Below are positions 1-64,000 of a stretch of DNA of 64,000 bases, piece after piece. The notes beneath the pieces are model-generated. The model did not search any database, was not told the DNA's origin, and was given only the letters and a program-made list of their open reading frames with translations. Source of the stretch: an uncultured Candidatus Saccharibacteria bacterium (lineage in GTDB: Bacteria; Patescibacteriota; Saccharimonadia; Saccharimonadales; JAGQNJ01); the NCBI GenBank assembly GCA_965231045.1, contig OZ246406.1, positions 642,208 through 706,207 on the forward strand, written 5' to 3'. Within the stretch, counting starts at the first letter, position 1. Each line of letters starts with the position of its first letter. A program made the translations under genes and the position numbers.

Positions 1-491
<491 letters not shown>

Positions 492-492
<1 letters not shown>

Positions 493-1064
493 TGGCCAAT
501 CTAGCAACAACCGAGTTTACAGCTCATAAAACTTCGATCCCAGGACTTATTTTTTTTGACGTAACCGACGTTCGAGATGAACGTGGATTTTTTCAAGAAA
601 AGTTTCAAAAGGCAAAGCTTGTGGCAGCAGGCATGCCCGAAAGTTTTAATGTTGTTCAAAATAGCCTGTCATATAACAGACAATCTGGCACCACTCGTGG
701 ATTTCATGCCGAACCATGGGATAAATATATTTCGGTCGTAACTGGCAAAGTTTTCTGCGCATATGTTGACCTTCGCGCTGGTGATAATTTTGGCAAAGTG
801 GAAACTATTGAGATTACTCCAAACAAGGCCGTGTTTTTACCACAAGGTGTTGCTAATTCATTCCAGACACTTGAGGATGACACTTATTATTTGTATAGCG
901 TTAATCAGCACTGGAGTGCTGATAACTATGAAAAATACTGTTTTGTAAATTTGGGTGATGAATCATTGAATGTAGACTGGCCAATTGCACTTGATAAGGC
1001 AATTGTTAATGATCGTGACCGAAGCCACCCACCGCTTAAAGACGTAAAACCAATGGAGGTGTAA
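492..1064 (+). CDS. rfbC: dTDP-4-dehydrorhamnose 3,5-epimerase
   Basis: 190 aa of cupin-type RmlC-like sequence (RGFFQEKFQ..., GFHAEPWDKYISV). There is a TAATG overlap with rfbB, and the gene sits between rfbB and rfbD. Confidence 0.85.
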
Positions 1065-1919
1065 ATGGATTCTTCTCGATTTTTGATTATCGGTGCTAAC
1101 GGACAACTTGGAACCGCTCTTAAGAATAAGTATCCGGATGCTCAATCGGCTGATGTTGACGAACTTGATATTACCGATCGTGATTCAGTTCAAAAATATG
1201 ATTGGTCCAATGTCGACGTTATCCTAAACGCTGCTGCATTCACAAATGTTGATGGCGCCGAAACTCACGAAGGTCGTTTGGCGGCTTGGAATGTTAATGC
1301 CGTCGCCGTAAGTTTCTTAGCCGAGGTAGCCTACACCCACGACCTAACTCTCATTCATGTTTCAACTGACTATGTATTTGATGGTACTAAAAATCCTCAT
1401 ACTGAGGACGAGCCTTACGCACCATTAAGTGTCTACGGCTCCACAAAGGCTGCGGGCGATATTATTCTACAAGGCCTGCCCAAGCATTATATTCTGCGCA
1501 CCTCATGGGTTATTGGCGAAGGCAAGAACTTTGTCCGAACCATGCTGGGTGTCGCTCAAAAAGGTATTGAACCAACCGTGGTTAGTGATCAAGTTGGTCG
1601 ACTGACCTTTACCAACGTACTAGTTGATGCGATCGATCACTTGTTAACCAAACAGGCGCCGTTCGGAACTTATAATGTCACCAATGAAGGTAGATCGGCT
1701 AGCTGGGCAGATATTACTCGCAAGATATTTGAAGCTGGTGGATTTAACCTCAAAGTTACCGACACAACTACTGAGGAATACTTCAAAGGCAAGGAAGGCA
1801 TTGCCCCTCGACCGTTGCAAAGTACAATGAGTTTAGACAAAATCGAAGCCACCGGCTACAAACCAAACGGCTGGGAAGACGACTTAATAACCTACGTTAA
1901 AAAGGAGCTCGGAAAATGA
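1065..1919 (+). CDS. rfbD: dTDP-4-dehydrorhamnose reductase
   Basis: 284 aa with an N-terminal Rossmann motif (LIIGANGQLG) and a YGSTK catalytic YxxxK. Operon context supports the call. Confidence 0.9.
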   Translation: MDSSRFLIIGANGQLGTALKNKYPDAQSADVDELDITDRDSVQKYDWSNVDVILNAAAFTNVDGAETHEGRLAAWNVNAVAVSFLAEVAYTHDLTLIHVSTDYVFDGTKNPHTEDEPYAPLSVYGSTKAAGDIILQGLPKHYILRTSWVIGEGKNFVRTMLGVAQKGIEPTVVSDQVGRLTFTNVLVDAIDHLLTKQAPFGTYNVTNEGRSASWADITRKIFEAGGFNLKVTDTTTEEYFKGKEGIAPRPLQSTMSLDKIEATGYKPNGWEDDLITYVKKELGK

Positions 1920-2779
1920 AAGGTATTATCTTAGCAGGCGGTTCTGGAACGCGTTTGTATCCAATTACACTTGGTGTGAGTAAGCAACTCATTCCACTTT
2001 ATGACAAGCCAATGATTTATTACCCGCTGAGCGTTCTTATTAATGCCGGCATCAACGACATTCTGATTATTTCTACGCCACAGGATCTGCCACGTTTCGA
2101 ACAGCTACTTGGCAGTGGAGCAGAGATTGGTTGTGAGTTTACATACAAAGTTCAAGACAAACCGCGCGGCCTCGCCGATGCATTTATTGTTGGTGCTGAT
2201 TTTATTGGCAATGATAAAGTTGCCATGATTTTGGGAGATAATATTTTCTTTGGTTCTGACTTTGATGCCAAAGTTCGCGAAGCTGTGGACCCAGATGGTG
2301 GTGTTATTTTTGGCCAACAAGTTGCCGATCCCGAAAGATACGGTATTGTTGAATTCGATAAAGACATGAAGGTTGTTTCAATCGAAGAAAAACCAGAAAC
2401 TCCAAAATCCAACTACGCCATACCCGGATTGTATTTCTTTGATAATAAGGTTGTTGAATATGCCAAGAATGTTAAGCCAAGTGACCGTGGAGAAATTGAA
2501 ATCACCGAACTCCACAACGCATATTTGCGTGAAGGCAAACTCAAAGTTCAGCTACTTGATCGTGGTACAGCATGGCTAGACACCGGAACATTCGCCAGCA
2601 TGAACCAAGCTGCACAATTCGTACAAGTCATTGAAGAACGTCAGGGAATAAAGATTGGCTGTATCGAAGAAGCTGCTTGGCGACAAGGTTTTATAACCGA
2701 CAAACAACTTGAAGAACTCGGCAACAAATTCCTCAAAAGTGGCTACGGTCGGTATCTACACGATTTACTGAATAACTAA
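1916..2779 (+). CDS. rfbA: glucose-1-phosphate thymidylyltransferase
   Basis: 287 aa starting MKGIILAGGSGTRLYPIT...SKQL, the canonical RmlA N-terminus. ATGA overlap with rfbD. Confidence 0.95.
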   Translation: MKGIILAGGSGTRLYPITLGVSKQLIPLYDKPMIYYPLSVLINAGINDILIISTPQDLPRFEQLLGSGAEIGCEFTYKVQDKPRGLADAFIVGADFIGNDKVAMILGDNIFFGSDFDAKVREAVDPDGGVIFGQQVADPERYGIVEFDKDMKVVSIEEKPETPKSNYAIPGLYFFDNKVVEYAKNVKPSDRGEIEITELHNAYLREGKLKVQLLDRGTAWLDTGTFASMNQAAQFVQVIEERQGIKIGCIEEAAWRQGFITDKQLEELGNKFLKSGYGRYLHDLLNN

Positions 2780-3168
2780 CTTCTATTTGCCGCCGTCAGC
2801 TCACCAAGAAACTCAGCCGTTTTTACATTAATTTTCTTCGGCGGGGACAACTCATGTTCCAAAATACTTCTGGCAAATTGTTCAAGACTTTCCAAGCCAA
2901 TTGCATATCTACCACACTGCACGGCTGCACCTGAAGTTGGTGTGTTATATCTTGCACAATCAGGAATTTCACCCAATCCAGCAACATCTCTAGTAACAAT
3001 TACTAGCCCGTATCTTTCAAATTCGTCGTGCCGTGTGTCATTCGGATAAGCCCTACGTACAGTTAGCTCAGTAAAGGTGTTTCGCGCTTTTGCTAGTGTG
3101 TACAGACCACTGCTTTGTTCGGCAAATTCTATAAAATGTTCGCGTCCTAGGAAATCTACCATAAACAA
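2776..3168 (-). CDS. hypothetical protein (130 aa, no recognisable motif)
   Basis: Longest ORF in this gap. It is convergent with rfbA and overlaps its 3' end by 4 nt. No family was recognised. Confidence 0.4.
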   Translation of the reverse strand: MFMVDFLGREHFIEFAEQSSGLYTLAKARNTFTELTVRRAYPNDTRHDEFERYGLVIVTRDVAGLGEIPDCARYNTPTSGAAVQCGRYAIGLESLEQFARSILEHELSPPKKINVKTAEFLGELTAANRS

Positions 3169-3355
3169 ATAAAACTACCTTATTGTCCCCAACGCAAGCA
3201 CGAGCAATATAAATAATGGACTTTTGTAAACAAAATCTGTTGGTTATCTTTACGTATTTTTCCAGGCAAAGCTTGAAGGAATTGTAAACTAGCTTACAAA
3301 ACTCATCTGAAAATTGCAAAACATTATCCAAAAAACAGTGGTAAATTAAACACTT

Positions 3356-3922
3356 GTGTATGCGCTAGTTTGCTTTACAATGACGGCCATGAAAAAGAAA
3401 ATCATATATATAGCATTATTATTAATCGTATTTATTGCTGCCTTTGGCGGCTGGAAAATATACAAACAAAAAAATGAGAACTCTAAGTCATCATCAATAT
3501 CAGAAGTGAATAACAAAACGTCTGAGCAATATCAACGAAAAGATAATGCCAAATACTTGGTTATAAAAGAATGGGGGGTAAAACTTCCGCTCACAGACAA
3601 CATATCTGATGCTTCTTACTTATATAATAGCAATAATGCAGTCTATCTTACCACTGCTGGTATTGAAAAAATTACTGGCTGTAGCGGTCAAAAGACAATT
3701 GTATTAGAACGTGGCAATGGAGATGATCCTATTGGATCTTCAACAGTCAGCGAACTTAATCGAGAAAATCCTTCTGCATTAAAAAAGGTTGGCAACTATT
3801 ATTATGCCCTAATTGTTGGATCACTTGGTTGTGCGACTTCCCCGTCATCCAGTCAACAGTCTTACATTAATGGCGTTGAAACCTCATTCCATGACGCAAA
3901 AAACAATTTGCAACAGGAGTAA
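3356..3922 (+). CDS. N-terminally membrane-anchored secreted protein, unknown function
   Basis: 188-aa ORF whose likely true start is MKKK at nt 3389. It has one N-terminal TM helix (IIYIALLLIVFIAAFGG) followed by a soluble domain with a Cys pair. Confidence 0.55.
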   Translation: MYALVCFTMTAMKKKIIYIALLLIVFIAAFGGWKIYKQKNENSKSSSISEVNNKTSEQYQRKDNAKYLVIKEWGVKLPLTDNISDASYLYNSNNAVYLTTAGIEKITGCSGQKTIVLERGNGDDPIGSSTVSELNRENPSALKKVGNYYYALIVGSLGCATSPSSSQQSYINGVETSFHDAKNNLQQE

Positions 3923-3999
3923 GTAGTATGTATTTACACCTAGTTTTTGATAGCTCTTAAAAAGAGTAGTCTATATAGCCAAATAATAAGGAGAATTTT

Positions 4000-5685
4000 A
4001 TGGAACTCAATAATGAGGTCTTGCTAACGCAGTACCAAAATACAAGTAATGAAAATAAATCTTCTGGTGAAATAAATGTACCTGCCAATAAATTTACAAA
4101 AATAAAATGCCTCATTGCAAAAACAAGTCTTGTAGTTTCATCTGTATTGGTTGCAGGTAATTTAGCACCAGTTGATCACAATCCTTTAGGTCAAGTTGAA
4201 GTAGCTGAAGCATCAGAAGTAAAGCAAGGCTTAAACGACTTCCAACAGACAAAGATAGTTGATGCTGCCAAAGCTGAGCTAGGTACAAAACGAACAAATG
4301 GTTATGATAACGCTCCTGGCGAGTGCATTGTTTCAATGGGAAGGTGGGTGAACTCTGCTGCCGGTAAGGTCGTATGGAATCCTGACGGCGGATACTACAC
4401 CTCTTACATAAGATCTGGGGGGGTAGAAGTAAGTCTTGGTGAGCTAAAACCTGGAGATGTATTGCAAAGACTGAGTGGTGGAAGTGACTACAATAGCAAC
4501 ACACAACATGTGCATACTGCAGTATTTGAGTCCTATGGAACAAATGGAACAGTAAATACCATCGATTCCAACCAGTTACTGGACGGGACCGTAAGAGAGC
4601 ATACAAATGTCAGCATATCTCCAATGAAATATTCTGATGGTTCCACATGGGTTTGGCATGCGTTCAGACTTGGAAAGGTTTCTGTTGATATTAACTCTGG
4701 GTACTCGGATGGTACATTTTTGAAGGTGAATGAAAGTGGGGCAATTTATAGGATGGTAGGTGGTGCGCCGATTAGACAGTTCAATTGGGGGGCGATCCCT
4801 GACTTTCGCGGCTCAGCGACATCAATTTCTCATGCCGATCTAGGAAAATTGCCAACCTATCCACGCGATGGCTCTTTTATCAGCATAGCTGAAGCTGGTG
4901 GAACTGGAATTTATGAATTCGCTGGCGGGGCTCCTATCCGACAATTCAACTGGGGAGCAATACCCGGTTACAATCCGCAATCCGTAGTTAGTGTTAATTT
5001 TGAATCATTAGCTCAGCTAGATCATATGAGACCTAAACCAAAAGATGGTACATTTATCAGCATAGCTGAAGCTGGAGGCTCTGGTATATATGAGTTTGCC
5101 GGTGGTGCGCCGATTAGGCAGTTCAATTGGGGAGCGATACCGGGCTTTAACGGGGCCACGCCGATTAACTTTGAATCGTTAGCAAAGCTTGATCATATGA
5201 ATCAGTACCCAAGCGACGGTACCTTTATCAGCATAGCTGAAGCTGGCGGAGCTGGCATATATGAATTCGCTGGCGGAGCGCCGCTAAGACTATTTAATCA
5301 AGGTATAATTCCTGGCTTTAATAGTGTGGTTACCGTAAACTTTGAGTCATTAGCAAAGCTAGATCATATGAGACCAAATCCTGAAAATGGTAAGTTTCTA
5401 GCTTCGCGTGAAACTGGAGTCGTTTATAGAACCGCTGGTGGTGCCGCGCTAAAACTCTACAATTGGGGAGCCATACCTGGATACGGCAACATTATTTGGG
5501 TGAATCAGCGTACCATTGACCAGCATGATCACCTACTTACTACACCAACCAATGGCACAATTCTACAAGGAGTCACGAGTAATAGTGATTGGCTAATCAA
5601 CAACGGAGCAAGATCTAGCACCACCAACAAATCTGGTGCCGTTATAGTTGATGAGCAAACAATAGCTAACTTCCCTGTTAAATAG
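4000..5685 (+). CDS. secreted CHAP/NlpC-P60-like cell-wall hydrolase with C-terminal 57-59 aa tandem repeats
   Basis: 561 aa. The N-terminal region has a Cys...His papain-like signature (NAPGECIVSMGRWV ... GDVLQR ... TQHVHTAVF). Five to six repeats of DGTFISIAEAGGxGIYEFAGGAPIRQFNWGAIPG... follow. Confidence 0.75.
   Translation: MELNNEVLLTQYQNTSNENKSSGEINVPANKFTKIKCLIAKTSLVVSSVLVAGNLAPVDHNPLGQVEVAEASEVKQGLNDFQQTKIVDAAKAELGTKRTNGYDNAPGECIVSMGRWVNSAAGKVVWNPDGGYYTSYIRSGGVEVSLGELKPGDVLQRLSGGSDYNSNTQHVHTAVFESYGTNGTVNTIDSNQLLDGTVREHTNVSISPMKYSDGSTWVWHAFRLGKVSVDINSGYSDGTFLKVNESGAIYRMVGGAPIRQFNWGAIPDFRGSATSISHADLGKLPTYPRDGSFISIAEAGGTGIYEFAGGAPIRQFNWGAIPGYNPQSVVSVNFESLAQLDHMRPKPKDGTFISIAEAGGSGIYEFAGGAPIRQFNWGAIPGFNGATPINFESLAKLDHMNQYPSDGTFISIAEAGGAGIYEFAGGAPLRLFNQGIIPGFNSVVTVNFESLAKLDHMRPNPENGKFLASRETGVVYRTAGGAALKLYNWGAIPGYGNIIWVNQRTIDQHDHLLTTPTNGTILQGVTSNSDWLINNGARSSTTNKSGAVIVDEQTIANFPVK
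4708..5550 (+). repeat. in-frame tandem repeat array (units start at 4708, 4867, 5044, 5215, 5386; periods 159-177 bp)
   Basis: The three central units share long near-identical DNA, for example ttatcagcatagctgaagctgg at 4878, 5055 and 5226. The outer units are degenerate. Confidence 0.85.
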
Positions 5686-5722
5686 ATACACTAGTGCATT
5701 AATTGCTATATACTTATGCTAG

Positions 5723-7798
5723 ATGCATTTCACCGCAAAAAGAGGGTTATTGGTTTTGGTATCCGCTCTGACAGTTTCGATTGCCGGCGCTTCATATATA
5801 TATGTTCAAAATCAGGTTAAAATTCATGATCCTAACCCACCCTCACCAACTAGCCTAGTGAAGTTTAATGACGACAAAGCCAAGAATAAATTCTTGAGCG
5901 ACAACGATCTTGGTGACCATGATCTTCATTCAAGTAGTCTGCCCAATACATATGTGGTTAAGGTACCAAACAACAAACTAAAAAACACTGATGGTGCTTC
6001 GGTTGCACCACGTCGGCAATATAGGGCACTACTTACGCCAAACGACCCAATTTATCCGCAGTGGTACACCAATAACATAGCAGCACCAACAGCTTGGGAT
6101 ATAACTACAGGCACAAACTCAGTAACAGTGGCTGTTATCGATACTGGTTTTGCACTGAACCATGAAGATATGGCAAATCGCTGGGCAATTAATTCTGGTG
6201 AATACGGTGGAGGCAAGGAATCTAACGCCATCGATGATGATGGCAATGGAAAGATTGATGACTGGCGAGGCTGGGACTTTGCCAACAATGATAACAGCTC
6301 TCAAGCCGGTACAACTAACCCGGTAGGTGCTGGTGTTAGTCATGGTACAACAACCTCAGGACTTGTAGGCTCGACTGGCAACAACAGTCTTGGAGTCGCC
6401 AGTGTGAACTGGGGCGCAAAGATACTACCGCTCCAAGTTCTGAGCGATGATGGCTATGGTTACACCGACTCGGTGGCCAGCGCAATTAACTATGCCGTTG
6501 CGCGTGGTGTAAAAGTTATAAATATGAGCCTGGGGACGACGGCCGACGACCCGACAGTACATGCTGCAGTAGCCAATGCATTGAACTCAGGGGTAACCGT
6601 AATTGCTTCAGCGGGTAATTGTGGTGACCCCAATACATACTTTATTAATGGATGTGATTATGTTGGCCAAATAGAATATCCCGCCAAATATCCAGAAGTA
6701 TTTGGCATAGGTGCAGTGGATCAAAATGACAACAGAGCCAGTTTTAGTAGCTACGGTCCTGGCATAATATTGACAGCGCCGGGATCAGGAACCATTCAAG
6801 CTCCAGCATGGTCACAAGCCAATCAAACTAGCCTATATACAGGAAATGCATATGGTACCTCTTTTTCGGCACCAATTGTTGCTGGGGCTGTCGCCATGCT
6901 ATATTCTCAACAACCAACGATTACCCCGTCTGAAGTATATAAAGCCTTGTCTTCTGCCTCGGACAAAACTGCAGAAATGAATGGCGCTTACAATACCTAC
7001 GGCCAAGGCTTTGGGAGGCTTAATGTAACTAGATTACTTGAGTATATTGCCATCCCCCACCCTGACGGTACACTTATATATAATCCGGCCCATACTATTG
7101 TCTATCTAATAGAGAACGGTCAAACGCGCTTTATTCCAAATGAAGCAGTATTTAATAGTTACGGCTTTGACTGGTCTAAAATAAAAGAGCCTTCTGTAGC
7201 AGACCTTCACTTACCGGCTGGAAGTGATCTATCATTTCGTGAAGGAACAATACTTACATCCAATGGTGCGATATATGCAGTTGACGTTAATGGCGGCACG
7301 ACACAAAAGCGAGGATTTAGTTCTTGGAGTGCCTTTGCCGGACTTGGCTATTCAACAAGTGACATCACCTGGGTATCCGCAGGCGAACTGCCTGCTTCAA
7401 ACGGCCCTTTAATATCTGATTCAAGTGTGCACCCAGATGGTACATTAGTGTTTAACGCTAGCCATACAGGAGTGCAACTAATTGAAGGAAGTCAAAAGCG
7501 CGATATAGTCTCTGGTACAGTATTTTCAAGCAATGCTTTCAATTGGAGCAGAATAAAAAACCCAACTTCTGGAGATCTTGCGCTAGCTTCTGGCACGGCA
7601 ATGAGTTACCCGAGGGAAGGATCTTTAGTAACTTCTGGTGGAGCAATTTACGTTATAGATGTGAATGGCGGTACGACACAAAAGCGAGGTTTTGGATCAT
7701 GGAACACATTCACTGGGCTAGGCTATTCAATAAATGACCTGTATTGGGTGTCGGTAGGAGAATTACCATCACAAAGTGGTACAATAATTATCTACTGA
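5723..7798 (+). CDS. secreted subtilisin-like serine protease (S8) with duplicated C-terminal ~123-aa module
   Basis: 691 aa with an N-terminal TM/signal. The catalytic motifs are VAVIDTG (Asp), SHGTTTSG (His) and GTSFSAP (Ser). The C-terminus has two copies of an HPDGTL...IYAVDVNGGTTQKRGF module (aa 446-568 and 570-691). Confidence 0.9.
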   Translation: MHFTAKRGLLVLVSALTVSIAGASYIYVQNQVKIHDPNPPSPTSLVKFNDDKAKNKFLSDNDLGDHDLHSSSLPNTYVVKVPNNKLKNTDGASVAPRRQYRALLTPNDPIYPQWYTNNIAAPTAWDITTGTNSVTVAVIDTGFALNHEDMANRWAINSGEYGGGKESNAIDDDGNGKIDDWRGWDFANNDNSSQAGTTNPVGAGVSHGTTTSGLVGSTGNNSLGVASVNWGAKILPLQVLSDDGYGYTDSVASAINYAVARGVKVINMSLGTTADDPTVHAAVANALNSGVTVIASAGNCGDPNTYFINGCDYVGQIEYPAKYPEVFGIGAVDQNDNRASFSSYGPGIILTAPGSGTIQAPAWSQANQTSLYTGNAYGTSFSAPIVAGAVAMLYSQQPTITPSEVYKALSSASDKTAEMNGAYNTYGQGFGRLNVTRLLEYIAIPHPDGTLIYNPAHTIVYLIENGQTRFIPNEAVFNSYGFDWSKIKEPSVADLHLPAGSDLSFREGTILTSNGAIYAVDVNGGTTQKRGFSSWSAFAGLGYSTSDITWVSAGELPASNGPLISDSSVHPDGTLVFNASHTGVQLIEGSQKRDIVSGTVFSSNAFNWSRIKNPTSGDLALASGTAMSYPREGSLVTSGGAIYVIDVNGGTTQKRGFGSWNTFTGLGYSINDLYWVSVGELPSQSGTIIIY

Positions 7799-7799
7799 T

Positions 7800-8231
7800 A
7801 TGAAAAAACTTATTGATCTAATTCTTAAACAACTTAAGCGACCGATAGCAAAGTATTTCATCGTAGCTGCTTTTATTGCAGGGCTAGAAGTATGTACTTT
7901 CGCATTCATGAACAGTGTACTCAAAATCAATTATCTTATCGCAACAACAATTAGCGTAACGATCAGCATCATTCTAAACTGGTACTTCAGCAAAGTTTTT
8001 GTTTTCAAAACCAGCAAGTATAAGTTTCATATCGAGTTTACGCTCGTGGCAATCGCAAGTTTGGTTGGCCTTGGGATACAACTTGCTGTGATTAGTATTT
8101 CTGTTGAATATTTACACTTGATTCCAGTTCTAGGAAAAATACTAGCCATATTTGTAACATTTTTGTGGAATTTTTGGGCTCGCAAGAAGTTTATATTTGA
8201 CCCCACGCCAACCGAAGAAAAAGCTAACTAA
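7800..8231 (+). CDS. GtrA-family membrane protein (polyprenol-phosphate sugar flippase-like)
   Basis: 143 aa with 4 TM helices. It carries the duplicated hallmark motif NWYFSKVFVFK / NFWARKKFIF. Confidence 0.8.
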   Translation: MKKLIDLILKQLKRPIAKYFIVAAFIAGLEVCTFAFMNSVLKINYLIATTISVTISIILNWYFSKVFVFKTSKYKFHIEFTLVAIASLVGLGIQLAVISISVEYLHLIPVLGKILAIFVTFLWNFWARKKFIFDPTPTEEKAN

Positions 8232-8929
8232 GATTTTTGCTTTGGGCCATAAGCGTAGAAATACCAGTGCAGATATTTTGGTAGCCACTTACGAAGATTG
8301 AACCTAGCCTCTCCGGCAGTACGGTCACGCCAGGTACTTGGAATCTCAACTATTTTTTTGCCCTGTCTGAAGGCTTTAACTGTAATCTCCATAGCGACCT
8401 CAAAGCCGCCGGTACTTTCAATAGTTATAGAATCCAGAAACGCTTTATCATACAACTTAAAGTTATTCGTCACATCGTGAGTTGGCACGTGTCGTAACCA
8501 ATAAAGAGAAGTGCCGGCAAGCCTTGATAATGTTCGCTTAAAAAGTGGTCCGCCAATTTGCTTGCCACCTTTCATATATCTACTTCCACAAACTACAACC
8601 GCACCATTTTCATATGCCTTGTACATTTTGCCAGCAACTCTTAAATCATCTGAAAGATCAGCCATAGTGACAAGCACTGGGCCTTTTTTGACATAGTCAA
8701 AGCCACTCAGAAGTGCATTAAGCGCACCTTTGCCACGGGTATTTTTGTGCAGAACGATGTTCTTGTTTTTCTTTTGATATTTTTTTACAACTGGTACTGT
8801 ATTATCTTCATCAAAATCATATACAACGATCAGTTTATACGGAACTTTAATATGCTTCTCGACTTCTTTATATAAGTTAGGGAAGTTCTCGCCTTCGTTA
8901 TAAACCGGTACTACGATTGAGAGGTTCAT
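8228..8929 (-). CDS. family 2 glycosyltransferase (polyprenol-phosphate sugar synthase-like, GtrB/DPM1 type)
   Basis: 233 aa starting MNLSIVVPVYNEGEN, with DxD-type motifs (YDFDEDN, DLSDD). It lies adjacent to the GtrA gene. Confidence 0.85.
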   Translation of the reverse strand: MNLSIVVPVYNEGENFPNLYKEVEKHIKVPYKLIVVYDFDEDNTVPVVKKYQKKNKNIVLHKNTRGKGALNALLSGFDYVKKGPVLVTMADLSDDLRVAGKMYKAYENGAVVVCGSRYMKGGKQIGGPLFKRTLSRLAGTSLYWLRHVPTHDVTNNFKLYDKAFLDSITIESTGGFEVAMEITVKAFRQGKKIVEIPSTWRDRTAGEARFNLRKWLPKYLHWYFYAYGPKQKS

Positions 8930-9564
8930 TTTTCGAAAATCATAAATGTTTGCTTACCAAGAATACGCCATGCGAGTGGGAAGGCAATGTAAAGCCTAAT
9001 AAGTGTTTTAGACATCGGCAATCGGCCTTGTGATGTAAACGGCACAAACCTCAGAACACGCTTCTTTAGGCTAAACCCAACAATATCAAATATCTCTTCT
9101 AGAGCTCGATCGTCAACAGCTGTGATGTGATCGAAAAACATCCAGTAGTCTTTGGCTGCAAAACGAATGTTAGGTTGTAGCACCATAACTTGCCCTTTGG
9201 GTTTAAGGATTCGTTTGAATTCCTCAACGGTTTTTTGAATATCTTCACGAGTTAAGTGCTCGAAGAAATTACTAACAAAAATCTTGTCGACAGATTTTTC
9301 CTTCAGTGGAATTTTTGTCGAGCTAGCTTTTAAAAACGTAATGCCTTTTTTCAAAAACTTTTTGGAATCGGGGTTAATATCAAGTGCATACTTAGTTTTG
9401 CATTCAATAAGATTAATAAACTCTCCGTAGCCACATGGCACATCAAGTACTACATCTTTTTTACTAACAAATTGCTGAAAGTAGTTTTTTACCAAGACCC
9501 CCCATAAAATTTTTCGCTCTTCAGTTTTGTCAAATCGTCGTTGGTATATTCGGTCTACGTTCAT
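8926..9564 (-). CDS. class I SAM-dependent methyltransferase
   Basis: 212 aa with motif I VLDVPCGYGEF. It overlaps the downstream GT2 gene by 4 nt. Confidence 0.8.
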   Translation of the reverse strand: MNVDRIYQRRFDKTEERKILWGVLVKNYFQQFVSKKDVVLDVPCGYGEFINLIECKTKYALDINPDSKKFLKKGITFLKASSTKIPLKEKSVDKIFVSNFFEHLTREDIQKTVEEFKRILKPKGQVMVLQPNIRFAAKDYWMFFDHITAVDDRALEEIFDIVGFSLKKRVLRFVPFTSQGRLPMSKTLIRLYIAFPLAWRILGKQTFMIFEK

Positions 9565-9567
9565 TGA

Positions 9568-10587
9568 TTAAATATTGCCCTTTTCTACTTGATCCTTGAT
9601 CCAAGGAATTAATTCATCTAGCATTTCATCCAAACCTTTTGGTGCATCGTAGCCGAGAACTTTCTTGGCTTTTTTGGTGTCAGGAACACGCTTTTGGACA
9701 TCATACTCAAAAGGCTTGTCAGATACATACTTAAACGGCTTGTCTGGGTTTATTTTCTTCCAGATCATTTCAGCCAACTCTAACACTGTTGTTGAAGTAG
9801 CGGTTGAGATGTTGAAGTCTTCGTTCATTGCTTTGTCACTCTCAATACACATTCGAATACCTCGGGCTAGGTCGCCACCGTAGGTATAGTGACGAACTTG
9901 ATTGCCCTCACCCAAAATGTGTAATGGGTCTTGGCCCTTCAAAGTCTTTTGAATGAGGTCAGGTACAACATGGCTCATAGCTAATTTAACGTTGCCGGAG
10001 TAAATTTCTTTGTCAGTAAGTGCCCGCTTCTCACCCACGCCAACGCAGTTGAATGGTCGAACAATTGTATATGGAAGCTTGTATTGTTCCCACGCACCAC
10101 GAGCAAAATATTCTGTAGAAAGTTTCTGAAATCCATAGGTCGAAAGTGGTGGAGGCGATGTTAATTCTGCGCCTTCTGGAGTTGGGTACACGTCAGTTGA
10201 CTCATAGACCATTGATGAAGATAGAACGACAATTTTCTTGAGCTTCTTTTCTTTGAAGGCCCAAATTGCCGCGTCAAATGTTGAAGCCGTGATGCGCTCG
10301 TTCTCTGCAATTAGATCATAAGCAAACTCATGGAAGTATGAAATACCACCAATCATGGCAGCGGCCGCAACCACAACGTCACAATCGGCAATGAGTTTTT
10401 TCATTAACTTTGTGTCTTTGGCATCACCTTCAACAAATGTGTACTTTGGATGATTTTGATAACTCTTTTCGATTGGTCCGTACTTAGAGTAGTTATCAAT
10501 ACCGACTATTTCATGCCCAGCATTAAGTAGTTCCTCGACTGTATAACCAGCAATAAATCCTGCTGAACCTGTAAATAATATCTTCAT
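9568..10587 (-). CDS. NAD-dependent nucleotide-sugar epimerase/dehydratase (SDR family)
   Basis: 339 aa starting MKILFTGSAGFIAG (GxxGxxG), with a YGFQK (YxxxK) catalytic motif. Confidence 0.85.
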   Translation of the reverse strand: MKILFTGSAGFIAGYTVEELLNAGHEIVGIDNYSKYGPIEKSYQNHPKYTFVEGDAKDTKLMKKLIADCDVVVAAAAMIGGISYFHEFAYDLIAENERITASTFDAAIWAFKEKKLKKIVVLSSSMVYESTDVYPTPEGAELTSPPPLSTYGFQKLSTEYFARGAWEQYKLPYTIVRPFNCVGVGEKRALTDKEIYSGNVKLAMSHVVPDLIQKTLKGQDPLHILGEGNQVRHYTYGGDLARGIRMCIESDKAMNEDFNISTATSTTVLELAEMIWKKINPDKPFKYVSDKPFEYDVQKRVPDTKKAKKVLGYDAPKGLDEMLDELIPWIKDQVEKGNI

Positions 10588-10589
10588 CT

Positions 10590-11825
10590 TTAAATTAACC
10601 CCCCTTTACCATAATAATTCCACACATCAACTAGTTCACGATCCGACCAGTCTTCATTTTTATAAGCACTGTGTGGAGTTGCTAATACAATTATATCAGC
10701 TCGCTTGCGTATTTCCTCTAGACTTACAAAGCGAGGATCTTTAATGAACGGATCATGGCAAAGAACTTCCTTGGCCTCAAACTCAAGCTTCTTCTTTAGT
10801 TTGTATGACAAACTTTCACGAGGATCATCATTATCACCTTTGAAGGCCATACCAAGAATACCGACTGTTTGATGCCCTAGATAGTATTTCTTTTTCATTG
10901 AATCAACTATATAGTCCGGCAATCCTTCATTAACCAACATGGCAGAGTGGCCAAGGAAGAAATCATTTCCACTGAATGAAGAAAGTTGCATGGTGTCTTT
11001 AAACAAACATGGGCCGGCCGCTAAACCAGCTTTGGCAAATTGTTTGAGCCGTGGGTAATCCTCGGTCATTGCGTTATACATTTTATAGAAGTCTAAGCCA
11101 TGGCTGTTAGCAATCATGTAGAACTGATTTGAAATAGCAAAGTTAATGTAGCGCCAAGTGTTAGTAAATAGCTTGGAAAGCTCGGCTTCAGTTGGAGAAG
11201 TAACAATCACTTTTTTTGTTAGAGTCTTGAATAATTCGCTTGCCCGCTCAGTTGCCTCAGGCGTACACCCGGCCACAATTTGTGGTAGTGAATATAGCTC
11301 TGTTAGGGCGTAGCCTTCCGTAATTCGTTCTGGGCAAAAAGCCACAAGAGTATGCTTACCTTGCTGCAATAAGTAGTGATGCACTTTTTCGGTAATACCT
11401 GGGTATAGTGTGCTGCGCATAATAAGCAGCTGATCATCATCAAGATATTTCTCGATGTCTTTTAGAGCGGCAATGATACTAAGAACTTTTGGATTTAGAT
11501 ACTCATCTACTGGCGTGCCAATGACCATTAACACGGCCTTGGACTGAGAAATAACTTTTGCATCATTTGTCGCCATAAGGTTGCCGTTTTTTACGACTTT
11601 CTTAAGAACTGGCTCGGCGCCTTCTTCCATAAACGGCATTTCAGCTTTGTTTACTTTATTAATGCTGGTTTTGTTTAAATCATAAAGGGCAATCTTTTTG
11701 CCTTCATTGGCAAACGCCATACCAAGTGGTAATCCAACATGACCGCATCCCCCAACGATGCAAAGATCATATTTTTTTGTTTTCAATGCATTATCAGCCA
11801 CTAAAACAACTCCCCGCACACCCAA
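10590..11825 (-). CDS. nucleotide-sugar (UDP-glucose/GDP-mannose family) dehydrogenase
   Basis: 411 aa with the N-terminal dinucleotide fold CIVGGCGHVGLPLG and the length and architecture of the UDPGDH family. The exact start is uncertain, since a non-ATG start is possible. Confidence 0.85.
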   Translation of the reverse strand: MGVRGVVLVADNALKTKKYDLCIVGGCGHVGLPLGMAFANEGKKIALYDLNKTSINKVNKAEMPFMEEGAEPVLKKVVKNGNLMATNDAKVISQSKAVLMVIGTPVDEYLNPKVLSIIAALKDIEKYLDDDQLLIMRSTLYPGITEKVHHYLLQQGKHTLVAFCPERITEGYALTELYSLPQIVAGCTPEATERASELFKTLTKKVIVTSPTEAELSKLFTNTWRYINFAISNQFYMIANSHGLDFYKMYNAMTEDYPRLKQFAKAGLAAGPCLFKDTMQLSSFSGNDFFLGHSAMLVNEGLPDYIVDSMKKKYYLGHQTVGILGMAFKGDNDDPRESLSYKLKKKLEFEAKEVLCHDPFIKDPRFVSLEEIRKRADIIVLATPHSAYKNEDWSDRELVDVWNYYGKGGLI

Positions 11826-11914
11826 ATTTTATTGTATTGTGTCGATACTGTATCAACTATATGCCGTTTAATCAACTCTATGTTTGGGCATGTTTATAGA
11901 CGTATGTTCAGCAT

Positions 11915-13651
11915 ATGCGGTATGATTATTTTGACTATATGCGCTCTATAATCTACATATTATTTGTCCAGATCACCTTACTAGTACCTGGCTATGTGAT
12001 CATTAAAAAAACAAAATGGCTAAAGAAGAATCCAGGAATTGAACTGTCATTTGCATATTTATTAAGCGTTGTGTTTTTTGCATGCCTTGCGCTAATTCAC
12101 TATATTGGCAATATTAATTTCCGTTATCTACAAATATTCTGCTGGTTGGTATTGATAGCCTCGAGCGTAATCTTTATTAAAGAAAAGTATTATCTTAGTG
12201 TTTGGAAGCTTCGTTTCCCACTTATTTGCTCCATGTTGATGTGTATTTTGTCAGTAGCATTCTTGGGGCTAAAGTACAGTGGCCCTATTAACTACATTCC
12301 GGATCCAGTTTCATTACCAAATCGTAATTACAATGTACTGACTGTTAAAGTACTGAATCTAACCCACACTAGGGCAAACGATAATTATATTCCTTATAGG
12401 CAAGCCCAGTTTATTTTCAACCGCTCTGATCCAGCTAGAGACTCGTTTATAAATGAGTGGGGCGTTCATTTTTTCCAGCGAACTCCTCTTATGGGAGCTG
12501 TTACGGCAACCTACTTTGGGATACTTAGCGATAAGCCCCCGGTTGATTACACATGGAGCGCTAACACTACTGACCCAAGCCACACATACATAAAGTTTCA
12601 ACTTATATCCACTGCCCTGAATAGTCTATTTATTATCCCGGCTTTCTTTTTATTAACTCGTTTCTTCAACAAAAAAACAGCTGCTGTTGCAGCGTTATTC
12701 ATAACCACAAACCAATTCTTCTTATACAATTCCGTATTTAGTTGGCCTAAGTCGTTTGTAGCGTTTTTTATATTGCTTTCATGGTTATTGTTACTCGAGA
12801 AAAACAAACGCTATACGATCCTGGCCGGTGTTGCCAGCGGAGTAGCTTATCTCACCCACGACTTGGCCGTCTTATATATAGGCACAAGTGTAATCTTGTT
12901 GCTGGCCAACAAGCGGATCCGCGACATATTTATATACGGGTTTATTGCCTCAGCATTTGCTTTACCTTGGTTGATCATCGCTCAGTTCCTCTATCATAAA
13001 CCAAGTAGCTTTATTTACTATCCAATCTCAACTAAAGATATACCTCAGCCAGCAATGAAGCACGAAATTATTCAAGAGTTTCTGCACACATCTCCAATTA
13101 GACTTATCTTTACACGTATTCATAACTTCATATATATGACTATGCCATACCAACTATTCACTTCGGAAGGTGGTCAATCAGCTGGTCGTCGAATTTGGGC
13201 ACTGAGCGAATATTCCATATCTGGCTCTGTTGGTTTCGGGCTATTTATACCTGTTGTTATGGGTGCCTTTAAAAAGATCGTAAAACTCGACTTCTGGATA
13301 CTCATTATCACACCGGTTATCCTTGCTACAATTATTATTGGGTGGCCAAAGGGGCTAGCGTCCCTGCATTATGCAGAAGCAGTTGTTGTATTACTAAGTG
13401 GGCTTGGCGTTGCATACCTATTGAAGCTCAAACAAAAGTCTTGGGTTGCTGTTGCCTATACGATTAACCTTATTCAATTTGGGTTTATAACACTTTATAG
13501 TTTTGATGCATTCATTAAGCCATGGTTTACAAACATAGGAGATATATCTCGACTATGTATAATGATATTTATTCTAATTGCTGTCGGAATATTGCTCAGA
13601 GAAATTGTAACGTCTAAAAAATCAAAACTCAGTTTATTTTCAGGCATTTAA
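11915..13651 (+). CDS. polytopic membrane protein, probable GT-C glycosyltransferase (ArnT/PMT-like)
   Basis: 578 aa with more than 10 predicted TM helices. It is divergent from the sugar-activation genes. The family assignment rests on topology and context only. Confidence 0.55.
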   Translation: MRYDYFDYMRSIIYILFVQITLLVPGYVIIKKTKWLKKNPGIELSFAYLLSVVFFACLALIHYIGNINFRYLQIFCWLVLIASSVIFIKEKYYLSVWKLRFPLICSMLMCILSVAFLGLKYSGPINYIPDPVSLPNRNYNVLTVKVLNLTHTRANDNYIPYRQAQFIFNRSDPARDSFINEWGVHFFQRTPLMGAVTATYFGILSDKPPVDYTWSANTTDPSHTYIKFQLISTALNSLFIIPAFFLLTRFFNKKTAAVAALFITTNQFFLYNSVFSWPKSFVAFFILLSWLLLLEKNKRYTILAGVASGVAYLTHDLAVLYIGTSVILLLANKRIRDIFIYGFIASAFALPWLIIAQFLYHKPSSFIYYPISTKDIPQPAMKHEIIQEFLHTSPIRLIFTRIHNFIYMTMPYQLFTSEGGQSAGRRIWALSEYSISGSVGFGLFIPVVMGAFKKIVKLDFWILIITPVILATIIIGWPKGLASLHYAEAVVVLLSGLGVAYLLKLKQKSWVAVAYTINLIQFGFITLYSFDAFIKPWFTNIGDISRLCIMIFILIAVGILLREIVTSKKSKLSLFSGI

Positions 13652-13684
13652 CAGGTTAGTAAACGTTTACAAATAAGCATAAAC

Positions 13685-14284
13685 GTGATATTATGTAAGT
13701 CTATGGTTCACTCTAAAAGAAAAATGAATAAAAAACTGCTCCTCACCCTGATAATTGTTGGAGTATGTATTGTAGTCGGTGGTGGCTATTACTGGTATAA
13801 AAAGCATCAAAAATTCGTGCCTTCTCCAAGCTCAAATTCCGAAACAAAGGGTGAAGTTAACCCTAGCAATGAAACAGCTGGCGGAAATTCGGGTAACACC
13901 CCGTCAACAAACGGCACAGGTTCTGCTCAAAATCCAAGTTCTGGCAGTGGTGATACTTCAAACAAGAATTCATCATCAGGAACAAATGCGAAACTTGTTG
14001 CCCCAGATGGTACATTTGTAAGTTCTCATCACGTAAGTATGGATGTAACTATTGCCTCAAATTGCACAACCACACCCGGTGCAACTTGCCAGATTAGCTT
14101 TACAAAAGACGGCACAACCAAGTCACTTGATTCACGAACTACAGATAAGGGCGGAGGTGCATATTGGAGCTGGAAACCTCAAGACATTGGACTTACTTCC
14201 GGGTCATGGAAGGTAAAAGCCACCGCAACTTTAAATGGCAAGAGCTTAAGCGCTGATGATGCGTTAAACTTAGAGGTGCAATGA
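13685..14284 (+). CDS. membrane-anchored secreted protein with S/G/N-rich linker
   Basis: 199-aa ORF with a probable start MNKK at nt 13724. It has one TM helix, a low-complexity linker and a ~90-aa beta-rich C-terminal domain with a Cys pair. ATGA overlap with the next gene. Confidence 0.55.
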   Translation: MILCKSMVHSKRKMNKKLLLTLIIVGVCIVVGGGYYWYKKHQKFVPSPSSNSETKGEVNPSNETAGGNSGNTPSTNGTGSAQNPSSGSGDTSNKNSSSGTNAKLVAPDGTFVSSHHVSMDVTIASNCTTTPGATCQISFTKDGTTKSLDSRTTDKGGGAYWSWKPQDIGLTSGSWKVKATATLNGKSLSADDALNLEVQ

Positions 14285-16026
14285 TGAAAAAAGGTATTAT
14301 TTTTGCCCTAGCTCTACTGACTGCCGTATTCAGTCTTAATGGCATGTTTGTGTCTAAGGCTCATGCAGCTTTTAATGCTAATCGAATCATCGATGACGTA
14401 ATATTCGATAACTCAACCTCCATGGATGGCAATGCAATTAATAGTTGGCTGAATACGTTCTTTCCGAATAGTTGTATAAGCCCCAATAGTGGCTTCGAGG
14501 CTCGAATACCAGCAGGCTATACGCCAAGCGGCGGCTTTACTTATGGCGACTTTGTCCCGGCCGGAAATGTTATATCGCAAGCAGCCTTAATTTACGGTAT
14601 TAACCCTCAGGTTTTACTTGCAACTCTCCAAAAAGAACAAAGTTTAGTTGCCGGTGGAGTAGGCTACTGCGAGAATGGCGACTATCATAAGTACGCGGCT
14701 GCAACGGGGTATGGTTGTCCAGACGGTGGAACAGTATACAACTGGTCAGGTGTAAGTTTGTACCGTCGTTATGGTGTTGAAAGAACAACCACAGGCTCAA
14801 CCTGTGTAAACAGTGCGGCAAAGGCTGGCTTTTCTCAGCAGGTTATTAGGGCGGCCTGGTTATTAAAGTTTGGTGAACAGCGCTCCAAGGGCAATATAGG
14901 CTGGGCGATTGTTAATGGTAGTTGGGACAATTCCGATGATCCGCAGACTTGTTATGGCGGCCCGATGACCCAGGGCAATTTCCAGGTGTGTCCGAGTGGC
15001 CCAACGACTTTTTATGACGGTTGGCGAACAATCGATAGTACCGCCGTTCACATGGACACAGGGGCAACAGCAGCACTTTACTGGTACACTCCGCACTTCC
15101 ATGGCAATCAAAACTTTGTTAGCTTATATGAATCCTGGTTTGGCTCAACATTAAGTGATCAATGTATAACAAACAATACTGACCTACCGATCACTGGGGT
15201 TACATTCAGAAAGAAAAATTATCCTCGACTCGATCAGGGTGACTTTGTCATATATACAGGGAGTGGTTCACATTGCGTTGAATCACATACTTGGAATGTA
15301 GGTGTAACATCGTGGGCGTCACATGTTGCCACCAATATACCCACTACACCCCCAGATCAGGGGCAAATACAGTATGCAGACTTAAACGGAGATGGCGTGG
15401 ATGAACCAATCTGGGTTAGTCTAAATAACACTGGTAGTGGTAAGATTGAGTTTCATGTTTGGAATAGTGATATGAAAACTTGGAAGGATCACATTATTAG
15501 TCCTGCGAACCAAGGCCTTACTCCAACAATGGGTAAACTAGTATTTGCAGACGTTGATGGGGACGGTAGAGACGAGCCAGTAGTAATTCTATATACGGGA
15601 ACTGGTAGTGGTAAGATTGAGTTTCATGTTATGAACAATGACCTTAGGACCTGGCGTTGGCATGTAGTAAGTAACATTTCTAATCTTGATCCTAGTATAG
15701 GCACAATTGTGTTTGGCGATGTTGACGGAGACCACATTGACGAACCAGTACTCGTGTTATATAAAAATACAGGTAGTGGGGTGGTTGAGTTCCATACCTG
15801 GAACCCTGGATGGTTTTCTTGGCGATTCCATACAGCATCAAATCTTGCAGCAATTAATCCGGCCGATGGATTTATAACCTTTGCTGACGTAGATGGAAAC
15901 GGTGTTGATGAAGCAGTTCTGGTAGGAATGTACCACACAGGTAGTGGCAAAATTGAATTTCATACATGGAATCTTGGTGTAACATCTTGGCGCTATCACA
16001 CTGCCTCAAATCAACCCACTATATAA
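14281..16026 (+). CDS. secreted protein: Cys-rich N-terminal domain plus five FG-GAP/VCBS-like repeats
   Basis: 581 aa with a signal peptide ending AHA-AF. Repeats of FADVDGDGxDEPV...TGSGKIEFHxWN recur with a ~56-aa period from about aa 316 to the end. Confidence 0.7.
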   Translation: MMKKGIIFALALLTAVFSLNGMFVSKAHAAFNANRIIDDVIFDNSTSMDGNAINSWLNTFFPNSCISPNSGFEARIPAGYTPSGGFTYGDFVPAGNVISQAALIYGINPQVLLATLQKEQSLVAGGVGYCENGDYHKYAAATGYGCPDGGTVYNWSGVSLYRRYGVERTTTGSTCVNSAAKAGFSQQVIRAAWLLKFGEQRSKGNIGWAIVNGSWDNSDDPQTCYGGPMTQGNFQVCPSGPTTFYDGWRTIDSTAVHMDTGATAALYWYTPHFHGNQNFVSLYESWFGSTLSDQCITNNTDLPITGVTFRKKNYPRLDQGDFVIYTGSGSHCVESHTWNVGVTSWASHVATNIPTTPPDQGQIQYADLNGDGVDEPIWVSLNNTGSGKIEFHVWNSDMKTWKDHIISPANQGLTPTMGKLVFADVDGDGRDEPVVILYTGTGSGKIEFHVMNNDLRTWRWHVVSNISNLDPSIGTIVFGDVDGDHIDEPVLVLYKNTGSGVVEFHTWNPGWFSWRFHTASNLAAINPADGFITFADVDGNGVDEAVLVGMYHTGSGKIEFHTWNLGVTSWRYHTASNQPTI

Positions 16027-16073
16027 TTTACTGAAACGTTGGGAACTTTTACTATTTTTGTTATCGTATTTAG

Positions 16074-18041
16074 ATGATACGCAAGCTAGATAAGTATTCT
16101 CTTATTTCCTTGTTATTATTCCTGATTGTATTTGTATTCTTCTTTACTTTTCAGTCAATAGACTTAACAAACGCAATCGATGGATCATGGCAGTACACTC
16201 TTTCAAGCCTTGCTCATGGCAGTCAAAAACTTGGTATAGATATTTATTACACCTATGGTCCCTTGTTTCAAAGACTAACAACGTACCCTACATTAAAAGA
16301 TAACATTGTTAACTTCTTTATTAACGGATTTATACTTACTTTGTTAATTGCTGGTACTTCTTCTGTATTCCTGAATTTTAATAAAATCGGCAAAAAATAC
16401 TTATCGAATAATTTCTCAAAATTTACTTTGGTTTTTTGTTTATGCCTACTACTGTTTTCGTCACCAATTGATTCACTTTATTTTTTACTACTTTTCATGT
16501 CTTTGGTTTGCATAAACCTAGAGCAAAAAGCCTGGAAGCAATTATTATTAGTAGCATTCCTTTCTTTGTTTAGTTTTTATAAAGTTAGCTTTTCAATTTC
16601 CTTATTACTACTGCTGCCTTTTGCTTATATAAAACTGCCTGTTAAGGTAAAAAACATAAAACCTGCTCTCATTCGCTATTTAACTTCCTTGCTAGTTTAT
16701 GTTTCAATATTCAGTTTATTAACACTTTCAAGCCCGGTACACATAATTAGATACCTTTACTATGGTCTACTTAATTCTTCGGCGTATTCAGAATTTATGA
16801 GCCTCCCATTCGCAATAAACAAATTCGAAGTAGTTAGTTTCATTGTGGTATTTTTCGGCAGCCTATTTAGTGCATGTATATATTTACTGGTGCAAAAAAA
16901 GTATCGACATAAAATTAATCAGGAGATTTTCCTATTCTCATTTATGTTTTTTGGGGTAAGCTATTTTGCACTCAAACAGGCAATCGTCAGAAACGACTCA
17001 CATATCACAGCCTTTTTCCCGTTCTTGTTGTTACTTCTTATCGTAAGCTCACTTTTTGTCATAAAGAGTCTACGCATTAATATTTCTTCTAGGAATGTTT
17101 TTATTCTGTTTTGTGGTTTAAGTCTATTTATGGTTGGTTTACAATTTTATACGGTAAATTCATACCCAATACCATATAAGCGCACTCCACAGGTCCATTT
17201 GAATGATCAGTTTCGTCGCATAACCTTGTTTGTTACAAATAACCCGTATTACTACCCTGCTTTTGCTCACCAGAAGAAAATTGCGGGCACTAACCTAGGA
17301 AAATTGTCAGAAAACACTCAGGGTGTTCGAGACTACCTTGACGCCCATTATGCTCGCTCAAAAGAAGTGATTTTTTACGGAAACTTTACAACCCTAGGTG
17401 ATACTTTGGGTAATAGGCCTGTGTTGTATTCTCCATTTCTTCAAAACTACGCGGCATTTCCACCAAAAACTTTTGACCCTATTTATAACTCTATGCTAGA
17501 TAATCACCCTGATGACTTGGTTCTTGTTGATGAACTAGAGCCATCAATTAATGAAAGAATCCCCTCTCATGAGTTAAATGATTTCTTCCAGAATATTAAA
17601 CACAACTATAAGGTCGTTTACGCTGATACAGATAGGAAATTATATCTGCTTGAGCCGATATCACATAAGGCAATGGGGTGTAGCCTGATATCAAAATCTA
17701 CCCTGCATAAAGGCCAGCCGATAATAATACCTAACACTCCACTTGAAGGCAATGAATACATTCGCCTGAGGATAGGAAACGCCAGTGGGTTGCCCGAAAA
17801 ACTCTTTACCACAATCTTGAAATCACCTGTCTACACTCTTTCAATAATTACACCGGGCGGCGCAGGCCAGCGGCGCACTATGCCAAGCACAGTAGAGCAC
17901 GGTGTGGCAGTTAAACCGATGTATTACAGCTATAGTGATATTGTGCTTAATACTCCTGTCGACATTACCGGAGTTGCTATTAGTGGCGGCCTTGAAAAAA
18001 ATAAGGCAATCGACATCACATTTGACCTGTGTAAATATTAG
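16074..18041 (+). CDS. large polytopic membrane protein with C-terminal soluble domain (possible glycan polymerase/GT-C)
   Basis: 655 aa with about 12 TM helices in the first 370 aa and a soluble ~280-aa tail. It sits in glycan-locus context, but no diagnostic motif was recognised. Confidence 0.5.
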   Translation: MIRKLDKYSLISLLLFLIVFVFFFTFQSIDLTNAIDGSWQYTLSSLAHGSQKLGIDIYYTYGPLFQRLTTYPTLKDNIVNFFINGFILTLLIAGTSSVFLNFNKIGKKYLSNNFSKFTLVFCLCLLLFSSPIDSLYFLLLFMSLVCINLEQKAWKQLLLVAFLSLFSFYKVSFSISLLLLLPFAYIKLPVKVKNIKPALIRYLTSLLVYVSIFSLLTLSSPVHIIRYLYYGLLNSSAYSEFMSLPFAINKFEVVSFIVVFFGSLFSACIYLLVQKKYRHKINQEIFLFSFMFFGVSYFALKQAIVRNDSHITAFFPFLLLLLIVSSLFVIKSLRINISSRNVFILFCGLSLFMVGLQFYTVNSYPIPYKRTPQVHLNDQFRRITLFVTNNPYYYPAFAHQKKIAGTNLGKLSENTQGVRDYLDAHYARSKEVIFYGNFTTLGDTLGNRPVLYSPFLQNYAAFPPKTFDPIYNSMLDNHPDDLVLVDELEPSINERIPSHELNDFFQNIKHNYKVVYADTDRKLYLLEPISHKAMGCSLISKSTLHKGQPIIIPNTPLEGNEYIRLRIGNASGLPEKLFTTILKSPVYTLSIITPGGAGQRRTMPSTVEHGVAVKPMYYSYSDIVLNTPVDITGVAISGGLEKNKAIDITFDLCKY

Positions 18042-18065
18042 TTTGACCCCTAGTGTAGCTAACAA

Positions 18066-20648
18066 TTGAGTGCTATGATTACCTATATGCAAAAAACACA
18101 GACGAAGTCTTGTCTCGTTGTAACTTATGGTCCTGTCCCTACAAGTCAATATCAAACAGTCGAAGGTGGCGGTATGCGCGCCTGGGGCTTGGCTAAGGGT
18201 TTACAGCGCAACGGCATAGACGTTACAGTCGCAGTCAACAATTCATTCAAACAAGACCTTGAAGAATTTGAGGACATAAAACTCATAAACTGGGGTCTTG
18301 ATGATACTTTTGCAGATGTTATAAATAGTTTTGACGCGGTAGTTATAAGCTACTGCATGGGTGATGCTTCGGTATTCGTTGCCGATCGTATAAACGATGA
18401 TGTGCAATTAATCCTCGATGCCTACGTTCCTATATATATTGAAGTTTCTGCCCGTGAGTCAAAAGATATTCTTACAGAGTATAAAAACTATGCCGCAGAT
18501 ATCGTTCGCTTTAATCACGTATTAAAACGGGGTGATTATTTCTTGTGTGCGAGTGAATCACAAAAAACATTCTATACAGGAGTGTTGTCCTCACTTGGCA
18601 TTATTAACCCACGCTCTTATCGTGAAGACCGAATTTTGATTGTGCCTTTTGGTATTCATGATGATCCGATTGATACCAAAGAAAATCCATACGAAAAGTT
18701 TGGAATTAAGAAATCAGATTTTGTGGTTTTGTATTTTGGCGGACTTTATCCCTGGTTTCGTGTTGAAGAATTACTTGATGCTATGAAGAATATGTCATCT
18801 CACAAAGACATTAAATTTGTGTTTGTTGGTGGCAAAAATCCATTTAACCCTAACCCAGACTTTTTCCGACAATATGAAAAAACAGTTAAGTTCGCCAAAG
18901 ACGAAGGGCTGGAAGGAAAAACAATATTCTTCGAGGATTGGGTTGATTTTAATGATCGAGTTAATTGGTATGTGCATGCCGATATGGTAATAAGCCTCAA
19001 CCAGCCTGGTGAAGAAAACGGATTTTCTTGGCGTACCCGAGTAATGGACTACGTCTGGGGCGAGTTAGCTATTTTAACTAATGGTGGTGACCCTCTGAGT
19101 GAAATACTTCTAAAAAACGATGCCGCGCTTCGTCTTAAGCATTTATCTTCAGAAGCAATCGATGAAGCCTTGCTAGAACTCTACGAAAACCGAACTGAGT
19201 TGCAAAATATTAAACAAAACGTAAAGAATATTAAGCCTGAATTCTATTGGCACACGATAGTTGCACCAATGGTTACTCATATTCAAGCTCACACTACACC
19301 ATGGCACGAAGAAAGTACTTACGTAAAGAAAAATGATCTTCAACCAGCCAATACTTTTGAGCTTAGTGAGCCAGTAAATAAATCAGGCAAGCTAAGTAAG
19401 GCTATCCGTCTCGTTCCAAGAACTATTTCATACGCCCGACGAAAAGGCCTAATTACGTCAGTAAAGATGAGTGCTAACATGGCGAAAACTCAAGCCAAGA
19501 AACGACTGCGTTCAAGCCAAGATCGACAGTTTGTATTTATTGCTCACCCAATGGATAACACTGGCGGACCACTGGTACTAATGCAAATCATCGAAGAATT
19601 TGCTAAAAAATATGGCGGCAAACGCGTTCGGCTTATTGCACCTATGGTTTTACCTGAACACCAAGAAAAACTGAAAAAACTTGGAGTTAAGTTCGAGAAA
19701 GCTGCACATGCCCTAAGTTTTAGAATGATACGACTTCAATTAGGTCTCAAGAAAAATGATTTTGTGATGATGAATACGATTGCCATTTATGACAACTACC
19801 GGGAATTTATTTTGCTGTGGTTAAAGACAGGTCGTTTAAATCACGCCTACTGGTTTATACACGAAGACCAAGCCCAAATACCAGCCACCTGCCCATCATT
19901 TATTGAGAAGGTTACCGTAGACAAGATTCATAACATGGCTAAGAAAAAGAAACTTACCTTGTTGACGCCATCAGAACGTACAAGACAGGAGTATTCAAAG
20001 CTACTTAATGTGACAAATATAAAATCCGTGCCATTACATGTTGAAGTTGATAAGAAATACTTGGGAGCCCGCCCTGCAAGTGACTACAAGGAAATAAACT
20101 TCTTACTTTCTGGAACCGCATCAGACGGACGCAAAGGACAGCTATTGGCACTCTCAGCTTTCTATTACTTTATTGCTAACTTCCAGCAAAAAGATCCAAG
20201 GAATTACCGTAACTTTACTCTCGACTTAGTAGCCATAAAAGACGATTATATATCCCAGCAAATTAAATGGATCGGCGACTCTTTGCTTGGGAAGCACCTT
20301 AAAATGCATCCTCAGGTCAGCAAACAAAAGGCCATGGAAATTACCAGTAAATGTAATGCAGTGATTTGTTGCTCTTTGAACGAAACCTTTGGATTATACG
20401 TTGCAGAAGGTATGCTTATGGGCCACCTAGTGCTTAGAAATGATAGCGCCGGAATGGATGAGCAACTAAAAGACGGTGTTAATGGTTACTACATAAACCA
20501 TCACGACATAAAACAATTTGCTGGTGTTATTGAAAAGATCCTAAATAAGAAAACCAGCGATGAACAACTTCAAAAAATGGGTGTAAATTCTCAGAAAATA
20601 ATTCAAGCTTACGAAAAACACAGTTATATAGAGACTATTGGCAGCTAG
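18066..20648 (+). CDS. bifunctional-looking glycosyltransferase with two GT-B (GT1/GT4) modules
   Basis: 860 aa. The N-terminal half resembles GT4 (GGGMRAWGLAKGL...). The C-terminal half has a typical GT1 ending (SLNETFGLYVAEGMLMGHLVL...DGVNGY). Confidence 0.75.
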   Translation: MSAMITYMQKTQTKSCLVVTYGPVPTSQYQTVEGGGMRAWGLAKGLQRNGIDVTVAVNNSFKQDLEEFEDIKLINWGLDDTFADVINSFDAVVISYCMGDASVFVADRINDDVQLILDAYVPIYIEVSARESKDILTEYKNYAADIVRFNHVLKRGDYFLCASESQKTFYTGVLSSLGIINPRSYREDRILIVPFGIHDDPIDTKENPYEKFGIKKSDFVVLYFGGLYPWFRVEELLDAMKNMSSHKDIKFVFVGGKNPFNPNPDFFRQYEKTVKFAKDEGLEGKTIFFEDWVDFNDRVNWYVHADMVISLNQPGEENGFSWRTRVMDYVWGELAILTNGGDPLSEILLKNDAALRLKHLSSEAIDEALLELYENRTELQNIKQNVKNIKPEFYWHTIVAPMVTHIQAHTTPWHEESTYVKKNDLQPANTFELSEPVNKSGKLSKAIRLVPRTISYARRKGLITSVKMSANMAKTQAKKRLRSSQDRQFVFIAHPMDNTGGPLVLMQIIEEFAKKYGGKRVRLIAPMVLPEHQEKLKKLGVKFEKAAHALSFRMIRLQLGLKKNDFVMMNTIAIYDNYREFILLWLKTGRLNHAYWFIHEDQAQIPATCPSFIEKVTVDKIHNMAKKKKLTLLTPSERTRQEYSKLLNVTNIKSVPLHVEVDKKYLGARPASDYKEINFLLSGTASDGRKGQLLALSAFYYFIANFQQKDPRNYRNFTLDLVAIKDDYISQQIKWIGDSLLGKHLKMHPQVSKQKAMEITSKCNAVICCSLNETFGLYVAEGMLMGHLVLRNDSAGMDEQLKDGVNGYYINHHDIKQFAGVIEKILNKKTSDEQLQKMGVNSQKIIQAYEKHSYIETIGS

Positions 20649-21844
20649 TTAATTAGCCATCTGTGGTCAAGCAAAGCTACCCCATCAAGTTGCGTACTTT
20701 TAGTGATCCTAAATTCGGCAATTCTAGACATGTAGTTATAGACTGTTGTGGCCGAATCATTCATAGTGGCTAGTGTTATAGAATAATTACCTGGGGTTAG
20801 TTTCGCGTCAAAGGTAATAGTCAATTTTCCTTTTTTCTTTGAAGTCACACTCTGCTTATCGATTAAAGTGTTTGTACCAAAACAATAGACTCCTTGTTCA
20901 TTAAAAATTTGGAAGCCAAATCTTAAAGGTAATTCTTGAGAATTTGTAAAGGTTGTATTTATTCTGATTACGTCTCCAGGATCAAACGCAGTTTTTTCTT
21001 TTCCATCTTCACCCTTTAGAACAACAGTGCCAAATCTTGGCTTATTCTTATCCTCTTTGTTTTTTTCTTCACTATCTTTTTTTCGATGCTTTTCGCCAGC
21101 ATCATAGTTAAGCTCTAGGTAATGATCGGCTACAAGGGTTGGCTTTCCCACATCGATAATTTTTCCAGAATCGATTAATATAGCCCTGTCACAAAAACGA
21201 AGAACAGACCCCATGTCATGAGTAACCAAAACTATGGTCGTACCCATTTTCTTTAGCTCTGCGAAGACCTCAAAACATTTTTGTTGAAATGCTGCATCAC
21301 CTACCGCCAAGACTTCATCGATCAACAGTATATCTGATTGTGCTCTGATGGCAATCGAAAAAGCTAAGCGAACCTGCATGCCCGAAGAGTAGTTTTTTAG
21401 CTTTTGATCCATAAATTTTTCGAGTTCAGCAAACTCAACAATGTCATGATACATTTGGGACATTTCTTTTCTAGTAAACCCAAGTAAAGAACCATTTAAG
21501 TAGACGTTTTCTCGTCCAGTCAAATCCATATTAAATCCTACGCCCAATTCAATAAATGGCGTTAACTTACCGTTCACATTTATATTACCTCTATCAACAG
21601 AGTATATTCCTGCCAATAACTTAAGTAAGGTACTTTTACCGCTTCCATTACGTCCGACGATTCCAAAAAATTCACCTTTTTTAACCTCAAAGGATATATC
21701 CTTAAGAACTTGTTGTTTTTCATAACCACGTTTTTTGTAAAAGTTAAGAACCGCGCCTTTTATTGAAGTTACCTTTTCATGGGGCAATTTGAATCCCTTG
21801 CTTACCCCATCAACTTTAATAGCGATTTCTTGATTGTCTTCCAA
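20645..21844 (-). CDS. polysaccharide/teichoic-acid export ABC transporter ATP-binding protein (Wzt/TagH type) with C-terminal extension
   Basis: Walker A GRNGSGKST, signature YSSGMQVRLAF and Walker B ILLIDEV are present, plus an extra ~150-aa beta-rich C-terminal domain. The ORF track starts at 21898 and would overlap the permease by 53 nt. A TTG at 21844 preceded by GGAG is the more likely start. Confidence 0.9.
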   Translation of the reverse strand: MEDNQEIAIKVDGVSKGFKLPHEKVTSIKGAVLNFYKKRGYEKQQVLKDISFEVKKGEFFGIVGRNGSGKSTLLKLLAGIYSVDRGNINVNGKLTPFIELGVGFNMDLTGRENVYLNGSLLGFTRKEMSQMYHDIVEFAELEKFMDQKLKNYSSGMQVRLAFSIAIRAQSDILLIDEVLAVGDAAFQQKCFEVFAELKKMGTTIVLVTHDMGSVLRFCDRAILIDSGKIIDVGKPTLVADHYLELNYDAGEKHRKKDSEEKNKEDKNKPRFGTVVLKGEDGKEKTAFDPGDVIRINTTFTNSQELPLRFGFQIFNEQGVYCFGTNTLIDKQSVTSKKKGKLTITFDAKLTPGNYSITLATMNDSATTVYNYMSRIAEFRITKSTQLDGVALLDHRWLIN

Positions 21845-21845
21845 T

Positions 21846-22646
21846 TTAGATATTCTCCGCAAAGTTTTTAGATTCTTTCTTGAAATAAAGCACGCCAATC
21901 AAAATAGAAATAAACACAACTATAAACGGCACAAAAGCATACCAGGCTGAATGATCTACTTGCCAGACAGTTATCGTTTGGTGACTAACCAAGGCGTACC
22001 GGGCATCTTGAATTGCTTGAGCCATTGGATTCAAAAAGATGATTTTCTGGATAGTGACGTTTCTAATAAGTGAGATAGGGTAAAGGATAGGTATGAGATA
22101 AAACAAACCCTGAAGTATAACTTCCCAAATATATGTAACATCGCGATATTTAACAAATGCTGCGGATAGAAATAGCGACAATCCCAACGCAAAGATATAA
22201 ATTTCAAGAATGATAAACGGCAAGAATAATGATGTTCTTAGTATGTCGACATGATTGAAGTACATAAACACAGCAACCACTAATAGATTCAATCCTAGAT
22301 TAATAAGAGCCGATATACTACTTGAGATAATGATTATCCAACGAGGGATGTTTATCTTTCGAATTAGATCACCTCTGGCTACAATTGAACCAAGACTTTG
22401 CATGGTCATTTCGAAGAAAAAGCTCCACAGAACAATACCAAGCAATAAATATATAGGGTAATGCGGTATGCTCCCACCAAGTTTCAAGAACTTTACAAAT
22501 ACAACGTAAAGAATCAAAAACAACATCAGTGGTCGAAGTAATGACCACGCATAACCAAGGGCTGAATTTTGGTATCTGAGCTTGAAGTCAGTACGTACCA
22601 ATTCAGCCAGCAGGGCACGATTTCTCTTGGAAAATATATGTTTCAT
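21846..22646 (-). CDS. ABC-2 type polysaccharide export permease (Wzm/TagG type)
   Basis: 266 aa with 6 TM helices and the N-terminal motif FKLRYQNSALGYAWSLLRP typical of ABC-2 permeases. It lies directly upstream of the ATPase. Confidence 0.85.
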   Translation of the reverse strand: MKHIFSKRNRALLAELVRTDFKLRYQNSALGYAWSLLRPLMLFLILYVVFVKFLKLGGSIPHYPIYLLLGIVLWSFFFEMTMQSLGSIVARGDLIRKINIPRWIIIISSSISALINLGLNLLVVAVFMYFNHVDILRTSLFLPFIILEIYIFALGLSLFLSAAFVKYRDVTYIWEVILQGLFYLIPILYPISLIRNVTIQKIIFLNPMAQAIQDARYALVSHQTITVWQVDHSAWYAFVPFIVVFISILIGVLYFKKESKNFAENI

Positions 22647-22689
22647 GAGTAAATAACTTCTACCTATTATAGAATACTAAGGAGATTCT

Positions 22690-23712
22690 ATGAAATACCA
22701 TATTGCAATAATTGTACCTAACTGGAATGGCCATGATTTTATACGGCCTTGCCTAGACTCTTTATTGGCGCAAACTGTAAATCCTCATGTCATAGTTGTG
22801 GATAACGGATCAGTGGACGGCTCTCCAGAAATGATAGAACATGACTACCCAGATGTTGAATTAATTCGTCTTCCGAAAAACCGTGGTTTTGCTGGCGGTG
22901 TTAACGTTGGTATCCAAAAAGCTCTTCAATCGGGGGCGACATATATCGCCTTATTTAATGATGATGCTCAGGCAGATAAAGATTGGGCAAAGCACTTATC
23001 AGAAGTTCTAGATGAAAATGAAAACATCGGCATCGTAACTGGCAAGTTTTTGGACAAAACCGGAAAAACTATTGATAGCACTGGTGATTTGTATACAACC
23101 TGGGGACTCCCTTACCCAAGAGGGAGAGGTGAAAAAAACGAGAATAACTATGCTGATCGAGAGTATGTTTTTGGCGCTTCAGGCGGTGCTAGCATGTACC
23201 GCGCAGGTATGTTAAAAGAGATCGGTCTATTTGATGAAGATTTCTTTGCCTATTATGAGGACATTGATATTAGTTTTCGGGCTCAATTAGCTGGCTGGAG
23301 AATAATGTATGAACCTAGAGCAATCGCACATCACCTCATCGGAGCAACCAGCGGCAAGATTAAAGGTTTCACAACTTATCAAACTATGAAGAATTTGCCA
23401 TGGCTATTTTGGAAGAATGTTCCCAAGGGGCTCAGATGGAAAATATTTATCCGTTTTAAACTTGCCTACTTTAGTATTTGGTTTAGTTCTATTGCCAAAG
23501 GCAAGGGTTGGCCAGCCACCAAAGGAATGATTGTTATGCTGGTATTACTACCGAAGAAATTGTTCCAAAGACACAAAATTCAAAAAAACATCAAAGTTAC
23601 ACCCGAGTATATCGGCTCAGTTTTAACCTGGGATCTGCCCCCTAATGCAACCAAGCTTAAAAAAGTTCGCAAGAACTTACGACGACTTTTTCTTATTCGT
23701 CGTACGGACTAG
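22690..23712 (+). CDS. family 2 glycosyltransferase (rhamnosyltransferase-like)
   Basis: 340 aa with IVPNWNG...VVDNGSVDGS...NRGFAGGVN...FNDD, typical GT2 motifs. Confidence 0.85.
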   Translation: MKYHIAIIVPNWNGHDFIRPCLDSLLAQTVNPHVIVVDNGSVDGSPEMIEHDYPDVELIRLPKNRGFAGGVNVGIQKALQSGATYIALFNDDAQADKDWAKHLSEVLDENENIGIVTGKFLDKTGKTIDSTGDLYTTWGLPYPRGRGEKNENNYADREYVFGASGGASMYRAGMLKEIGLFDEDFFAYYEDIDISFRAQLAGWRIMYEPRAIAHHLIGATSGKIKGFTTYQTMKNLPWLFWKNVPKGLRWKIFIRFKLAYFSIWFSSIAKGKGWPATKGMIVMLVLLPKKLFQRHKIQKNIKVTPEYIGSVLTWDLPPNATKLKKVRKNLRRLFLIRRTD

Positions 23713-25041
23713 TTTGGCTGGCTTCATTACTAATTTCGTAGACACAATAACGCCCGCCAGACCCCACCAGGTATAGGCTACAGCTTCGTTTGACCAAATA
23801 TGAACCAAGAAATTGGTGAAAGCTAGTCCGATAAAGGCCGCAAACAAACCAAGAGCTATCCAGTCTGTATCAATGTACTCAAGTAAGTCCTTGCCCGTTA
23901 ACACTAAAATAGTCAGGAATAATATAAGCCCTAATACGCCAACTTCCTCGCCTATTTGCAAGTAATAATTTTCGTTAAGTTGAGTCCCTTGGACTTTATT
24001 GCTGATAGAAGCTAAGCCGGCAGTACCGGGTCCTTCACCCAAGGGTTGATGAGCAATTGTATCCACCGTTTGACGCCAAAACATCAGCCGTAGCTGGTTT
24101 GGATCCTGCAATTTGGTACTTTGGTCTGCATGAAAGATTACATTTTGAACCGTATAGGTATTTCTAAATACAAATAAGCCACTGCCTAGGAGCACCAATA
24201 AAACAACCATGCCAACCACAATTCTTTTAAACCACTTTGTTGGTACCAAGCCACCTTTGAGACCCATTATCACAATAATCGCCGCGCTTATTCCAAATCC
24301 AAGTAGTGCACTTCTAGAAAACGTGAACCAAATGCACATGACACTTAACGCCAAAAAGCCAATAGCCAAATTTCGTCGCTGTTTACGCCGCAGTAAGAGT
24401 GCTAAAGCTAACGAACCAATAATTATTAAGTAAGATCCTAGTGAATTTGGGTCACGAAGTGTCGAGGCGATGCGCAACAAGTTTGGTTTGTCATCAATAT
24501 AAAACGCTGGCAGTACTCCGTTGGAACGTTGGTAACCAACGTGGCTGAGTAAATTATGGGGTAGTACTGTGTATTGCAAAAAGCCAAAGATCAAAACTAA
24601 GAAGGCACTAGAAAACACAGCAATTAACGATCTTTTCCTTAGCTCCTTCCAGCCAACCAAGTTCGCTAGCAACAAGGCATAAACGAAAAATACTAAAAAC
24701 CTAAGATTGTATACAACTCCAAGTGCTTCAGCCCCTTGGTCTGTTGGCTTAACCAGGGCAAGCAATAATGTAAGCAACCCGTAGACAATAATCACCCATA
24801 TTAATGGCTTTTTAAAAAGCCCCTTAAACCATGGTTTATTAATCGACAATGCAAAGGCTGGTAAAAAGCCGACAATCATGACCGCATCTTTTAGACCTTT
24901 CATAATTGATAACAACCCAAGTGTCGTCCCAATCCATGTTGAAAGGAATATATGTAATGGCATATAAACTAGCAGGCCAATAAATATATACTCGCTGAAT
25001 TTTGTAACCGATTCTCTATTGATTGTGTTTTTCACGGTCAT
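23677..25041 (-). CDS. O-antigen ligase/polymerase-like (Wzy_C-type) membrane protein
   Basis: 454 aa with about 11 TM helices and a large loop after FTFSRSALLG. Its 3' end overlaps the convergent GT2 gene by 36 nt. Confidence 0.65.
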   Translation of the reverse strand: MTVKNTINRESVTKFSEYIFIGLLVYMPLHIFLSTWIGTTLGLLSIMKGLKDAVMIVGFLPAFALSINKPWFKGLFKKPLIWVIIVYGLLTLLLALVKPTDQGAEALGVVYNLRFLVFFVYALLLANLVGWKELRKRSLIAVFSSAFLVLIFGFLQYTVLPHNLLSHVGYQRSNGVLPAFYIDDKPNLLRIASTLRDPNSLGSYLIIIGSLALALLLRRKQRRNLAIGFLALSVMCIWFTFSRSALLGFGISAAIIVIMGLKGGLVPTKWFKRIVVGMVVLLVLLGSGLFVFRNTYTVQNVIFHADQSTKLQDPNQLRLMFWRQTVDTIAHQPLGEGPGTAGLASISNKVQGTQLNENYYLQIGEEVGVLGLILFLTILVLTGKDLLEYIDTDWIALGLFAAFIGLAFTNFLVHIWSNEAVAYTWWGLAGVIVSTKLVMKPAKLVRTTNKKKSS

Positions 25042-25071
25042 AACTTTGCCTTCTTATTGTAAACTGTATTC

Positions 25072-26166
25072 ATGCGTATTGTCATTGATGCCCGTATTCG
25101 TCGAGCTAGCACCGGTCGACCAATTGCTCACCTGCTTGAGGGTCTGCAGAAACTAGATCATGACAATCAATATATCATTTTGCTTCAACCCGACGACGAT
25201 TGGAAGCCTGAAAATGACAACTTCAGTGTTAAGCCGTGTAAATATCCGATTTTTTCTTTTAATCCGCTGCAGCAAATTACTTTTTCGTGGATGTTGTATC
25301 GACTTCGCGCAAATCTGGTTTACTTTACACTAACCCCTCAGCAGCCATTGCTGTATTTTAAAAAGCAAATTACCCTTACCCATGATCTTACAATGCTACG
25401 TTATGTACGGGCCGGTAGACTGCCCGAGTGGCTACACAAGCTTCGCATGGTCGGTTATCGCCTACTATTTTGGAATGCACACCGCAAAGCCAAAGCAATC
25501 ATTGTCCCGTCCGAGTATGTAGCCAAAGATTTGGCGCAACTACATAAATTTGCAAAACATAAGATCAAAGTCATTTATGAATCCAGCGAGCTCCCATTAA
25601 AGGGTAAATCTGAGCCTGTTCCATCTGTCAAAAAACCTTTTATCTTTCATGTTGGCAGCCCTTTTCCTCATAAGAATATTCCAAAACTAATAGCCGCCTT
25701 TGAAATACTTCACAAAAAGAATCCCAAGCTTTCATTAATACTCGGAGGTAAAAAGGAATACTACTTTGATCAGCTTGAAGATCATGTGATTGCCCACAGC
25801 ACGGCTGGTGAATCAATTATCGTGACAGGTTTTGTAAGTAACGAGCAATTAAAGTGGTTGTACGAAAACGCCGAAGCCTATGTGCTGCCATCCCTAAGTG
25901 AAGGTTTTGGACTTCCTGGCCTGGAGGCAATGGCCTATGACTGTCCATTAGTCAGTAGCAACGCAACTTGCTTACCTGAAATATACGGTAATGCAGCTGT
26001 TTATTTTGATCCGAAAAACGTAGAAGACATGGCTGAAAAGGTTTCTAAAGTTATTGGTAGCAGCTCGACACAGAAAGCTATAATAAAAAAGGGTGAAGCT
26101 CAACTTAAGAAATACTCCTGGGATAAAATGACCAAGGAAATGTTTGAGGCTATTAAAAAAGCCTAG
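25072..26166 (+). CDS. family 1 (GT4-type) glycosyltransferase
   Basis: 364 aa with the C-terminal motif PSLSEGFGLPGLEAMAYDCPLVSS (an E-x7-E type motif). Confidence 0.85.
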   Translation: MRIVIDARIRRASTGRPIAHLLEGLQKLDHDNQYIILLQPDDDWKPENDNFSVKPCKYPIFSFNPLQQITFSWMLYRLRANLVYFTLTPQQPLLYFKKQITLTHDLTMLRYVRAGRLPEWLHKLRMVGYRLLFWNAHRKAKAIIVPSEYVAKDLAQLHKFAKHKIKVIYESSELPLKGKSEPVPSVKKPFIFHVGSPFPHKNIPKLIAAFEILHKKNPKLSLILGGKKEYYFDQLEDHVIAHSTAGESIIVTGFVSNEQLKWLYENAEAYVLPSLSEGFGLPGLEAMAYDCPLVSSNATCLPEIYGNAAVYFDPKNVEDMAEKVSKVIGSSSTQKAIIKKGEAQLKKYSWDKMTKEMFEAIKKA

Positions 26167-26639
26167 CCTTCGTCTGGAGTTTTGTTTTCTGAAGGCTTTA
26201 GAATAATGTGACGGTCTCTGCCCTCGCCTACTGATTCAGTTTCTAGCCCCTCGTCATTAGCAAGTTTGTGAACCGTTCGTCTATCGGCAGCCGACATCGG
26301 CTTAAGCTCCATTGGCTCGCCAGTTTCTTTAACTTTTTTGACCCACGATTCCGCTCGTTCGCTGAGTCGTTCGGCACGCTGTTTTTTATAGTCAGCCACG
26401 TCTATGTGCACTCGAGAGTATTCGTAATCATTATTGCGGAGGGCACTGCTAACCATAAATTGAATTGATCGTAGAGTATCGCCTCGTTGCCCAATCAAAA
26501 ACCCGTTTAAATGAGTTGAAGGAACATGTAACTCAATAACGTCTTCGTCACCACGGGTTGCGTAGATATCAGTATTAAGTCCAAAGAACGACAAAATATC
26601 TTCTAAATATTTTTTGGCATATTGAATTGACTCTTCCAT
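26163..26639 (-). CDS. jag: Jag/SpoIIIJ-associated RNA-binding protein (KH + R3H domains)
   Basis: 158 aa with the R3H region SAADRRTVHKLANDEGLETESVGEGRDRHI. It lies immediately downstream of yidC. Confidence 0.85.
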   Translation of the reverse strand: MEESIQYAKKYLEDILSFFGLNTDIYATRGDEDVIELHVPSTHLNGFLIGQRGDTLRSIQFMVSSALRNNDYEYSRVHIDVADYKKQRAERLSERAESWVKKVKETGEPMELKPMSAADRRTVHKLANDEGLETESVGEGRDRHIILKPSENKTPDEG

Positions 26640-27559
26640 TATTTCCTCCGTTTCTTCTTATTTTTTTGGCTTTTTGATTTTTTAGGAGGGATAACTTCTG
26701 CTTCGATTGTTTCTTTGGTGTTTTTGTCCTTGGCAGTTGTTGGCGTCTCTAGTTCTTCTTCATCTTGCTTTAGGATTCTACTTTGCTGCCATATGGCCAT
26801 AAGTCCGCTTGTGAGCCAGTAGAGTGACAGTGCCGACGGCAAATTGACGGTTAATATAAAGATCATTCCCGGAACCAATACCAGCGTGCTACGGCCAACA
26901 GCGGCGTTAACTTCTGTTTGATCCGTCTTTTTACCTTGGCCTGCTGAACTTAAGATTTCACGCAGACTCTTGGAGTCCTTATTGTTTGGAAGCAGTTGTT
27001 TGCTTTGGAAGTATTGAGCTACCGCGCTACCCGCAACAAGAGCCATAGCTGGCCAATAAATTGGTTCGCCTTTATTTAAAGCGGCTTTCGTCAAGTCAAC
27101 TACTCCGAAAAGTGTGCTATCAAAAAGGTGAATGTTAGACGACAGCTGCTTCATCCAACTTAGGTTATGAAGTATTGGATACGAAAAGGTGATTATACTG
27201 TTTGGATCTTGGACAATCTTCCTGATTCCGCTATAAAGGGCAATCAATATTGGGATTTGAACAATCAATAATCCGATTGAAGCAAAAGGATTAATTTCCT
27301 TTTCTTTATACAGCTCCATGACCATAACAGATTCTTTCTGTCGGTCGCCTTTTGCCTCTTTTTTAATGCGTTTTAGCTCTGGCTGAAGCTCTCTCATTGC
27401 TTTGGCGTGATGTAACTGCTTTTTAACTAGAGGCCACATAAGCAGACGAACAACAATCGTAAATAATATAATAGCCAAACCAAAATTATGCCCTGGAATG
27501 ATCGCATATATTAGAACGAGCAAGTTAAATATAGGCTGGACGATAAGCGTCGTAAACAT
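26639..27559 (-). CDS. yidC: membrane protein insertase YidC (short Gram-positive type)
   Basis: 306 aa with LAIILFTIVVRLLMWPLVKKQ...MRELQPELKRIKKE and a basic C-terminal tail. It sits in rnpA-yidC-jag synteny. Confidence 0.9.
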   Translation of the reverse strand: MFTTLIVQPIFNLLVLIYAIIPGHNFGLAIILFTIVVRLLMWPLVKKQLHHAKAMRELQPELKRIKKEAKGDRQKESVMVMELYKEKEINPFASIGLLIVQIPILIALYSGIRKIVQDPNSIITFSYPILHNLSWMKQLSSNIHLFDSTLFGVVDLTKAALNKGEPIYWPAMALVAGSAVAQYFQSKQLLPNNKDSKSLREILSSAGQGKKTDQTEVNAAVGRSTLVLVPGMIFILTVNLPSALSLYWLTSGLMAIWQQSRILKQDEEELETPTTAKDKNTKETIEAEVIPPKKSKSQKNKKKRRK

Positions 27560-27641
27560 TAAAACTCCTTTTCTTCTTGTAATAATAGCACGATTAACAG
27601 ATTGACACGAGATTATTTAGCGTGTTTTTAACAGCATCTTT

Positions 27642-27986
27642 TTATATTAGCTTGGCTTTTTTTAACTGGTCGGCGATTATTTTTTGTAGCTCTTTATTTG
27701 GAATATCCTGGACTTGGTCGCTAAATACTGAAAAAACCATGTCGTATGGTTCGGAAATTGCTGGCTCATATTGCCTAACAATTTCATATATACGACGTCG
27801 TATACGATTCCTGACGACCGCCGATTTACTAACCTTTTTACTGACTACTACAGCGACTCGAGGGCTCTTTCGGCGTTCATTTTTGGCATATCGTAACATG
27901 CACTGAGTGCCACGAACGGTCTGACCACTCCTATAAACATAGTTAAGACTGCCGTAACCATGAAATCGAATTCGTTTAGCAATCAT
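27642..27986 (-). CDS. rnpA: ribonuclease P protein component
   Basis: 114 aa, basic, located between rpmH and yidC. RNR-like motif VVRNRIRRRI. Confidence 0.85.
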   Translation of the reverse strand: MIAKRIRFHGYGSLNYVYRSGQTVRGTQCMLRYAKNERRKSPRVAVVVSKKVSKSAVVRNRIRRRIYEIVRQYEPAISEPYDMVFSVFSDQVQDIPNKELQKIIADQLKKAKLI

Positions 27987-28008
27987 TAACTAAAACCTCT
28001 CTTGTATA

Positions 28009-28146
28009 TTAGAGGGCTACGCGTGCGCGACCCTTGAGTCGGCGTCGCTTCAATACTTTTTGGCCTGCTTTTGTAGACATGCGCTTGAAAAACCCGTGCT
28101 CGCGGGCGCGATGACGTTTTTTTGGCTGATATGTTCGTTTGGGCAT
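28009..28146 (-). CDS. rpmH: 50S ribosomal protein L34
   Basis: Not in the ORF track because it is under 60 aa. The reverse strand reads [45 protein letters not shown] (45 aa), the canonical L34 sequence. Confidence 0.95.
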
Positions 28147-28310
28147 AATGGTACCTTTTTACTTCCTTCTATTTTAACAAGAATTCTTGTTTCTTGCTTA
28201 ACCCCGAATGCGTATAAAAATATGAAACGCAATGTTGAATTTTGTAGTGGGGTGAAATTAACAATATTTACCCCACTAATCCTACCAAGTTTTCCCCATA
28301 AGACCAAGTA

Positions 28311-28416
28311 TTTTCCACAATTTATCAGATGAGGTTTGCAACTGTGTATAAATTATGATCTGTTCGCGCTTTATTGTTATCACCACCAATAATGTGTCTT
28401 GCGGACTTGTGGAAAA
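28311..28416. promoter_or_regulatory. cluster of DnaA-box-like 9-mers upstream of dnaA (candidate oriC / dnaA autoregulatory region)
   Basis: TTTTCCACA (28311-28319), TGTGTATAA (28343-28351) and TGTGGAAAA (28408-28416) each differ by one mismatch from TTATCCACA/TGTGGATAA. Weaker TTATCACCA lies at 28377. The cluster sits in the rpmH-dnaA gap with AT-rich tracts. Confidence 0.5.
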
Positions 28417-28465
28417 GTCAGTATGCTCTAAGGTACAACGTGGAGAGTTTAATCAAGGGTGGAGC

Positions 28466-29836
28466 ATGAAGCGGGGATTTATGCACGATAATGTGTGGCA
28501 AGCAGTCTTAGGGGAAATCGAGCTTACTGTGTCGCGAGCCAGTTTTGTGACATGGTTTAAGAATACCCGTATGCTTCGTTTCAAAGACAACATTCTGACA
28601 ATCGGTGTACCAAACGTCTTTATAAAGCAACAATTGGAACGTAAATTTAACCAGCTAATCCAAGAAGTTTTGGCCAAAAATGGTGTTGAACCTGAGGCTA
28701 TTGAGTACAAGATTCACTCCGGTATCACTATTAATAAAAAGCCTGTGGATGAAGAAGCCGTTGTACTTAATAAGCCAGTTAAAAGTCCTCGGACCACCAG
28801 TTCACTTTCTCATAGCTACAGACAGGGACTTAACGAAAAGTATGTTTTTGAAAACTTTATCGTTGGTTCAGGTAATGAGCTGGCTTATGCAGCCTGCCAA
28901 GCAATCGCCCAAAACCCAGGAACCAAATATAACCCGCTTTTTGTTTACGGTGGTGTTGGCATTGGCAAAACTCATTTAGTTCAAGCTGTTGGTAATGCTG
29001 TATTGGCCAACAATCCTGATGCACATGTTGTATACGTATCTACCGAACAGTTTGTTCAGGAATTTCTTGATGCTATTCGCTACAAAAAGAATACTGATTT
29101 TGCAGGATATTATCGCTCGGCTGATGTTCTAATCATTGATGATATTCAGTTTATTGCCGGCAAAGAGAAGACCCAGGAAGAATTCTTCCACACTTTTAAT
29201 GCTTTGCACCAAGCCAACAAGCAGATCATTATAAGCAGCGATAAGCCACCGCGTGAAATACCAACTCTTGAAGAACGTTTAAGATCTAGGTTTGCCTGGG
29301 GTATGAGCATTGACATGCAGAACCCGGATTTTGAAACCCGTTGCGCAATTGTTCAAACTAAAGCTGGTGCGCGAGACATTGAGCTTTCACCAGATGTTGT
29401 TGATTACCTTGCGACGCAGGTGCGCACCAACATTCGTGAACTCGAGGGAGCACTAAACCAAATATTAGCGTTTTGTGAAATGCGCGGACTACAAGCTGAC
29501 TTAGCTTTAGCCAAGAGCGTACTGGGTTCAAGCAAGAGTCGACCAAAACATATAACTTCCAAGCAAATTATTGAACGAACGGCTAAGCATTTCCAGGTCT
29601 CACTAGATGATATTTTAGGTCCTAAGCGGGATAAGGACATCGTTGTTCCTCGTCAAGTTGCCATGTATATGCTCCGTAGCGAGCTACATTTAAGTTTCCC
29701 AAAAATTGCCCGAGAGCTGGGTCGTAAAGATCATACTACCGCTATTCACTCTGTTGAAAAGATCGAAAAAGAGTCCGCTATTAATACACAGCTTAAGAGT
29801 GCTATCTCTGAAATAAAGGAGCGACTCTATGCATAA
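28466..29836 (+). CDS. dnaA: chromosomal replication initiator protein DnaA
   Basis: Walker A GGVGIGKTHL, AAA+ box IIDDIQFIAGKE and a C-terminal DNA-binding helix (DHTTAIHSVEKI). The ORF track starts at 28355. ATG 28466 (preceded by GGTGGAG) or ATG 28481 fit DnaA N-termini better. Confidence 0.95.
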   Translation: MKRGFMHDNVWQAVLGEIELTVSRASFVTWFKNTRMLRFKDNILTIGVPNVFIKQQLERKFNQLIQEVLAKNGVEPEAIEYKIHSGITINKKPVDEEAVVLNKPVKSPRTTSSLSHSYRQGLNEKYVFENFIVGSGNELAYAACQAIAQNPGTKYNPLFVYGGVGIGKTHLVQAVGNAVLANNPDAHVVYVSTEQFVQEFLDAIRYKKNTDFAGYYRSADVLIIDDIQFIAGKEKTQEEFFHTFNALHQANKQIIISSDKPPREIPTLEERLRSRFAWGMSIDMQNPDFETRCAIVQTKAGARDIELSPDVVDYLATQVRTNIRELEGALNQILAFCEMRGLQADLALAKSVLGSSKSRPKHITSKQIIERTAKHFQVSLDDILGPKRDKDIVVPRQVAMYMLRSELHLSFPKIARELGRKDHTTAIHSVEKIEKESAINTQLKSAISEIKERLYA

Positions 29837-30076
29837 GTATGTGTCTAGCCTGTTTGTTACATGTGCAAAAACCTTTAGTTTGTACTCAGGACAAAAACCA
29901 CAACATTTTATGTGTGGAGTTACTCCTTCTTTGTACGCACCTTTTACTAAAGTTATCCGCAGCACATTCACAGCCAAGTTTGGTAATTTTAATCTGTTAA
30001 ATTCAACTTATACTCATTTCCCACAGGACTTATTAAAAGAACTACGAATTAATAAACTAATAGAAGGAATATAGTA

Positions 30077-31168
30077 ATGGATCTTCAAGTAACCCAAGAA
30101 AACCTATCCAAAGCCCTACAAACTGTTGCCCGAATCGCTTCAGGTAGATCAACCTTACCAATCTTAAACAACGTACTTTTACAAACGATAGATAACAGAT
30201 TAAGTATATCGGCGACAAACCTAGATATTGCGATCACCCAGTACATTGGTTCAAAGATTACTACCAAAGGGTCGATAACTGTACCAGCAAGACTAACTCA
30301 AGACTTTGTTTCAAATCTTCCTAGTGGGAATATTCATCTAGAGCAGAAAGATCACAAACTTCAGATAGTCTCTGGATCTTACGAATCAACAATTAACGGC
30401 TCGCTAGCCGACGAATTTCCTGTTATGCCAGCGATCACTAAAGGCCTAACCTGGACAGTGCCTGGCCAAACCCTAAAAAAGGCGCTAAGCCAGGTTGTTA
30501 TTGCTGCCTCGACTGACGAAGCCCGACCGATCCTAACAGGAGTTTATATTCACACCCATGGACGTAATTTGTTTGTAGTTGCGACGGATAGCTACAGACT
30601 GGCTGAGAAAAATATTGGCGAACAAAAAGAAGAATTATCATTGCTTGTTCCAGTAAGTGCCATGCAAGATGTGTTGAGAATAATCGGTGATTTTAATGAG
30701 GATGTAGTGGTTACTCACGATGACCAACAGGTCTTATTTAAGGTTGGCGACGTAGAGCTTGTGGCAAGACTACTCGAAGGATCTTACCCGGATTACCGAC
30801 GTTTAATACCTAACGATTTTGCGATGAGTGCAACCATCCCTCGATCAGAGTTCATAAATATTGCCAAGATTTCTAGTTTGTTTGCTCGTGAGAGTGCTGG
30901 GAGTATTACGATTGAGTTAGACGAGAAGAAGCAAACCATGAGTGTTAAGTCGGTTGCTTCACAACTTGGTGAAAACTCAGCTAGTCAAAAAGGAGAAGTG
31001 AGTGGTAGTGGTGAAATAACTCTTAACTCACGATACTTACTTGAGGGCTTGCAAGCGCTTGAAGGCGACCAGGTGACTATAGGATTTAATGGTAAGCTAG
31101 AACCAATCGTCTTAAAGGATCCTAAAGCCAAAGATTACCTACATATTGTGATGCCCCTAAAAAGCTAA
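30077..31168 (+). CDS. dnaN: DNA polymerase III beta sliding clamp
   Basis: 363 aa with LSKALQTVARIASGRSTLPILNNVLL... and ...EPIVLKD...IVMPLK. In dnaA-dnaN-recF synteny. Confidence 0.95.
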   Translation: MDLQVTQENLSKALQTVARIASGRSTLPILNNVLLQTIDNRLSISATNLDIAITQYIGSKITTKGSITVPARLTQDFVSNLPSGNIHLEQKDHKLQIVSGSYESTINGSLADEFPVMPAITKGLTWTVPGQTLKKALSQVVIAASTDEARPILTGVYIHTHGRNLFVVATDSYRLAEKNIGEQKEELSLLVPVSAMQDVLRIIGDFNEDVVVTHDDQQVLFKVGDVELVARLLEGSYPDYRRLIPNDFAMSATIPRSEFINIAKISSLFARESAGSITIELDEKKQTMSVKSVASQLGENSASQKGEVSGSGEITLNSRYLLEGLQALEGDQVTIGFNGKLEPIVLKDPKAKDYLHIVMPLKS

Positions 31169-31190
31169 ACAACCAGGTACAATTAAGGTA

Positions 31191-32243
31191 ATGATAACGA
31201 GCATACGAATCCAAAACTTTCGCTCATATAAAGATGCAGCGTTTGAGTTTGAGGACGGAGTTAACATTATAATAGGACCTAATGGTAGTGGTAAAACAAA
31301 CCTTCTAGAAGCAATCCTTGTTGCCTGTCGAGGCACATCATATAGATCAAAAGACATTGACTTACTGTCGCACAACGCCGACTGGGCCAGGCTGGAGGCT
31401 ACACTTCAGTCCAGCCAGCAGCGAGTCGTAAAAATAAAGCGACAAAATGACCGGGCAATAAAGAGTTTCGAAATTGACGATAAGCCATTGCACCGTTTAC
31501 TTCTAAGACATAGCTTACCGGTTGTTTTATTTGAACCCAATCAATTATTGTTGCTTACAACCTCGCCTGACCAGCGCCGGTTGTTTCTGGACGAAATATT
31601 AGAACAAACTGACATAACATTTTCCCAGGACAAAAAGGCCTATAACCGGGCACTTTCACAACGTAACAAGTTACTTAAACAAAATCCCAGTGATATTACC
31701 AAGCAAATATTCGTTTGGAATGTTCGCTTATCGGAACTAGGAACAAAAATAGCCCAAAAACGTGCGGAACTAATAAGTACTTTCAATAAGACCCTATCAA
31801 ACGCATATCAAAATATTGCTCATTCCAAGGATAAGCTAGAGTTGGGCTATGTTAGTAAGCACAATATAGATAATTATGGTTCGGAGCTATTAAAAAAGCT
31901 GGAACAAAACTTGGATAAAGAGCAGTTACAGGGCTTTACGCTTTATGGTCCTCACCGAGATGACATGAGCATTCTGCTTAATAAACAGCCAATCCAAACA
32001 ACTGCCTCAAGGGGTGAAGTTCGGACAATTCTACTTGGTCTAAAGATGCAGGAGGTGGTGCTAATAGGTGATTTTAGGGAAGACAAGCCTTTACTATTGC
32101 TGGACGATGTCTTTGGTGAACTTGATGGTATGCGTCGAAAGGCACTAACGGAGTTTCTGGACAGTTATCAGACTTTTATTACCACGACCGACGCTGATAT
32201 TGTGCTAAAAAACTTCAAGCACATTAATGCCATTGCACTATAA
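31191..32243 (+). CDS. recF: DNA replication and repair protein RecF
   Basis: 350 aa with FRSY...GPNGSGKTNLLEAI (Walker A), the signature SRGE and Walker B LLLLDDVFGELD. Confidence 0.9.
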   Translation: MITSIRIQNFRSYKDAAFEFEDGVNIIIGPNGSGKTNLLEAILVACRGTSYRSKDIDLLSHNADWARLEATLQSSQQRVVKIKRQNDRAIKSFEIDDKPLHRLLLRHSLPVVLFEPNQLLLLTTSPDQRRLFLDEILEQTDITFSQDKKAYNRALSQRNKLLKQNPSDITKQIFVWNVRLSELGTKIAQKRAELISTFNKTLSNAYQNIAHSKDKLELGYVSKHNIDNYGSELLKKLEQNLDKEQLQGFTLYGPHRDDMSILLNKQPIQTTASRGEVRTILLGLKMQEVVLIGDFREDKPLLLLDDVFGELDGMRRKALTEFLDSYQTFITTTDADIVLKNFKHINAIAL

Positions 32244-33782
32244 TTAACGAACAGTACTGGCTATGGTGTATGTTTTTCTGTCTATGCCAGCATTGTCAAC
32301 GGCTTTGTTTATAGCTACAACAGCTGCTGCTTTTGCTCCAGGATCAGTATCGAATGATCTTGTTGCTGGATTGTATCTAACGGCTCCAATATATGGGTTA
32401 AAGAATATTACGTTACCGTAAGTTGTTGCAGTAAGTGAAGGATCATTCTGCACAGAAAGTATTTTTTTATCTATGCTATCAGTATCGACTTTTTGGCCAT
32501 CAATAAATAACGCCATCTCCTGCTTTTTATTATCGGTTAGACTTAGGATAAAACCACCGTTTGTTTCTTGTAGCCGATTAAATTGGTAGTCCCCTAGACT
32601 GTATTCTATGTAGCCAACGGCTTTGTCTATATCTACATTGAATAAGGCTTGCTGGCCCTTGTTAAGAGCCAAGAACCCAGCTGGCGTGTCGTCGATGTAA
32701 TCAATGTTATATATTTGATAGAGTTTCTTCGGTGACTTGCCACTAATATCGTAAACGCTCAAAACATTCTTGGTGTCGAGAAGACACATTTTTTGTGATC
32801 CACAGAGTTGGGCGCCAGACAAATAACCATTAATTGAAAAATATTTAACCGACCCAGGCTTTCCATACACAACTTCTGTTTTAGCGCCTGATTGTTGAGA
32901 CTTAAGATTGCTACCGCTCAAATCACCGCTCGAGTAGGTCGTGAGTACAGTATCATTTGAAACGTCAAAATTTCCTTGGTTAGCAACAAGCCCCTTTGTT
33001 TTGGCCCCTCCGATTGCTAAGTCGGTTGGTCGTGAGGCTCTATCAGTGTAGTAATATATATGGCTAAAATCAGGTGCATAAACTACAAACCCATCTTTGT
33101 AGGCTCTTACTTTATAGAGGGCGTTATTGTCTAAATCACTTAAACCGGTGCCCTGGGACTTTGCAAGTGTTAGTGAGTCTGCTGCTGAATTTATCTTATA
33201 TACTGAATGGCCCGCAATGCCACTTACAATTGTGTTGTTTTTCATTAGTACAAAATTACCTTGAGAGGTATGGAAAGTGCCTTCAACATTGGTAAATAGA
33301 CCTTCATAGGTCGGTGTAGATGTATATGTAACCTGGGCGGCCGTGGATGGCACATGGTATTTTAGAGATGTATATTTATCGCCACAATCAAATGAGAATA
33401 ACTGGTTATTAATGCTATCCATGCAAAAAGCCGGACTCTTTCCAATAAATACTCTACTATGCTCAGGAGAAGTAGTAATATCAACGACTGTTTTACGGAA
33501 AAATCCTTTTAACGAAACGACGGCCACAAAACTTGTATTATTGTGGTAAACGACCATTTGGTATGAACCGCTTGGCAAACGTCTTTCGACCTGTGATTCA
33601 CTTGATTTGAAAGAGTCGACATTTTTACTGCCCTGTTTTGAAAGTTGGTAAATATACTCCCCTGTGCCGCTTTTATTATTAAGAACAATGCGCGACTGGT
33701 TGCTAAACCAAGAAAAAGCAAATAAACCAACTAGAAAGAGGAGAAATAGTACGAAGTATGCAATTGGTCGTCTGTTTTCCAT
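32244..33782 (-). CDS. bitopic membrane protein with large beta-rich extracytoplasmic domain; last gene of the T4SS-like operon
   Basis: 512 aa with a single N-terminal TM helix (IAYFVLFLLFLVGLFAF). It sits 62 nt downstream of the hydrolase gene. Its stop codon abuts the recF stop codon (TAATTA). Confidence 0.6.
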   Translation of the reverse strand: MENRRPIAYFVLFLLFLVGLFAFSWFSNQSRIVLNNKSGTGEYIYQLSKQGSKNVDSFKSSESQVERRLPSGSYQMVVYHNNTSFVAVVSLKGFFRKTVVDITTSPEHSRVFIGKSPAFCMDSINNQLFSFDCGDKYTSLKYHVPSTAAQVTYTSTPTYEGLFTNVEGTFHTSQGNFVLMKNNTIVSGIAGHSVYKINSAADSLTLAKSQGTGLSDLDNNALYKVRAYKDGFVVYAPDFSHIYYYTDRASRPTDLAIGGAKTKGLVANQGNFDVSNDTVLTTYSSGDLSGSNLKSQQSGAKTEVVYGKPGSVKYFSINGYLSGAQLCGSQKMCLLDTKNVLSVYDISGKSPKKLYQIYNIDYIDDTPAGFLALNKGQQALFNVDIDKAVGYIEYSLGDYQFNRLQETNGGFILSLTDNKKQEMALFIDGQKVDTDSIDKKILSVQNDPSLTATTYGNVIFFNPYIGAVRYNPATRSFDTDPGAKAAAVVAINKAVDNAGIDRKTYTIASTVR

Positions 33783-33844
33783 GATTATTCTCCCTCTAGT
33801 TTAATTATGGCTGTATACATTTGGCTTCGCAACACGGCTTCCAT

Positions 33845-36800
33845 TTATTTAGTCTTTGTCCCATATCCAGTTACCCATGGTGCGTCAATTGGCTGCTGTG
33901 ATTGAGACAGGTTGCTGCCGTCATTACCGCCAATAATAGTGGCCATGTTACCATTAACAGCCACAACGATTGCAACGTGGTCAGGATAAGTCGGATTACC
34001 CTCCTCATTAATCTGAATATCACCGACTTTTGGCGTGTAACCGGCCTTTTCATGGAACTCTCCATTTTGTTCAAACCATGCTCTAAAGCTATTTGAAGCC
34101 GGGACCCTCCAGCCCCCACTTGTTCCTCCTGTCATTGGACTACCGGCTTCTTTCATGACCCAACTGGCGAAGTCAGCACACCAAGCTTCTACGTTGCCGT
34201 CGGAGTATTTTTTCTGACAATCAGATCCAGTAGGACACTTTCCGCCATTTGTGGCGAACTCTTGCTTGGCGACTTCGGCAATACGATTGCCAATATCTCC
34301 TGATAAAGCACTGCCACCACTGGCTCCACCACAACTAGATGAAGCGGCTGATGGGCTTCCGCTACTGGCTCCCGCACCCGAACCATACATCTGTAAGATA
34401 GCATTCGCGTTATCAACGCGCCCTTGCTGGGCGTCGCCTTTATGACGCTCATATTTGAGCTCAAAAGCTCTGGTGGCACCAACAATATCAGTCGAGGCCT
34501 TAAGTTCATCACCAGCGGCTTTCTCGCTTAGGGGGCTAGCTAATTCACTACCTTCAAGTTGTGACCAAACAAGCTCAAGTTGAAAGCTTAAATCACTGGG
34601 TAGCGTATCGGCACTGCCGCTACTCTGTTTGTACTTTTCAAGATTAGGTAAAATTTTGGTTCCTGGCGTGAACTGGACTATACCAAAGCCACCGGCAGCA
34701 GGGTGATCATCATGGCTGGAAGGTTGCCCGGCAACCGATGTTTCTCCACGTGAGTTAATAGTTCCGTATTCAACTAGGTCTGGTGTGAAGTGAGATTCTG
34801 ACTGCATGTTCCCCATAATTCCAGCGATCTGGAATGGTTGAAGCCCTTTTTGACCAAAGAAATTCCAGATTTTTTGTGCATTATCTGAGCCCGCAAGTTG
34901 CGTTGCTCCCGCTTTACAACATTCCGATCCATCCCCTGCGGATGTTTTACCGAGACCAGACTTGGCGGCCAGTATCTTGTTGGCAGATGCTTGAATTTGG
35001 GCTTTGAAGGCTGGGTCGGCATTCGCGTCTTGTTCAAGTTTATCGATTATTGGTTTAAGTTGATCTGCTCCAGTAAATAATGCAATGTCAGCACCTGAAC
35101 GAATTGCATTTACTACGTTATCAACTATGGATCCAGATAATCCACCGGCTTTTAAATCGTCTGTAATAATAATGCCGTTGTATTTGTAATCATTTCGAAG
35201 TAGATCATATGCAGGCTTACTAATTGATGCAGGTGCACCATTCGTTAGCCCGGGCACATTATAATTACTCATCATTACCCAACCGCCGCTCGTATTTGCT
35301 GCAAGCAGTTTTTGGTATGGAATCAAATCGGATGCTTTCAATTGATCTAGTGGTGGAGTACTTTCAGCTGCAAAGTCAGAGTTCTTGAGTGTGTTACCAA
35401 TGCCTGGAAAATGTTTGAAAGTGGGTGTAACGCCACCTGACTTTAAGCCTTCTGCAAATGCTCCGGCTTTTTCTACAACCCCATCGGGTGTAGCAGAAAA
35501 TGACCGCTGGATTTTGCCTATGGCTTCACTATTTGGATTGTCTAGGTCGACCACAGGAGCAAAGTTGACATTGATACCAGCGCTGGTTAGTTTGCTTGCT
35601 TCGTCAGAAGCAATTTTTTTAATCTCATCAACGCTCTTGGCTCCCATGGCTTGAGCGCTTGGCATGGCTGGACCAATGTTTGCACCCTTTATTGGATCAA
35701 TTTGGCCGCCCTCTTCATCGGTTGCAACGAAAGGAGGTGTTTTAAACAGGGGCTTTATGCCGTTAATTTTACTGCTATCTAAAAAGCTGGCTGGGTAATT
35801 TGGTGAAGACTCTCGGACATAAAATCCACCTAGATTTGCGGCGGCCATGGCTTGGGCTTGTTGTTGATCGTCAACTCGCACAAACAATAGTTGTGCTATC
35901 TGTTCGCGTAGGCTCAACTGTTGTTGGGTTGAGGTTGAGGTATCACCTTTTGTATCCGGAGAAGGTGCATTGCTGTCACTATTAGATTTGCTGTCAGTAG
36001 TTGGGGTTTGGGCATAAGCCGCTGGACTAAAAAAGTTGACTAGTGAATTGTGAAGCCTACCAGCCAAACTTTTTGGGTTTACGAATGCCAGAGCCTTCGT
36101 TAGATTTTCAAAGGTTGTTTTTTGTGTGCCGCCACCGGTGACTCCGTTGGCAACCGTGTCGGCAAATGCCTGAATGCCGGGACCAATTGGGTGAACTCCA
36201 AGACCGGCAGCCGGGTCAGGGTTAATATACTCTGGGTGCTGTTTTACAACGGATCCCCAATCAATAACCGTATAACCTTTGCTCGCATTTGTAGCTATGG
36301 TGTTATTCCATTGATCGGTTGGTATTGGTGAGCCGCTACGTTTTGAGTTATCAGCACCAATATTAACCCAATAAATTTTAGCGTTACTACTAGCTGCTTT
36401 TACTATATCAATTGCCTTTTGAATTCCGGCATCAGTCGGTCCACCGTTTGTGCCAAGTGCTATTACTACTGTTCCGGCATCTTTAATTGAATCGGTAGAT
36501 CGTTCCATAACACCAAGGCCGTTTAGTTGGTCGCCTCCTTCGCTCAAACTACGTGAGGCAACTCCATCAATTACTACCGGATTAAATCCCTTACCACTTA
36601 GAGTAGTATTGAGCTGGCTATTTGCACCTTGAGTAATCGAGTCACCAATCATATATAGCTTGCCTGTTCCGCTGCCGCCAGAACTTTTATTTCCGCCACC
36701 AGCACCACACTGTCTTTCGTAGAAAGTTTCGTTGGTTATAACCGAGTTAACATCATCCCAAGTTATATCTGCACGAACTACAAGTGGAGTACCGACGTTA

Positions 36801-36877
36801 ATTGCAATAAATAATCCTGCCATAGAGAAGGCATAAATACTTTTGAAATGATGCTGAACAAACTTAAACATTTTCAT
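33845..36877 (-). CDS. secreted four-module cell-wall hydrolase: SGNH esterase + GH3 N-acetylglucosaminidase-like + lysozyme-like + CHAP
   Basis: 1010 aa with a signal/anchor at aa 15-35. The SGNH module has block I LYMIGDSITQG, GTNG and GVHP (aa 73-245). The GH3 module has KHFPGIGNT and IIITDDLKAGG (aa 320-640). The lysozyme-like module has IAGIMGNMQSESHFTP...GGFGIVQFT (aa 665-830). The CHAP module has AWCADFASWV...YPDHVAIVVAV (aa 862-1005). Confidence 0.85.
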   Translation of the reverse strand: MKMFKFVQHHFKSIYAFSMAGLFIAINVGTPLVVRADITWDDVNSVITNETFYERQCGAGGGNKSSGGSGTGKLYMIGDSITQGANSQLNTTLSGKGFNPVVIDGVASRSLSEGGDQLNGLGVMERSTDSIKDAGTVVIALGTNGGPTDAGIQKAIDIVKAASSNAKIYWVNIGADNSKRSGSPIPTDQWNNTIATNASKGYTVIDWGSVVKQHPEYINPDPAAGLGVHPIGPGIQAFADTVANGVTGGGTQKTTFENLTKALAFVNPKSLAGRLHNSLVNFFSPAAYAQTPTTDSKSNSDSNAPSPDTKGDTSTSTQQQLSLREQIAQLLFVRVDDQQQAQAMAAANLGGFYVRESSPNYPASFLDSSKINGIKPLFKTPPFVATDEEGGQIDPIKGANIGPAMPSAQAMGAKSVDEIKKIASDEASKLTSAGINVNFAPVVDLDNPNSEAIGKIQRSFSATPDGVVEKAGAFAEGLKSGGVTPTFKHFPGIGNTLKNSDFAAESTPPLDQLKASDLIPYQKLLAANTSGGWVMMSNYNVPGLTNGAPASISKPAYDLLRNDYKYNGIIITDDLKAGGLSGSIVDNVVNAIRSGADIALFTGADQLKPIIDKLEQDANADPAFKAQIQASANKILAAKSGLGKTSAGDGSECCKAGATQLAGSDNAQKIWNFFGQKGLQPFQIAGIMGNMQSESHFTPDLVEYGTINSRGETSVAGQPSSHDDHPAAGGFGIVQFTPGTKILPNLEKYKQSSGSADTLPSDLSFQLELVWSQLEGSELASPLSEKAAGDELKASTDIVGATRAFELKYERHKGDAQQGRVDNANAILQMYGSGAGASSGSPSAASSSCGGASGGSALSGDIGNRIAEVAKQEFATNGGKCPTGSDCQKKYSDGNVEAWCADFASWVMKEAGSPMTGGTSGGWRVPASNSFRAWFEQNGEFHEKAGYTPKVGDIQINEEGNPTYPDHVAIVVAVNGNMATIIGGNDGSNLSQSQQPIDAPWVTGYGTKTK

Positions 36878-36879
36878 AG

Positions 36880-39800
36880 TTAGTTATCCGGGAGGGCATT
36901 AAAGGCGGCCACGAGCGCAGGCTGTGGGTTAAGGAATTGGAAGGGTGGCTGAGCGCAGGCTTGGTTGGTACATCCTTCTCGAGTGGTAGCTGGGGGTGGT
37001 TGAACGTCAAAGTGGAGATGTGAAGGTGTATTTTGAGCATCTTCATTTGTACCAACTTCGGCTAACTGATCACCGGCCTTCACTTTTTCACCACCACTAA
37101 ATTTAACGCTACCTGACTTAAGGTGTATGTACGAATAGATATTGTTATCATCACCTTTGATCACAATAATGCTACCAGTTCCGCCAGTTGGTTCATTGCG
37201 TCCAAATACTACTGTTCCGCCACGTGCGGCAACCACTGGTGTACCAGTGTCAGCGAAGATATCGGCAGCATTATAGTCATGATGGCAGTTTTCCTGACTC
37301 GTGTAACACCAAGCTGGATTGTGGGTAGTAATCTTTGACTTTGTTGTCTTTTGTGGGAACGTAAATCCATCAGGGCTCACACCAAGTGAACCGCTATTAC
37401 TTGAAGTCCCAGTGCTAGAGTTGTCGCCGGCTTTTGGAGCTTGAATGTCTGTTAGATGATTAAGAGCATTGTCATTACGGTGAGCAAGCCGCCACCGAAA
37501 CACCATGTCTCCAAACTTTGGATTATTAATGCCTAGGTTCAGTGGTGAACATAAACCAGCATCATTGGCTGCTGTTCCAGGGTAAACATGGCCTTTTTCA
37601 TCACGTTGGATCTTACCTTCTTTGAGTAAGTCGCCCATACTTTCTGTATAGCATGGTGAATACGTGCTCTCGATTGTATCTCTAACACCTGATTGGTTAA
37701 GTAAGACATCATTTTGTAGAGGGAAATATTGAGGATCATTTTCTATACGGTTCAATTCATCCTCACTCCAACACCATTGCACATTTTGATAGTTTGTATC
37801 AGTTACGGTTGCCGCCTGGGCAAAGGCTAACTGTTTCTTAAAAGGATTAATCGCATTAACTAGAGAGCCGTTCAGGATTGTTGAACCAATACGCGTTGAG
37901 CTGTCAGAAACCAGTTTTGGAATGTTCGATTTATTTGTTAGCTGCATCGACATGCTTACGCCCATATTGGTTAGTAGAGAGTCGGGATTGCTGATCGCAA
38001 AGTAACGTTCGAAGGTACCTTGACGACCCTTCTCGGATTGTAAATATGCAACACTGGCTTGATCGCTGGCAGTTGTTTCAGGTTGCGTTAAAGGTCTACC
38101 ATACATCATCTTTCGGCAATTTTCACTGGCCGCTAGATTACCACCCGCATCAGCGAGATTGGCTTCGTTTTGAGCACGTGCTGCCCCATTGTACTCGGCC
38201 CCCATCCGCGAAAGTACCAACATCCTTGAAATGGCTGTAAGTCCACCAACGATTGCGGCTTGCTTCACCCCGTTAACAACTGTCTCCTGCAGTATATTCT
38301 TAATGCCTTCTTTTGTAGTTACAGTTTCGGCTAATTTAGCAACAGCTTCAGAAGCCGCCTCCTTAATGGTTGTAGTTAGCGCAACTTCTCCAGGTTCGGC
38401 ACCACCACCGGACATGACAGCAATAATGGCTTGTATACCAAGCTCAATTCCAGCAACAGCAATTGCTCCCTTCCAGTCAGTGATAGCTTTGCAGGTCGGT
38501 TCTACAACAGAATTTATCTTAGTTGCTGGGCCTTGTGGGAGTAATAAGTTAACTAGGCTAAAAGTCCCAACTGCTGAAGCTTGAGGACTACTTACGGCAT
38601 CGGTTGAAACTGGCACGTTTTGATTTCTAGCTCTTTGTTCGGGAACGGAAGAAGTATAATCAGCAAGTTTTCTGTTTGTCGCCCCTACGGCTTCTGCGGT
38701 TGTATCGCCTTTCTTTTGCTGGTCACCAGCCGATGCAATGGCATAGAAATTTCTCATTGCAGAGATACTGTTTGCATCAACTGTACCCCCGGAGTGTTCA
38801 ACGGAGCCATCATAAATAATGCAGGCTGGTATTGCTACGGCAACAGCAGCTGAAGTTGCTTGGGCAGCAGTTATTCTTGCATCATCAACATTACTAATTA
38901 GAGCTGCTCTGGCTTCATCGGATAAATAATTAGTTGGATATTCACCTGTTAATCTCGCTCTTTCGGCATCACTTATAATCCCCGGGGGTGTGGCTAGGGG
39001 GTCAGCTTCAAGGAACTGTTTGGCACAATCAGGATTTTTTCGACACCTATCTTGAGCTGCCTTGGCTTGTTGCGTCGCCTCCTCAATAGTAGTAGATAAG
39101 GAAGTCTCAGAATTAGTCTTATATGTTCTATCCCACCACGTATTAAACTCAATTATATCGGCTTGAGCCTCACTGGCATTACGATATGTTGAGCCAAGCT
39201 TGTCCCACCAGTGCAGCTCTACACCAATATCCGATAGTATTTTTTTATTAACGCTACTTCTCACTAAGGTGTGTCTATCATGCAAAGCATCGTCAATGGT
39301 TGCCGATACCTTGCCGGCGAGTATTTTGTCCTCCTTTGGCGTGAGAGGATTAACTTTATTGACTACCTTTCTGGCAAGACTTGTATCTTCTGGCACGATT
39401 TCTGTTCCGTTTATGACTACTTTCTCTAATTTTTGCCGACCAAGTATGCCCTGGGGCTCACTATACTTAAAATCAATCTGGCCGGTAGCTTGCATATTTT
39501 TATAGGTTAGAGTTGGGCGCCAGGCATCTAATTTGCCCCATGTTGCACTTCGGAATGAAAGATACTTTTCTTTCATTGCAGCAAAAGTAGCATCATCAGC
39601 ACTATCAACAGCGATTTTCTCGGAAGTATCTTGGTTTATACTTTGGCTGAATGCCCGGGTCGTTCTAGCGAACTGCCATGCCTCAATATGTTCGGCTAGG
39701 TTAGGTATTTTAAGGGTTGCAAAAAAGGTTATCATTATTGCAAGTAAAATAAACAGGCCAGATCCACCAATACCAACACCAAAAAGGATCGCCTTATTTC

Positions 39801-40272
39801 GATTGGAAAGTTTATTAACTTTATTTTTAAGCGCACCTTTTCCGCCAAATAATATAGTACCTAGGCGGCCACTCTTTTTATTATCATCACTATCATAAAG
39901 GTTGCTTACGGAGTCGGCTGTGTTAGCCGGTCCTTCATGCCTGTATAAAGAACCGCCAGTTTTATCATCAACGGCTTTTTTCTCTTTGCGCTGCGGCAAA
40001 GAGCCGTCCCTTCGAGGTAATGAGCCCGGCCCATATCCTTCCGCTTCTCGCCTGGAAAGGTCACCTGGGCTGGGTACGGAATGAGATCTACCACCGGCAC
40101 TATCTTGGGTAAGCGGTTCATCACCCTCCCCTTCGTCGTCATAAATATCGGGTACAGCTCGCAGATTTGCTCTATCTGGAGTTGATTCGCCGCCACCTTC
40201 AATAGAATGAAGTTCAGGTCTATACTGTCCCTCATTGTCTTCGTAATCTAAATCTTTAGCGGGTTCTCCCAT
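36880..40272 (-). CDS. bitopic T4SS-associated protein with acidic disordered N-tail, large extracytoplasmic region and C-terminal M23 (LytM) metallopeptidase
   Basis: 1130 aa with a TM helix at about aa 162-188 (ILFGVGIGGSGLFILLAIMITFFATL). The C-terminus carries HHDYNAADIFADTGTPVVAARGG...GDQLAEVG...SHLHFDV (HxxxD and HxH zinc motifs). A 2-nt gap separates it from the next gene. Confidence 0.8.
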   Translation of the reverse strand: MGEPAKDLDYEDNEGQYRPELHSIEGGGESTPDRANLRAVPDIYDDEGEGDEPLTQDSAGGRSHSVPSPGDLSRREAEGYGPGSLPRRDGSLPQRKEKKAVDDKTGGSLYRHEGPANTADSVSNLYDSDDNKKSGRLGTILFGGKGALKNKVNKLSNRNKAILFGVGIGGSGLFILLAIMITFFATLKIPNLAEHIEAWQFARTTRAFSQSINQDTSEKIAVDSADDATFAAMKEKYLSFRSATWGKLDAWRPTLTYKNMQATGQIDFKYSEPQGILGRQKLEKVVINGTEIVPEDTSLARKVVNKVNPLTPKEDKILAGKVSATIDDALHDRHTLVRSSVNKKILSDIGVELHWWDKLGSTYRNASEAQADIIEFNTWWDRTYKTNSETSLSTTIEEATQQAKAAQDRCRKNPDCAKQFLEADPLATPPGIISDAERARLTGEYPTNYLSDEARAALISNVDDARITAAQATSAAVAVAIPACIIYDGSVEHSGGTVDANSISAMRNFYAIASAGDQQKKGDTTAEAVGATNRKLADYTSSVPEQRARNQNVPVSTDAVSSPQASAVGTFSLVNLLLPQGPATKINSVVEPTCKAITDWKGAIAVAGIELGIQAIIAVMSGGGAEPGEVALTTTIKEAASEAVAKLAETVTTKEGIKNILQETVVNGVKQAAIVGGLTAISRMLVLSRMGAEYNGAARAQNEANLADAGGNLAASENCRKMMYGRPLTQPETTASDQASVAYLQSEKGRQGTFERYFAISNPDSLLTNMGVSMSMQLTNKSNIPKLVSDSSTRIGSTILNGSLVNAINPFKKQLAFAQAATVTDTNYQNVQWCWSEDELNRIENDPQYFPLQNDVLLNQSGVRDTIESTYSPCYTESMGDLLKEGKIQRDEKGHVYPGTAANDAGLCSPLNLGINNPKFGDMVFRWRLAHRNDNALNHLTDIQAPKAGDNSSTGTSSNSGSLGVSPDGFTFPQKTTKSKITTHNPAWCYTSQENCHHDYNAADIFADTGTPVVAARGGTVVFGRNEPTGGTGSIIVIKGDDNNIYSYIHLKSGSVKFSGGEKVKAGDQLAEVGTNEDAQNTPSHLHFDVQPPPATTREGCTNQACAQPPFQFLNPQPALVAAFNALPDN

Positions 40273-40296
40273 TTGTATATTGCTCTCGCCTTTTTA

Positions 40297-42213
40297 TTAT
40301 ACCCCAGGTCTAAGCTGGTTGTTGAGGTCAATAGTACCTTTTTCGCCCTGTATTTCACCTGTTTGCTCAAGGGCTTTCATTTGCTCTGGATTGCTAGTAA
40401 TTAGCCCTGTTTCTGTTGGGCTAGCAGTAATTTGGATATGCACGTGGTTTTGCCCGGCAAAGAATAATCCTTGACCAACCGGGAATTGACTTAGGCGCTT
40501 GCGCTCCTCGCTAGTAAGTTTGAAAACATCGGCCAAAACATCAACTGCTGAAGTCGCCTGTTTAAGTAGTATTTGCATAGAGGCGTTGGCCACAATCGCT
40601 CGCCCAAGGCGACTACCCATAAAGTCCTCCACGTCTTGGCTGATTGTTGTTACGCCAAGGTTATACTTTCGGGCACGCTTAGCCAAGCTAAACAAGAAAT
40701 TAGCTGAATCTTCATACTTCATAAATTGCCATGCTTCGTCGACTATCAGAATGCGACGTTTCTTGTCGCTCTTGGTACGGTTCCAAATGTAGTTCAAAAC
40801 AATATACATAGCCACAGGACGTAGCTCGTCTTCTAGGTCGCGAACGTTAAAGACAATCATTTGGTTATCAATAGTAATGTTTGACTGTTGAGAGAAAATA
40901 CCGGCGAATGTTCCACTAGTATATTTACGCAGGCGTTGCGCAAGTTGCGGGCCGGTGTTGCCCATGTGTAGAAGCGTGTCATACAAGTCAGTTATTGTTG
41001 GTGGTTGTGAGTTATGAGTCAGTGGGTCATTTGTAATACCAGCTTTGGCATAAGTTTCGATTAAGGCTGCGTCTAAATCAGCTTCTTCAACTGGCGATAG
41101 TGCAGGCATAATTGCTGCACCACCCGATGCTGCCATTTGGGCTTGAGCTCCGCCCATCATCAAACGAAGCAGACCATGAAGAGTTATCAGGTTGCTTCTT
41201 AGAGCGTTGTCAGCTTCTTCGGTATCAATAACTTTTGGCAAATCAAACGGATTAATTCGGGTAGCTGAGCTTAATGACAGACGAATATAGGCACCGCCAA
41301 CTGCTTCACACATTCGCTGATATTCATTCTCAGGATCAAGAATAACTATCTCGGTACCAAGCATCATATTTCGCAGGGCTTCGAGCTTAACAGTGAAGCT
41401 TTTACCGGCACCAGACTTTGCAAAGACCACCGAGTTACTATTCTCTAGCGTAAAGCGATCAAAAATCACCAAACCAGAATTGTGCATGTTAATTCCGTAG
41501 AGAATACCGCTTTCCTGGCTGAGGTCTGCACTGGTGAATGGGAAGGTTGTACTTAGAGCGCCAGTGCTCATATTTCGTCGAATCTGCAGCTCATCAAAAC
41601 CTTGAGGTATCGTACTGTTTAGACCTTGTTCCTGTTGAGAAGTTGCAGGTTTTGAATACACCAATTGTTGGCCAAGCAGCGACTCAACTTTATGACTTAT
41701 GAACTCTAGCTCTTCAAGGCTGTCGGCATACAGTGTGAAGTAAAAACCCAAACGGAAGAACCGCTCTTCGCCAACCTGCAGTTTGTCTCGCATTTCCTCG
41801 GCATCGACAATCGCAGCTTGTTTACCTGGATCACGGACACGGCCTTTTTCGGCATCGATTTGAATACCAGCCTCAAGCTGACTAACCTTTTTACGTAAGT
41901 TCTCTAAAATGATCTGACTTTCAACTGGGTAGATGAATAATGACAAATCAATAACTTCATCAATGTTAATAATGCCACTAAGCCAACCAGTGAATAACTG
42001 TCGTGGATAACCAAAGACGTAAAAAGTTCTGGCAAAACGCGTACCGATTTGGAAGTAGCTAGTATTAAACTCCAATGAACTTGGAGCAATGAAGTCGCGC
42101 AGAGCGGTAATACCTTTTTGGAAAGCGACACTAACTTCTTGTTGCTCGCGAATGCGCTGGGCTTGGGCCAGTGCTACCGGATCAACTTGCTGTTTTTTCT
42201 TGCCGAATGCCAT
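40297..42213 (-). CDS. virB4: VirB4-family type IV secretion ATPase (Gram-positive PrgJ/TrsE-like)
   Basis: 638 aa. The N-terminal region DFIAPSSLEF...YPRQLFTGWLSGIINIDEVIDLSLFIYP is typical of Gram-positive VirB4. Walker A is AKSGAGKSFT and Walker B is RILIVDEAWQF. Confidence 0.9.
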   Translation of the reverse strand: MAFGKKKQQVDPVALAQAQRIREQQEVSVAFQKGITALRDFIAPSSLEFNTSYFQIGTRFARTFYVFGYPRQLFTGWLSGIINIDEVIDLSLFIYPVESQIILENLRKKVSQLEAGIQIDAEKGRVRDPGKQAAIVDAEEMRDKLQVGEERFFRLGFYFTLYADSLEELEFISHKVESLLGQQLVYSKPATSQQEQGLNSTIPQGFDELQIRRNMSTGALSTTFPFTSADLSQESGILYGINMHNSGLVIFDRFTLENSNSVVFAKSGAGKSFTVKLEALRNMMLGTEIVILDPENEYQRMCEAVGGAYIRLSLSSATRINPFDLPKVIDTEEADNALRSNLITLHGLLRLMMGGAQAQMAASGGAAIMPALSPVEEADLDAALIETYAKAGITNDPLTHNSQPPTITDLYDTLLHMGNTGPQLAQRLRKYTSGTFAGIFSQQSNITIDNQMIVFNVRDLEDELRPVAMYIVLNYIWNRTKSDKKRRILIVDEAWQFMKYEDSANFLFSLAKRARKYNLGVTTISQDVEDFMGSRLGRAIVANASMQILLKQATSAVDVLADVFKLTSEERKRLSQFPVGQGLFFAGQNHVHIQITASPTETGLITSNPEQMKALEQTGEIQGEKGTIDLNNQLRPGV

Positions 42214-43103
42214 TACTGTATGTCCTTATCTAAGTTTGGTTGTGGTGCATTGCCCTGGCCTCTTGTAACAACAGGTACGTTAAGATCATCGAAGTTCTGG
42301 AGAGGCTGCCGGGTTGCCGTCTCGGGGTTATAGCTAGAGTAATATAGTTCGATAAGTTCTTGGGTGGAAAGGGGGATGGCTTGTATACCACACTGTAGTA
42401 AACCTTCTAGTGTTGATTGAACACGGTTTCTAAGTTCGGTTTTGGCGGCCTCAAGATCAGCTTCATTAATCGTTACGTGTTGTTCTTTGTTTTGGAACAG
42501 CCCAATAAGTCCACTGAAGAAGTTTTTACTCTGGGTTATAGCTTTTTGAACATCGGCAATTGGGAAGTACGGAATAACAATATAGAACTTTTTGTCCATG
42601 ATGTTGGTTTGACCCACCATCTGAGCTATAAAGTTTATATAATCCTCCATAAGAAGGGCAAGCAGCATATTGTCTTGCTCAGTGCGTATTTTATCGAGCT
42701 TTTCGATATAGGGCCTCATGTCAACTCGCTCGGAACGCATGGTAACCTGAATCGGAAAGTACAGAGAGTTCAAGAATCGTTGGTAGCTGCTTTCTACGGC
42801 CTCGCGCTCCTGAGGACTCATAAGGTCAAAGTTTATTGCCTTAGCCATGATGACACTTCTGAACGAACCATCATTCATGATCACAATTCCATCACGAATT
42901 TCGGCTATGTGTAGGGAGTTTTGAGTGCTGTTAGGATTATTTTTGTTTGAACCTTTAGGGTCTACATGTTTTTTACGTGGATCACCTCCGACAATCGCTG
43001 AATTAGCCGCAAGCTGTGCAGATTGTGTTACGCCAGGCAAAGGCATGCCACCCTTTGCAGAGCGAACTTGTTGCTGCGGTTGATTTGGAGCCGAAGGATT
43101 CAT
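42213..43103 (-). CDS. T4SS-associated soluble protein of unknown function, translationally coupled to virB4
   Basis: 296 aa with no TM helix. A TAATG 1-nt overlap links it to the virB4 start. Its core IRDGIVIMNDGSFRSVIMAKAINFDLMSPQEREAVESSYQRFLNSLYFPIQV resembles, from memory, N-terminal segments of VirB4/TraC-type proteins. Confidence 0.6.
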   Translation of the reverse strand: MNPSAPNQPQQQVRSAKGGMPLPGVTQSAQLAANSAIVGGDPRKKHVDPKGSNKNNPNSTQNSLHIAEIRDGIVIMNDGSFRSVIMAKAINFDLMSPQEREAVESSYQRFLNSLYFPIQVTMRSERVDMRPYIEKLDKIRTEQDNMLLALLMEDYINFIAQMVGQTNIMDKKFYIVIPYFPIADVQKAITQSKNFFSGLIGLFQNKEQHVTINEADLEAAKTELRNRVQSTLEGLLQCGIQAIPLSTQELIELYYSSYNPETATRQPLQNFDDLNVPVVTRGQGNAPQPNLDKDIQ

Positions 43104-43158
43104 ATTATTTAGTGTCCCACCATTCTTGTTTTACAGAATGTTTTGATATTAACGTGAC

Positions 43159-44160
43159 TCATCTCAGAGATATAACAACCTCATCATCGGGCAAATCTTT
43201 ATCTTGCTTGCGGTTAGCTTCGCGCCCTAGTGTCGCCACGTTCAAATCATTGTTCTTAACAAGCTTAAGTATACCAGGATCAGTAGGTGGTGTCACCGCT
43301 GTTTGTGCTTGTGGTTGAGCTGTAGGCTGAGGGGCTGGTGTTGCTGTCGTTTTTGGCGCCTGAGGTTCAAGCCGCCGCATGTTTGCTTGAGCCAATTGAG
43401 CTTGACTTTCCTGTTTTTCAATTTCGGTCATGATTTCTTTTATGGTTGACGAAATCTTTGGTTCGGGAATTGGCTGATTGCCATTAGCTTGTTGTACAGC
43501 TTTTTGGTCGGCAGCTGCTCCCCTAACTTTATTTAACAATTCCTCTCGGTGTGCCGTCGAAGAAGCATCAATCATCTGTCCGACTTTTTGGGCAAGTGGG
43601 TTATTTTGATCATCAAGAATATCACTTGATGGATCTATTGCCGCCACGCTTGCATCTTGTGGGACGACGGATAGGTCTACGAGCCGATCCGATGTAGTGT
43701 TGCCAATGAGAGGTTGTTGGTAGGTAGCGATATCAACATTTTTGACAGCCCAGCCCCGGGTATCAAGTGTTGACGCCAAAGCTTTTAGTCGGCTATGGAC
43801 TTCTTGGTCACTAAAGCCCTTGGTTCTGACCCGCTCTATAGTCTTGGGCACTGTAATAGTGACCAGCTCTTTTGCACCTGCTTGGTCCCAGATTCGCCTG
43901 TGGGTTTTAAGGAAGAACTTTATCTTGGCCAATAGCCAAACCTCAGATGGCTGATCACGCCCAAACGGCGCCGCCAAAAGACCAAAAAAGATCATTGGTG
44001 GCAAAAACGGGAATGCCAAATACCAACGATATGTTCCGAGCTTAAAACCTGCGAACCCAAGAACTACAACAATAACGGCATAGATAAACTGACGTAGGCT
44101 TAAAGGCCCAAGCAGTTTATCTTCAGCCTCAATGTCTTGAAGAACTTTATACTGTGCCAC
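43159..44160 (-). CDS. PrgI/VirB3-like T4SS membrane protein with long Q/A/P-rich C-terminal extension
   Basis: 333 aa. The N-terminus MAQYKVLQDIEAEDKLLGPLSLRQFIYAVIVVVLGF plus a second TM helix matches, from memory, the PrgI-family pattern (xEDKxxGPLTLRQ). Its position directly upstream of VirB4 is as in Gram-positive T4SSs. Confidence 0.6.
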   Translation of the reverse strand: MAQYKVLQDIEAEDKLLGPLSLRQFIYAVIVVVLGFAGFKLGTYRWYLAFPFLPPMIFFGLLAAPFGRDQPSEVWLLAKIKFFLKTHRRIWDQAGAKELVTITVPKTIERVRTKGFSDQEVHSRLKALASTLDTRGWAVKNVDIATYQQPLIGNTTSDRLVDLSVVPQDASVAAIDPSSDILDDQNNPLAQKVGQMIDASSTAHREELLNKVRGAAADQKAVQQANGNQPIPEPKISSTIKEIMTEIEKQESQAQLAQANMRRLEPQAPKTTATPAPQPTAQPQAQTAVTPPTDPGILKLVKNNDLNVATLGREANRKQDKDLPDDEVVISLR

Positions 44161-44205
44161 AACAACACTAGTGTATCAGATTACAAACCGCTTATGAATG
44201 GTTAA

Positions 44206-45609
44206 TTACGGTGTTGTAGGTGGGGTTGTTGTAGTTTTGCGGTTTTTTCTCGCTTGGTTTAATTTAGCACCAAGAGTTACTGGAGATTTTACAGCCTTCT
44301 TAGTGTTTTGCCATGCAAAAGACCGGGCTTTTTTATAGGCTGCTTTTCGCTTTTCGGTTCGTTGTACTATATTGTTTAGTCGGTTTATTTTTCGTTGAGC
44401 TTTACCAGGAGTAACCGCAATTATATTACCATCATCATCTAGCACCATATCATCTCTGTTGTTTTCAATTTTTTTCTCAAGTTTAGTTATGCGTTCCTTG
44501 CGTCTTCGTGCACCAAAGCCCGTTTCGGCTTTACGAAGGATCTGCTTAGTTGACCTTCTTTCCTGGCCCCTTACTTTATCGCTATGATTTGTAATCGGTT
44601 CCTCAGTTACAGTAATATACGGATACTCTACAAATGCGTCCTCTTGACGTTTTTTATAATGTTTCCGGGCAGCTTCGCGTTGTTTATCGTATTCGTCTTG
44701 TGATATTGCACCGCTAGCGAGTTGAGAATCAAGATCCTTGACTTCTAAGTTGAAAACTCTTTTTAGGTCATGCAGCATTGCTTGACGTTGTTCGTAACGG
44801 GGGCTTCGTTTATCTTCACGGTCACTTAGAATATTTGTTAAGCGCACAACTGATTTATCAATATCTATCCGAGTTCTGCGAGAATTGGCCAATTCATCAA
44901 CAATACCGGGTGTATTTCTCCACCTACGTACCCAGTTTTTGTGCCCCATGACCTCTCTGTGTGTACGGTGTTGTTTTAATCCCTTAGGACTAACAACAGG
45001 ATTATCTGGATCATAAATAGTAACTGGCTCTAGTTCTACAGGAAATACTTTCACACCTACTTTTACTAAGGCTTCATTTGCCAGAGACCTATAAAAATTT
45101 TGATCTTGTTTAGCATCATTTAGTTGTTCCGCTGGTTTTTCTAAGAATCTTCGCGTAAATAGCCATTTCCTAATACCACCAAAAGCTAATTTATCAAAAG
45201 GAAGTGGGCCGGTTGGCATGGGTAATTTATTTGGATCTGGCAGCGGCTCGGCACTATGGTCAACTATAATTTTTGGCCAAAGAGGATATTCATTATTTAC
45301 AGGGGGTTGGGTTGGATTTAGTGGATCAGGATCAATGGCCGGGTGATTATCGCGGTAACCTTGAATCGTATCAAAAATGATGCTTGATGCTTCAGGTGAT
45401 AATGTGGCTGTTGGATCTGTAAGGGGGTTAGCGCCTAACCCTAATCGTGAGTTACCACCAATTCGCGAACCCCCCTTTTTGCTTAGTGAGGCTAATACAC
45501 TAGCTATTTCAGGAGTTAGGTTAATAGACACCTGGGGAGATGCTTCTTTACCTGTTGTGCTAGGATCAGTTTCAGGGCTGGTTGGAGCTTGTGGAGTTCC
45601 TGCTTCCAT
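44206..45609 (-). CDS. hypothetical soluble, highly basic protein inside the T4SS-like operon
   Basis: 467 aa with no TM helix. It has a Pro-rich N-terminal third and a Lys/Arg-rich coiled-coil-like C-terminal half (..RRRKERITKLEKKIENN.., ..KRKAAYKKARS..). Confidence 0.6.
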   Translation of the reverse strand: MEAGTPQAPTSPETDPSTTGKEASPQVSINLTPEIASVLASLSKKGGSRIGGNSRLGLGANPLTDPTATLSPEASSIIFDTIQGYRDNHPAIDPDPLNPTQPPVNNEYPLWPKIIVDHSAEPLPDPNKLPMPTGPLPFDKLAFGGIRKWLFTRRFLEKPAEQLNDAKQDQNFYRSLANEALVKVGVKVFPVELEPVTIYDPDNPVVSPKGLKQHRTHREVMGHKNWVRRWRNTPGIVDELANSRRTRIDIDKSVVRLTNILSDREDKRSPRYEQRQAMLHDLKRVFNLEVKDLDSQLASGAISQDEYDKQREAARKHYKKRQEDAFVEYPYITVTEEPITNHSDKVRGQERRSTKQILRKAETGFGARRRKERITKLEKKIENNRDDMVLDDDGNIIAVTPGKAQRKINRLNNIVQRTEKRKAAYKKARSFAWQNTKKAVKSPVTLGAKLNQARKNRKTTTTPPTTP

Positions 45610-45662
45610 ATTTATTATTATAGCACAGAATTTACTTATTGTCTATTTAAGTACACAGATTA

Positions 45663-48600
45663 TTAGTTTCTATTAAGTGGATTTGGGTCTTGAGGTCCAG
45701 CCGCTCCTCCTGCAGAAGGGTTAGATACTGGCGACGGGCCACCATTGCCTACCGCGCCACCTCTTGCAGCAGATGGGTCTACTTCACCACCCATAAACCC
45801 AACGTTGTAGGATGATAATAGGTCTTGAACTATACCGATACTGTCGGCGGAACCTCGTGAGTAAGATCCGGCTGTTTGCTGCAGCTGGTTCTTTACACCA
45901 TTAGCAATCTTAAGGCGTTTGTTAATTGTATCTTGTATTTCAGTATCACCCATACCCTTACCCTGAAGTTCTGCACGCCAGGCAAGCAATTGATTTTTCC
46001 TATCAATTCCTCCTTGAATTCCACCCCTGGCTCCACTAGCATTTAGGAGCTCTTTCATGTAACCACCCATTCGAGTGTCTTTATAGAATCCACTCTTTGC
46101 TTGTGCATAGTCATCGGCGCCAAATGTTTCAAGTGCTGCGTAAGCTCGCTCACGGTCAGCTACACCGGAAACGAAGTTGCCATCATGATCGATAACATGA
46201 CCATAACCTGGCTTAACATCTGGGTTCTTACTGGCACCAATTGCTTCGGCTTGTACTACTGCAGCATGAGCAAATGCAGTATCTGCCCCCTCTTTTTTCA
46301 ATAAATTACCTGCATCGGCAGCATCATTTGGGTTGAAGAACCCGTGTGCAGCTAGACCCATAGCGCTTCCAACAGCTGTACTGGCATAATTCATATCTGC
46401 GTCAGCGTACATACCAGCTGTAAAGGCAGCATTGGCGTGTAGTGCTTCACCGGCTTTACGTTCACTGTCGCTATCGCTTAAGTGCATGATCTTGGCCATG
46501 TCAGTAAAATCTTTTTCGGTTTTAAGTGATCTGGTTGCTCTAATTTGTTCAACTCCATTACTGTCGGTGTAATTTTCTGCAAAACCATTTTGAATAAGGC
46601 GTTCTTTTGTTGCGGCGCTAAAACCATCATACATACCACCAACAGCACGATAAAACTTATCGTTTGCTCCGTGCTTGTTAACGTGTTGCAACCATTTCTC
46701 GGACTGATCCATGACTGAAGATTCAATGTCTGAGTGGAGTCGACGACCGGCAGCTGACAACCCGGGAATTCCAGATTGCGTTCCAGGTATCTTCCAGTCC
46801 TTCGCTGCATACTGAAGGTTCTTGCCGGGGGCTGCAGTCCATGTAGCAAGCTTGTTAGGATTCACCTTGCCAATTTGACGACCAACCTTTGTCTTTCCAA
46901 ACCTACTATTTTTAAATGCATCAATGGTTGCAGGGTTATAAAGTTTTTCGTTCTTGGCACGTTGCATGCGGTCGGCAAAACGTTCCTGACGACCTTTCTT
47001 AAGTCGGTCAAACACACCACGAGAACGGTCGTTGGCAATTCCGCCAACTTGAGCAATGGCGCCACCAGCAAGCCTAAACGCTGCCGGGAGGGCAAAGTAT
47101 GGGCCAAAGTAGGCAATAAAGGCGATACAACTTGCCAGGAAGTTACTTTGCCCAGATTGGTTTGCGTTCTGGGTAGCAATCGCTGCAATTACACGACCAC
47201 CAGCAATAAATAAGGCAATGATTGGGAACACAACAAGTGCACGTATAAAGAAATCCCACCACATTTTCCATACTCTTTCGGTATTTGGCAGTATCCAACA
47301 AACGATGGCTAAGGGTGCAGTAACTACTAGTAAAATTATAATGATTTGGCGAAAGACCAATATACCGAACGCGATGATAACCGCTAGCAGCGCAGTAGCA
47401 ACAAATGACAATATACCTATAAGCCCAAGCCCAACAATGGCTACACCTGTGCCGATACCTAGTAATGAGGTTGCACCTTGATCAAAACGGACAGTCCCCA
47501 AGCTCTTAAACGGACCATACAACAGCGAGCGGACGCCAACCCCGAGGTCATTAAAGAAGTCGATTGCAAACTTACAAAGATACCAAGAAACCGAAATCCC
47601 GATAATACCTATAAGAATCTTCGGCATTATTTTCTTAATTGTATAGGCATCAAAAATCCCGAAGTTCAGCGCCTGGGATATGATCATTATTAAGCCAACA
47701 ATTACCAATAAGCCAAGCGCAATATAACGGAAGCTAGCCCAAGTATTAAACAGGGCTTTTCCGTTATCAGTGTTTTCGTCATATATACTGCCCTGACCTG
47801 TTTGAACGGTTAGCTGGCTAGTGATTGCATTATCAAGCGTATTAACGGCTAAAGTTGCTGCTGTGATTATAGGACACATTAGCCACGTAAGCGGGTTGAG
47901 TAGCTTAACTTCACAATCAGTCTTAGGCCCACCTGCTCCAGATCCAGTACTGTCTGGTGTAGTTCCACCAGGTTTTTTTACGGCTTCAGCATCGTCGATA
48001 ATTGCCTTAACCGCAATATCTGGATTGTTGCCTTCTTGTGTATGATATGTGGCATCTTGTATACCTTTTTTTGGAGGGTCTTTAAACTCAAGTGATACTG
48101 CGTTACCTCTTACATCGCCTTGGGTAAATATCTTGCCATTTGGGTCATCCCCAATCTTGTTAAATCCACTGGCTTGGCCATCAACACGATCAAATGAGTT
48201 GCTACCAGAATGCTGCCTAAACCAAATAGTTCGATTTTCCTCGTGGGATAGATCAAAAACTAGATTTCTACTTGTTGAAGTCCCAGGTATATGTGGGCCA
48301 GGCCCCCATTGGTCACCAATTAATGTCCTGCAGACTCCTTTATTGTCCGGAATCCAAAAGTTATTGCTATTTATGAAGAACTTATTAGTGGTTGGGTTGC
48401 CTGGAGCATCAAGATCGTCATATATTTCTGCAATGTTTTCCTTGTCGTTACATAAAGCTTTTTTGCGAAATAATGTTGTCTCTTTTGAATCAGGCGCGAT
48501 ATTACCACTGTTAAAGTTATCACCCTGAATAGATTTCTTTATGTTAGCATTTACTTCATCGATGCCTTTGCCATTATTGCTTTCACACCACTGCTTTACG

Positions 48601-48887
48601 CCATCGACATCATTAAGAATGCCACAGTCTCCAATTCGAAAATCAGTAATTTTTATGGCATGCCTATCTACCCATTCACCAGATATAGTGTAACCTAGAC
48701 CATTAGTTTCATCATGACCACCTTGTGGCTTTGCGCTAGCTTTATATGTCAATAAACTTGAAAAGGTTAGCGTGAAGAAACCAACGATAAACAAGAATAA
48801 AAATAAGACTGATAATGTTTTTTTTGTAACAATGCGCATTTCAAATAGCTTATGTATACATTTAAGCTTATAACAACTTACAAACAA
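45663..48887 (-). CDS. VirB6/TrbL-like polytopic T4SS channel protein with large N- and C-terminal extra domains
   Basis: 1074-aa ORF whose likely start is MRIVTKK at nt 48839. It has a signal/anchor, a ~330-aa extracytoplasmic domain and 7-8 TM helices at about aa 340-620 (..VVTAPLAIVCWILPNTERVWKMWWDFF..). A ~450-aa cytoplasmic tail follows. Confidence 0.7.
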   Translation of the reverse strand: MFVSCYKLKCIHKLFEMRIVTKKTLSVLFLFLFIVGFFTLTFSSLLTYKASAKPQGGHDETNGLGYTISGEWVDRHAIKITDFRIGDCGILNDVDGVKQWCESNNGKGIDEVNANIKKSIQGDNFNSGNIAPDSKETTLFRKKALCNDKENIAEIYDDLDAPGNPTTNKFFINSNNFWIPDNKGVCRTLIGDQWGPGPHIPGTSTSRNLVFDLSHEENRTIWFRQHSGSNSFDRVDGQASGFNKIGDDPNGKIFTQGDVRGNAVSLEFKDPPKKGIQDATYHTQEGNNPDIAVKAIIDDAEAVKKPGGTTPDSTGSGAGGPKTDCEVKLLNPLTWLMCPIITAATLAVNTLDNAITSQLTVQTGQGSIYDENTDNGKALFNTWASFRYIALGLLVIVGLIMIISQALNFGIFDAYTIKKIMPKILIGIIGISVSWYLCKFAIDFFNDLGVGVRSLLYGPFKSLGTVRFDQGATSLLGIGTGVAIVGLGLIGILSFVATALLAVIIAFGILVFRQIIIILLVVTAPLAIVCWILPNTERVWKMWWDFFIRALVVFPIIALFIAGGRVIAAIATQNANQSGQSNFLASCIAFIAYFGPYFALPAAFRLAGGAIAQVGGIANDRSRGVFDRLKKGRQERFADRMQRAKNEKLYNPATIDAFKNSRFGKTKVGRQIGKVNPNKLATWTAAPGKNLQYAAKDWKIPGTQSGIPGLSAAGRRLHSDIESSVMDQSEKWLQHVNKHGANDKFYRAVGGMYDGFSAATKERLIQNGFAENYTDSNGVEQIRATRSLKTEKDFTDMAKIMHLSDSDSERKAGEALHANAAFTAGMYADADMNYASTAVGSAMGLAAHGFFNPNDAADAGNLLKKEGADTAFAHAAVVQAEAIGASKNPDVKPGYGHVIDHDGNFVSGVADRERAYAALETFGADDYAQAKSGFYKDTRMGGYMKELLNASGARGGIQGGIDRKNQLLAWRAELQGKGMGDTEIQDTINKRLKIANGVKNQLQQTAGSYSRGSADSIGIVQDLLSSYNVGFMGGEVDPSAARGGAVGNGGPSPVSNPSAGGAAGPQDPNPLNRN

Positions 48888-48922
48888 TAACTAGAGTTTC
48901 TTAAAAAGTAAACACCCTGTTA

Positions 48923-49942
48923 TCAACTGTGTGATATAGAGACTAAATAATCGCAAGCTGCTTGCTCTTGGTCGGCAGGAAGATCGTGAACGCTTACAAC
49001 TCCGCCTACAATCATTTTATTTGGGCCTGATCCACTGGTATTAGACGCAATATAACCAGATTCTTTCCATTTACCAAGTTGCGGATCACTAGTAAATATA
49101 CTGTCTATTTTTACATTTATATTTGCACTATCCGGGGTCTTGTATGTTCTTATGTTTAAGTCATTAGGGAAGATTGGCCATATGATATTATTTGCGCCAT
49201 CTACTTCCCAAAAGCTATTCTCGCTCGTCTGATAGTTGGTATCTTCTTTCCCTGTTGATGAAATGTAGATAAATTTATTACTTGAACCTGGGGTAGTATC
49301 CTGTTCAGTAAATTGTATTGGGTTGACAGTAATAGTCGAAAAAGAATGTGTACTATTGTCAGACTTATCGATGTATCTTCCATAACCTTTTATAACGCAT
49401 TCGCCGAATGCAACTGGCTGCTTTGTGCCAGGTACCTCGCTGTAGGATAAGCCATGTTTTCTAGAGAACTTATTAATAACATCATCAGTATTAACTTTAT
49501 CTTTTTCTCGTTTAATTTGATCAATATCTTCAGTAGACAATGTTGTTATAAGTTTATCTTGATCCACATTGCTTCCACTTGTTGTGCCATAACTCCAGGA
49601 AATATCTTTGCCATCAAGCGGAGAGGGCTTATTTGTTGGTGTTTCGCCAGGGGCAGGTAGACCTAAAGTCACAGGGGTGTTTGGATTTGGCTGCGTGTTT
49701 TCTGTGTCACCATGGCGCGTAAATGCCAACGTGGCAAGCGTTACAGCACCGGCCAAGGCTACCGTGCCGACCGTTAGGAAAACCCCCCGATGTTTTCGTG
49801 TTTCAGGGGTTATCGGGCTAAAGCTATCAAGATCTGGGAGGGCATTAATATCATAAGTAGAATCAGGGGTAGGCACGCTTTGTTCTAGCTCCGCTGGCGG
49901 AGGAGTTGGTGCTTGGTGTGATGTACGCTGAAATAGCTGCAT
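48923..49942 (-). CDS. bitopic membrane protein, first gene of the T4SS-like minus-strand operon
   Basis: 339 aa with a ~50-aa Pro-rich cytoplasmic tail, one TM helix (VFLTVGTVALAGAVTLATLAF) and a ~265-aa extracytoplasmic domain. Confidence 0.6.
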   Translation of the reverse strand: MQLFQRTSHQAPTPPPAELEQSVPTPDSTYDINALPDLDSFSPITPETRKHRGVFLTVGTVALAGAVTLATLAFTRHGDTENTQPNPNTPVTLGLPAPGETPTNKPSPLDGKDISWSYGTTSGSNVDQDKLITTLSTEDIDQIKREKDKVNTDDVINKFSRKHGLSYSEVPGTKQPVAFGECVIKGYGRYIDKSDNSTHSFSTITVNPIQFTEQDTTPGSSNKFIYISSTGKEDTNYQTSENSFWEVDGANNIIWPIFPNDLNIRTYKTPDSANINVKIDSIFTSDPQLGKWKESGYIASNTSGSGPNKMIVGGVVSVHDLPADQEQAACDYLVSISHS

Positions 49943-50039
49943 GGCAACCCCTTAAATTGTAATAATATTATACCATATCTATACAACCCTTTTCACAACA
50001 TGCCTTTTAGGGTATTATTAAAAAAATGGCCAAATAAAA

Positions 50040-50543
50040 ATGACCCCAGATACATCAAAACCAGATTATAGCTTCATAATGGATCAGCCAGGTCCCAACC
50101 TGGAGGCTCCAAAACGCTCCAAAAAACCACTTATTTTTATTGGTGGCATGATAACTATTTTCGTAGTGTTAATAGGCATAGCGCTGATCAGTAAGAAATC
50201 AACCAATGTACAACAGTCAGTAGCAGGTCTTAATGAAACGAAGACACTGTTTGGTTATATGGCATCAAATAACGTCGATGGAGCCTATAATTCATTTCAG
50301 CCCCAGGCTTCACTTGATAAAACATGGTTCACTGATAACTTCTTTACACCCTATAATCAAAGGTTTGATATGCAAAGCTGTACAAATCAGCCAAAAGGCT
50401 ATCAATTAAGTGATACAGACGCCAAATTAGTATTCCTTTGCCCCTTCAAGGATGATAAAAGCAAAACTGTAACACTTTCGATAATAGTTGATAGACAGTC
50501 TGAAAAGATAAAGAAGTTAGAAATGGTAACAAGCAGTTCATGA
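50040..50543 (+). CDS. small bitopic protein (paralog of 51380-51871), precedes a headed pilin
   Basis: 167 aa with a Pro-rich tail, a basic patch KRSKKP, one TM helix and a ~110-aa domain with a Cys pair. ATGA overlap with the next gene. Confidence 0.6.
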   Translation: MTPDTSKPDYSFIMDQPGPNLEAPKRSKKPLIFIGGMITIFVVLIGIALISKKSTNVQQSVAGLNETKTLFGYMASNNVDGAYNSFQPQASLDKTWFTDNFFTPYNQRFDMQSCTNQPKGYQLSDTDAKLVFLCPFKDDKSKTVTLSIIVDRQSEKIKKLEMVTSSS

Positions 50544-51379
50544 AAAAGCTTAGATATTTTATTAAAACCATTATTACCGCTGTAATTTTACAGGCTGTAA
50601 TATTTATAGGTATTGCTGCCCCTGTCTATGCCGCTGCACCAGTTTGTTACCAGAGAGAGCCGGCAAATTATGTGCAGTTAAACCCGCCAATTGTAACTAG
50701 GGTTCTGGACTGTGGCGGTAATCCTAACTTTCATGAAATAGAAAAAAATGTCAGAGGGCACGACCTGTCTGACGATACTTGCTACATAATCCAGGCTGGT
50801 GTAAACGGTATCACTAATGGAGATCCTTTCGGGTCAGATATATGTAATGCGGCAGAAGCCGCACGAATTGATAAGGGTACACCAGTTAATGGTGATGGGA
50901 CGCCAACAAGCCAAACACCAGCAGCTCCAACTGGTAGTACAGGAGGAAATACAGGTGGCGGCGCTACCACGGGTGCAACGGCAACGACAGGCAGTGCACC
51001 AAACACGAATAATCCTTCAGCTCCATCTCCAACCCAGCCAGCTATTGCAGATAGATGCACGACAGTTGACGGCAAACCTGACCCCAACCAAACGGGTTGT
51101 GGTTTTGAAGGTACAAATAATTGTGATGCAGGTAATCAAGGTAAGGATTGTAGTATTACAGACAGGCTTCAGACCATCGCAAACTTCTTATCTGCTGGGG
51201 TTGGCATAATTATTGTTATCATGCTTATTATTGGCGGTATCCAATATACAACGGCCGGAGGTGACCCTGGTAAAGTTGCTGCAGCCAAGAACCGTATTCT
51301 GAATGCTATTTATGCACTGATTGCCTTCTTCTTCTTGTATTCGTTCTTGCAGTGGATTATTCCAGGAGGAATCTTCTAG
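50540..51379 (+). CDS. VirB2/TrbC-like pilin with Cys-rich N-terminal head domain
   Basis: 279 aa with a signal peptide (..APVYA-AAP), CY...DC hairpin motifs and a T/G/A/P-rich linker. The C-terminal helical hairpin reads GVGIIIVIMLIIGGIQYTTAGGDPGKVAAAKNRILNAIYALIAFFF. Confidence 0.7.
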   Translation: MKKLRYFIKTIITAVILQAVIFIGIAAPVYAAAPVCYQREPANYVQLNPPIVTRVLDCGGNPNFHEIEKNVRGHDLSDDTCYIIQAGVNGITNGDPFGSDICNAAEAARIDKGTPVNGDGTPTSQTPAAPTGSTGGNTGGGATTGATATTGSAPNTNNPSAPSPTQPAIADRCTTVDGKPDPNQTGCGFEGTNNCDAGNQGKDCSITDRLQTIANFLSAGVGIIIVIMLIIGGIQYTTAGGDPGKVAAAKNRILNAIYALIAFFFLYSFLQWIIPGGIF

Positions 51380-51871
51380 ATGAACCCAAATACACAGCAG
51401 CCATTATTTATGAGCCCCAACATACCTCAACCAATTGAGCCTATGAAACAACCTAAACCAAAGAAAAAACTATTTATTATAGTTGGTGTTTTATTGTTAA
51501 TTATGGTTTTGGGAGCAGTTATTGTGGCTATAGCGCCAAAGTCCTCAAAGAGTAATACTCAAAGCACTCAAGCTAACGCAACTGCCGATCAATTAGTTCA
51601 AAAAATTAAAGATGAAAAGTATGTTGATGCTTTTGCGGCCATTGATTTTATTGATAGGCCAAACCGTCAGCGTTCAGTAGATATTATTAGTGAGATGAAG
51701 TACCTGCACGATAATTATCCCCTAAACAATTGCACATCAGACAAGAAAGACACAGAAATTACCTATACCTGTAAAAATGATACCAAACAGATTACGGCAT
51801 TGTTTAAATTAAGTAGTAATTCACCACAGAAAATCATAGACTTTCAATTAGGTTCAGAGGCAACATTATGA
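51380..51871 (+). CDS. small bitopic protein (paralog of 50040-50543), precedes a headed pilin
   Basis: 163 aa with the same architecture as 50040-50543: Pro/Gln-rich tail, KPKKK, TM helix and a domain with a Cys pair. Its start abuts the previous stop, and it has an ATGA overlap with the next gene. Confidence 0.6.
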   Translation: MNPNTQQPLFMSPNIPQPIEPMKQPKPKKKLFIIVGVLLLIMVLGAVIVAIAPKSSKSNTQSTQANATADQLVQKIKDEKYVDAFAAIDFIDRPNRQRSVDIISEMKYLHDNYPLNNCTSDKKDTEITYTCKNDTKQITALFKLSSNSPQKIIDFQLGSEATL

Positions 51872-52827
51872 GAAGACTTGTAAAAAAATACCATGAGATA
51901 CTTGCACTAGCTTTAATAGCTATCCTATATATTATTAGCCCAATTTTCTTACCGGCGACTGTTTGGGCCCAAAGTGCTAGCCAAGTAACTTGTTATTCGA
52001 ACAACCAATTTACGAATAAACCAGAACGAGCACCGGCAGGTGTTTGTAACTATGATGCCCTCAAATCAGCTGGATTTGTTATGGGTAACTTGCCCAATCC
52101 GTTTCCGACTGGCCAGGCCATTTGCTATTATTTTCCTGATTCTGGTGATCCTACAACTGTCGATTGCAATGATCCTAAATATAAAAATGCACCTGAGTGG
52201 GGACAGTTCCCTCTCCCGCCAGTAAGTACAAAATGCTATTCAGGCGAAAACTCTCAGTATAAAAAAGTTGATTGTACGATTGATTTTGAAACTCAAATCG
52301 GGAGTGCTCTTGAGGGCGATAAGTGCTACTTAGTTGATACCACTACCTCTACGCAATATAAAGGCGTTGTCGATTGTAATAAGCCAATAATCAAAGCTGC
52401 TGAAGATGCGGCCCTAGCAGCTAAGAGCGGCGGTTCGGTTAATCCGGGTACTCCGTCCAAATGCGGAAAGGGTGGAGAGTTCTTCGGGCTACCTACATGG
52501 TATGAATTTTTACCACCAGGTGATAACTGTTCCATCTCACTACAGAAGACTGATGCTAATGGTGTCCCGCAATACGACAATGGCAAAAACGTCTATGACT
52601 TCAATAAACTTTGGCTAGTAGCCCTAGCGATTGCCGACATATTACTCTGGATTGCTGGTCTTGTGGCCGTCCTGTTTGTTATCTACGGTGGTTACCAATA
52701 CATAACTAGCCAGTTTGATCCCGAAGGCACCAAGAAAGCCAAAGATACCATCATTAATGCGCTGATAGGTTTATCGGTAGCTATTTTATCAAGTGCTATA
52801 GTCAGATTTGTAGGAAGTAAATTATGA
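51868..52827 (+). CDS. VirB2/TrbC-like pilin with Cys-rich N-terminal head domain
   Basis: 319 aa with a signal peptide (..ATVWA-QSA) and four CY-x(n)-DC motifs. The C-terminal hairpin reads LLWIAGLVAVLFVIYGGYQYITSQFDPEGTKKAKDTIINALIGLSVAIL. Confidence 0.7.
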   Translation: MRRLVKKYHEILALALIAILYIISPIFLPATVWAQSASQVTCYSNNQFTNKPERAPAGVCNYDALKSAGFVMGNLPNPFPTGQAICYYFPDSGDPTTVDCNDPKYKNAPEWGQFPLPPVSTKCYSGENSQYKKVDCTIDFETQIGSALEGDKCYLVDTTTSTQYKGVVDCNKPIIKAAEDAALAAKSGGSVNPGTPSKCGKGGEFFGLPTWYEFLPPGDNCSISLQKTDANGVPQYDNGKNVYDFNKLWLVALAIADILLWIAGLVAVLFVIYGGYQYITSQFDPEGTKKAKDTIINALIGLSVAILSSAIVRFVGSKL

Positions 52828-53123
52828 TAGGAATATATATGCATTACTTATACTATCTAGCCAGCATTACTAAACCGCCAAGTTTACCTAATACAACGGC
52901 AACACCAGATAAGATTACTACGATACTCCAGGTGTTATTTGTGCTAATGGGCTCCATTGCTTTGCTCATGGTTACGATCGGAGCTTTTAAATATGTACTC
53001 TCCCAAGGTGAACCAACAGCGGTTAAAAGTGCCAAGAACACAATTATGTATGCTGTAATTGGTCTGGTAGTTGCACTTAGCGCATGGTCAATCGTAACAT
53101 TTGTAATAAAGGCATTGTTCTAA
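52824..53123 (+). CDS. short VirB2/TrbC-like pilin
   Basis: 99 aa with LMGSIALLMVTIGAFKYVLSQGEPTAVKSAKNTIMYAVIGLVVALSAW. ATGA overlap with the upstream gene. The N-terminus is atypical, with no clear signal peptide. Confidence 0.7.
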   Translation: MIGIYMHYLYYLASITKPPSLPNTTATPDKITTILQVLFVLMGSIALLMVTIGAFKYVLSQGEPTAVKSAKNTIMYAVIGLVVALSAWSIVTFVIKALF

Positions 53124-53125
53124 TC

Positions 53126-53539
53126 ATGAAAATACTTGCAAGACTCTTTATTACTATCCTCACTGCTGGATTATTGTTGGCTCCAGGCATAGTTTATGCT
53201 CAAACAACACCTGCTCCTGCAGCACCACAAACTAACGTTCTTGATCCGGTATGCCCTACCAGTGGCGCAGGCTCGACTGCCCATGTATGTAGTAGTCAGA
53301 ATAACACCCAGATTGATGGTTCAGGGGGTATAATTGTTAAGACTACCCGAATCGTGGCCGTTATTACTGGTGTAGCATCGATAATAATGATCATGGTCGG
53401 GGGATTCAAGTACGTTATTTCCCAAGGTGAAAGCGCCGAAATTAACAGCGCCAAGAACACTATACTTTACGCCTTAGTGGGGCTGGTTATATCAGTTTCA
53501 GCACCATTTATAATTGGCTTTGTAATAAATAGACTATAA
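53126..53539 (+). CDS. short VirB2/TrbC-like pilin
   Basis: The start was moved to ATG 53126 (MKILARLFITILTAGLLLAPGIVYA-Q signal peptide), 2 nt after the previous stop. The core is GVASIIMIMVGGFKYVISQGESAEINSAKNTILYALVGLVISV. Confidence 0.75.
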   Translation: MKILARLFITILTAGLLLAPGIVYAQTTPAPAAPQTNVLDPVCPTSGAGSTAHVCSSQNNTQIDGSGGIIVKTTRIVAVITGVASIIMIMVGGFKYVISQGESAEINSAKNTILYALVGLVISVSAPFIIGFVINRL

Positions 53540-53551
53540 GAAAGGTTCAGA

Positions 53552-54124
53552 ATGAAGATAATAAAAACTATACCGATGCTGATCTCACTTATACTGGGCT
53601 TTGCAGTGTTAACAGCACCAGTGGCTGTGCTTGCCCAAGCGACAACCCCAGCGCCAGCGGCGACACCAGCAGCATCATCGAATAAAGACGCCGTATGTGA
53701 CGGCATTGGCCTTACAGGCGGTAATTGTCAGACAGATCCAGCCCCGCAGCTAAATACAGTCATAACCACTGTGATTAATCTCTTAAGCCTACTAGTCGGT
53801 GTGACATCTGTGATTATGGTAATTGTCGGTGGCTTCAAATATGTAACTTCGACTGGTGATAGCAATAGCATAAATAGCGCCAAAAACACCATAATGTATG
53901 CCCTTATTGGCCTAGTAGTTGTGGCGCTTGCGCAAGTAATCGTTAAGTTTACTCTGGCTAGAGCCACAAAACAGCCGACTTGTTCGGCCACAGTAACGAC
54001 CAACTGTACTCCTGCACCAGCGAGTGGTGGTACAGGTGGAAGTGGTGGATCGGGCGGTGGTTCCGGAGGAGGTGGATCAGGTGGAGGTAGCTCCAGTGGT
54101 GGTTCCGGAGGAGGTACCCCATAA
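53552..54124 (+). CDS. VirB2/TrbC-like pilin with C-terminal Gly/Ser-rich tail
   Basis: 190 aa with a signal peptide (..VAVLA-QAT). The core is GVTSVIMVIVGGFKYVTSTGDSNSINSAKNTIMYALIGLVVVAL. A Cys pair and a GGTGGSGGSGGGSGGGGSGGGSSSGGSGGG tail follow. Confidence 0.75.
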   Translation: MKIIKTIPMLISLILGFAVLTAPVAVLAQATTPAPAATPAASSNKDAVCDGIGLTGGNCQTDPAPQLNTVITTVINLLSLLVGVTSVIMVIVGGFKYVTSTGDSNSINSAKNTIMYALIGLVVVALAQVIVKFTLARATKQPTCSATVTTNCTPAPASGGTGGSGGSGGGSGGGGSGGGSSSGGSGGGTP

Positions 54125-54187
54125 AGAAGATCTTGATAGATGTAAAATTATTATGGTAAAGTTATAACAGTTTAAGGAAAGGAAAAT

Positions 54188-54619
54188 ATGAAACAAATTA
54201 TTAAGAAAGCATTGCTAACAGTTGCAGCACTAAGTGCGATACTGATGCCTGTAGCTATTACAGGAGTTGCAAGCGCACAGTCAACAATTACGGATCCAAA
54301 TATCCAACAAGGGCTATGTGCTGGAGCAAGTTTATCAGCATCACAATCTCAGTCATGTAACATTCAACAGACAACCGCACAAGCACAAACAAGTGTTGAT
54401 ACTATCATTACGACAGTAATTAACATCTTCTCACTTGTTGTAGGTGTTGTATCTGTGATTATGATCATCATCGGTGGTCTTAAGTACATCACTTCAGGTG
54501 GTGACTCAGGTAACGTTAGTGGCGCCAAAAACACAATTCTTTACGCCATCATTGGTTTGGTTGTAGTTGCGCTATCACAGGTGATCGTCAAGTTCGTACT
54601 TGGTCGAGCTAGCCAGTAA
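54188..54619 (+). CDS. short VirB2/TrbC-like pilin
   Basis: 143 aa with a signal peptide (..GVASA-QS). The core is GVVSVIMIIIGGLKYITSGGDSGNVSGAKNTILYAIIGLVVVAL. RBS AAGGAAAGGAAA. Confidence 0.75.
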   Translation: MKQIIKKALLTVAALSAILMPVAITGVASAQSTITDPNIQQGLCAGASLSASQSQSCNIQQTTAQAQTSVDTIITTVINIFSLVVGVVSVIMIIIGGLKYITSGGDSGNVSGAKNTILYAIIGLVVVALSQVIVKFVLGRASQ

Positions 54620-54636
54620 TAAATACTTAGCTATTC

Positions 54637-54664
54637 AAAAAGCCCCGGTTTCCCGGGGCTTTTT
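54637..54664. terminator. bidirectional rho-independent terminator between pilin operon and hsp20
   Basis: AAAAA-GCCCCGG-TTTC-CCGGGGC-TTTTT: a perfect 7-bp GC stem flanked by an A-run and a T-run, between convergent genes. Confidence 0.85.
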
Positions 54665-54682
54665 AATGTTCCAATGTTTGTT

Positions 54683-55156
54683 TTACAAAACTTGGATTTT
54701 CTTCACGGTATCCTGCTTAACCTTAGTGAAACTAATGGTTAGCACGCCATCTTTCAATACAGCTTCTACTTCGTCTTCCTTAACTGGAAGTGGCAAGGCA
54801 ATACTGCGTGAAAACTCACCCCAGTAACACTCTTGAACAAAGTAGTTAACTACATCGTCTTCATTCCCAGCTGATAGAGTTCCTCTAACGCTGAGTGTAT
54901 TATCAGATATACTAACGTCAAGATCATGCTTGTTAACGCCTGCTGTGCGGGCCTTAACAACCAACTTTTCTTTCGTTTCGTATACATCTACCGCAAGCTG
55001 TCCTGGAACAGCCTCGTCTTCGTCCCACTCTTCATTGTCTGCTGATGATGGGGCGACAGAAGTATTGTCGTCTCCTGGAAGATCTTCGTCTCCCAAAAAG
55101 GCGGCAGTCAATTCGTCCTCGATCAACAGATCTTCGTCGCGGTTTTTACGCGCCAT
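54683..55156 (-). CDS. Hsp20/alpha-crystallin family small heat-shock protein
   Basis: 157 aa with the alpha-crystallin domain AVDVYETKEKLVVKARTAGVNKHDLDVSI...FSRSIALPLPV...AVLKDGVLTISFTKV. RBS GGAGGG. Confidence 0.9.
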   Translation of the reverse strand: MARKNRDEDLLIEDELTAAFLGDEDLPGDDNTSVAPSSADNEEWDEDEAVPGQLAVDVYETKEKLVVKARTAGVNKHDLDVSISDNTLSVRGTLSAGNEDDVVNYFVQECYWGEFSRSIALPLPVKEDEVEAVLKDGVLTISFTKVKQDTVKKIQVL

Positions 55157-55204
55157 AGTTGTTACCCTCCACTATGTTTGTGATGAAAATCAATCTTTTT
55201 ATGT

Positions 55205-55241
55205 TACTTGCAAGTATAGCTATATTCCAGTTACGGTGCAA
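55205..55241 (-). promoter_or_regulatory. candidate hsp20 promoter with overlapping palindromic operator
   Basis: The minus strand reads TTGCAC-17 nt-TATACT (-35 at 55241-55236, -10 at 55218-55213). The perfect palindromes TACTTGCAAGTA (55205-55216) and TATAGCTATA (55215-55224) overlap the -10 and predicted start site. Confidence 0.4.
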
Positions 55242-55351
55242 TAAGTTGAACACAAGATTTACAACACAATAATCACAACACTAATGACTTCTCCCCTGTT
55301 ATTTTAGGTTTAGCATTTTTCACATCACTTGGGTTTTGTTAGGGTTAGTCT

Positions 55352-56026
55352 ATGTTTATACTGGAAAGAGTTATTAGTTTGGTTGCTCCTCATACCTGCA
55401 TACTGTGTGGTACTGAAGGCTCACTTCTCTGTGATTGGTGTTTGCCAGATGCATGGTCGGCTGTACCGACTCGATGCTACAGATGTTTTGTACACAATAG
55501 TGATTCAAGTGTTTGTCAAAAATGCCAGAGAACCACAATTCTTAAACATGTTTTTGTCGCCAGTGAATATGATGATGCTGCTAAAGAGCTTGTACATGCC
55601 CTGAAATTTGGTGTAAAACGACAAGCGGCTGAAATAATGGCTGAGTTTATGGCGGAGCAGATGCCATTTATGGACGAAACAACATTGGTAGTGCCAGTGC
55701 CAACGGCTAGTTCACGTGCTCGCCAGCGAGGTTTTGATCAGGCCGAACTTATTGCTAAAGCCTTGGCACAGGGCAAGAAGCTTACATATATAAAATGCTT
55801 GAATCGATTGGGGCAAACTAGGCAAGTTGGATCCCAAAAGAAACAGCGTGAGGAGCAGCTAATAGATTCATTCTGGGTTTCAAAAACAGATAGAATTCAG
55901 GGCAAAAAGATACTTCTGGTAGATGATGTACTTACTACTGGGGCCTCACTTGATGCTGCAGCACGAGCTCTCAAGAAGTCTGGTGCCAAAACAATAGATG
56001 CAGCTGTCTTTGCTCAAGCGAAGTAG
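55352..56026 (+). CDS. comF: ComF-family competence protein (phosphoribosyltransferase domain, ComFC type)
   Basis: 224 aa with an N-terminal 4-Cys zinc-finger pattern (CILCG..CDWC..CYRC..CQKC) and the PRT motif ILLVDDVLTTGASL. Confidence 0.85.
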   Translation: MFILERVISLVAPHTCILCGTEGSLLCDWCLPDAWSAVPTRCYRCFVHNSDSSVCQKCQRTTILKHVFVASEYDDAAKELVHALKFGVKRQAAEIMAEFMAEQMPFMDETTLVVPVPTASSRARQRGFDQAELIAKALAQGKKLTYIKCLNRLGQTRQVGSQKKQREEQLIDSFWVSKTDRIQGKKILLVDDVLTTGASLDAAARALKKSGAKTIDAAVFAQAK

Positions 56027-56047
56027 CTTTATTTTCACCAGATGAGC

Positions 56048-56056
56048 TGTTATAAT
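56048..56056 (+). promoter_or_regulatory. extended -10 promoter element (TGtTATAAT) upstream of the tRNA-Ser pair
   Basis: TGTTATAAT lies at 56048-56056, 36 nt upstream of the first tRNA. No convincing -35 was found. Confidence 0.35.
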
Positions 56057-56091
56057 TTACCCCTGTTCTAGTAAATAAGACTGGCAATCGC

Positions 56092-56181
56092 GGAAGGGTG
56101 TCCGAGTGGTTGAAGGAACTGGTCTTGAAAACCAGCAGGCCCGCAAGGGTCTCGTGGGTTCGAATCCCACCCCTTCCGCCA
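56092..56181 (+). tRNA. tRNA-Ser (anticodon UGA), CCA encoded
   Basis: A manual cloverleaf gives acceptor GGAAGGG/CCCTTCC and anticodon loop CTTGAAA. It has a long variable arm, T-arm GTGGG-TTCGAAT-CCCAC, discriminator G and a 3' CCA. Confidence 0.9.
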
Positions 56182-56205
56182 GTTTTGTTATACTAGGCCA
56201 GATAC

Positions 56206-56298
56206 GGAGAGGTACCCAAGTGGCTGAAGGGGACGGTTTGCTAAATCGTTAGGGGGGCGCAAGCTCCCGCGAGGGTTCGAATCCCTCCCTCTCCGCCA
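56206..56298 (+). tRNA. tRNA-Ser (anticodon GCU), CCA encoded
   Basis: Acceptor GGAGAGG/CCTCTCC, anticodon stem-loop ACGGT-TTGCTAA-ATCGT, long variable arm, T-arm GAGGG-TTCGAAT-CCCTC and a 3' CCA. Confidence 0.9.
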
Positions 56299-56300
56299 GC

Positions 56301-56342
56301 AGAGAGGCGGTCATGTCATAAGACATGGCCGTTTCTCTTTTT
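56301..56342 (+). terminator. rho-independent terminator after tRNA-Ser(GCU)
   Basis: A 17-bp stem AGAGAGGCGGTCATGTC / GACATGGCCGTTTCTCT with loop ATAA, followed by TTTT. Three positions pair only as G-U, so the hairpin is strand-specific to the plus transcript. Confidence 0.7.
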
Positions 56343-56421
56343 GTGAGAGAAAGATTTGAACCCAGGGTTCGGTCGTTAGTCTGTTGCCCGAAGAATTCGG
56401 CGCACAGATTAACGTGCGATT

Positions 56422-56440
56422 ATCCCTCCCTCTCCGCCAG
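56422..56440 (+). repeat. 19-nt direct repeat of the tRNA-Ser(GCU) 3' end (ATCCCTCCCTCTCCGCCAG)
   Basis: It is identical to 56281-56299. A further 11-nt copy, CCTCTCCGCCA, lies at 56464-56474. Confidence 0.85.
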
Positions 56441-56476
56441 GAAAATGCCACAGGCATTTCTCACCTCTCCGCCATA

Positions 56477-56499
56477 AACCACCGCCGGGTGGTTTTTTT
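56477..56499 (+). terminator. rho-independent terminator-like hairpin
   Basis: AACCACC-GCCG-GGTGGTT followed by TTTTT. Confidence 0.6.
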
Positions 56500-56519
56500 C
56501 ATTTCTTTAAAAGTGTACA

Positions 56520-57086
56520 ATGATGCTTATGCATCCAGAGGGTACTGACAAAAACGCGACAGGCTGGCAATTTCGTTCTGAAGATGGAGACGTGCCAAAT
56601 ACTAAGTCACCAGTGGCGACTAGCCATGACGAGCCAATAACTTGGTCGGCCTCAGAGTATATTACACACAGCAAAACGCTAGCTTGGTATTTGCAATTAT
56701 CAGGTGTGGCGATTGTTGCCGCTGGTTTGTTCTATTGGATTACCCGTGACTTTGTTGTTGTAGGGACGATATTTGTTGTCGCCATTTTGTTTGGGGTGGT
56801 TGCGGGGCGAAAGCCACGAGTTCGCAACTACGGAATTGATACTCAAGGCATAACAATTGGCGAAAAAAAGTATCCATACGGCATGTTTAAGTCCTTTTCA
56901 GTTATTCAGGAAGGTCCAATCCGCTCGATTTTCTTAATGCCAGTAAAAAGATTCAATCCACCAATGAGCCTATATTATCCACCAGAAGGCGAAAACGAAA
57001 TTGTAGAAGTCATAGGCTCGCACTTAGCACAAGAAGCCCGAGAACAAGACGCCATCGATCGATTCATGCATAAGATACGCTTTTAA
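56520..57086 (+). CDS. membrane protein with TM hairpin and C-terminal PH-like domain (possible bPH family)
   Basis: 188 aa with two adjacent TM helices (LAWYLQLSGVAIVAAGLFYWI / FVVVGTIFVVAILFGVVAG) followed by a ~90-aa soluble domain. The family call is tentative. Confidence 0.55.
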   Translation: MMLMHPEGTDKNATGWQFRSEDGDVPNTKSPVATSHDEPITWSASEYITHSKTLAWYLQLSGVAIVAAGLFYWITRDFVVVGTIFVVAILFGVVAGRKPRVRNYGIDTQGITIGEKKYPYGMFKSFSVIQEGPIRSIFLMPVKRFNPPMSLYYPPEGENEIVEVIGSHLAQEAREQDAIDRFMHKIRF

Positions 57087-57435
57087 ATAGCAAAACTACA
57101 TACGTCGTACAATCTTACTTTCGTTTAAATTTGAGTTAAGCACAAATTAAAGACAACTAAGTTTATTTAGTCTTACTGGTTTAAATCTCAGTCCAGTAAA
57201 TACTGGCGCCAAGTTTCAAGAGTTGGTTGTGGTTGTGGCCGACGAAGATTTCGCCAAATGAACTTAAACACCTTAGTTGCCTCCTTTCTACATATAGCTT
57301 AGCTGTTTCACAAACCGAGCAATAGTAACTTTGCCACTCAAGAAATATGATATTAATCACGCAATTTTTACAATGACTTTACTTCTTAATCATGATAGTA
57401 AAATGATATAATTATCCAATAACATAAGAGGTAAT

Positions 57436-57987
57436 ATGCAACCCGAATATCAAACAGTACAACCAGTTAAGCCAAAGTCTAATAAGGGCCTGATTATCTT
57501 TCTAATTGTATTTATTGTTCTGTTGATTGGCGGTGCAGCCACATTGGGATATTTCTACAAAAAGGAATATGATGCTCATAAAGTAACCAAACAACACCTC
57601 GCTGAACAAACTGCGATTGTAAATGATAATGCCCAAGTTATTCGCGATGCAAAATTAGAGCCAAACTTTCGTAAAGTTCTACAAGATCATGCTAATCTAG
57701 AGTGCTCCAGCAAGTCTGCAGTTTTGTTCAACACGACTACATCTGAAGACAAAAATGCTGATGGTACAGTCAAAAAGTACTTAGCAGTTGGTCAGTTCAT
57801 CTGTAACAACGGGAATATGGCAGTAGCAAGTCCAATTCGCTTTGCTTCGGCAACATCCAAGGATGGTGTAACTTGGGAGTTCACGTACGGATCATCAAGT
57901 GTTGAGCCAACATCATTGCCAACCTACATATTCAATACGGATCCAGCTCTATATAATCGTAAATACAACAACCCAAAAAGCTTCTAG
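57436..57987 (+). CDS. N-terminally anchored secreted protein, unknown function
   Basis: 183 aa with a TM helix GLIIFLIVFIVLLIGGAATLGYF and a soluble domain with a Cys pair. RBS AGAGG. Confidence 0.6.
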   Translation: MQPEYQTVQPVKPKSNKGLIIFLIVFIVLLIGGAATLGYFYKKEYDAHKVTKQHLAEQTAIVNDNAQVIRDAKLEPNFRKVLQDHANLECSSKSAVLFNTTTSEDKNADGTVKKYLAVGQFICNNGNMAVASPIRFASATSKDGVTWEFTYGSSSVEPTSLPTYIFNTDPALYNRKYNNPKSF

Positions 57988-58054
57988 ATAACGAAAAAAG
58001 CACCAACTAGTGGGACTTATTTCGTGGTACACCGTAGTGGATGAAGTTAGAACT

Positions 58055-58216
58055 TTACTGGCTGAATAGTTTTGTTAATAACCATAATATTAAAGCAAGT
58101 ACCGCACCTATTCCTGCAAAGAATGTAATAAAGAAAAAACCTACAAATATAAAGGGGATTGAAATTATTGTAATAATAGCTAGTGTTACAAATAAAGTTC
58201 TAAAAGCTGAAACCAT
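58055..58216 (-). CDS. candidate small hydrophobic protein (53 aa, two TM helices)
   Basis: Not in the ORF track. The minus strand reads MVSAFRTLFVTLAIITIISIPFIFVGFFFITFFAGIGAVLALILWLLTKLFSQ. There is no clear SD, so this is tentative. Confidence 0.3.
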   Translation of the reverse strand: MVSAFRTLFVTLAIITIISIPFIFVGFFFITFFAGIGAVLALILWLLTKLFSQ

Positions 58217-58431
58217 AACCAAAGTATAACAACTTAAATGATTGGTACACCACAGGATAATTGCACGATAATCTGTACATTGAAGGAATGACAGGATGCG
58301 CTTCGCCTTCGGCTTGCTTGCACGGAACTCGCTTTATCGAAACTAAGAGGTAGCTTCTCAAAGCTCGCTCCTGTACGAACCTCCGCAAACTAAGTTTGCT
58401 TTAACGGTTCTTCAAACCTGTAGGGCGACAC

Positions 58432-58462
58432 GCTAAAACCCCACCAATGGTGGGGTTTTAGC
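58432..58462. terminator. bidirectional terminator hairpin immediately 3' of tRNA-Arg
   Basis: GCTAAAACCCCACC-AAT-GGTGGGGTTTTAGC is a perfect 14-bp stem whose GC core is flanked by A and T runs on both strands. Confidence 0.7.
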
Positions 58463-58463
58463 G

Positions 58464-58540
58464 TGGTACACCCGACAGGATTCGAACCTACGACCTTTGG
58501 CTCCGCAAGCCAACGCTCTATCCAGCTGAGCTACGGGTGC
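58464..58540 (-). tRNA. tRNA-Arg (anticodon GCG), CCA encoded
   Basis: Reverse strand: GCACCCG TA GCTC AGCTGGATA GAGC G TTGGC TTGCGGA GCCAA AGGTC GTAGG TTCGAAT CCTGT CGGGTGT A CCA (77 nt). The D-arm is identical in pattern to bacterial tRNA-Arg. The T-stem has two G-U pairs. Confidence 0.85.
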
Positions 58541-58767
58541 TCGTCAGAGCCGACGGTCGCCTTCCGGCAAGTTTTAAATCACTTGCCTGCACGCTCTAGT
58601 CGCCTCTTCCTCTCAGCAGTCCAAACAGTCGAGTCGGCAAAGCCGCTCCTTGGTTTGGCCTGCTGGTATCGCTTTGCTCTAAAAACCCAAAGCAACAGGG
58701 GTAATCCTATCATAGATCCCTCCTTAACGCTAGAGGTAGCGTTATTTTCTATAAGTGGTACAATCTA

Positions 58768-59595
58768 ATGACCATGAAGTGGAATCGACCTCAGCTTCCA
58801 GCTAACTCTCTTGCGGCTACCATCTTGATAATATCGCTTATCTTAGCCGGAGGCGGATTACTTGGATGGAATACCTCAAGGTTAGTACATGCCGAGAGAT
58901 CTGAACTTAGTGAAAATGCTAAGAATATAGTTTTTGTACCCACAAAACCAACGCCACAATCACTGAGGTTGCACGACAAAATCAAAATTTACAGAGAAAC
59001 TCCCCAAAAAATGACACTTTCACCTAGCCCGAATAACGAGGCTCAAGTTATAAGTCGTGTACCAACTGATAAGCCGGTAATCTTCATAACTATTGATGAT
59101 GGTACATATAAAATTGAACAGACTAAGAAGTTTATTGAAGACAGAGAATTACCAGTCACATCATTTTTGACAATTTTCGATATCGAAAATGACTTCAACT
59201 TCTTTAAACCCTCTAAATATATTGAAAATCACACTTACAACCATCCGCATATGATGAAGCTGCCTTTTGAGTCCCAAAGAGTAGAAATTTGCAAAACCTC
59301 AGAGTTGTTGGAGCAAGTATACGGCAAACGTCCGACACTTATGCGCCCACCTTTTGGTGAATACAATGTGGATACACTTAGGGCTGCACATGCCTGTGGA
59401 ATAAAGGCGGTTGTTATGTGGAGTGCAGTTGCACAACAAGGAGCAATGCACTATCAAAAAGAACCGCATCTAAAGTCCGGTGATATAGTGCTCCTGCACT
59501 ACATGCCTGAATTACAAAGTGATCTAGAAATGCTACTTAAGACCGCTCATGATCAGGGCATGGAAGTAGCTCAGCTAGAGGACTGGATTCAGTAA
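58768..59595 (+). CDS. polysaccharide deacetylase (NodB homology domain, CE4), membrane anchored
   Basis: 275 aa with an N-terminal TM helix and the NodB motifs FITIDDG, HTYNHPHM and MRPPFGEY. Confidence 0.85.
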   Translation: MTMKWNRPQLPANSLAATILIISLILAGGGLLGWNTSRLVHAERSELSENAKNIVFVPTKPTPQSLRLHDKIKIYRETPQKMTLSPSPNNEAQVISRVPTDKPVIFITIDDGTYKIEQTKKFIEDRELPVTSFLTIFDIENDFNFFKPSKYIENHTYNHPHMMKLPFESQRVEICKTSELLEQVYGKRPTLMRPPFGEYNVDTLRAAHACGIKAVVMWSAVAQQGAMHYQKEPHLKSGDIVLLHYMPELQSDLEMLLKTAHDQGMEVAQLEDWIQ

Positions 59596-59617
59596 CTGTT
59601 ACAATTAAATCCTACAT

Positions 59618-59709
59618 GGAGAGGTGGCCGAGTGGTTGAAGGCGCTGCTCTCGAAAAGCAGTATGCGGGGCAACTCGTATCGAGGGTTCGAATCCCTCCC
59701 TCTCCGCCA
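59618..59709 (+). tRNA. tRNA-Ser (anticodon CGA), CCA encoded
   Basis: Acceptor GGAGAGG/CCTCTCC, anticodon stem-loop CTGCT-CTCGAAA-AGCAG and a long variable arm. The T-arm and 3' end are identical to tRNA-Ser(GCU). It abuts the stop codon of the convergent gene at 59710. Confidence 0.9.
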
Positions 59710-60897
59710 CTATTTAATGCCAATTTTAGTATTTTTTGACTCTTCTTTAACTTCTGTTTTTGGCTCAGGGGCATTTTCTGCAGTTTTATCAGCCGGTTTT
59801 TTGTCATCTAGATCTTTGTCGTCTGGAACCATATTTTCTTTCTCGATTGCGGTTGGTCTAGCTGTTTTCTTTGTTACCTTTTTCAACACAATATATGCCA
59901 CGATCGCTGCCACGCCAGATACCAGATAGATAAGTGTGAATGTTCGGTTTATAGAAATTACTTGTTTAGCAACAATATCAGCCGCCTTACTACCTGCAGC
60001 TGATAGTGACTCGCCTGCTGCCGGTGTCGGCAAGAATGTTTTTATCAGCAAGCCCAAAACAACGGCTGTCCCTAGAGTGAATACACCAGAAAGTATCAAG
60101 TACACGCCTACTCTACGTGCTCCCAGAACCCTAGGGTCGCTTAAAAGAACAATACCTAATGTTGAGAGTACTGTAAGGATGACCAAGGCAGGAGTCCCCA
60201 CTTTAATCCAATGGTAGAGCTTGGCGTAGAACTTTAGTTTCTCAACATCGACTTTTGGCGTCTGTTGCTTAACAGTCTCGGTTGCATTAGTGGCTTGGGT
60301 TGGAGGGTTTTCTGGTTGGATCTGATCTGTCTGGGCCAAGGGTATTTCTTGTTGATCGGTGTTAAACGTATCAACGTTTTGAGTCACTTGAGTCTTGGCC
60401 TGAGCGATAATTTGCTGAACATCAGCTCCTTTTGGTATACAAGTCATCTGTGTCGGGTCAGTTATAGTAACAATCCTGGATGAACAAGGCGGAAGGCCGG
60501 TAACTTGTTTCTCAATATTTTGCCCAGCAATTTGAACAAAACTATCCTTGAGCGGTTTTGTACTTACAGATACGTCAAACTTTTGGCTAGGATCATCAAG
60601 CCATTTATAGATGCTGTCTATAGGCGGTTCGATTATCTTTTGCAGGGCTTCAGGCGTAACGGCTTGCTTTAGACTGGTAATAAGTATGACGTTGTTAGCT
60701 GTATCAGGGTTTTTTGTCGCTTGCTCGATGATTAAATTACTCAAGCCTTCATATATACCGGAATCTTTAAGCGTAGTTTTAACAAAAGTTGGTTTAATGA
60801 TTGTGGCATTCAAACTAATAAATGTTGGCAGCAACAATAAAAGTGGCATGTAGAGAAATAATGCCAAGCCAAGACCGAGCTTGCGCAAGAAGTGCAT
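59710..60897 (-). CDS. membrane protein, unknown function (N-terminal TM, large extracytoplasmic region, 4 C-terminal TM helices, charged tail)
   Basis: 395-aa long ORF with hydrophobic segments at aa 8-30 and about 225-340. It has a K/E/D-rich C-terminus. Confidence 0.6.
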   Translation of the reverse strand: MHFLRKLGLGLALFLYMPLLLLLPTFISLNATIIKPTFVKTTLKDSGIYEGLSNLIIEQATKNPDTANNVILITSLKQAVTPEALQKIIEPPIDSIYKWLDDPSQKFDVSVSTKPLKDSFVQIAGQNIEKQVTGLPPCSSRIVTITDPTQMTCIPKGADVQQIIAQAKTQVTQNVDTFNTDQQEIPLAQTDQIQPENPPTQATNATETVKQQTPKVDVEKLKFYAKLYHWIKVGTPALVILTVLSTLGIVLLSDPRVLGARRVGVYLILSGVFTLGTAVVLGLLIKTFLPTPAAGESLSAAGSKAADIVAKQVISINRTFTLIYLVSGVAAIVAYIVLKKVTKKTARPTAIEKENMVPDDKDLDDKKPADKTAENAPEPKTEVKEESKNTKIGIK

Positions 60898-60950
60898 ATG
60901 CTTATTGTACGCTAGATTTTTGCAAAAACACTACCTGCTACAATAATCGT

Positions 60951-61352
60951 ATGAGCGACTCGATTTTCACGAAGATTATCAAAGGTGATATTCCGTGCCA
61001 CAAGATATATGAAGATGACAAGACAATAGCTTTTCTAGATATTCATCCATCTCAACCTGGACATACACTGGTCATTCCAAAGTTACAGATTGACCATTTG
61101 TGGGATCTGCCAGATGAAGATTATCAAGCTCTAATGAAGACCCTAAAGAAGGTCGCATTACATTTGCGGGAGACGTTATCGGTAAAACGCGTGGGCGTAC
61201 ATGTGGTCGGCTTGGACGTGCCACATGCGCACATTCACCTAGTGCCATTTAATACAATGGAAGAGTACCGGCATGTTCCAGATATGAGTGCCGAACCAGA
61301 CCACAAAGCACTAGCAGAACTTGCACAAAAACTTGCAATAAAGGACAATTAG
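60951..61352 (+). CDS. HIT-family (histidine triad) nucleotide hydrolase
   Basis: The start was moved to ATG 60951 (MSDSIFTKIIKGDIPCHKIYEDD...). Histidine triad HAHIHLVP is present. The upstream part of the ORF-track frame overlaps the divergent gene. Confidence 0.9.
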   Translation: MSDSIFTKIIKGDIPCHKIYEDDKTIAFLDIHPSQPGHTLVIPKLQIDHLWDLPDEDYQALMKTLKKVALHLRETLSVKRVGVHVVGLDVPHAHIHLVPFNTMEEYRHVPDMSAEPDHKALAELAQKLAIKDN

Positions 61353-61356
61353 ACGG

Positions 61357-61527
61357 ATGGGTGCATTAGGAATTGCATTATTGTTAGGACTTGGTGGTGG
61401 CGCTTGGGTTTATAGTCGCTTTTATAGCCGAACTGGTGGCAACAGCAAGAGTTCGCTTATTACCGGCGCATTGTGTGGTGGCGCAATTGCTTTGGTATCA
61501 TTTATTATCTTGAGTTTCATTATCTAG
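61357..61527 (+). CDS. candidate small membrane protein (56 aa, two TM helices)
   Basis: Not in the ORF track. It reads MGALGIALLLGLGGGAWVYSRFYSRTGGNSKSSLITGALCGGAIALVSFIILSFII. It starts 5 nt after the HIT stop, with AAAGGA 11 nt upstream. Confidence 0.35.
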   Translation: MGALGIALLLGLGGGAWVYSRFYSRTGGNSKSSLITGALCGGAIALVSFIILSFII

Positions 61528-61583
61528 CCATTTAGTGCTAGTTTTCCCTTCCCTTTTTATAAAGTAATTAGTATTATAGTGCT

Positions 61584-62441
61584 ATGAGTAAGGTGGGGTT
61601 AGAGAAGGCCCTTGGAAAGCAATTGCAAGAAGCTCGGCAGGCTGCCGGCTTAACGCAACAAGAGATGTGTCACAAAGCTGGCCTGTCTTATTCCACATTA
61701 GCCAAAATTGAGCGAGGCGCAATTAAAGCGCCATCAATTTTTACGATTCAGAGTATTGCCGATGTTTTGGGCGTTTCGCTAGATGAAGTAGTTGGCCATA
61801 AAGTTGGTCAATCGGCATCAGTTGTTGAGACTAAAACCTCAAAAACTGGCATAAAATTTGCTTACTTTGATATCAACGGTTGTTTAGTTCGCTTTTTCCA
61901 CGGTGCCTTTAGTAACTTAGCTGAGGAGTCAGGTGCTCCAGCCGATCTGATTGAAAATATCTTCTGGCACTACAATGATGCTGTTTGTAAGGGCGAAATG
62001 ACCCTAGATGCGTTTAACAAAGCGTTTGCCAAGGGTCTTGGTGTGAAATCAGTGGATTGGCAAAAGCATTACTTTTCGGCGATTGAACCAATTAAAGAAA
62101 TGCAAGAACTTCTTGAGTGGGCGTCTGAGCATTACAAGATCGGTCTTATAAGTAACATTATGCCTGGTGCAATTGCTCATATGCTCGAAGCTCATATTAT
62201 TCCTGATTTACCATACGCTGCTGTTGTCGATTCATCAGAGGTAAATGCCATAAAACCCGAAAAACAGATTTATGAAATAGCTCAAGGTCTTGCTGGGGTT
62301 AAGCCAAAAGAAATTCTATTAGTTGACGATTCTCGGACGAACATAATGGCGGCCGAACGCATGGGCTGGCACGTACTATGGTTTGATGATTTTAGAATTG
62401 ATGAGAGCGTCAAGCGCGTTAAATCTGCTCTAGAGTTCTAA
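61584..62441 (+). CDS. fusion protein: N-terminal XRE-type HTH domain + C-terminal HAD-like hydrolase domain
   Basis: 285 aa. The HTH is LGKQLQEARQAAGLTQQEMCHKAGLSYSTLAKIERG. HAD motif I is FAYFDINGCLV (DxN rather than DxD), and motif IV is LLVDDSRTNIMAAERMG. Confidence 0.75.
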   Translation: MSKVGLEKALGKQLQEARQAAGLTQQEMCHKAGLSYSTLAKIERGAIKAPSIFTIQSIADVLGVSLDEVVGHKVGQSASVVETKTSKTGIKFAYFDINGCLVRFFHGAFSNLAEESGAPADLIENIFWHYNDAVCKGEMTLDAFNKAFAKGLGVKSVDWQKHYFSAIEPIKEMQELLEWASEHYKIGLISNIMPGAIAHMLEAHIIPDLPYAAVVDSSEVNAIKPEKQIYEIAQGLAGVKPKEILLVDDSRTNIMAAERMGWHVLWFDDFRIDESVKRVKSALEF

Positions 62442-62442
62442 C

Positions 62443-64000
62443 TTATTTTGTAGTTTTGGTGAAACGGTCTAGTTCCTGTTTCATTTTGGCAACTTTGTCT
62501 TGGATAGCCTTAAGCTGGTCTTTAGTTTGTTCGACAACTTGCTTTGGTGCTTTCTTCACATAGTCTTGATTCTCAAGCCGTTTTTGGAGGTTCTCGGCAG
62601 TTTTTTCCTCATTACTAATATTCTGAGCCAATTCTTTGGAAAACGCCTGTAAGCTGGCCAAATCAACGTCTAGCCAGGCCTCATGCTTAGTGCTAGTCAG
62701 ACGCAGGCCTTCACCGTCTTTAACACTCTTTACATCGCTAATTTTGGTCAGACGCTTTATCAGTTCAGCGTGTTCTTCTATGAAGCTTTCACCCTTATGA
62801 TACAAGGTCAGACTTTCGGACTTCAGAACACCGTGAATGTAGCGAATTTCGGTAATGATTTCTTTGATCTCATTAAAAGTTTCAGCCTTAGACTGGTTGG
62901 CATGTGGTGGTTTTGGCCAAGAACTAGTTATGAGTAGACTATCCTGTTCCCAAGCTAGTGTCTGCCAAATCGTTTCGGTTACAAAAGGTGCAAAGGGGTG
63001 AGTAAGCTTAAGAATTGTCTCGAGCCCATAGGCTAGAACGCTGGCATTCCCCTGCCCTTTTGAGGCTTCAATATACCAGTCAGCAAAATCATCCCACAGC
63101 AAATGATGAACACGGTCGTAAGCTTCGGCAAAACGATAGTTGTCTAAATCAAAGGATACTTGTTCCACTGTATGTTGTAATTTGCTCAACATCCATTCAT
63201 CAGCTGTTGTTTTGGCGGACGGGTTAGCACGCAAGTGGGCATCGTCACCAACTTTGTCTTCGATGAAGCGTGCAACGTTCCAAAGCTTGTTGGCAAAGTT
63301 ACGAGCACCTTGTACTTTGGCGGTGTCATAACCCCTGTTAATTGCAGGTGCACGATTGGCAATAATTCCCATGCGCAGAGCGTCAGAACCGTACTCGTCG
63401 ATGACCGGTAATGGATCAACTACATTGCCGACTGACTTGCTCATTTTAGAGCCGTCTTCAGCCATAACGTAGCCATGAATGTAGACAGCCTCGAATGGAA
63501 CATCGCCAGTTATATACAATCCAAGCATGATCATTCTTGAAACCCACGGTTGCAAAATTTCACCACCAGTTTCCATAAGACTTAGTGGATAAAATTGCTT
63601 GAAGTCCTCCCCTTCTGGAAAAGCCAGCGTGCTATATGGCCAGCTTGAACTTGAGAACCAAGTATCGAAAACATCAGGATCGCGCTTGTATTCTTTGCCA
63701 TTGACCGTGATTAGTTCTTCGTTAACGCGTTCGTCATAAATCCAATCATCACTATCCTCAACATTTTGGAAGGCGGGAATCGGAATACCCCAGGCAATTT
63801 GCCGGCTAATGTTCCAATCTTTCAAACCTTCTAGGTAGCGTACTAACTGATCTCGTTTGGCTTCGGGATAGAATTTAATCTTATTGGCTTTAAGTGCCTC
63901 GATTGCAGCTTTAGCCAGAGGTTCCATATCGATAAACCATTGATCCCTTAGGAGTGGCTCAATAACTGTGCCGCACTTATAACAGTGGCCAACATTGTGG
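62443..64000 (-). CDS. valS: valine--tRNA ligase, C-terminal part (5' end beyond window edge)
   Basis: The frame stays open upstream of the track's Met to nt 64000 (...GHCYKCGTVIEPLLRDQWFIDMEPLAK...). It has the KMSKS loop SKMSKSVGN, an anticodon-binding domain and a C-terminal coiled coil typical of ValRS. Confidence 0.9.
   Translation of the reverse strand, partial: HNVGHCYKCGTVIEPLLRDQWFIDMEPLAKAAIEALKANKIKFYPEAKRDQLVRYLEGLKDWNISRQIAWGIPIPAFQNVEDSDDWIYDERVNEELITVNGKEYKRDPDVFDTWFSSSSWPYSTLAFPEGEDFKQFYPLSLMETGGEILQPWVSRMIMLGLYITGDVPFEAVYIHGYVMAEDGSKMSKSVGNVVDPLPVIDEYGSDALRMGIIANRAPAINRGYDTAKVQGARNFANKLWNVARFIEDKVGDDAHLRANPSAKTTADEWMLSKLQHTVEQVSFDLDNYRFAEAYDRVHHLLWDDFADWYIEASKGQGNASVLAYGLETILKLTHPFAPFVTETIWQTLAWEQDSLLITSSWPKPPHANQSKAETFNEIKEIITEIRYIHGVLKSESLTLYHKGESFIEEHAELIKRLTKISDVKSVKDGEGLRLTSTKHEAWLDVDLASLQAFSKELAQNISNEEKTAENLQKRLENQDYVKKAPKQVVEQTKDQLKAIQDKVAKMKQELDRFTKTTK

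Follow-up and report, generated by a model that had tools for sequence, protein, structure and literature searches.

CwlT (ICEBs1), TraG (pIP501) and TcpG are T4SS wall hydrolases with two domains, encoded by conjugative elements of Gram-positive bacteria. Like the 1010-residue protein described here, they are exported products of T4SS genes in which a cysteine peptidase is joined to a glycan-cleaving module. They differ from it in using other lysozyme or SLT families with NlpC/P60 or CHAP, in having two modules only, and in being encoded by mobile elements, not by a core locus of the chromosome. Some of these hydrolases are needed for transfer, according to literature cited in PMC12102498.

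A larger example is PrgK of Enterococcus faecalis pCF10, a DELTA-class T4SS peptidoglycan hydrolase consisting of LytM, MUR and CHAP domains. The MUR domain folds like gp13, as a “phage tail lysozyme”, and its muramidase activity has been measured; CHAP comes after it. In vitro, neither LytM nor CHAP showed activity of its own, and both lowered that of the muramidase (PMC11323569). The presumed target of PrgK, the best-studied analogue, is the wall of the donor itself.

In the Saccharibacteria, “peptidase and lysozyme homologues downstream of virB4” have been described as essential for epibiotic growth (PMC12102498, PMC10633639). In Ca. Southlakia epibionticum these include SEML1_0006 and SEML1_0007, both essential by Tn-seq and part of the T4SS cluster SEML1_0006-0019 (Wang et al. 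2023, PMC10633639; PMC12102498). The initial annotation of the present locus held that one modest hydrolase is the norm for T4SS loci. This was overstated, since PrgK has three domains (PMC11323569), TraG and CwlT have two, and the Saccharibacterial slot had already been noted.

Anatomy of the 1010-residue protein

The window, a 64,000-nucleotide stretch of DNA from an uncultured Candidatus Saccharibacteria bacterium, contains the gene within a T4SS cluster (Table 1). As first annotated, it is a single uninterrupted frame across 1010 codons. All four proposed modules hold by Pfam, profile and model, in the order SGNH, GH3, phage-tail-lysozyme and CHAP, and every motif cited for them was found where it had been placed. 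The linkers likewise have the composition described, S/T/D/P-rich between SGNH and GH3 and G/S/A-rich ahead of CHAP. Kyte-Doolittle hydropathy at the N-terminus reaches a 19-residue maximum of 1.83 at aa 16-34. Most aligned homologues have a comparable hydrophobic N-terminus, followed by a V-x-A-type motif.

Table 1. Coordinates of the hydrolase gene, its modules and its neighbours in the window.
Feature	Position	Strand	Description
Whole ORF, 1010 aa + stop	33845..36877	(-)	exported four-module protein, predicted to be peptidoglycan-active; positional orthologue of SEML1_0006 (Ca. Southlakia epibionticum)
N-terminal export signal or membrane anchor, aa 1-36	36770..36877	(-)	basic N-region, hydrophobic aa 16-34, then VRA/D (slash marks the putative cleavage point)
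SGNH module, aa 73-245	36143..36661	(-)	OatA-C/PatB-like carbohydrate O-acetyl esterase/transferase type
Linker 1, aa 246-322	35912..36142	(-)	moderately conserved start; remainder S/T/D/P-rich, low-complexity
GH3 N-terminal-domain module, aa 323-636	34970..35911	(-)	LpqI/NagZ-like; nucleophile Asp573
GH3 acid/base motif KHFPGIGNTLKNSD, aa 488-501	35375..35416	(-)	N499-S500-D501 in place of NagZ D-[ST]-H dyad
Lysozyme-like module, aa 665-831	34385..34885	(-)	Phage_lysozyme2 / phi29 gp13-N / PrgK-MUR type; catalytic Glu694
CHAP cysteine peptidase/amidase module, aa 862-1010	33848..34294	(-)	Cys900, His967, Asn985
Partner gene, 1130 aa	36880..40272	(-)	two bases upstream of hydrolase gene; positional orthologue of SEML1_0007
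M23 (LytM-type) peptidase domain, partner aa 1001-1091 (C-terminal)	37000..37272	(-)	HH-x5-D and H-L-H motifs
VirB4-like T4SS ATPase, CD1110 family	40297..42213	(-)	NCBIfam NF045971, 365 bits vs cutoff 325; Pfam P-loop_TraG
Rest of T4SS cluster	42213..49942	(-)	order: 296-aa, PrgI-family, 467-aa, VirB6/TrbL-like 1074-aa, 339-aa
Downstream 512-aa protein	32244..33782	(-)	N-terminal hydrophobic segment; syntenic in close relatives; fast-evolving
dnaA, small ORF, dnaN, recF	28355..32243	(+)	replication-origin genes

The SGNH module has Ser80 (GDS), Asn144 (GTN) and His229 as key residues. Alone, the GDSL/SGNH match (aa 77-230) falls below the Pfam cutoff, with 27.7 bits (31.5 for the isolated segment) against 32.9. 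A 22-sequence family profile matches SGNH structures at E 1.5e-15, OatA-C best and PatB among them; PF13472 is matched by 22/22 family segments; and an AlphaFold model with a core pLDDT of ~98 matches SGNH folds. With this evidence the assignment is secure. The lysozyme module accompanies SGNH in 113 of 124 SGNH-bearing family proteins.

The nearest solved relatives of this module are peptidoglycan O-acetyl enzymes, not lipases. It has the fold of the OatA C-terminal domain (PDB 6VJP/6WN9, 5UFY/5UG1), PatB and Ape1, and neither the GDS of Block I, the GTN of Block III nor the His of Block V varies; relative to OatA, a 5-residue insertion shifts the Block V Asp. Ape1, an O-acetyl-peptidoglycan esterase, was recovered structurally as a more distant match (Foldseek E 3e-4). 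All three act on the MurNAc 6-O-acetyl group (PMC9487903), so the de-O-acetylation proposed at first is now better grounded as a prediction. OatA-C and PatB are transferases with an AT3 or MBOAT partner. We infer the esterase direction from one feature only, the absence of such a fused acetyl donor. That the closest relatives are O-acetyltransferases rather than esterases counts against an esterase step.

The GH3 module matches Pfam Glyco_hydro_3 over its whole length at E 1e-46, above the gathering score, and contains the motifs KHFPGIGN (aa 488-495) and TDDL (D573). Its best solved-structure matches are LpqI of M. tuberculosis (PDB 6GFV) and single-domain NagZ, at E 7e-47 and 2.5e-45, and are confined to the GH3 N-domain. 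Like LpqI, the module is extracytoplasmic and conserves the nucleophile Asp and K-H-F-P-G; unlike LpqI and NagZ, it is fused into a multi-enzyme protein. The nearest homologues outside the family are named actinobacterial ones, an apparent affinity in a reference set picked by similarity to the 1010-residue protein.

Loss of catalytic residues had been named at the outset as a danger to the stacked-enzyme reading. The GH3 module keeps the Asp nucleophile. In an 18-sequence alignment the invariant positions include D387, E389, R458, K488, H489, the nucleophile Asp573 and the other -1 subsite residues. In place of the Asp-His dyad, which is “conserved in all known NagZ” (PMC6572805), the module has Asn499...Asp501, and Gln392 stands where NagZ has the MurNAc-lactyl Arg (R130 in LpqI). 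Among 95 fused GH3 modules, mostly no more than 50% identical in sequence, N-[ST]-D is the commonest state (48/95), D-[ST]-H occurs in 29, and ~18 have another or no recognisable acid/base motif. The N-[ST]-D variant is also found in standalone GH3 proteins, one of a Streptomyces and one a Chloroflexota lipoprotein; it is therefore not decay. Given that the His acid/base and lactyl Arg present in every characterised NagZ are missing, the GH3 substrate may be other than peptidoglycan, or the module may just bind. Enzymes of the GH3/NagZ type are exo-acting and take off terminal GlcNAc (PMC6572805). Thus, within strands, the protein would not cut both glycosidic bond types, the capacity that the initial annotation had suggested.

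The lysozyme-like module matches Pfam Phage_lysozyme2 at E 2e-28, above the gathering score. It carries the motifs GNMQSES (E694) and GIVQFT, and a conserved Cys653-Cys654 pair lies immediately upstream. It aligns across the whole N-domain of phi29 gp13 (PDB 3CSQ/3CSR; profile E 4e-15), taking in GNMQSES and G-x-V-Q-W/F-T-P, and Glu45 of gp13 corresponds to Glu694 by residue count. gp13 also couples its lysozyme module with a wall peptidase (M23). The closest annotated relatives are phage tail-associated lysins, and relatives annotated as tail lysins occur in 356 phage records. Such lysins act on the target cell from outside. Unlike them and gp13, the 1010-residue protein is not part of a virion: it has a Sec-type N-terminus, a chromosomal T4SS-linked gene and two extra modules.

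The CHAP module matches Pfam at aa 895-985 (E 2e-10, above the gathering score), and its three key residues are invariant in 12 CHAP-tailed relatives. Its nearest non-family relatives are actinobacterial, as found in a plasmid collection rich in Streptomyces.

The T4SS locus and its variation

The upstream partner protein begins in low-complexity sequence; a hydrophobic stretch at about aa 160-185 and a large predicted exported region follow. Its proposed M23 domain was recovered by Pfam (E 2e-17) and fits the profile for M23 tails within the hydrolase family itself (E 4e-31). The gene ahead of the partner gene encodes a VirB4-like ATPase scoring above the NCBIfam cutoff, and the T4SS context holds. 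Further along, the 296-aa gene occupies the slot of the TraC-like genes of the related loci L001 and L003, to which it is 75-78% identical. No domain was recognised in the 512-aa downstream protein.

The T4SS is monoderm-type, chromosomal and origin-proximal, and dnaA-dnaN-recF flank it in every related locus examined. The hydrolase slot is filled in 5/5 of these loci, whatever the architecture. Adjacency to VirB4 and the partner is kept throughout, at identities down to 28%, with a 4-nt overlap or 5-nt gap at the gene junctions. The guess at the organism also fits: homologues go under the names Saccharimonadales or Saccharibacteria, and gene order agrees with that in Ca. Southlakia epibionticum.

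SEML1_0006, from the same phylum, occupies the same slot: dnaA-dnaN-recF, one or two exported proteins, the gene, a protein of ~1100 aa that ends in a wall peptidase, and VirB4. Compared by position and described domains, it shares the core of a PF18013 lysozyme followed by a cysteine peptidase. It differs in its length of 643 aa and its N-terminal GH73 glucosaminidase (PF01832), and lacks the SGNH and GH3 pair. The tail of SEML1_0007 has a Hedgehog/DD-peptidase (M15-like) fold where the 1130-aa partner has M23.

PrgK is likewise a T4SS-encoded, extracytoplasmic, multi-domain wall hydrolase with a catalytic Glu in MUR. The C-terminal half of the 1010-residue protein has the same fold pair as PrgK MUR+CHAP, and if the gene boundary is ignored, M23, lysozyme and CHAP follow one another as LytM, MUR and CHAP do in PrgK. 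PrgK has neither SGNH nor GH3, and its LytM is degenerate and in the same polypeptide. The task of PrgK is DNA conjugation; in the Saccharibacterial T4SS, by contrast, no relaxase or coupling protein can be recognised. A tblastn search of plasmids with the C-terminal half gave no place covering at least 80% of the query and no PrgK-annotated feature among the matches listed. The relationship to PrgK is at the Pfam and fold level only.

The hydrolase family is combinatorial and hypervariable; it is related to known wall hydrolases of secretion systems, evolves fast and swaps modules. Between genomes in which VirB4 is 91-93% and DnaA 88% identical, the hydrolase is only 43-47% identical. At the same VirB4 identity the partner is 46-50% identical, and the 512-aa downstream protein 50% and 27%. 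Module identities are incongruent between two relatives (SGNH 63% vs 31%; GH3 47% vs 59%). Hydrolase tails may be CHAP, M23, M15-like or C39-like, and that of the partner alternates between M23 and M15. GH3 may be present or absent; the many GH3-free members in the same T4SS slot include 25 SGNH+PhLys2+CHAP forms. Fast evolution is general among surface-exposed proteins and is no proof of a host target.

Role and substrate

The model favoured here, to which we assign a probability of about 0.6, is that the protein is a peptidoglycan-degrading T4SS component whose modules jointly breach a thick wall at the contact between epibiont and host. The organism in question, a tiny parasitic Saccharibacterium, would be an epibiont of Actinobacteria. 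In this model the core would be that of PrgK, in which CHAP comes after a gp13-type lysozyme module, with SGNH and GH3 as added accessory modules and the metallopeptidase (M23) carried by the translationally coupled upstream partner. What is observed is anatomy, and from it the activity of every module is predicted.

The process would start with the N-terminal signal or anchor placing all four modules outside the membrane. Next, SGNH would strip MurNAc 6-O-acetyl groups that would otherwise block the lysozyme-type module. The latter would then use Glu694 to cleave MurNAc-beta-1,4-GlcNAc bonds, while CHAP (Cys900/His967/Asn985) and the partner M23 would cleave stem peptides or cross-bridges. 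GH3 would act as an exo-beta-N-acetylglucosaminidase of the actinobacterial LpqI lineage, with the carboxylate of Asp501 at the NagZ His position, and would trim terminal GlcNAc off exposed strand ends or released muropeptides. The resulting passage through the thick wall would let the T4SS or its pilus reach the host. Swappable peptidase tails would fit the enzyme to the peptide chemistry of differing host walls.

The host wall, proposed as target from the start, is plausible. There is about an even chance that the enzyme works mainly on the actinobacterial wall of the host; it may cut the wall of the epibiont as well. Support comes from the hypervariability of hydrolase and partner despite near-identical VirB4, from the incongruent module identities and tail switching, from the phage tail-lysin relatives of the lysozyme module, and from the actinobacterial nearest non-family relatives of GH3 and CHAP. 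The PrgK/VirB1 precedent, action on the producer's own wall, is a counterweight.

Another model is remodelling of the epibiont's own wall only, which is possible though rather unlikely. As with VirB1, PrgK or CwlT, the enzyme would open the epibiont's peptidoglycan for assembly of the T4SS channel or pilus; the extra modules would tune or restrain it, and the host wall would be no substrate. The gene does lie within a T4SS operon near VirB4, and its C-terminal half resembles PrgK MUR+CHAP, whose flanking domains damp the muramidase and protect the producer. The long hydrophobic N-terminal segment could anchor the enzyme at the producer's surface. Saccharibacteria also have wall-synthesis genes, with MurA, MurG and FtsW essential in S. 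epibionticum. However, the tail swaps (CHAP, M23, M15-like) and low hydrolase identity would require own-wall chemistry to differ between genomes with nearly the same VirB4. A small local opening needs neither an exo-GlcNAcase nor a de-O-acetylase, and the closest annotated lysozyme relatives are attackers from outside.

It is doubtful, as a further alternative, that only one or two modules are catalytic and that GH3, CHAP or both are binding or autoinhibitory, so that “four stacked activities” is overstated. The domains of the stacked-activity idea are present, but PrgK illustrates that domain presence is no proof of activity: its CHAP keeps Cys and His and showed no activity. Since its LytM and CHAP are silent and inhibitory, some modules of the 1010-residue protein may be regulatory. 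The missing NagZ dyad and the Gln in place of the lactyl-binding Arg point the same way. Against this, the altered GH3 motif is the prevailing one among fused modules and also occurs in standalone proteins, which are unlikely to be purely accessory. Chemically, an Asp in place of the His can serve as acid/base, the remaining -1 subsite is invariant, and so are the CHAP residues.

Wall harvesting is an improbable third alternative. Here host peptidoglycan would supply amino sugars and peptides to an auxotrophic epibiont, and the T4SS wall breach would be secondary. The four modules and M23 would form a complete line that de-O-acetylates, cuts strands, strips peptides and splits GlcNAc-MurNAc. 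GH3 acts on fragments, a step needless for hole-making; LpqI takes GlcNAc-MurNAc as substrate once the peptides are gone, and growth on soluble peptidoglycan depends on it. In the published S. epibionticum table, KO numbers for glmS, glmM and glmU are absent although MurA and MurG are essential, which suggests dependence on external amino-sugar precursors. However, nagA and nagK entries are absent as well, so that no canonical route is evident by which free GlcNAc would become UDP-GlcNAc. With Gln392 replacing the lactyl-binding Arg, GlcNAc-MurNAc may not be the GH3 substrate. The many family members without GH3 also speak against harvesting, and strict T4SS linkage favours a machine-associated role.

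A general autolysin for growth, budding or daughter-cell separation, with T4SS adjacency incidental, is very improbable: multi-module SGNH, glycosidase and peptidase autolysins exist in Gram-positives and essentiality of the S. epibionticum orthologue would fit division too, but the adjacency to VirB4 and partner holds in every locus examined, with overlapping or near-touching frames, and such hypervariability and tail swapping are unusual in a core division enzyme. That the gene is an assembly chimera, as the initial annotation allowed, or a pseudogene is already effectively refuted by the unbroken frame, by module junctions conserved in alignment (the Cys-Cys pair included) and by the same module order in four independent assemblies from different sources: P0001 (Logan) at 99% identity, and P0002 (ENA), P0003 (JGI) and P0004 (NCBI and Logan) at 47-51%.

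The four-module hydrolase may help decide which host cells the epibiont can attack.

Module anatomy of the hydrolase

The hydrolase is a 1010-aa protein that carries four modules in one open reading frame, as the initial annotation had proposed. The GH3, lysozyme and CHAP modules lie above the Pfam gathering scores, and the SGNH module is recognized through family evidence. Every motif cited in that annotation occurs at the residue given for it. The linkers have the S/T/D- or G/S-rich composition described, and the adjoining upstream gene does terminate in an M23 endopeptidase domain. No further copies of the hydrolase modules were found within the window besides this M23 domain.

At the N-terminus of the hydrolase, a hydrophobic segment, read from the sequence as a putative export signal or membrane anchor, is followed by VRA|D. 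Conserved cysteines lie near the module boundaries. In 133 of 161 family proteins, the 35 aa upstream of the lysozyme module contain exactly two Cys; all 107 N-terminal SGNH modules are preceded by at least one Cys and 36 of 42 CHAP tails by one. The possibilities for these residues include inter-linker disulfides, processing sites, or redox control as in the dimerization of PrgK, the hydrolase of the pCF10 type IV secretion system (T4SS).

A chimera resulting from misassembly is ruled out, because the identical four-module order recurs in assemblies of independent origin (99% identity in one, 47-51% in three others).

Coordinates of the hydrolase, its modules and associated genes (positions in the window unless a residue range or related locus is given)
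Feature	Position	Description
Hydrolase gene	33845-36877 (-)	1010 codons without interruption
Cys57	36707-36709	
SGNH module	aa 77-230	Lipase_GDSL_2, 27.7 bits, or 31.5 for the isolated segment, below the Pfam cutoff of 32.9
GH3 module	aa 323-636	Glyco_hydro_3 (PF00933), E 1e-46, profile positions 2-314 of 316
Cys653-Cys654	34916-34921	
Lysozyme module	aa 665-831	Phage_lysozyme2 (PF18013), E 2e-28, 100 bits against a cutoff of 28.2, profile positions 1-140 of 140
Cys849	34331-34333	
CHAP module	aa 895-985	PF05257, E 2e-10, 41.5 bits against a cutoff of 26
Partner gene	36880-40272 (-)	1130 aa, C-terminal M23 (Pfam E 2e-17)
512-aa protein	32244-33782 (-)	N-terminal hydrophobic segment; no recognized domain; syntenic in L001, L003, L004
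81-aa ORF	29829-30074 (+)	Overlaps dnaA end, precedes dnaN; 80-84-aa ORF likewise in L001, L003, L006
581-aa protein	14281-16026 (+)	FG-GAP-like repeat match; weak whole-protein PliI match, E 9e-7, no single stretch passing
Nearby envelope genes	5723-7798 (+); 10590-11825 (-); 18066-25041	
Partner orthologues in related loci	L001:6801-10004; L003:6711-9995; L004:6897-10004; L006:6077-9436	~1100 aa
P0043, family member	L006:10001-13126	SGNH after GH3
Standalone GH3, Streptomyces sp. WELS2	L035:121-1095	324 aa; TDS instead of TDD at nucleophile motif; near ParB-like gene, short contig
Standalone GH3, Chloroflexota MAG	L027:403-1932	Lipoprotein-type signal

The SGNH/GDSL assignment is the weakest of the four, yet it holds and can be narrowed beyond "lipase-like". 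PF13472 is matched by 22 of 22 family SGNH segments. Of the first 73 homologues, nearly all have GDS[ILV] and LGTN motifs, and G78-D79-S80 (Block I), G142-T143-N144 (Block III) and H229 (Block V) are invariant in a 22-sequence alignment. Block V reads D221-P-A-A-G-L-G-V-H229, as against the D-x-x-H spacing, in which the Asp lies three residues before the His. In the profile alignment, D221 pairs with the Asp of OatA D-G-I-H across a 5-residue insertion; D-G-I-H itself is retained in some SGNH homologues.

Among solved structures, the family profile matches 6WN9/6VJP best (E 1.5e-15), together with 5UG1/5UFY and then PatB. 6VJP and 5UFY represent the extracytoplasmic domains of OatA, which is a peptidoglycan O-acetyltransferase (PMC9487903). 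An AlphaFold model of the module has an SGNH fold with a core pLDDT of about 98. Its Foldseek neighbors are PatB, a sialate O-acetylesterase and the acetylxylan esterase Axe2, with the O-acetyl-peptidoglycan esterase Ape1 more distant. On this evidence the module groups with enzymes handling sugar O-acetyl groups, closest to those acting on MurNAc O-6. It is a putative esterase rather than a transferase, since no acetyl-donor domain is fused to it.

The GH3 module had been called NagZ-like, which holds for its domain, its nucleophile and its affinity to LpqI, the NagZ-type enzyme of M. tuberculosis. The best PDB relatives are 4YYF (E 7e-47) and LpqI 6GFV (E 2.5e-45). LpqI is extracytoplasmic; as an exo-acting beta-N-acetylglucosaminidase, it splits GlcNAc-MurNAc (PMC6572805). 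T572-D573-D574-L575 pairs with the SDDL/TDDL of LpqI and 4YYF, and its first Asp, D573, is what we take to be the nucleophile. D573 is invariant across an 18-sequence alignment, as are D387, E389, R458, K488 and H489; loss of this Asp, which the initial annotation had named as a refuting observation, is thus not seen.

The NagZ label fails at two other positions, and the score with the NCBIfam NagZ equivalog, 108 bits, falls short of the cutoff of 207. An Asp-His acid/base dyad in K-H-F-P-G-H-G-x4-D-[ST]-H is described for "all known NagZ enzymes" (PMC6572805). The corresponding position here is N499-S500-D501, in KHFPGIGNTLK-N-S-D. The Arg that binds the MurNAc lactyl group is R130 in LpqI and R67 in P. 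aeruginosa NagZ (PMC6572805). R130 was located at the Arg of DEEGGR by counting in the pairwise alignment (chain index 85, to which an offset of 45 is added). Its equivalent in the hydrolase is Q392, and homologues have Q, K, T or A at this position. The earlier interpretation as a whole is supported in part: module anatomy and context stand, and the GH3 module departs from NagZ at these positions.

A decayed GH3 active site is ruled out, because the N-[ST]-D variant is the commonest one among fused GH3 modules (48, against 29 with D-[ST]-H, in the family module census) and is present in two standalone GH3s sharing KHFPGIGN...N[ST]DF, one from Streptomyces and one from a Chloroflexota MAG. We read the module as a member of an uncharacterized GH3 subfamily in which a carboxylate has taken over the position of the NagZ His, with predicted activity and substrate.

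Outside the family, the nearest named relatives of the module appear to be actinobacterial. Among the matches listed in a scan of the genome collection, one Saccharibacteria MAG is followed only by Actinomycetota at 35-39% identity (Saccharothrix, Actinosynnema, Umezawaea and Mycobacterium), and matches in other phyla reach 28-33%. For 92 of 93 fused GH3 modules the best named match lies in Actinomycetota, within a reference set picked by similarity to this hydrolase. In the same genome scan, which used the family alignment, the conserved KHFPG pattern filled the best 80 loci with ordinary NagZ genes, and how the four-module form is spread over species cannot be read from it. Literature searches for NagZ or GH3 in Saccharibacteria gave no relevant paper.

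The lysozyme module is of the phage-tail-lysozyme type, as first suggested. Besides the full-length PF18013 match, a family profile of the lysozyme and CHAP region matches 3CSQ/3CSR (E 4e-15) over residues 17-162 of gp13, the phi29 tail-knob enzyme, which is the whole gp13 N-domain. Foldseek of the modeled lysozyme module against gp13 gives 2e-4. By residue count in the alignment, E694 of G-N-M-Q-S-E-S corresponds to gp13 Glu45; it is invariant in one homologue alignment (A4) and nearly so in another (A1). The equivalent residue of PrgK, Glu573, is described as catalytically important (PMC11323569). A tblastn search with the module matched 356 phage records, and the matches listed are tail lysins from phages of Staphylococcus and Bacillus.

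The CHAP assignment was likewise borne out, with C900, H967 and N985 invariant in 12 CHAP-tailed relatives. A plain sequence search of the PDB with this module gave only weak, spurious L,D-transpeptidase matches, and the family profile gave none for CHAP, so the fold was checked through a predicted model. This model, of moderate confidence (domain pLDDT about 80), has a papain-like CHAP fold, and Foldseek matches it to the Ly7917 CHAP (2e-4), the phi812 hub CHAP, PlyC, PlyGRCS and Gsp amidase.

A close parallel for this half of the protein is PrgK, which also has a gp13-type lysozyme module and a CHAP domain. PrgK consists of LytM, MUR and CHAP domains, and the only PDB structural homologue of MUR is gp13 (PMC11323569). 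MUR is a muramidase by mass spectrometry, while LytM and CHAP are inactive in vitro and restrain it (PMC11323569). When the C-terminal half of the hydrolase was searched against plasmids by tblastn, actinobacterial CHAP proteins matched the tail, and neither a PrgK-annotated feature nor another conjugative hydrolase was among the matches listed; the link to PrgK is for that reason one of Pfam family and fold only. At that level the C-terminal half is a PrgK-type lysozyme and CHAP pair with predicted muramidase chemistry. Muramidases are frequently inhibited when peptidoglycan carries O-acetyl groups (PMC11323569), which provides a rationale for the pairing of SGNH and lysozyme modules; 113 of 124 SGNH-bearing family proteins also have the lysozyme module.

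The T4SS cluster and its surroundings

The hydrolase gene belongs to a T4SS cluster. The minus-strand order is VirB6-like, 467-aa, PrgI-family, TraC-like-slot, VirB4, the 1130-aa M23 partner, the hydrolase and the 512-aa protein. The VirB4-like ATPase lies above the NCBIfam CD1110-family cutoff. Beyond the 512-aa gene, recF, dnaN and dnaA lie on the opposite strand. This order is kept in five other loci regardless of hydrolase architecture, and also in Ca. Southlakia epibionticum.

In Ca. S. epibionticum, SEML1_0006 and SEML1_0007 occupy the slots of hydrolase and partner. SEML1_0006 consists of GH73, PF18013 and a cysteine peptidase, SEML1_0007 has a DD-peptidase-fold tail, and SEML1_0008 is VirB4 (PMC10633639). 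SEML1_0006-0019, SEML1_0006 included, form an essential T4SS cluster by Tn-seq (PMC10633639, PMC12102498), and this T4SS has no recognizable relaxase or coupling protein (PMC10633639). The essentiality of this positional orthologue gives indirect support to a possible requirement of the hydrolase for T4SS function. SEML1_0006 shares with the hydrolase its genomic slot and a PF18013 lysozyme followed by a peptidase. The two differ in front: SEML1_0006 has an N-terminal GH73 (PF01832), whereas the hydrolase has no PF01832 match and carries SGNH and GH3 in that place.

The partner protein begins with about 150 low-complexity residues followed by a hydrophobic segment, a topology resembling that of PrgK. 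Against the profile built from M23 tails of the hydrolase family, its M23 domain gives E 4e-31. The 512-aa protein, which diverges faster still, may be one more component serving interface or control; blastp found no match between it and its counterpart in L004, a related locus.

The G+C content of the T4SS block (34000-48000) is 0.44-0.465, against about 0.40-0.41 in the flanks; linkers rich in Gly/Ala/Ser, or a separate history, may account for this. A promoter and terminator scan of the cluster gave counts equal to the shuffled expectation, and an Rfam scan of the window found only tRNAs, located elsewhere in it.

Other envelope genes lie nearby. They encode a 691-aa subtilase (S8), a UDP-glucose/GDP-mannose dehydrogenase, a large GT4/GT1 glycosyltransferase, a Wzt-type ABC ATPase and a Wzy_C-type ligase/polymerase, and jointly suggest a surface-polysaccharide locus. 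PliI is a periplasmic inhibitor of I-type lysozyme. The PliI match of the 581-aa protein is probably a beta-propeller artefact; a real lysozyme inhibitor at this place would be relevant to self-protection.

Cassette exchange within the family

Among 1.84 billion representative proteins searched, 436 matched at E <= 1e-30, and only one 50%-identity cluster matched the hydrolase end to end. A census of modules in 201 sequences counted 25 proteins with SGNH+lysozyme+CHAP, 14 with SGNH+lysozyme+M23, 13 with SGNH+GH3+lysozyme+M23 and five with SGNH+GH3+lysozyme and an M15-like tail. The arrangement SGNH+GH3+lysozyme+CHAP also occurs five times, in this hydrolase and in the homologues P0001-P0004. 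C39-like and other tails are found as well, as are permuted orders. In P0035, P0043, P0053 and P0055 the SGNH module follows GH3 instead of preceding it, so module order is permuted and not only content.

The hydrolase lies within the most variable part of an otherwise conserved machine. In the two closest syntenic genomes, L001 and L003 respectively, identities are 91% and 93% for VirB4, 88% and 88.5% for DnaA, and 82% in both for DnaN. They are 47% and 43% for the hydrolase, 46% and 50% for the partner, and 50% and 27% for the 512-aa protein. Within the hydrolase the module identities are incongruent (SGNH 31% and 63%, GH3 59% and 47%, lysozyme 47% and 32%). The partner tail is M23 (HH-x5-D ... 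HLH) here and in L003, while L001, L004 and L006 have M15/LAS-type motifs (H-x-x-G-x-A-x-D, then a downstream His motif); Pfam found nothing on the L001 tail.

This kind of gene is already known as the PrgK/SEML1_0006-type T4SS wall hydrolase; a description of the SGNH+GH3+lysozyme+CHAP combination was not found in the literature searched. The OatA-like SGNH module, the Asn...Asp variant of GH3 and the cassette swapping are worth follow-up.

The putative wall target

Anatomy and context support, with high confidence, the view of the hydrolase as a T4SS-associated wall-degrading enzyme. Its modules correspond to bonds of peptidoglycan, namely the O-acetyl group, MurNAc-GlcNAc, terminal GlcNAc and the peptide. 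Like other Patescibacteria, Saccharibacteria spend their lives attached to host bacteria, and their T4SS is essential. The wall being cut may be that of the host.

The main alternative is that the epibiont's own wall is the sole substrate and that some modules would be autoinhibitory. This has a clear precedent by analogy, since PrgK probably acts on the wall of its own donor cell and has autoinhibitory domains (PMC11323569). Surface proteins also evolve quickly for many reasons, which weakens the argument from divergence to a host target. Peptide-cleaving cassettes, however, change fast between near-identical machines. The peptide chemistry of actinobacterial walls is variable, and such change is more in keeping with adaptation to an external substrate that varies than with action on the epibiont's own wall. 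The phage-tail-lysin ancestry of the glycan cutter also favors an external target.

A thinkable further role is the harvesting of wall material: KO numbers for glmS, glmM and glmU are absent among the entries listed in the Ca. S. epibionticum tables, but those for nagA and nagK are equally absent there (PMC10633639), and many family members have no GH3. The same tables give MurA and MurG as present and essential (PMC10633639). A literature search on glmS in Saccharibacteria gave no relevant paper.

The fullest form of the host-wall reading, to which we give a probability of about 0.3, treats hydrolase and partner as a "disassembly line" for the host wall, built of modules from the host phylum and from phage lysins, reshuffled among epibionts and setting host range, with the GH3 module as a new subfamily. 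The sources would be Actinomycetota, for the LpqI-type GH3 and CHAP, and phage tail lysins. Reshuffling among close epibionts would fit the modules to the host wall in its O-acetylation state and its peptide chemotype. With a carboxylate for the NagZ His, the exo-acting GH3 might work by simple hydrolysis and not as a phosphorylase. It could also supply host-derived amino sugars to an epibiont without GlmS, GlmM and GlmU.

If only the own wall is remodeled, the protein is an elaborate yet ordinary PrgK-type hydrolase. The host-wall reading touches on how a thick Gram-positive wall is breached and on the basis of the narrow host range of Saccharibacteria. The hydrolase family is a natural series of multi-enzyme wall degraders aimed at Actinobacteria, mycobacterial relatives included, and it points to an uncharacterized GH3 variant with a changed acid/base residue. 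If cassette content tracks the wall chemistry of the host, sequence would predict host range.
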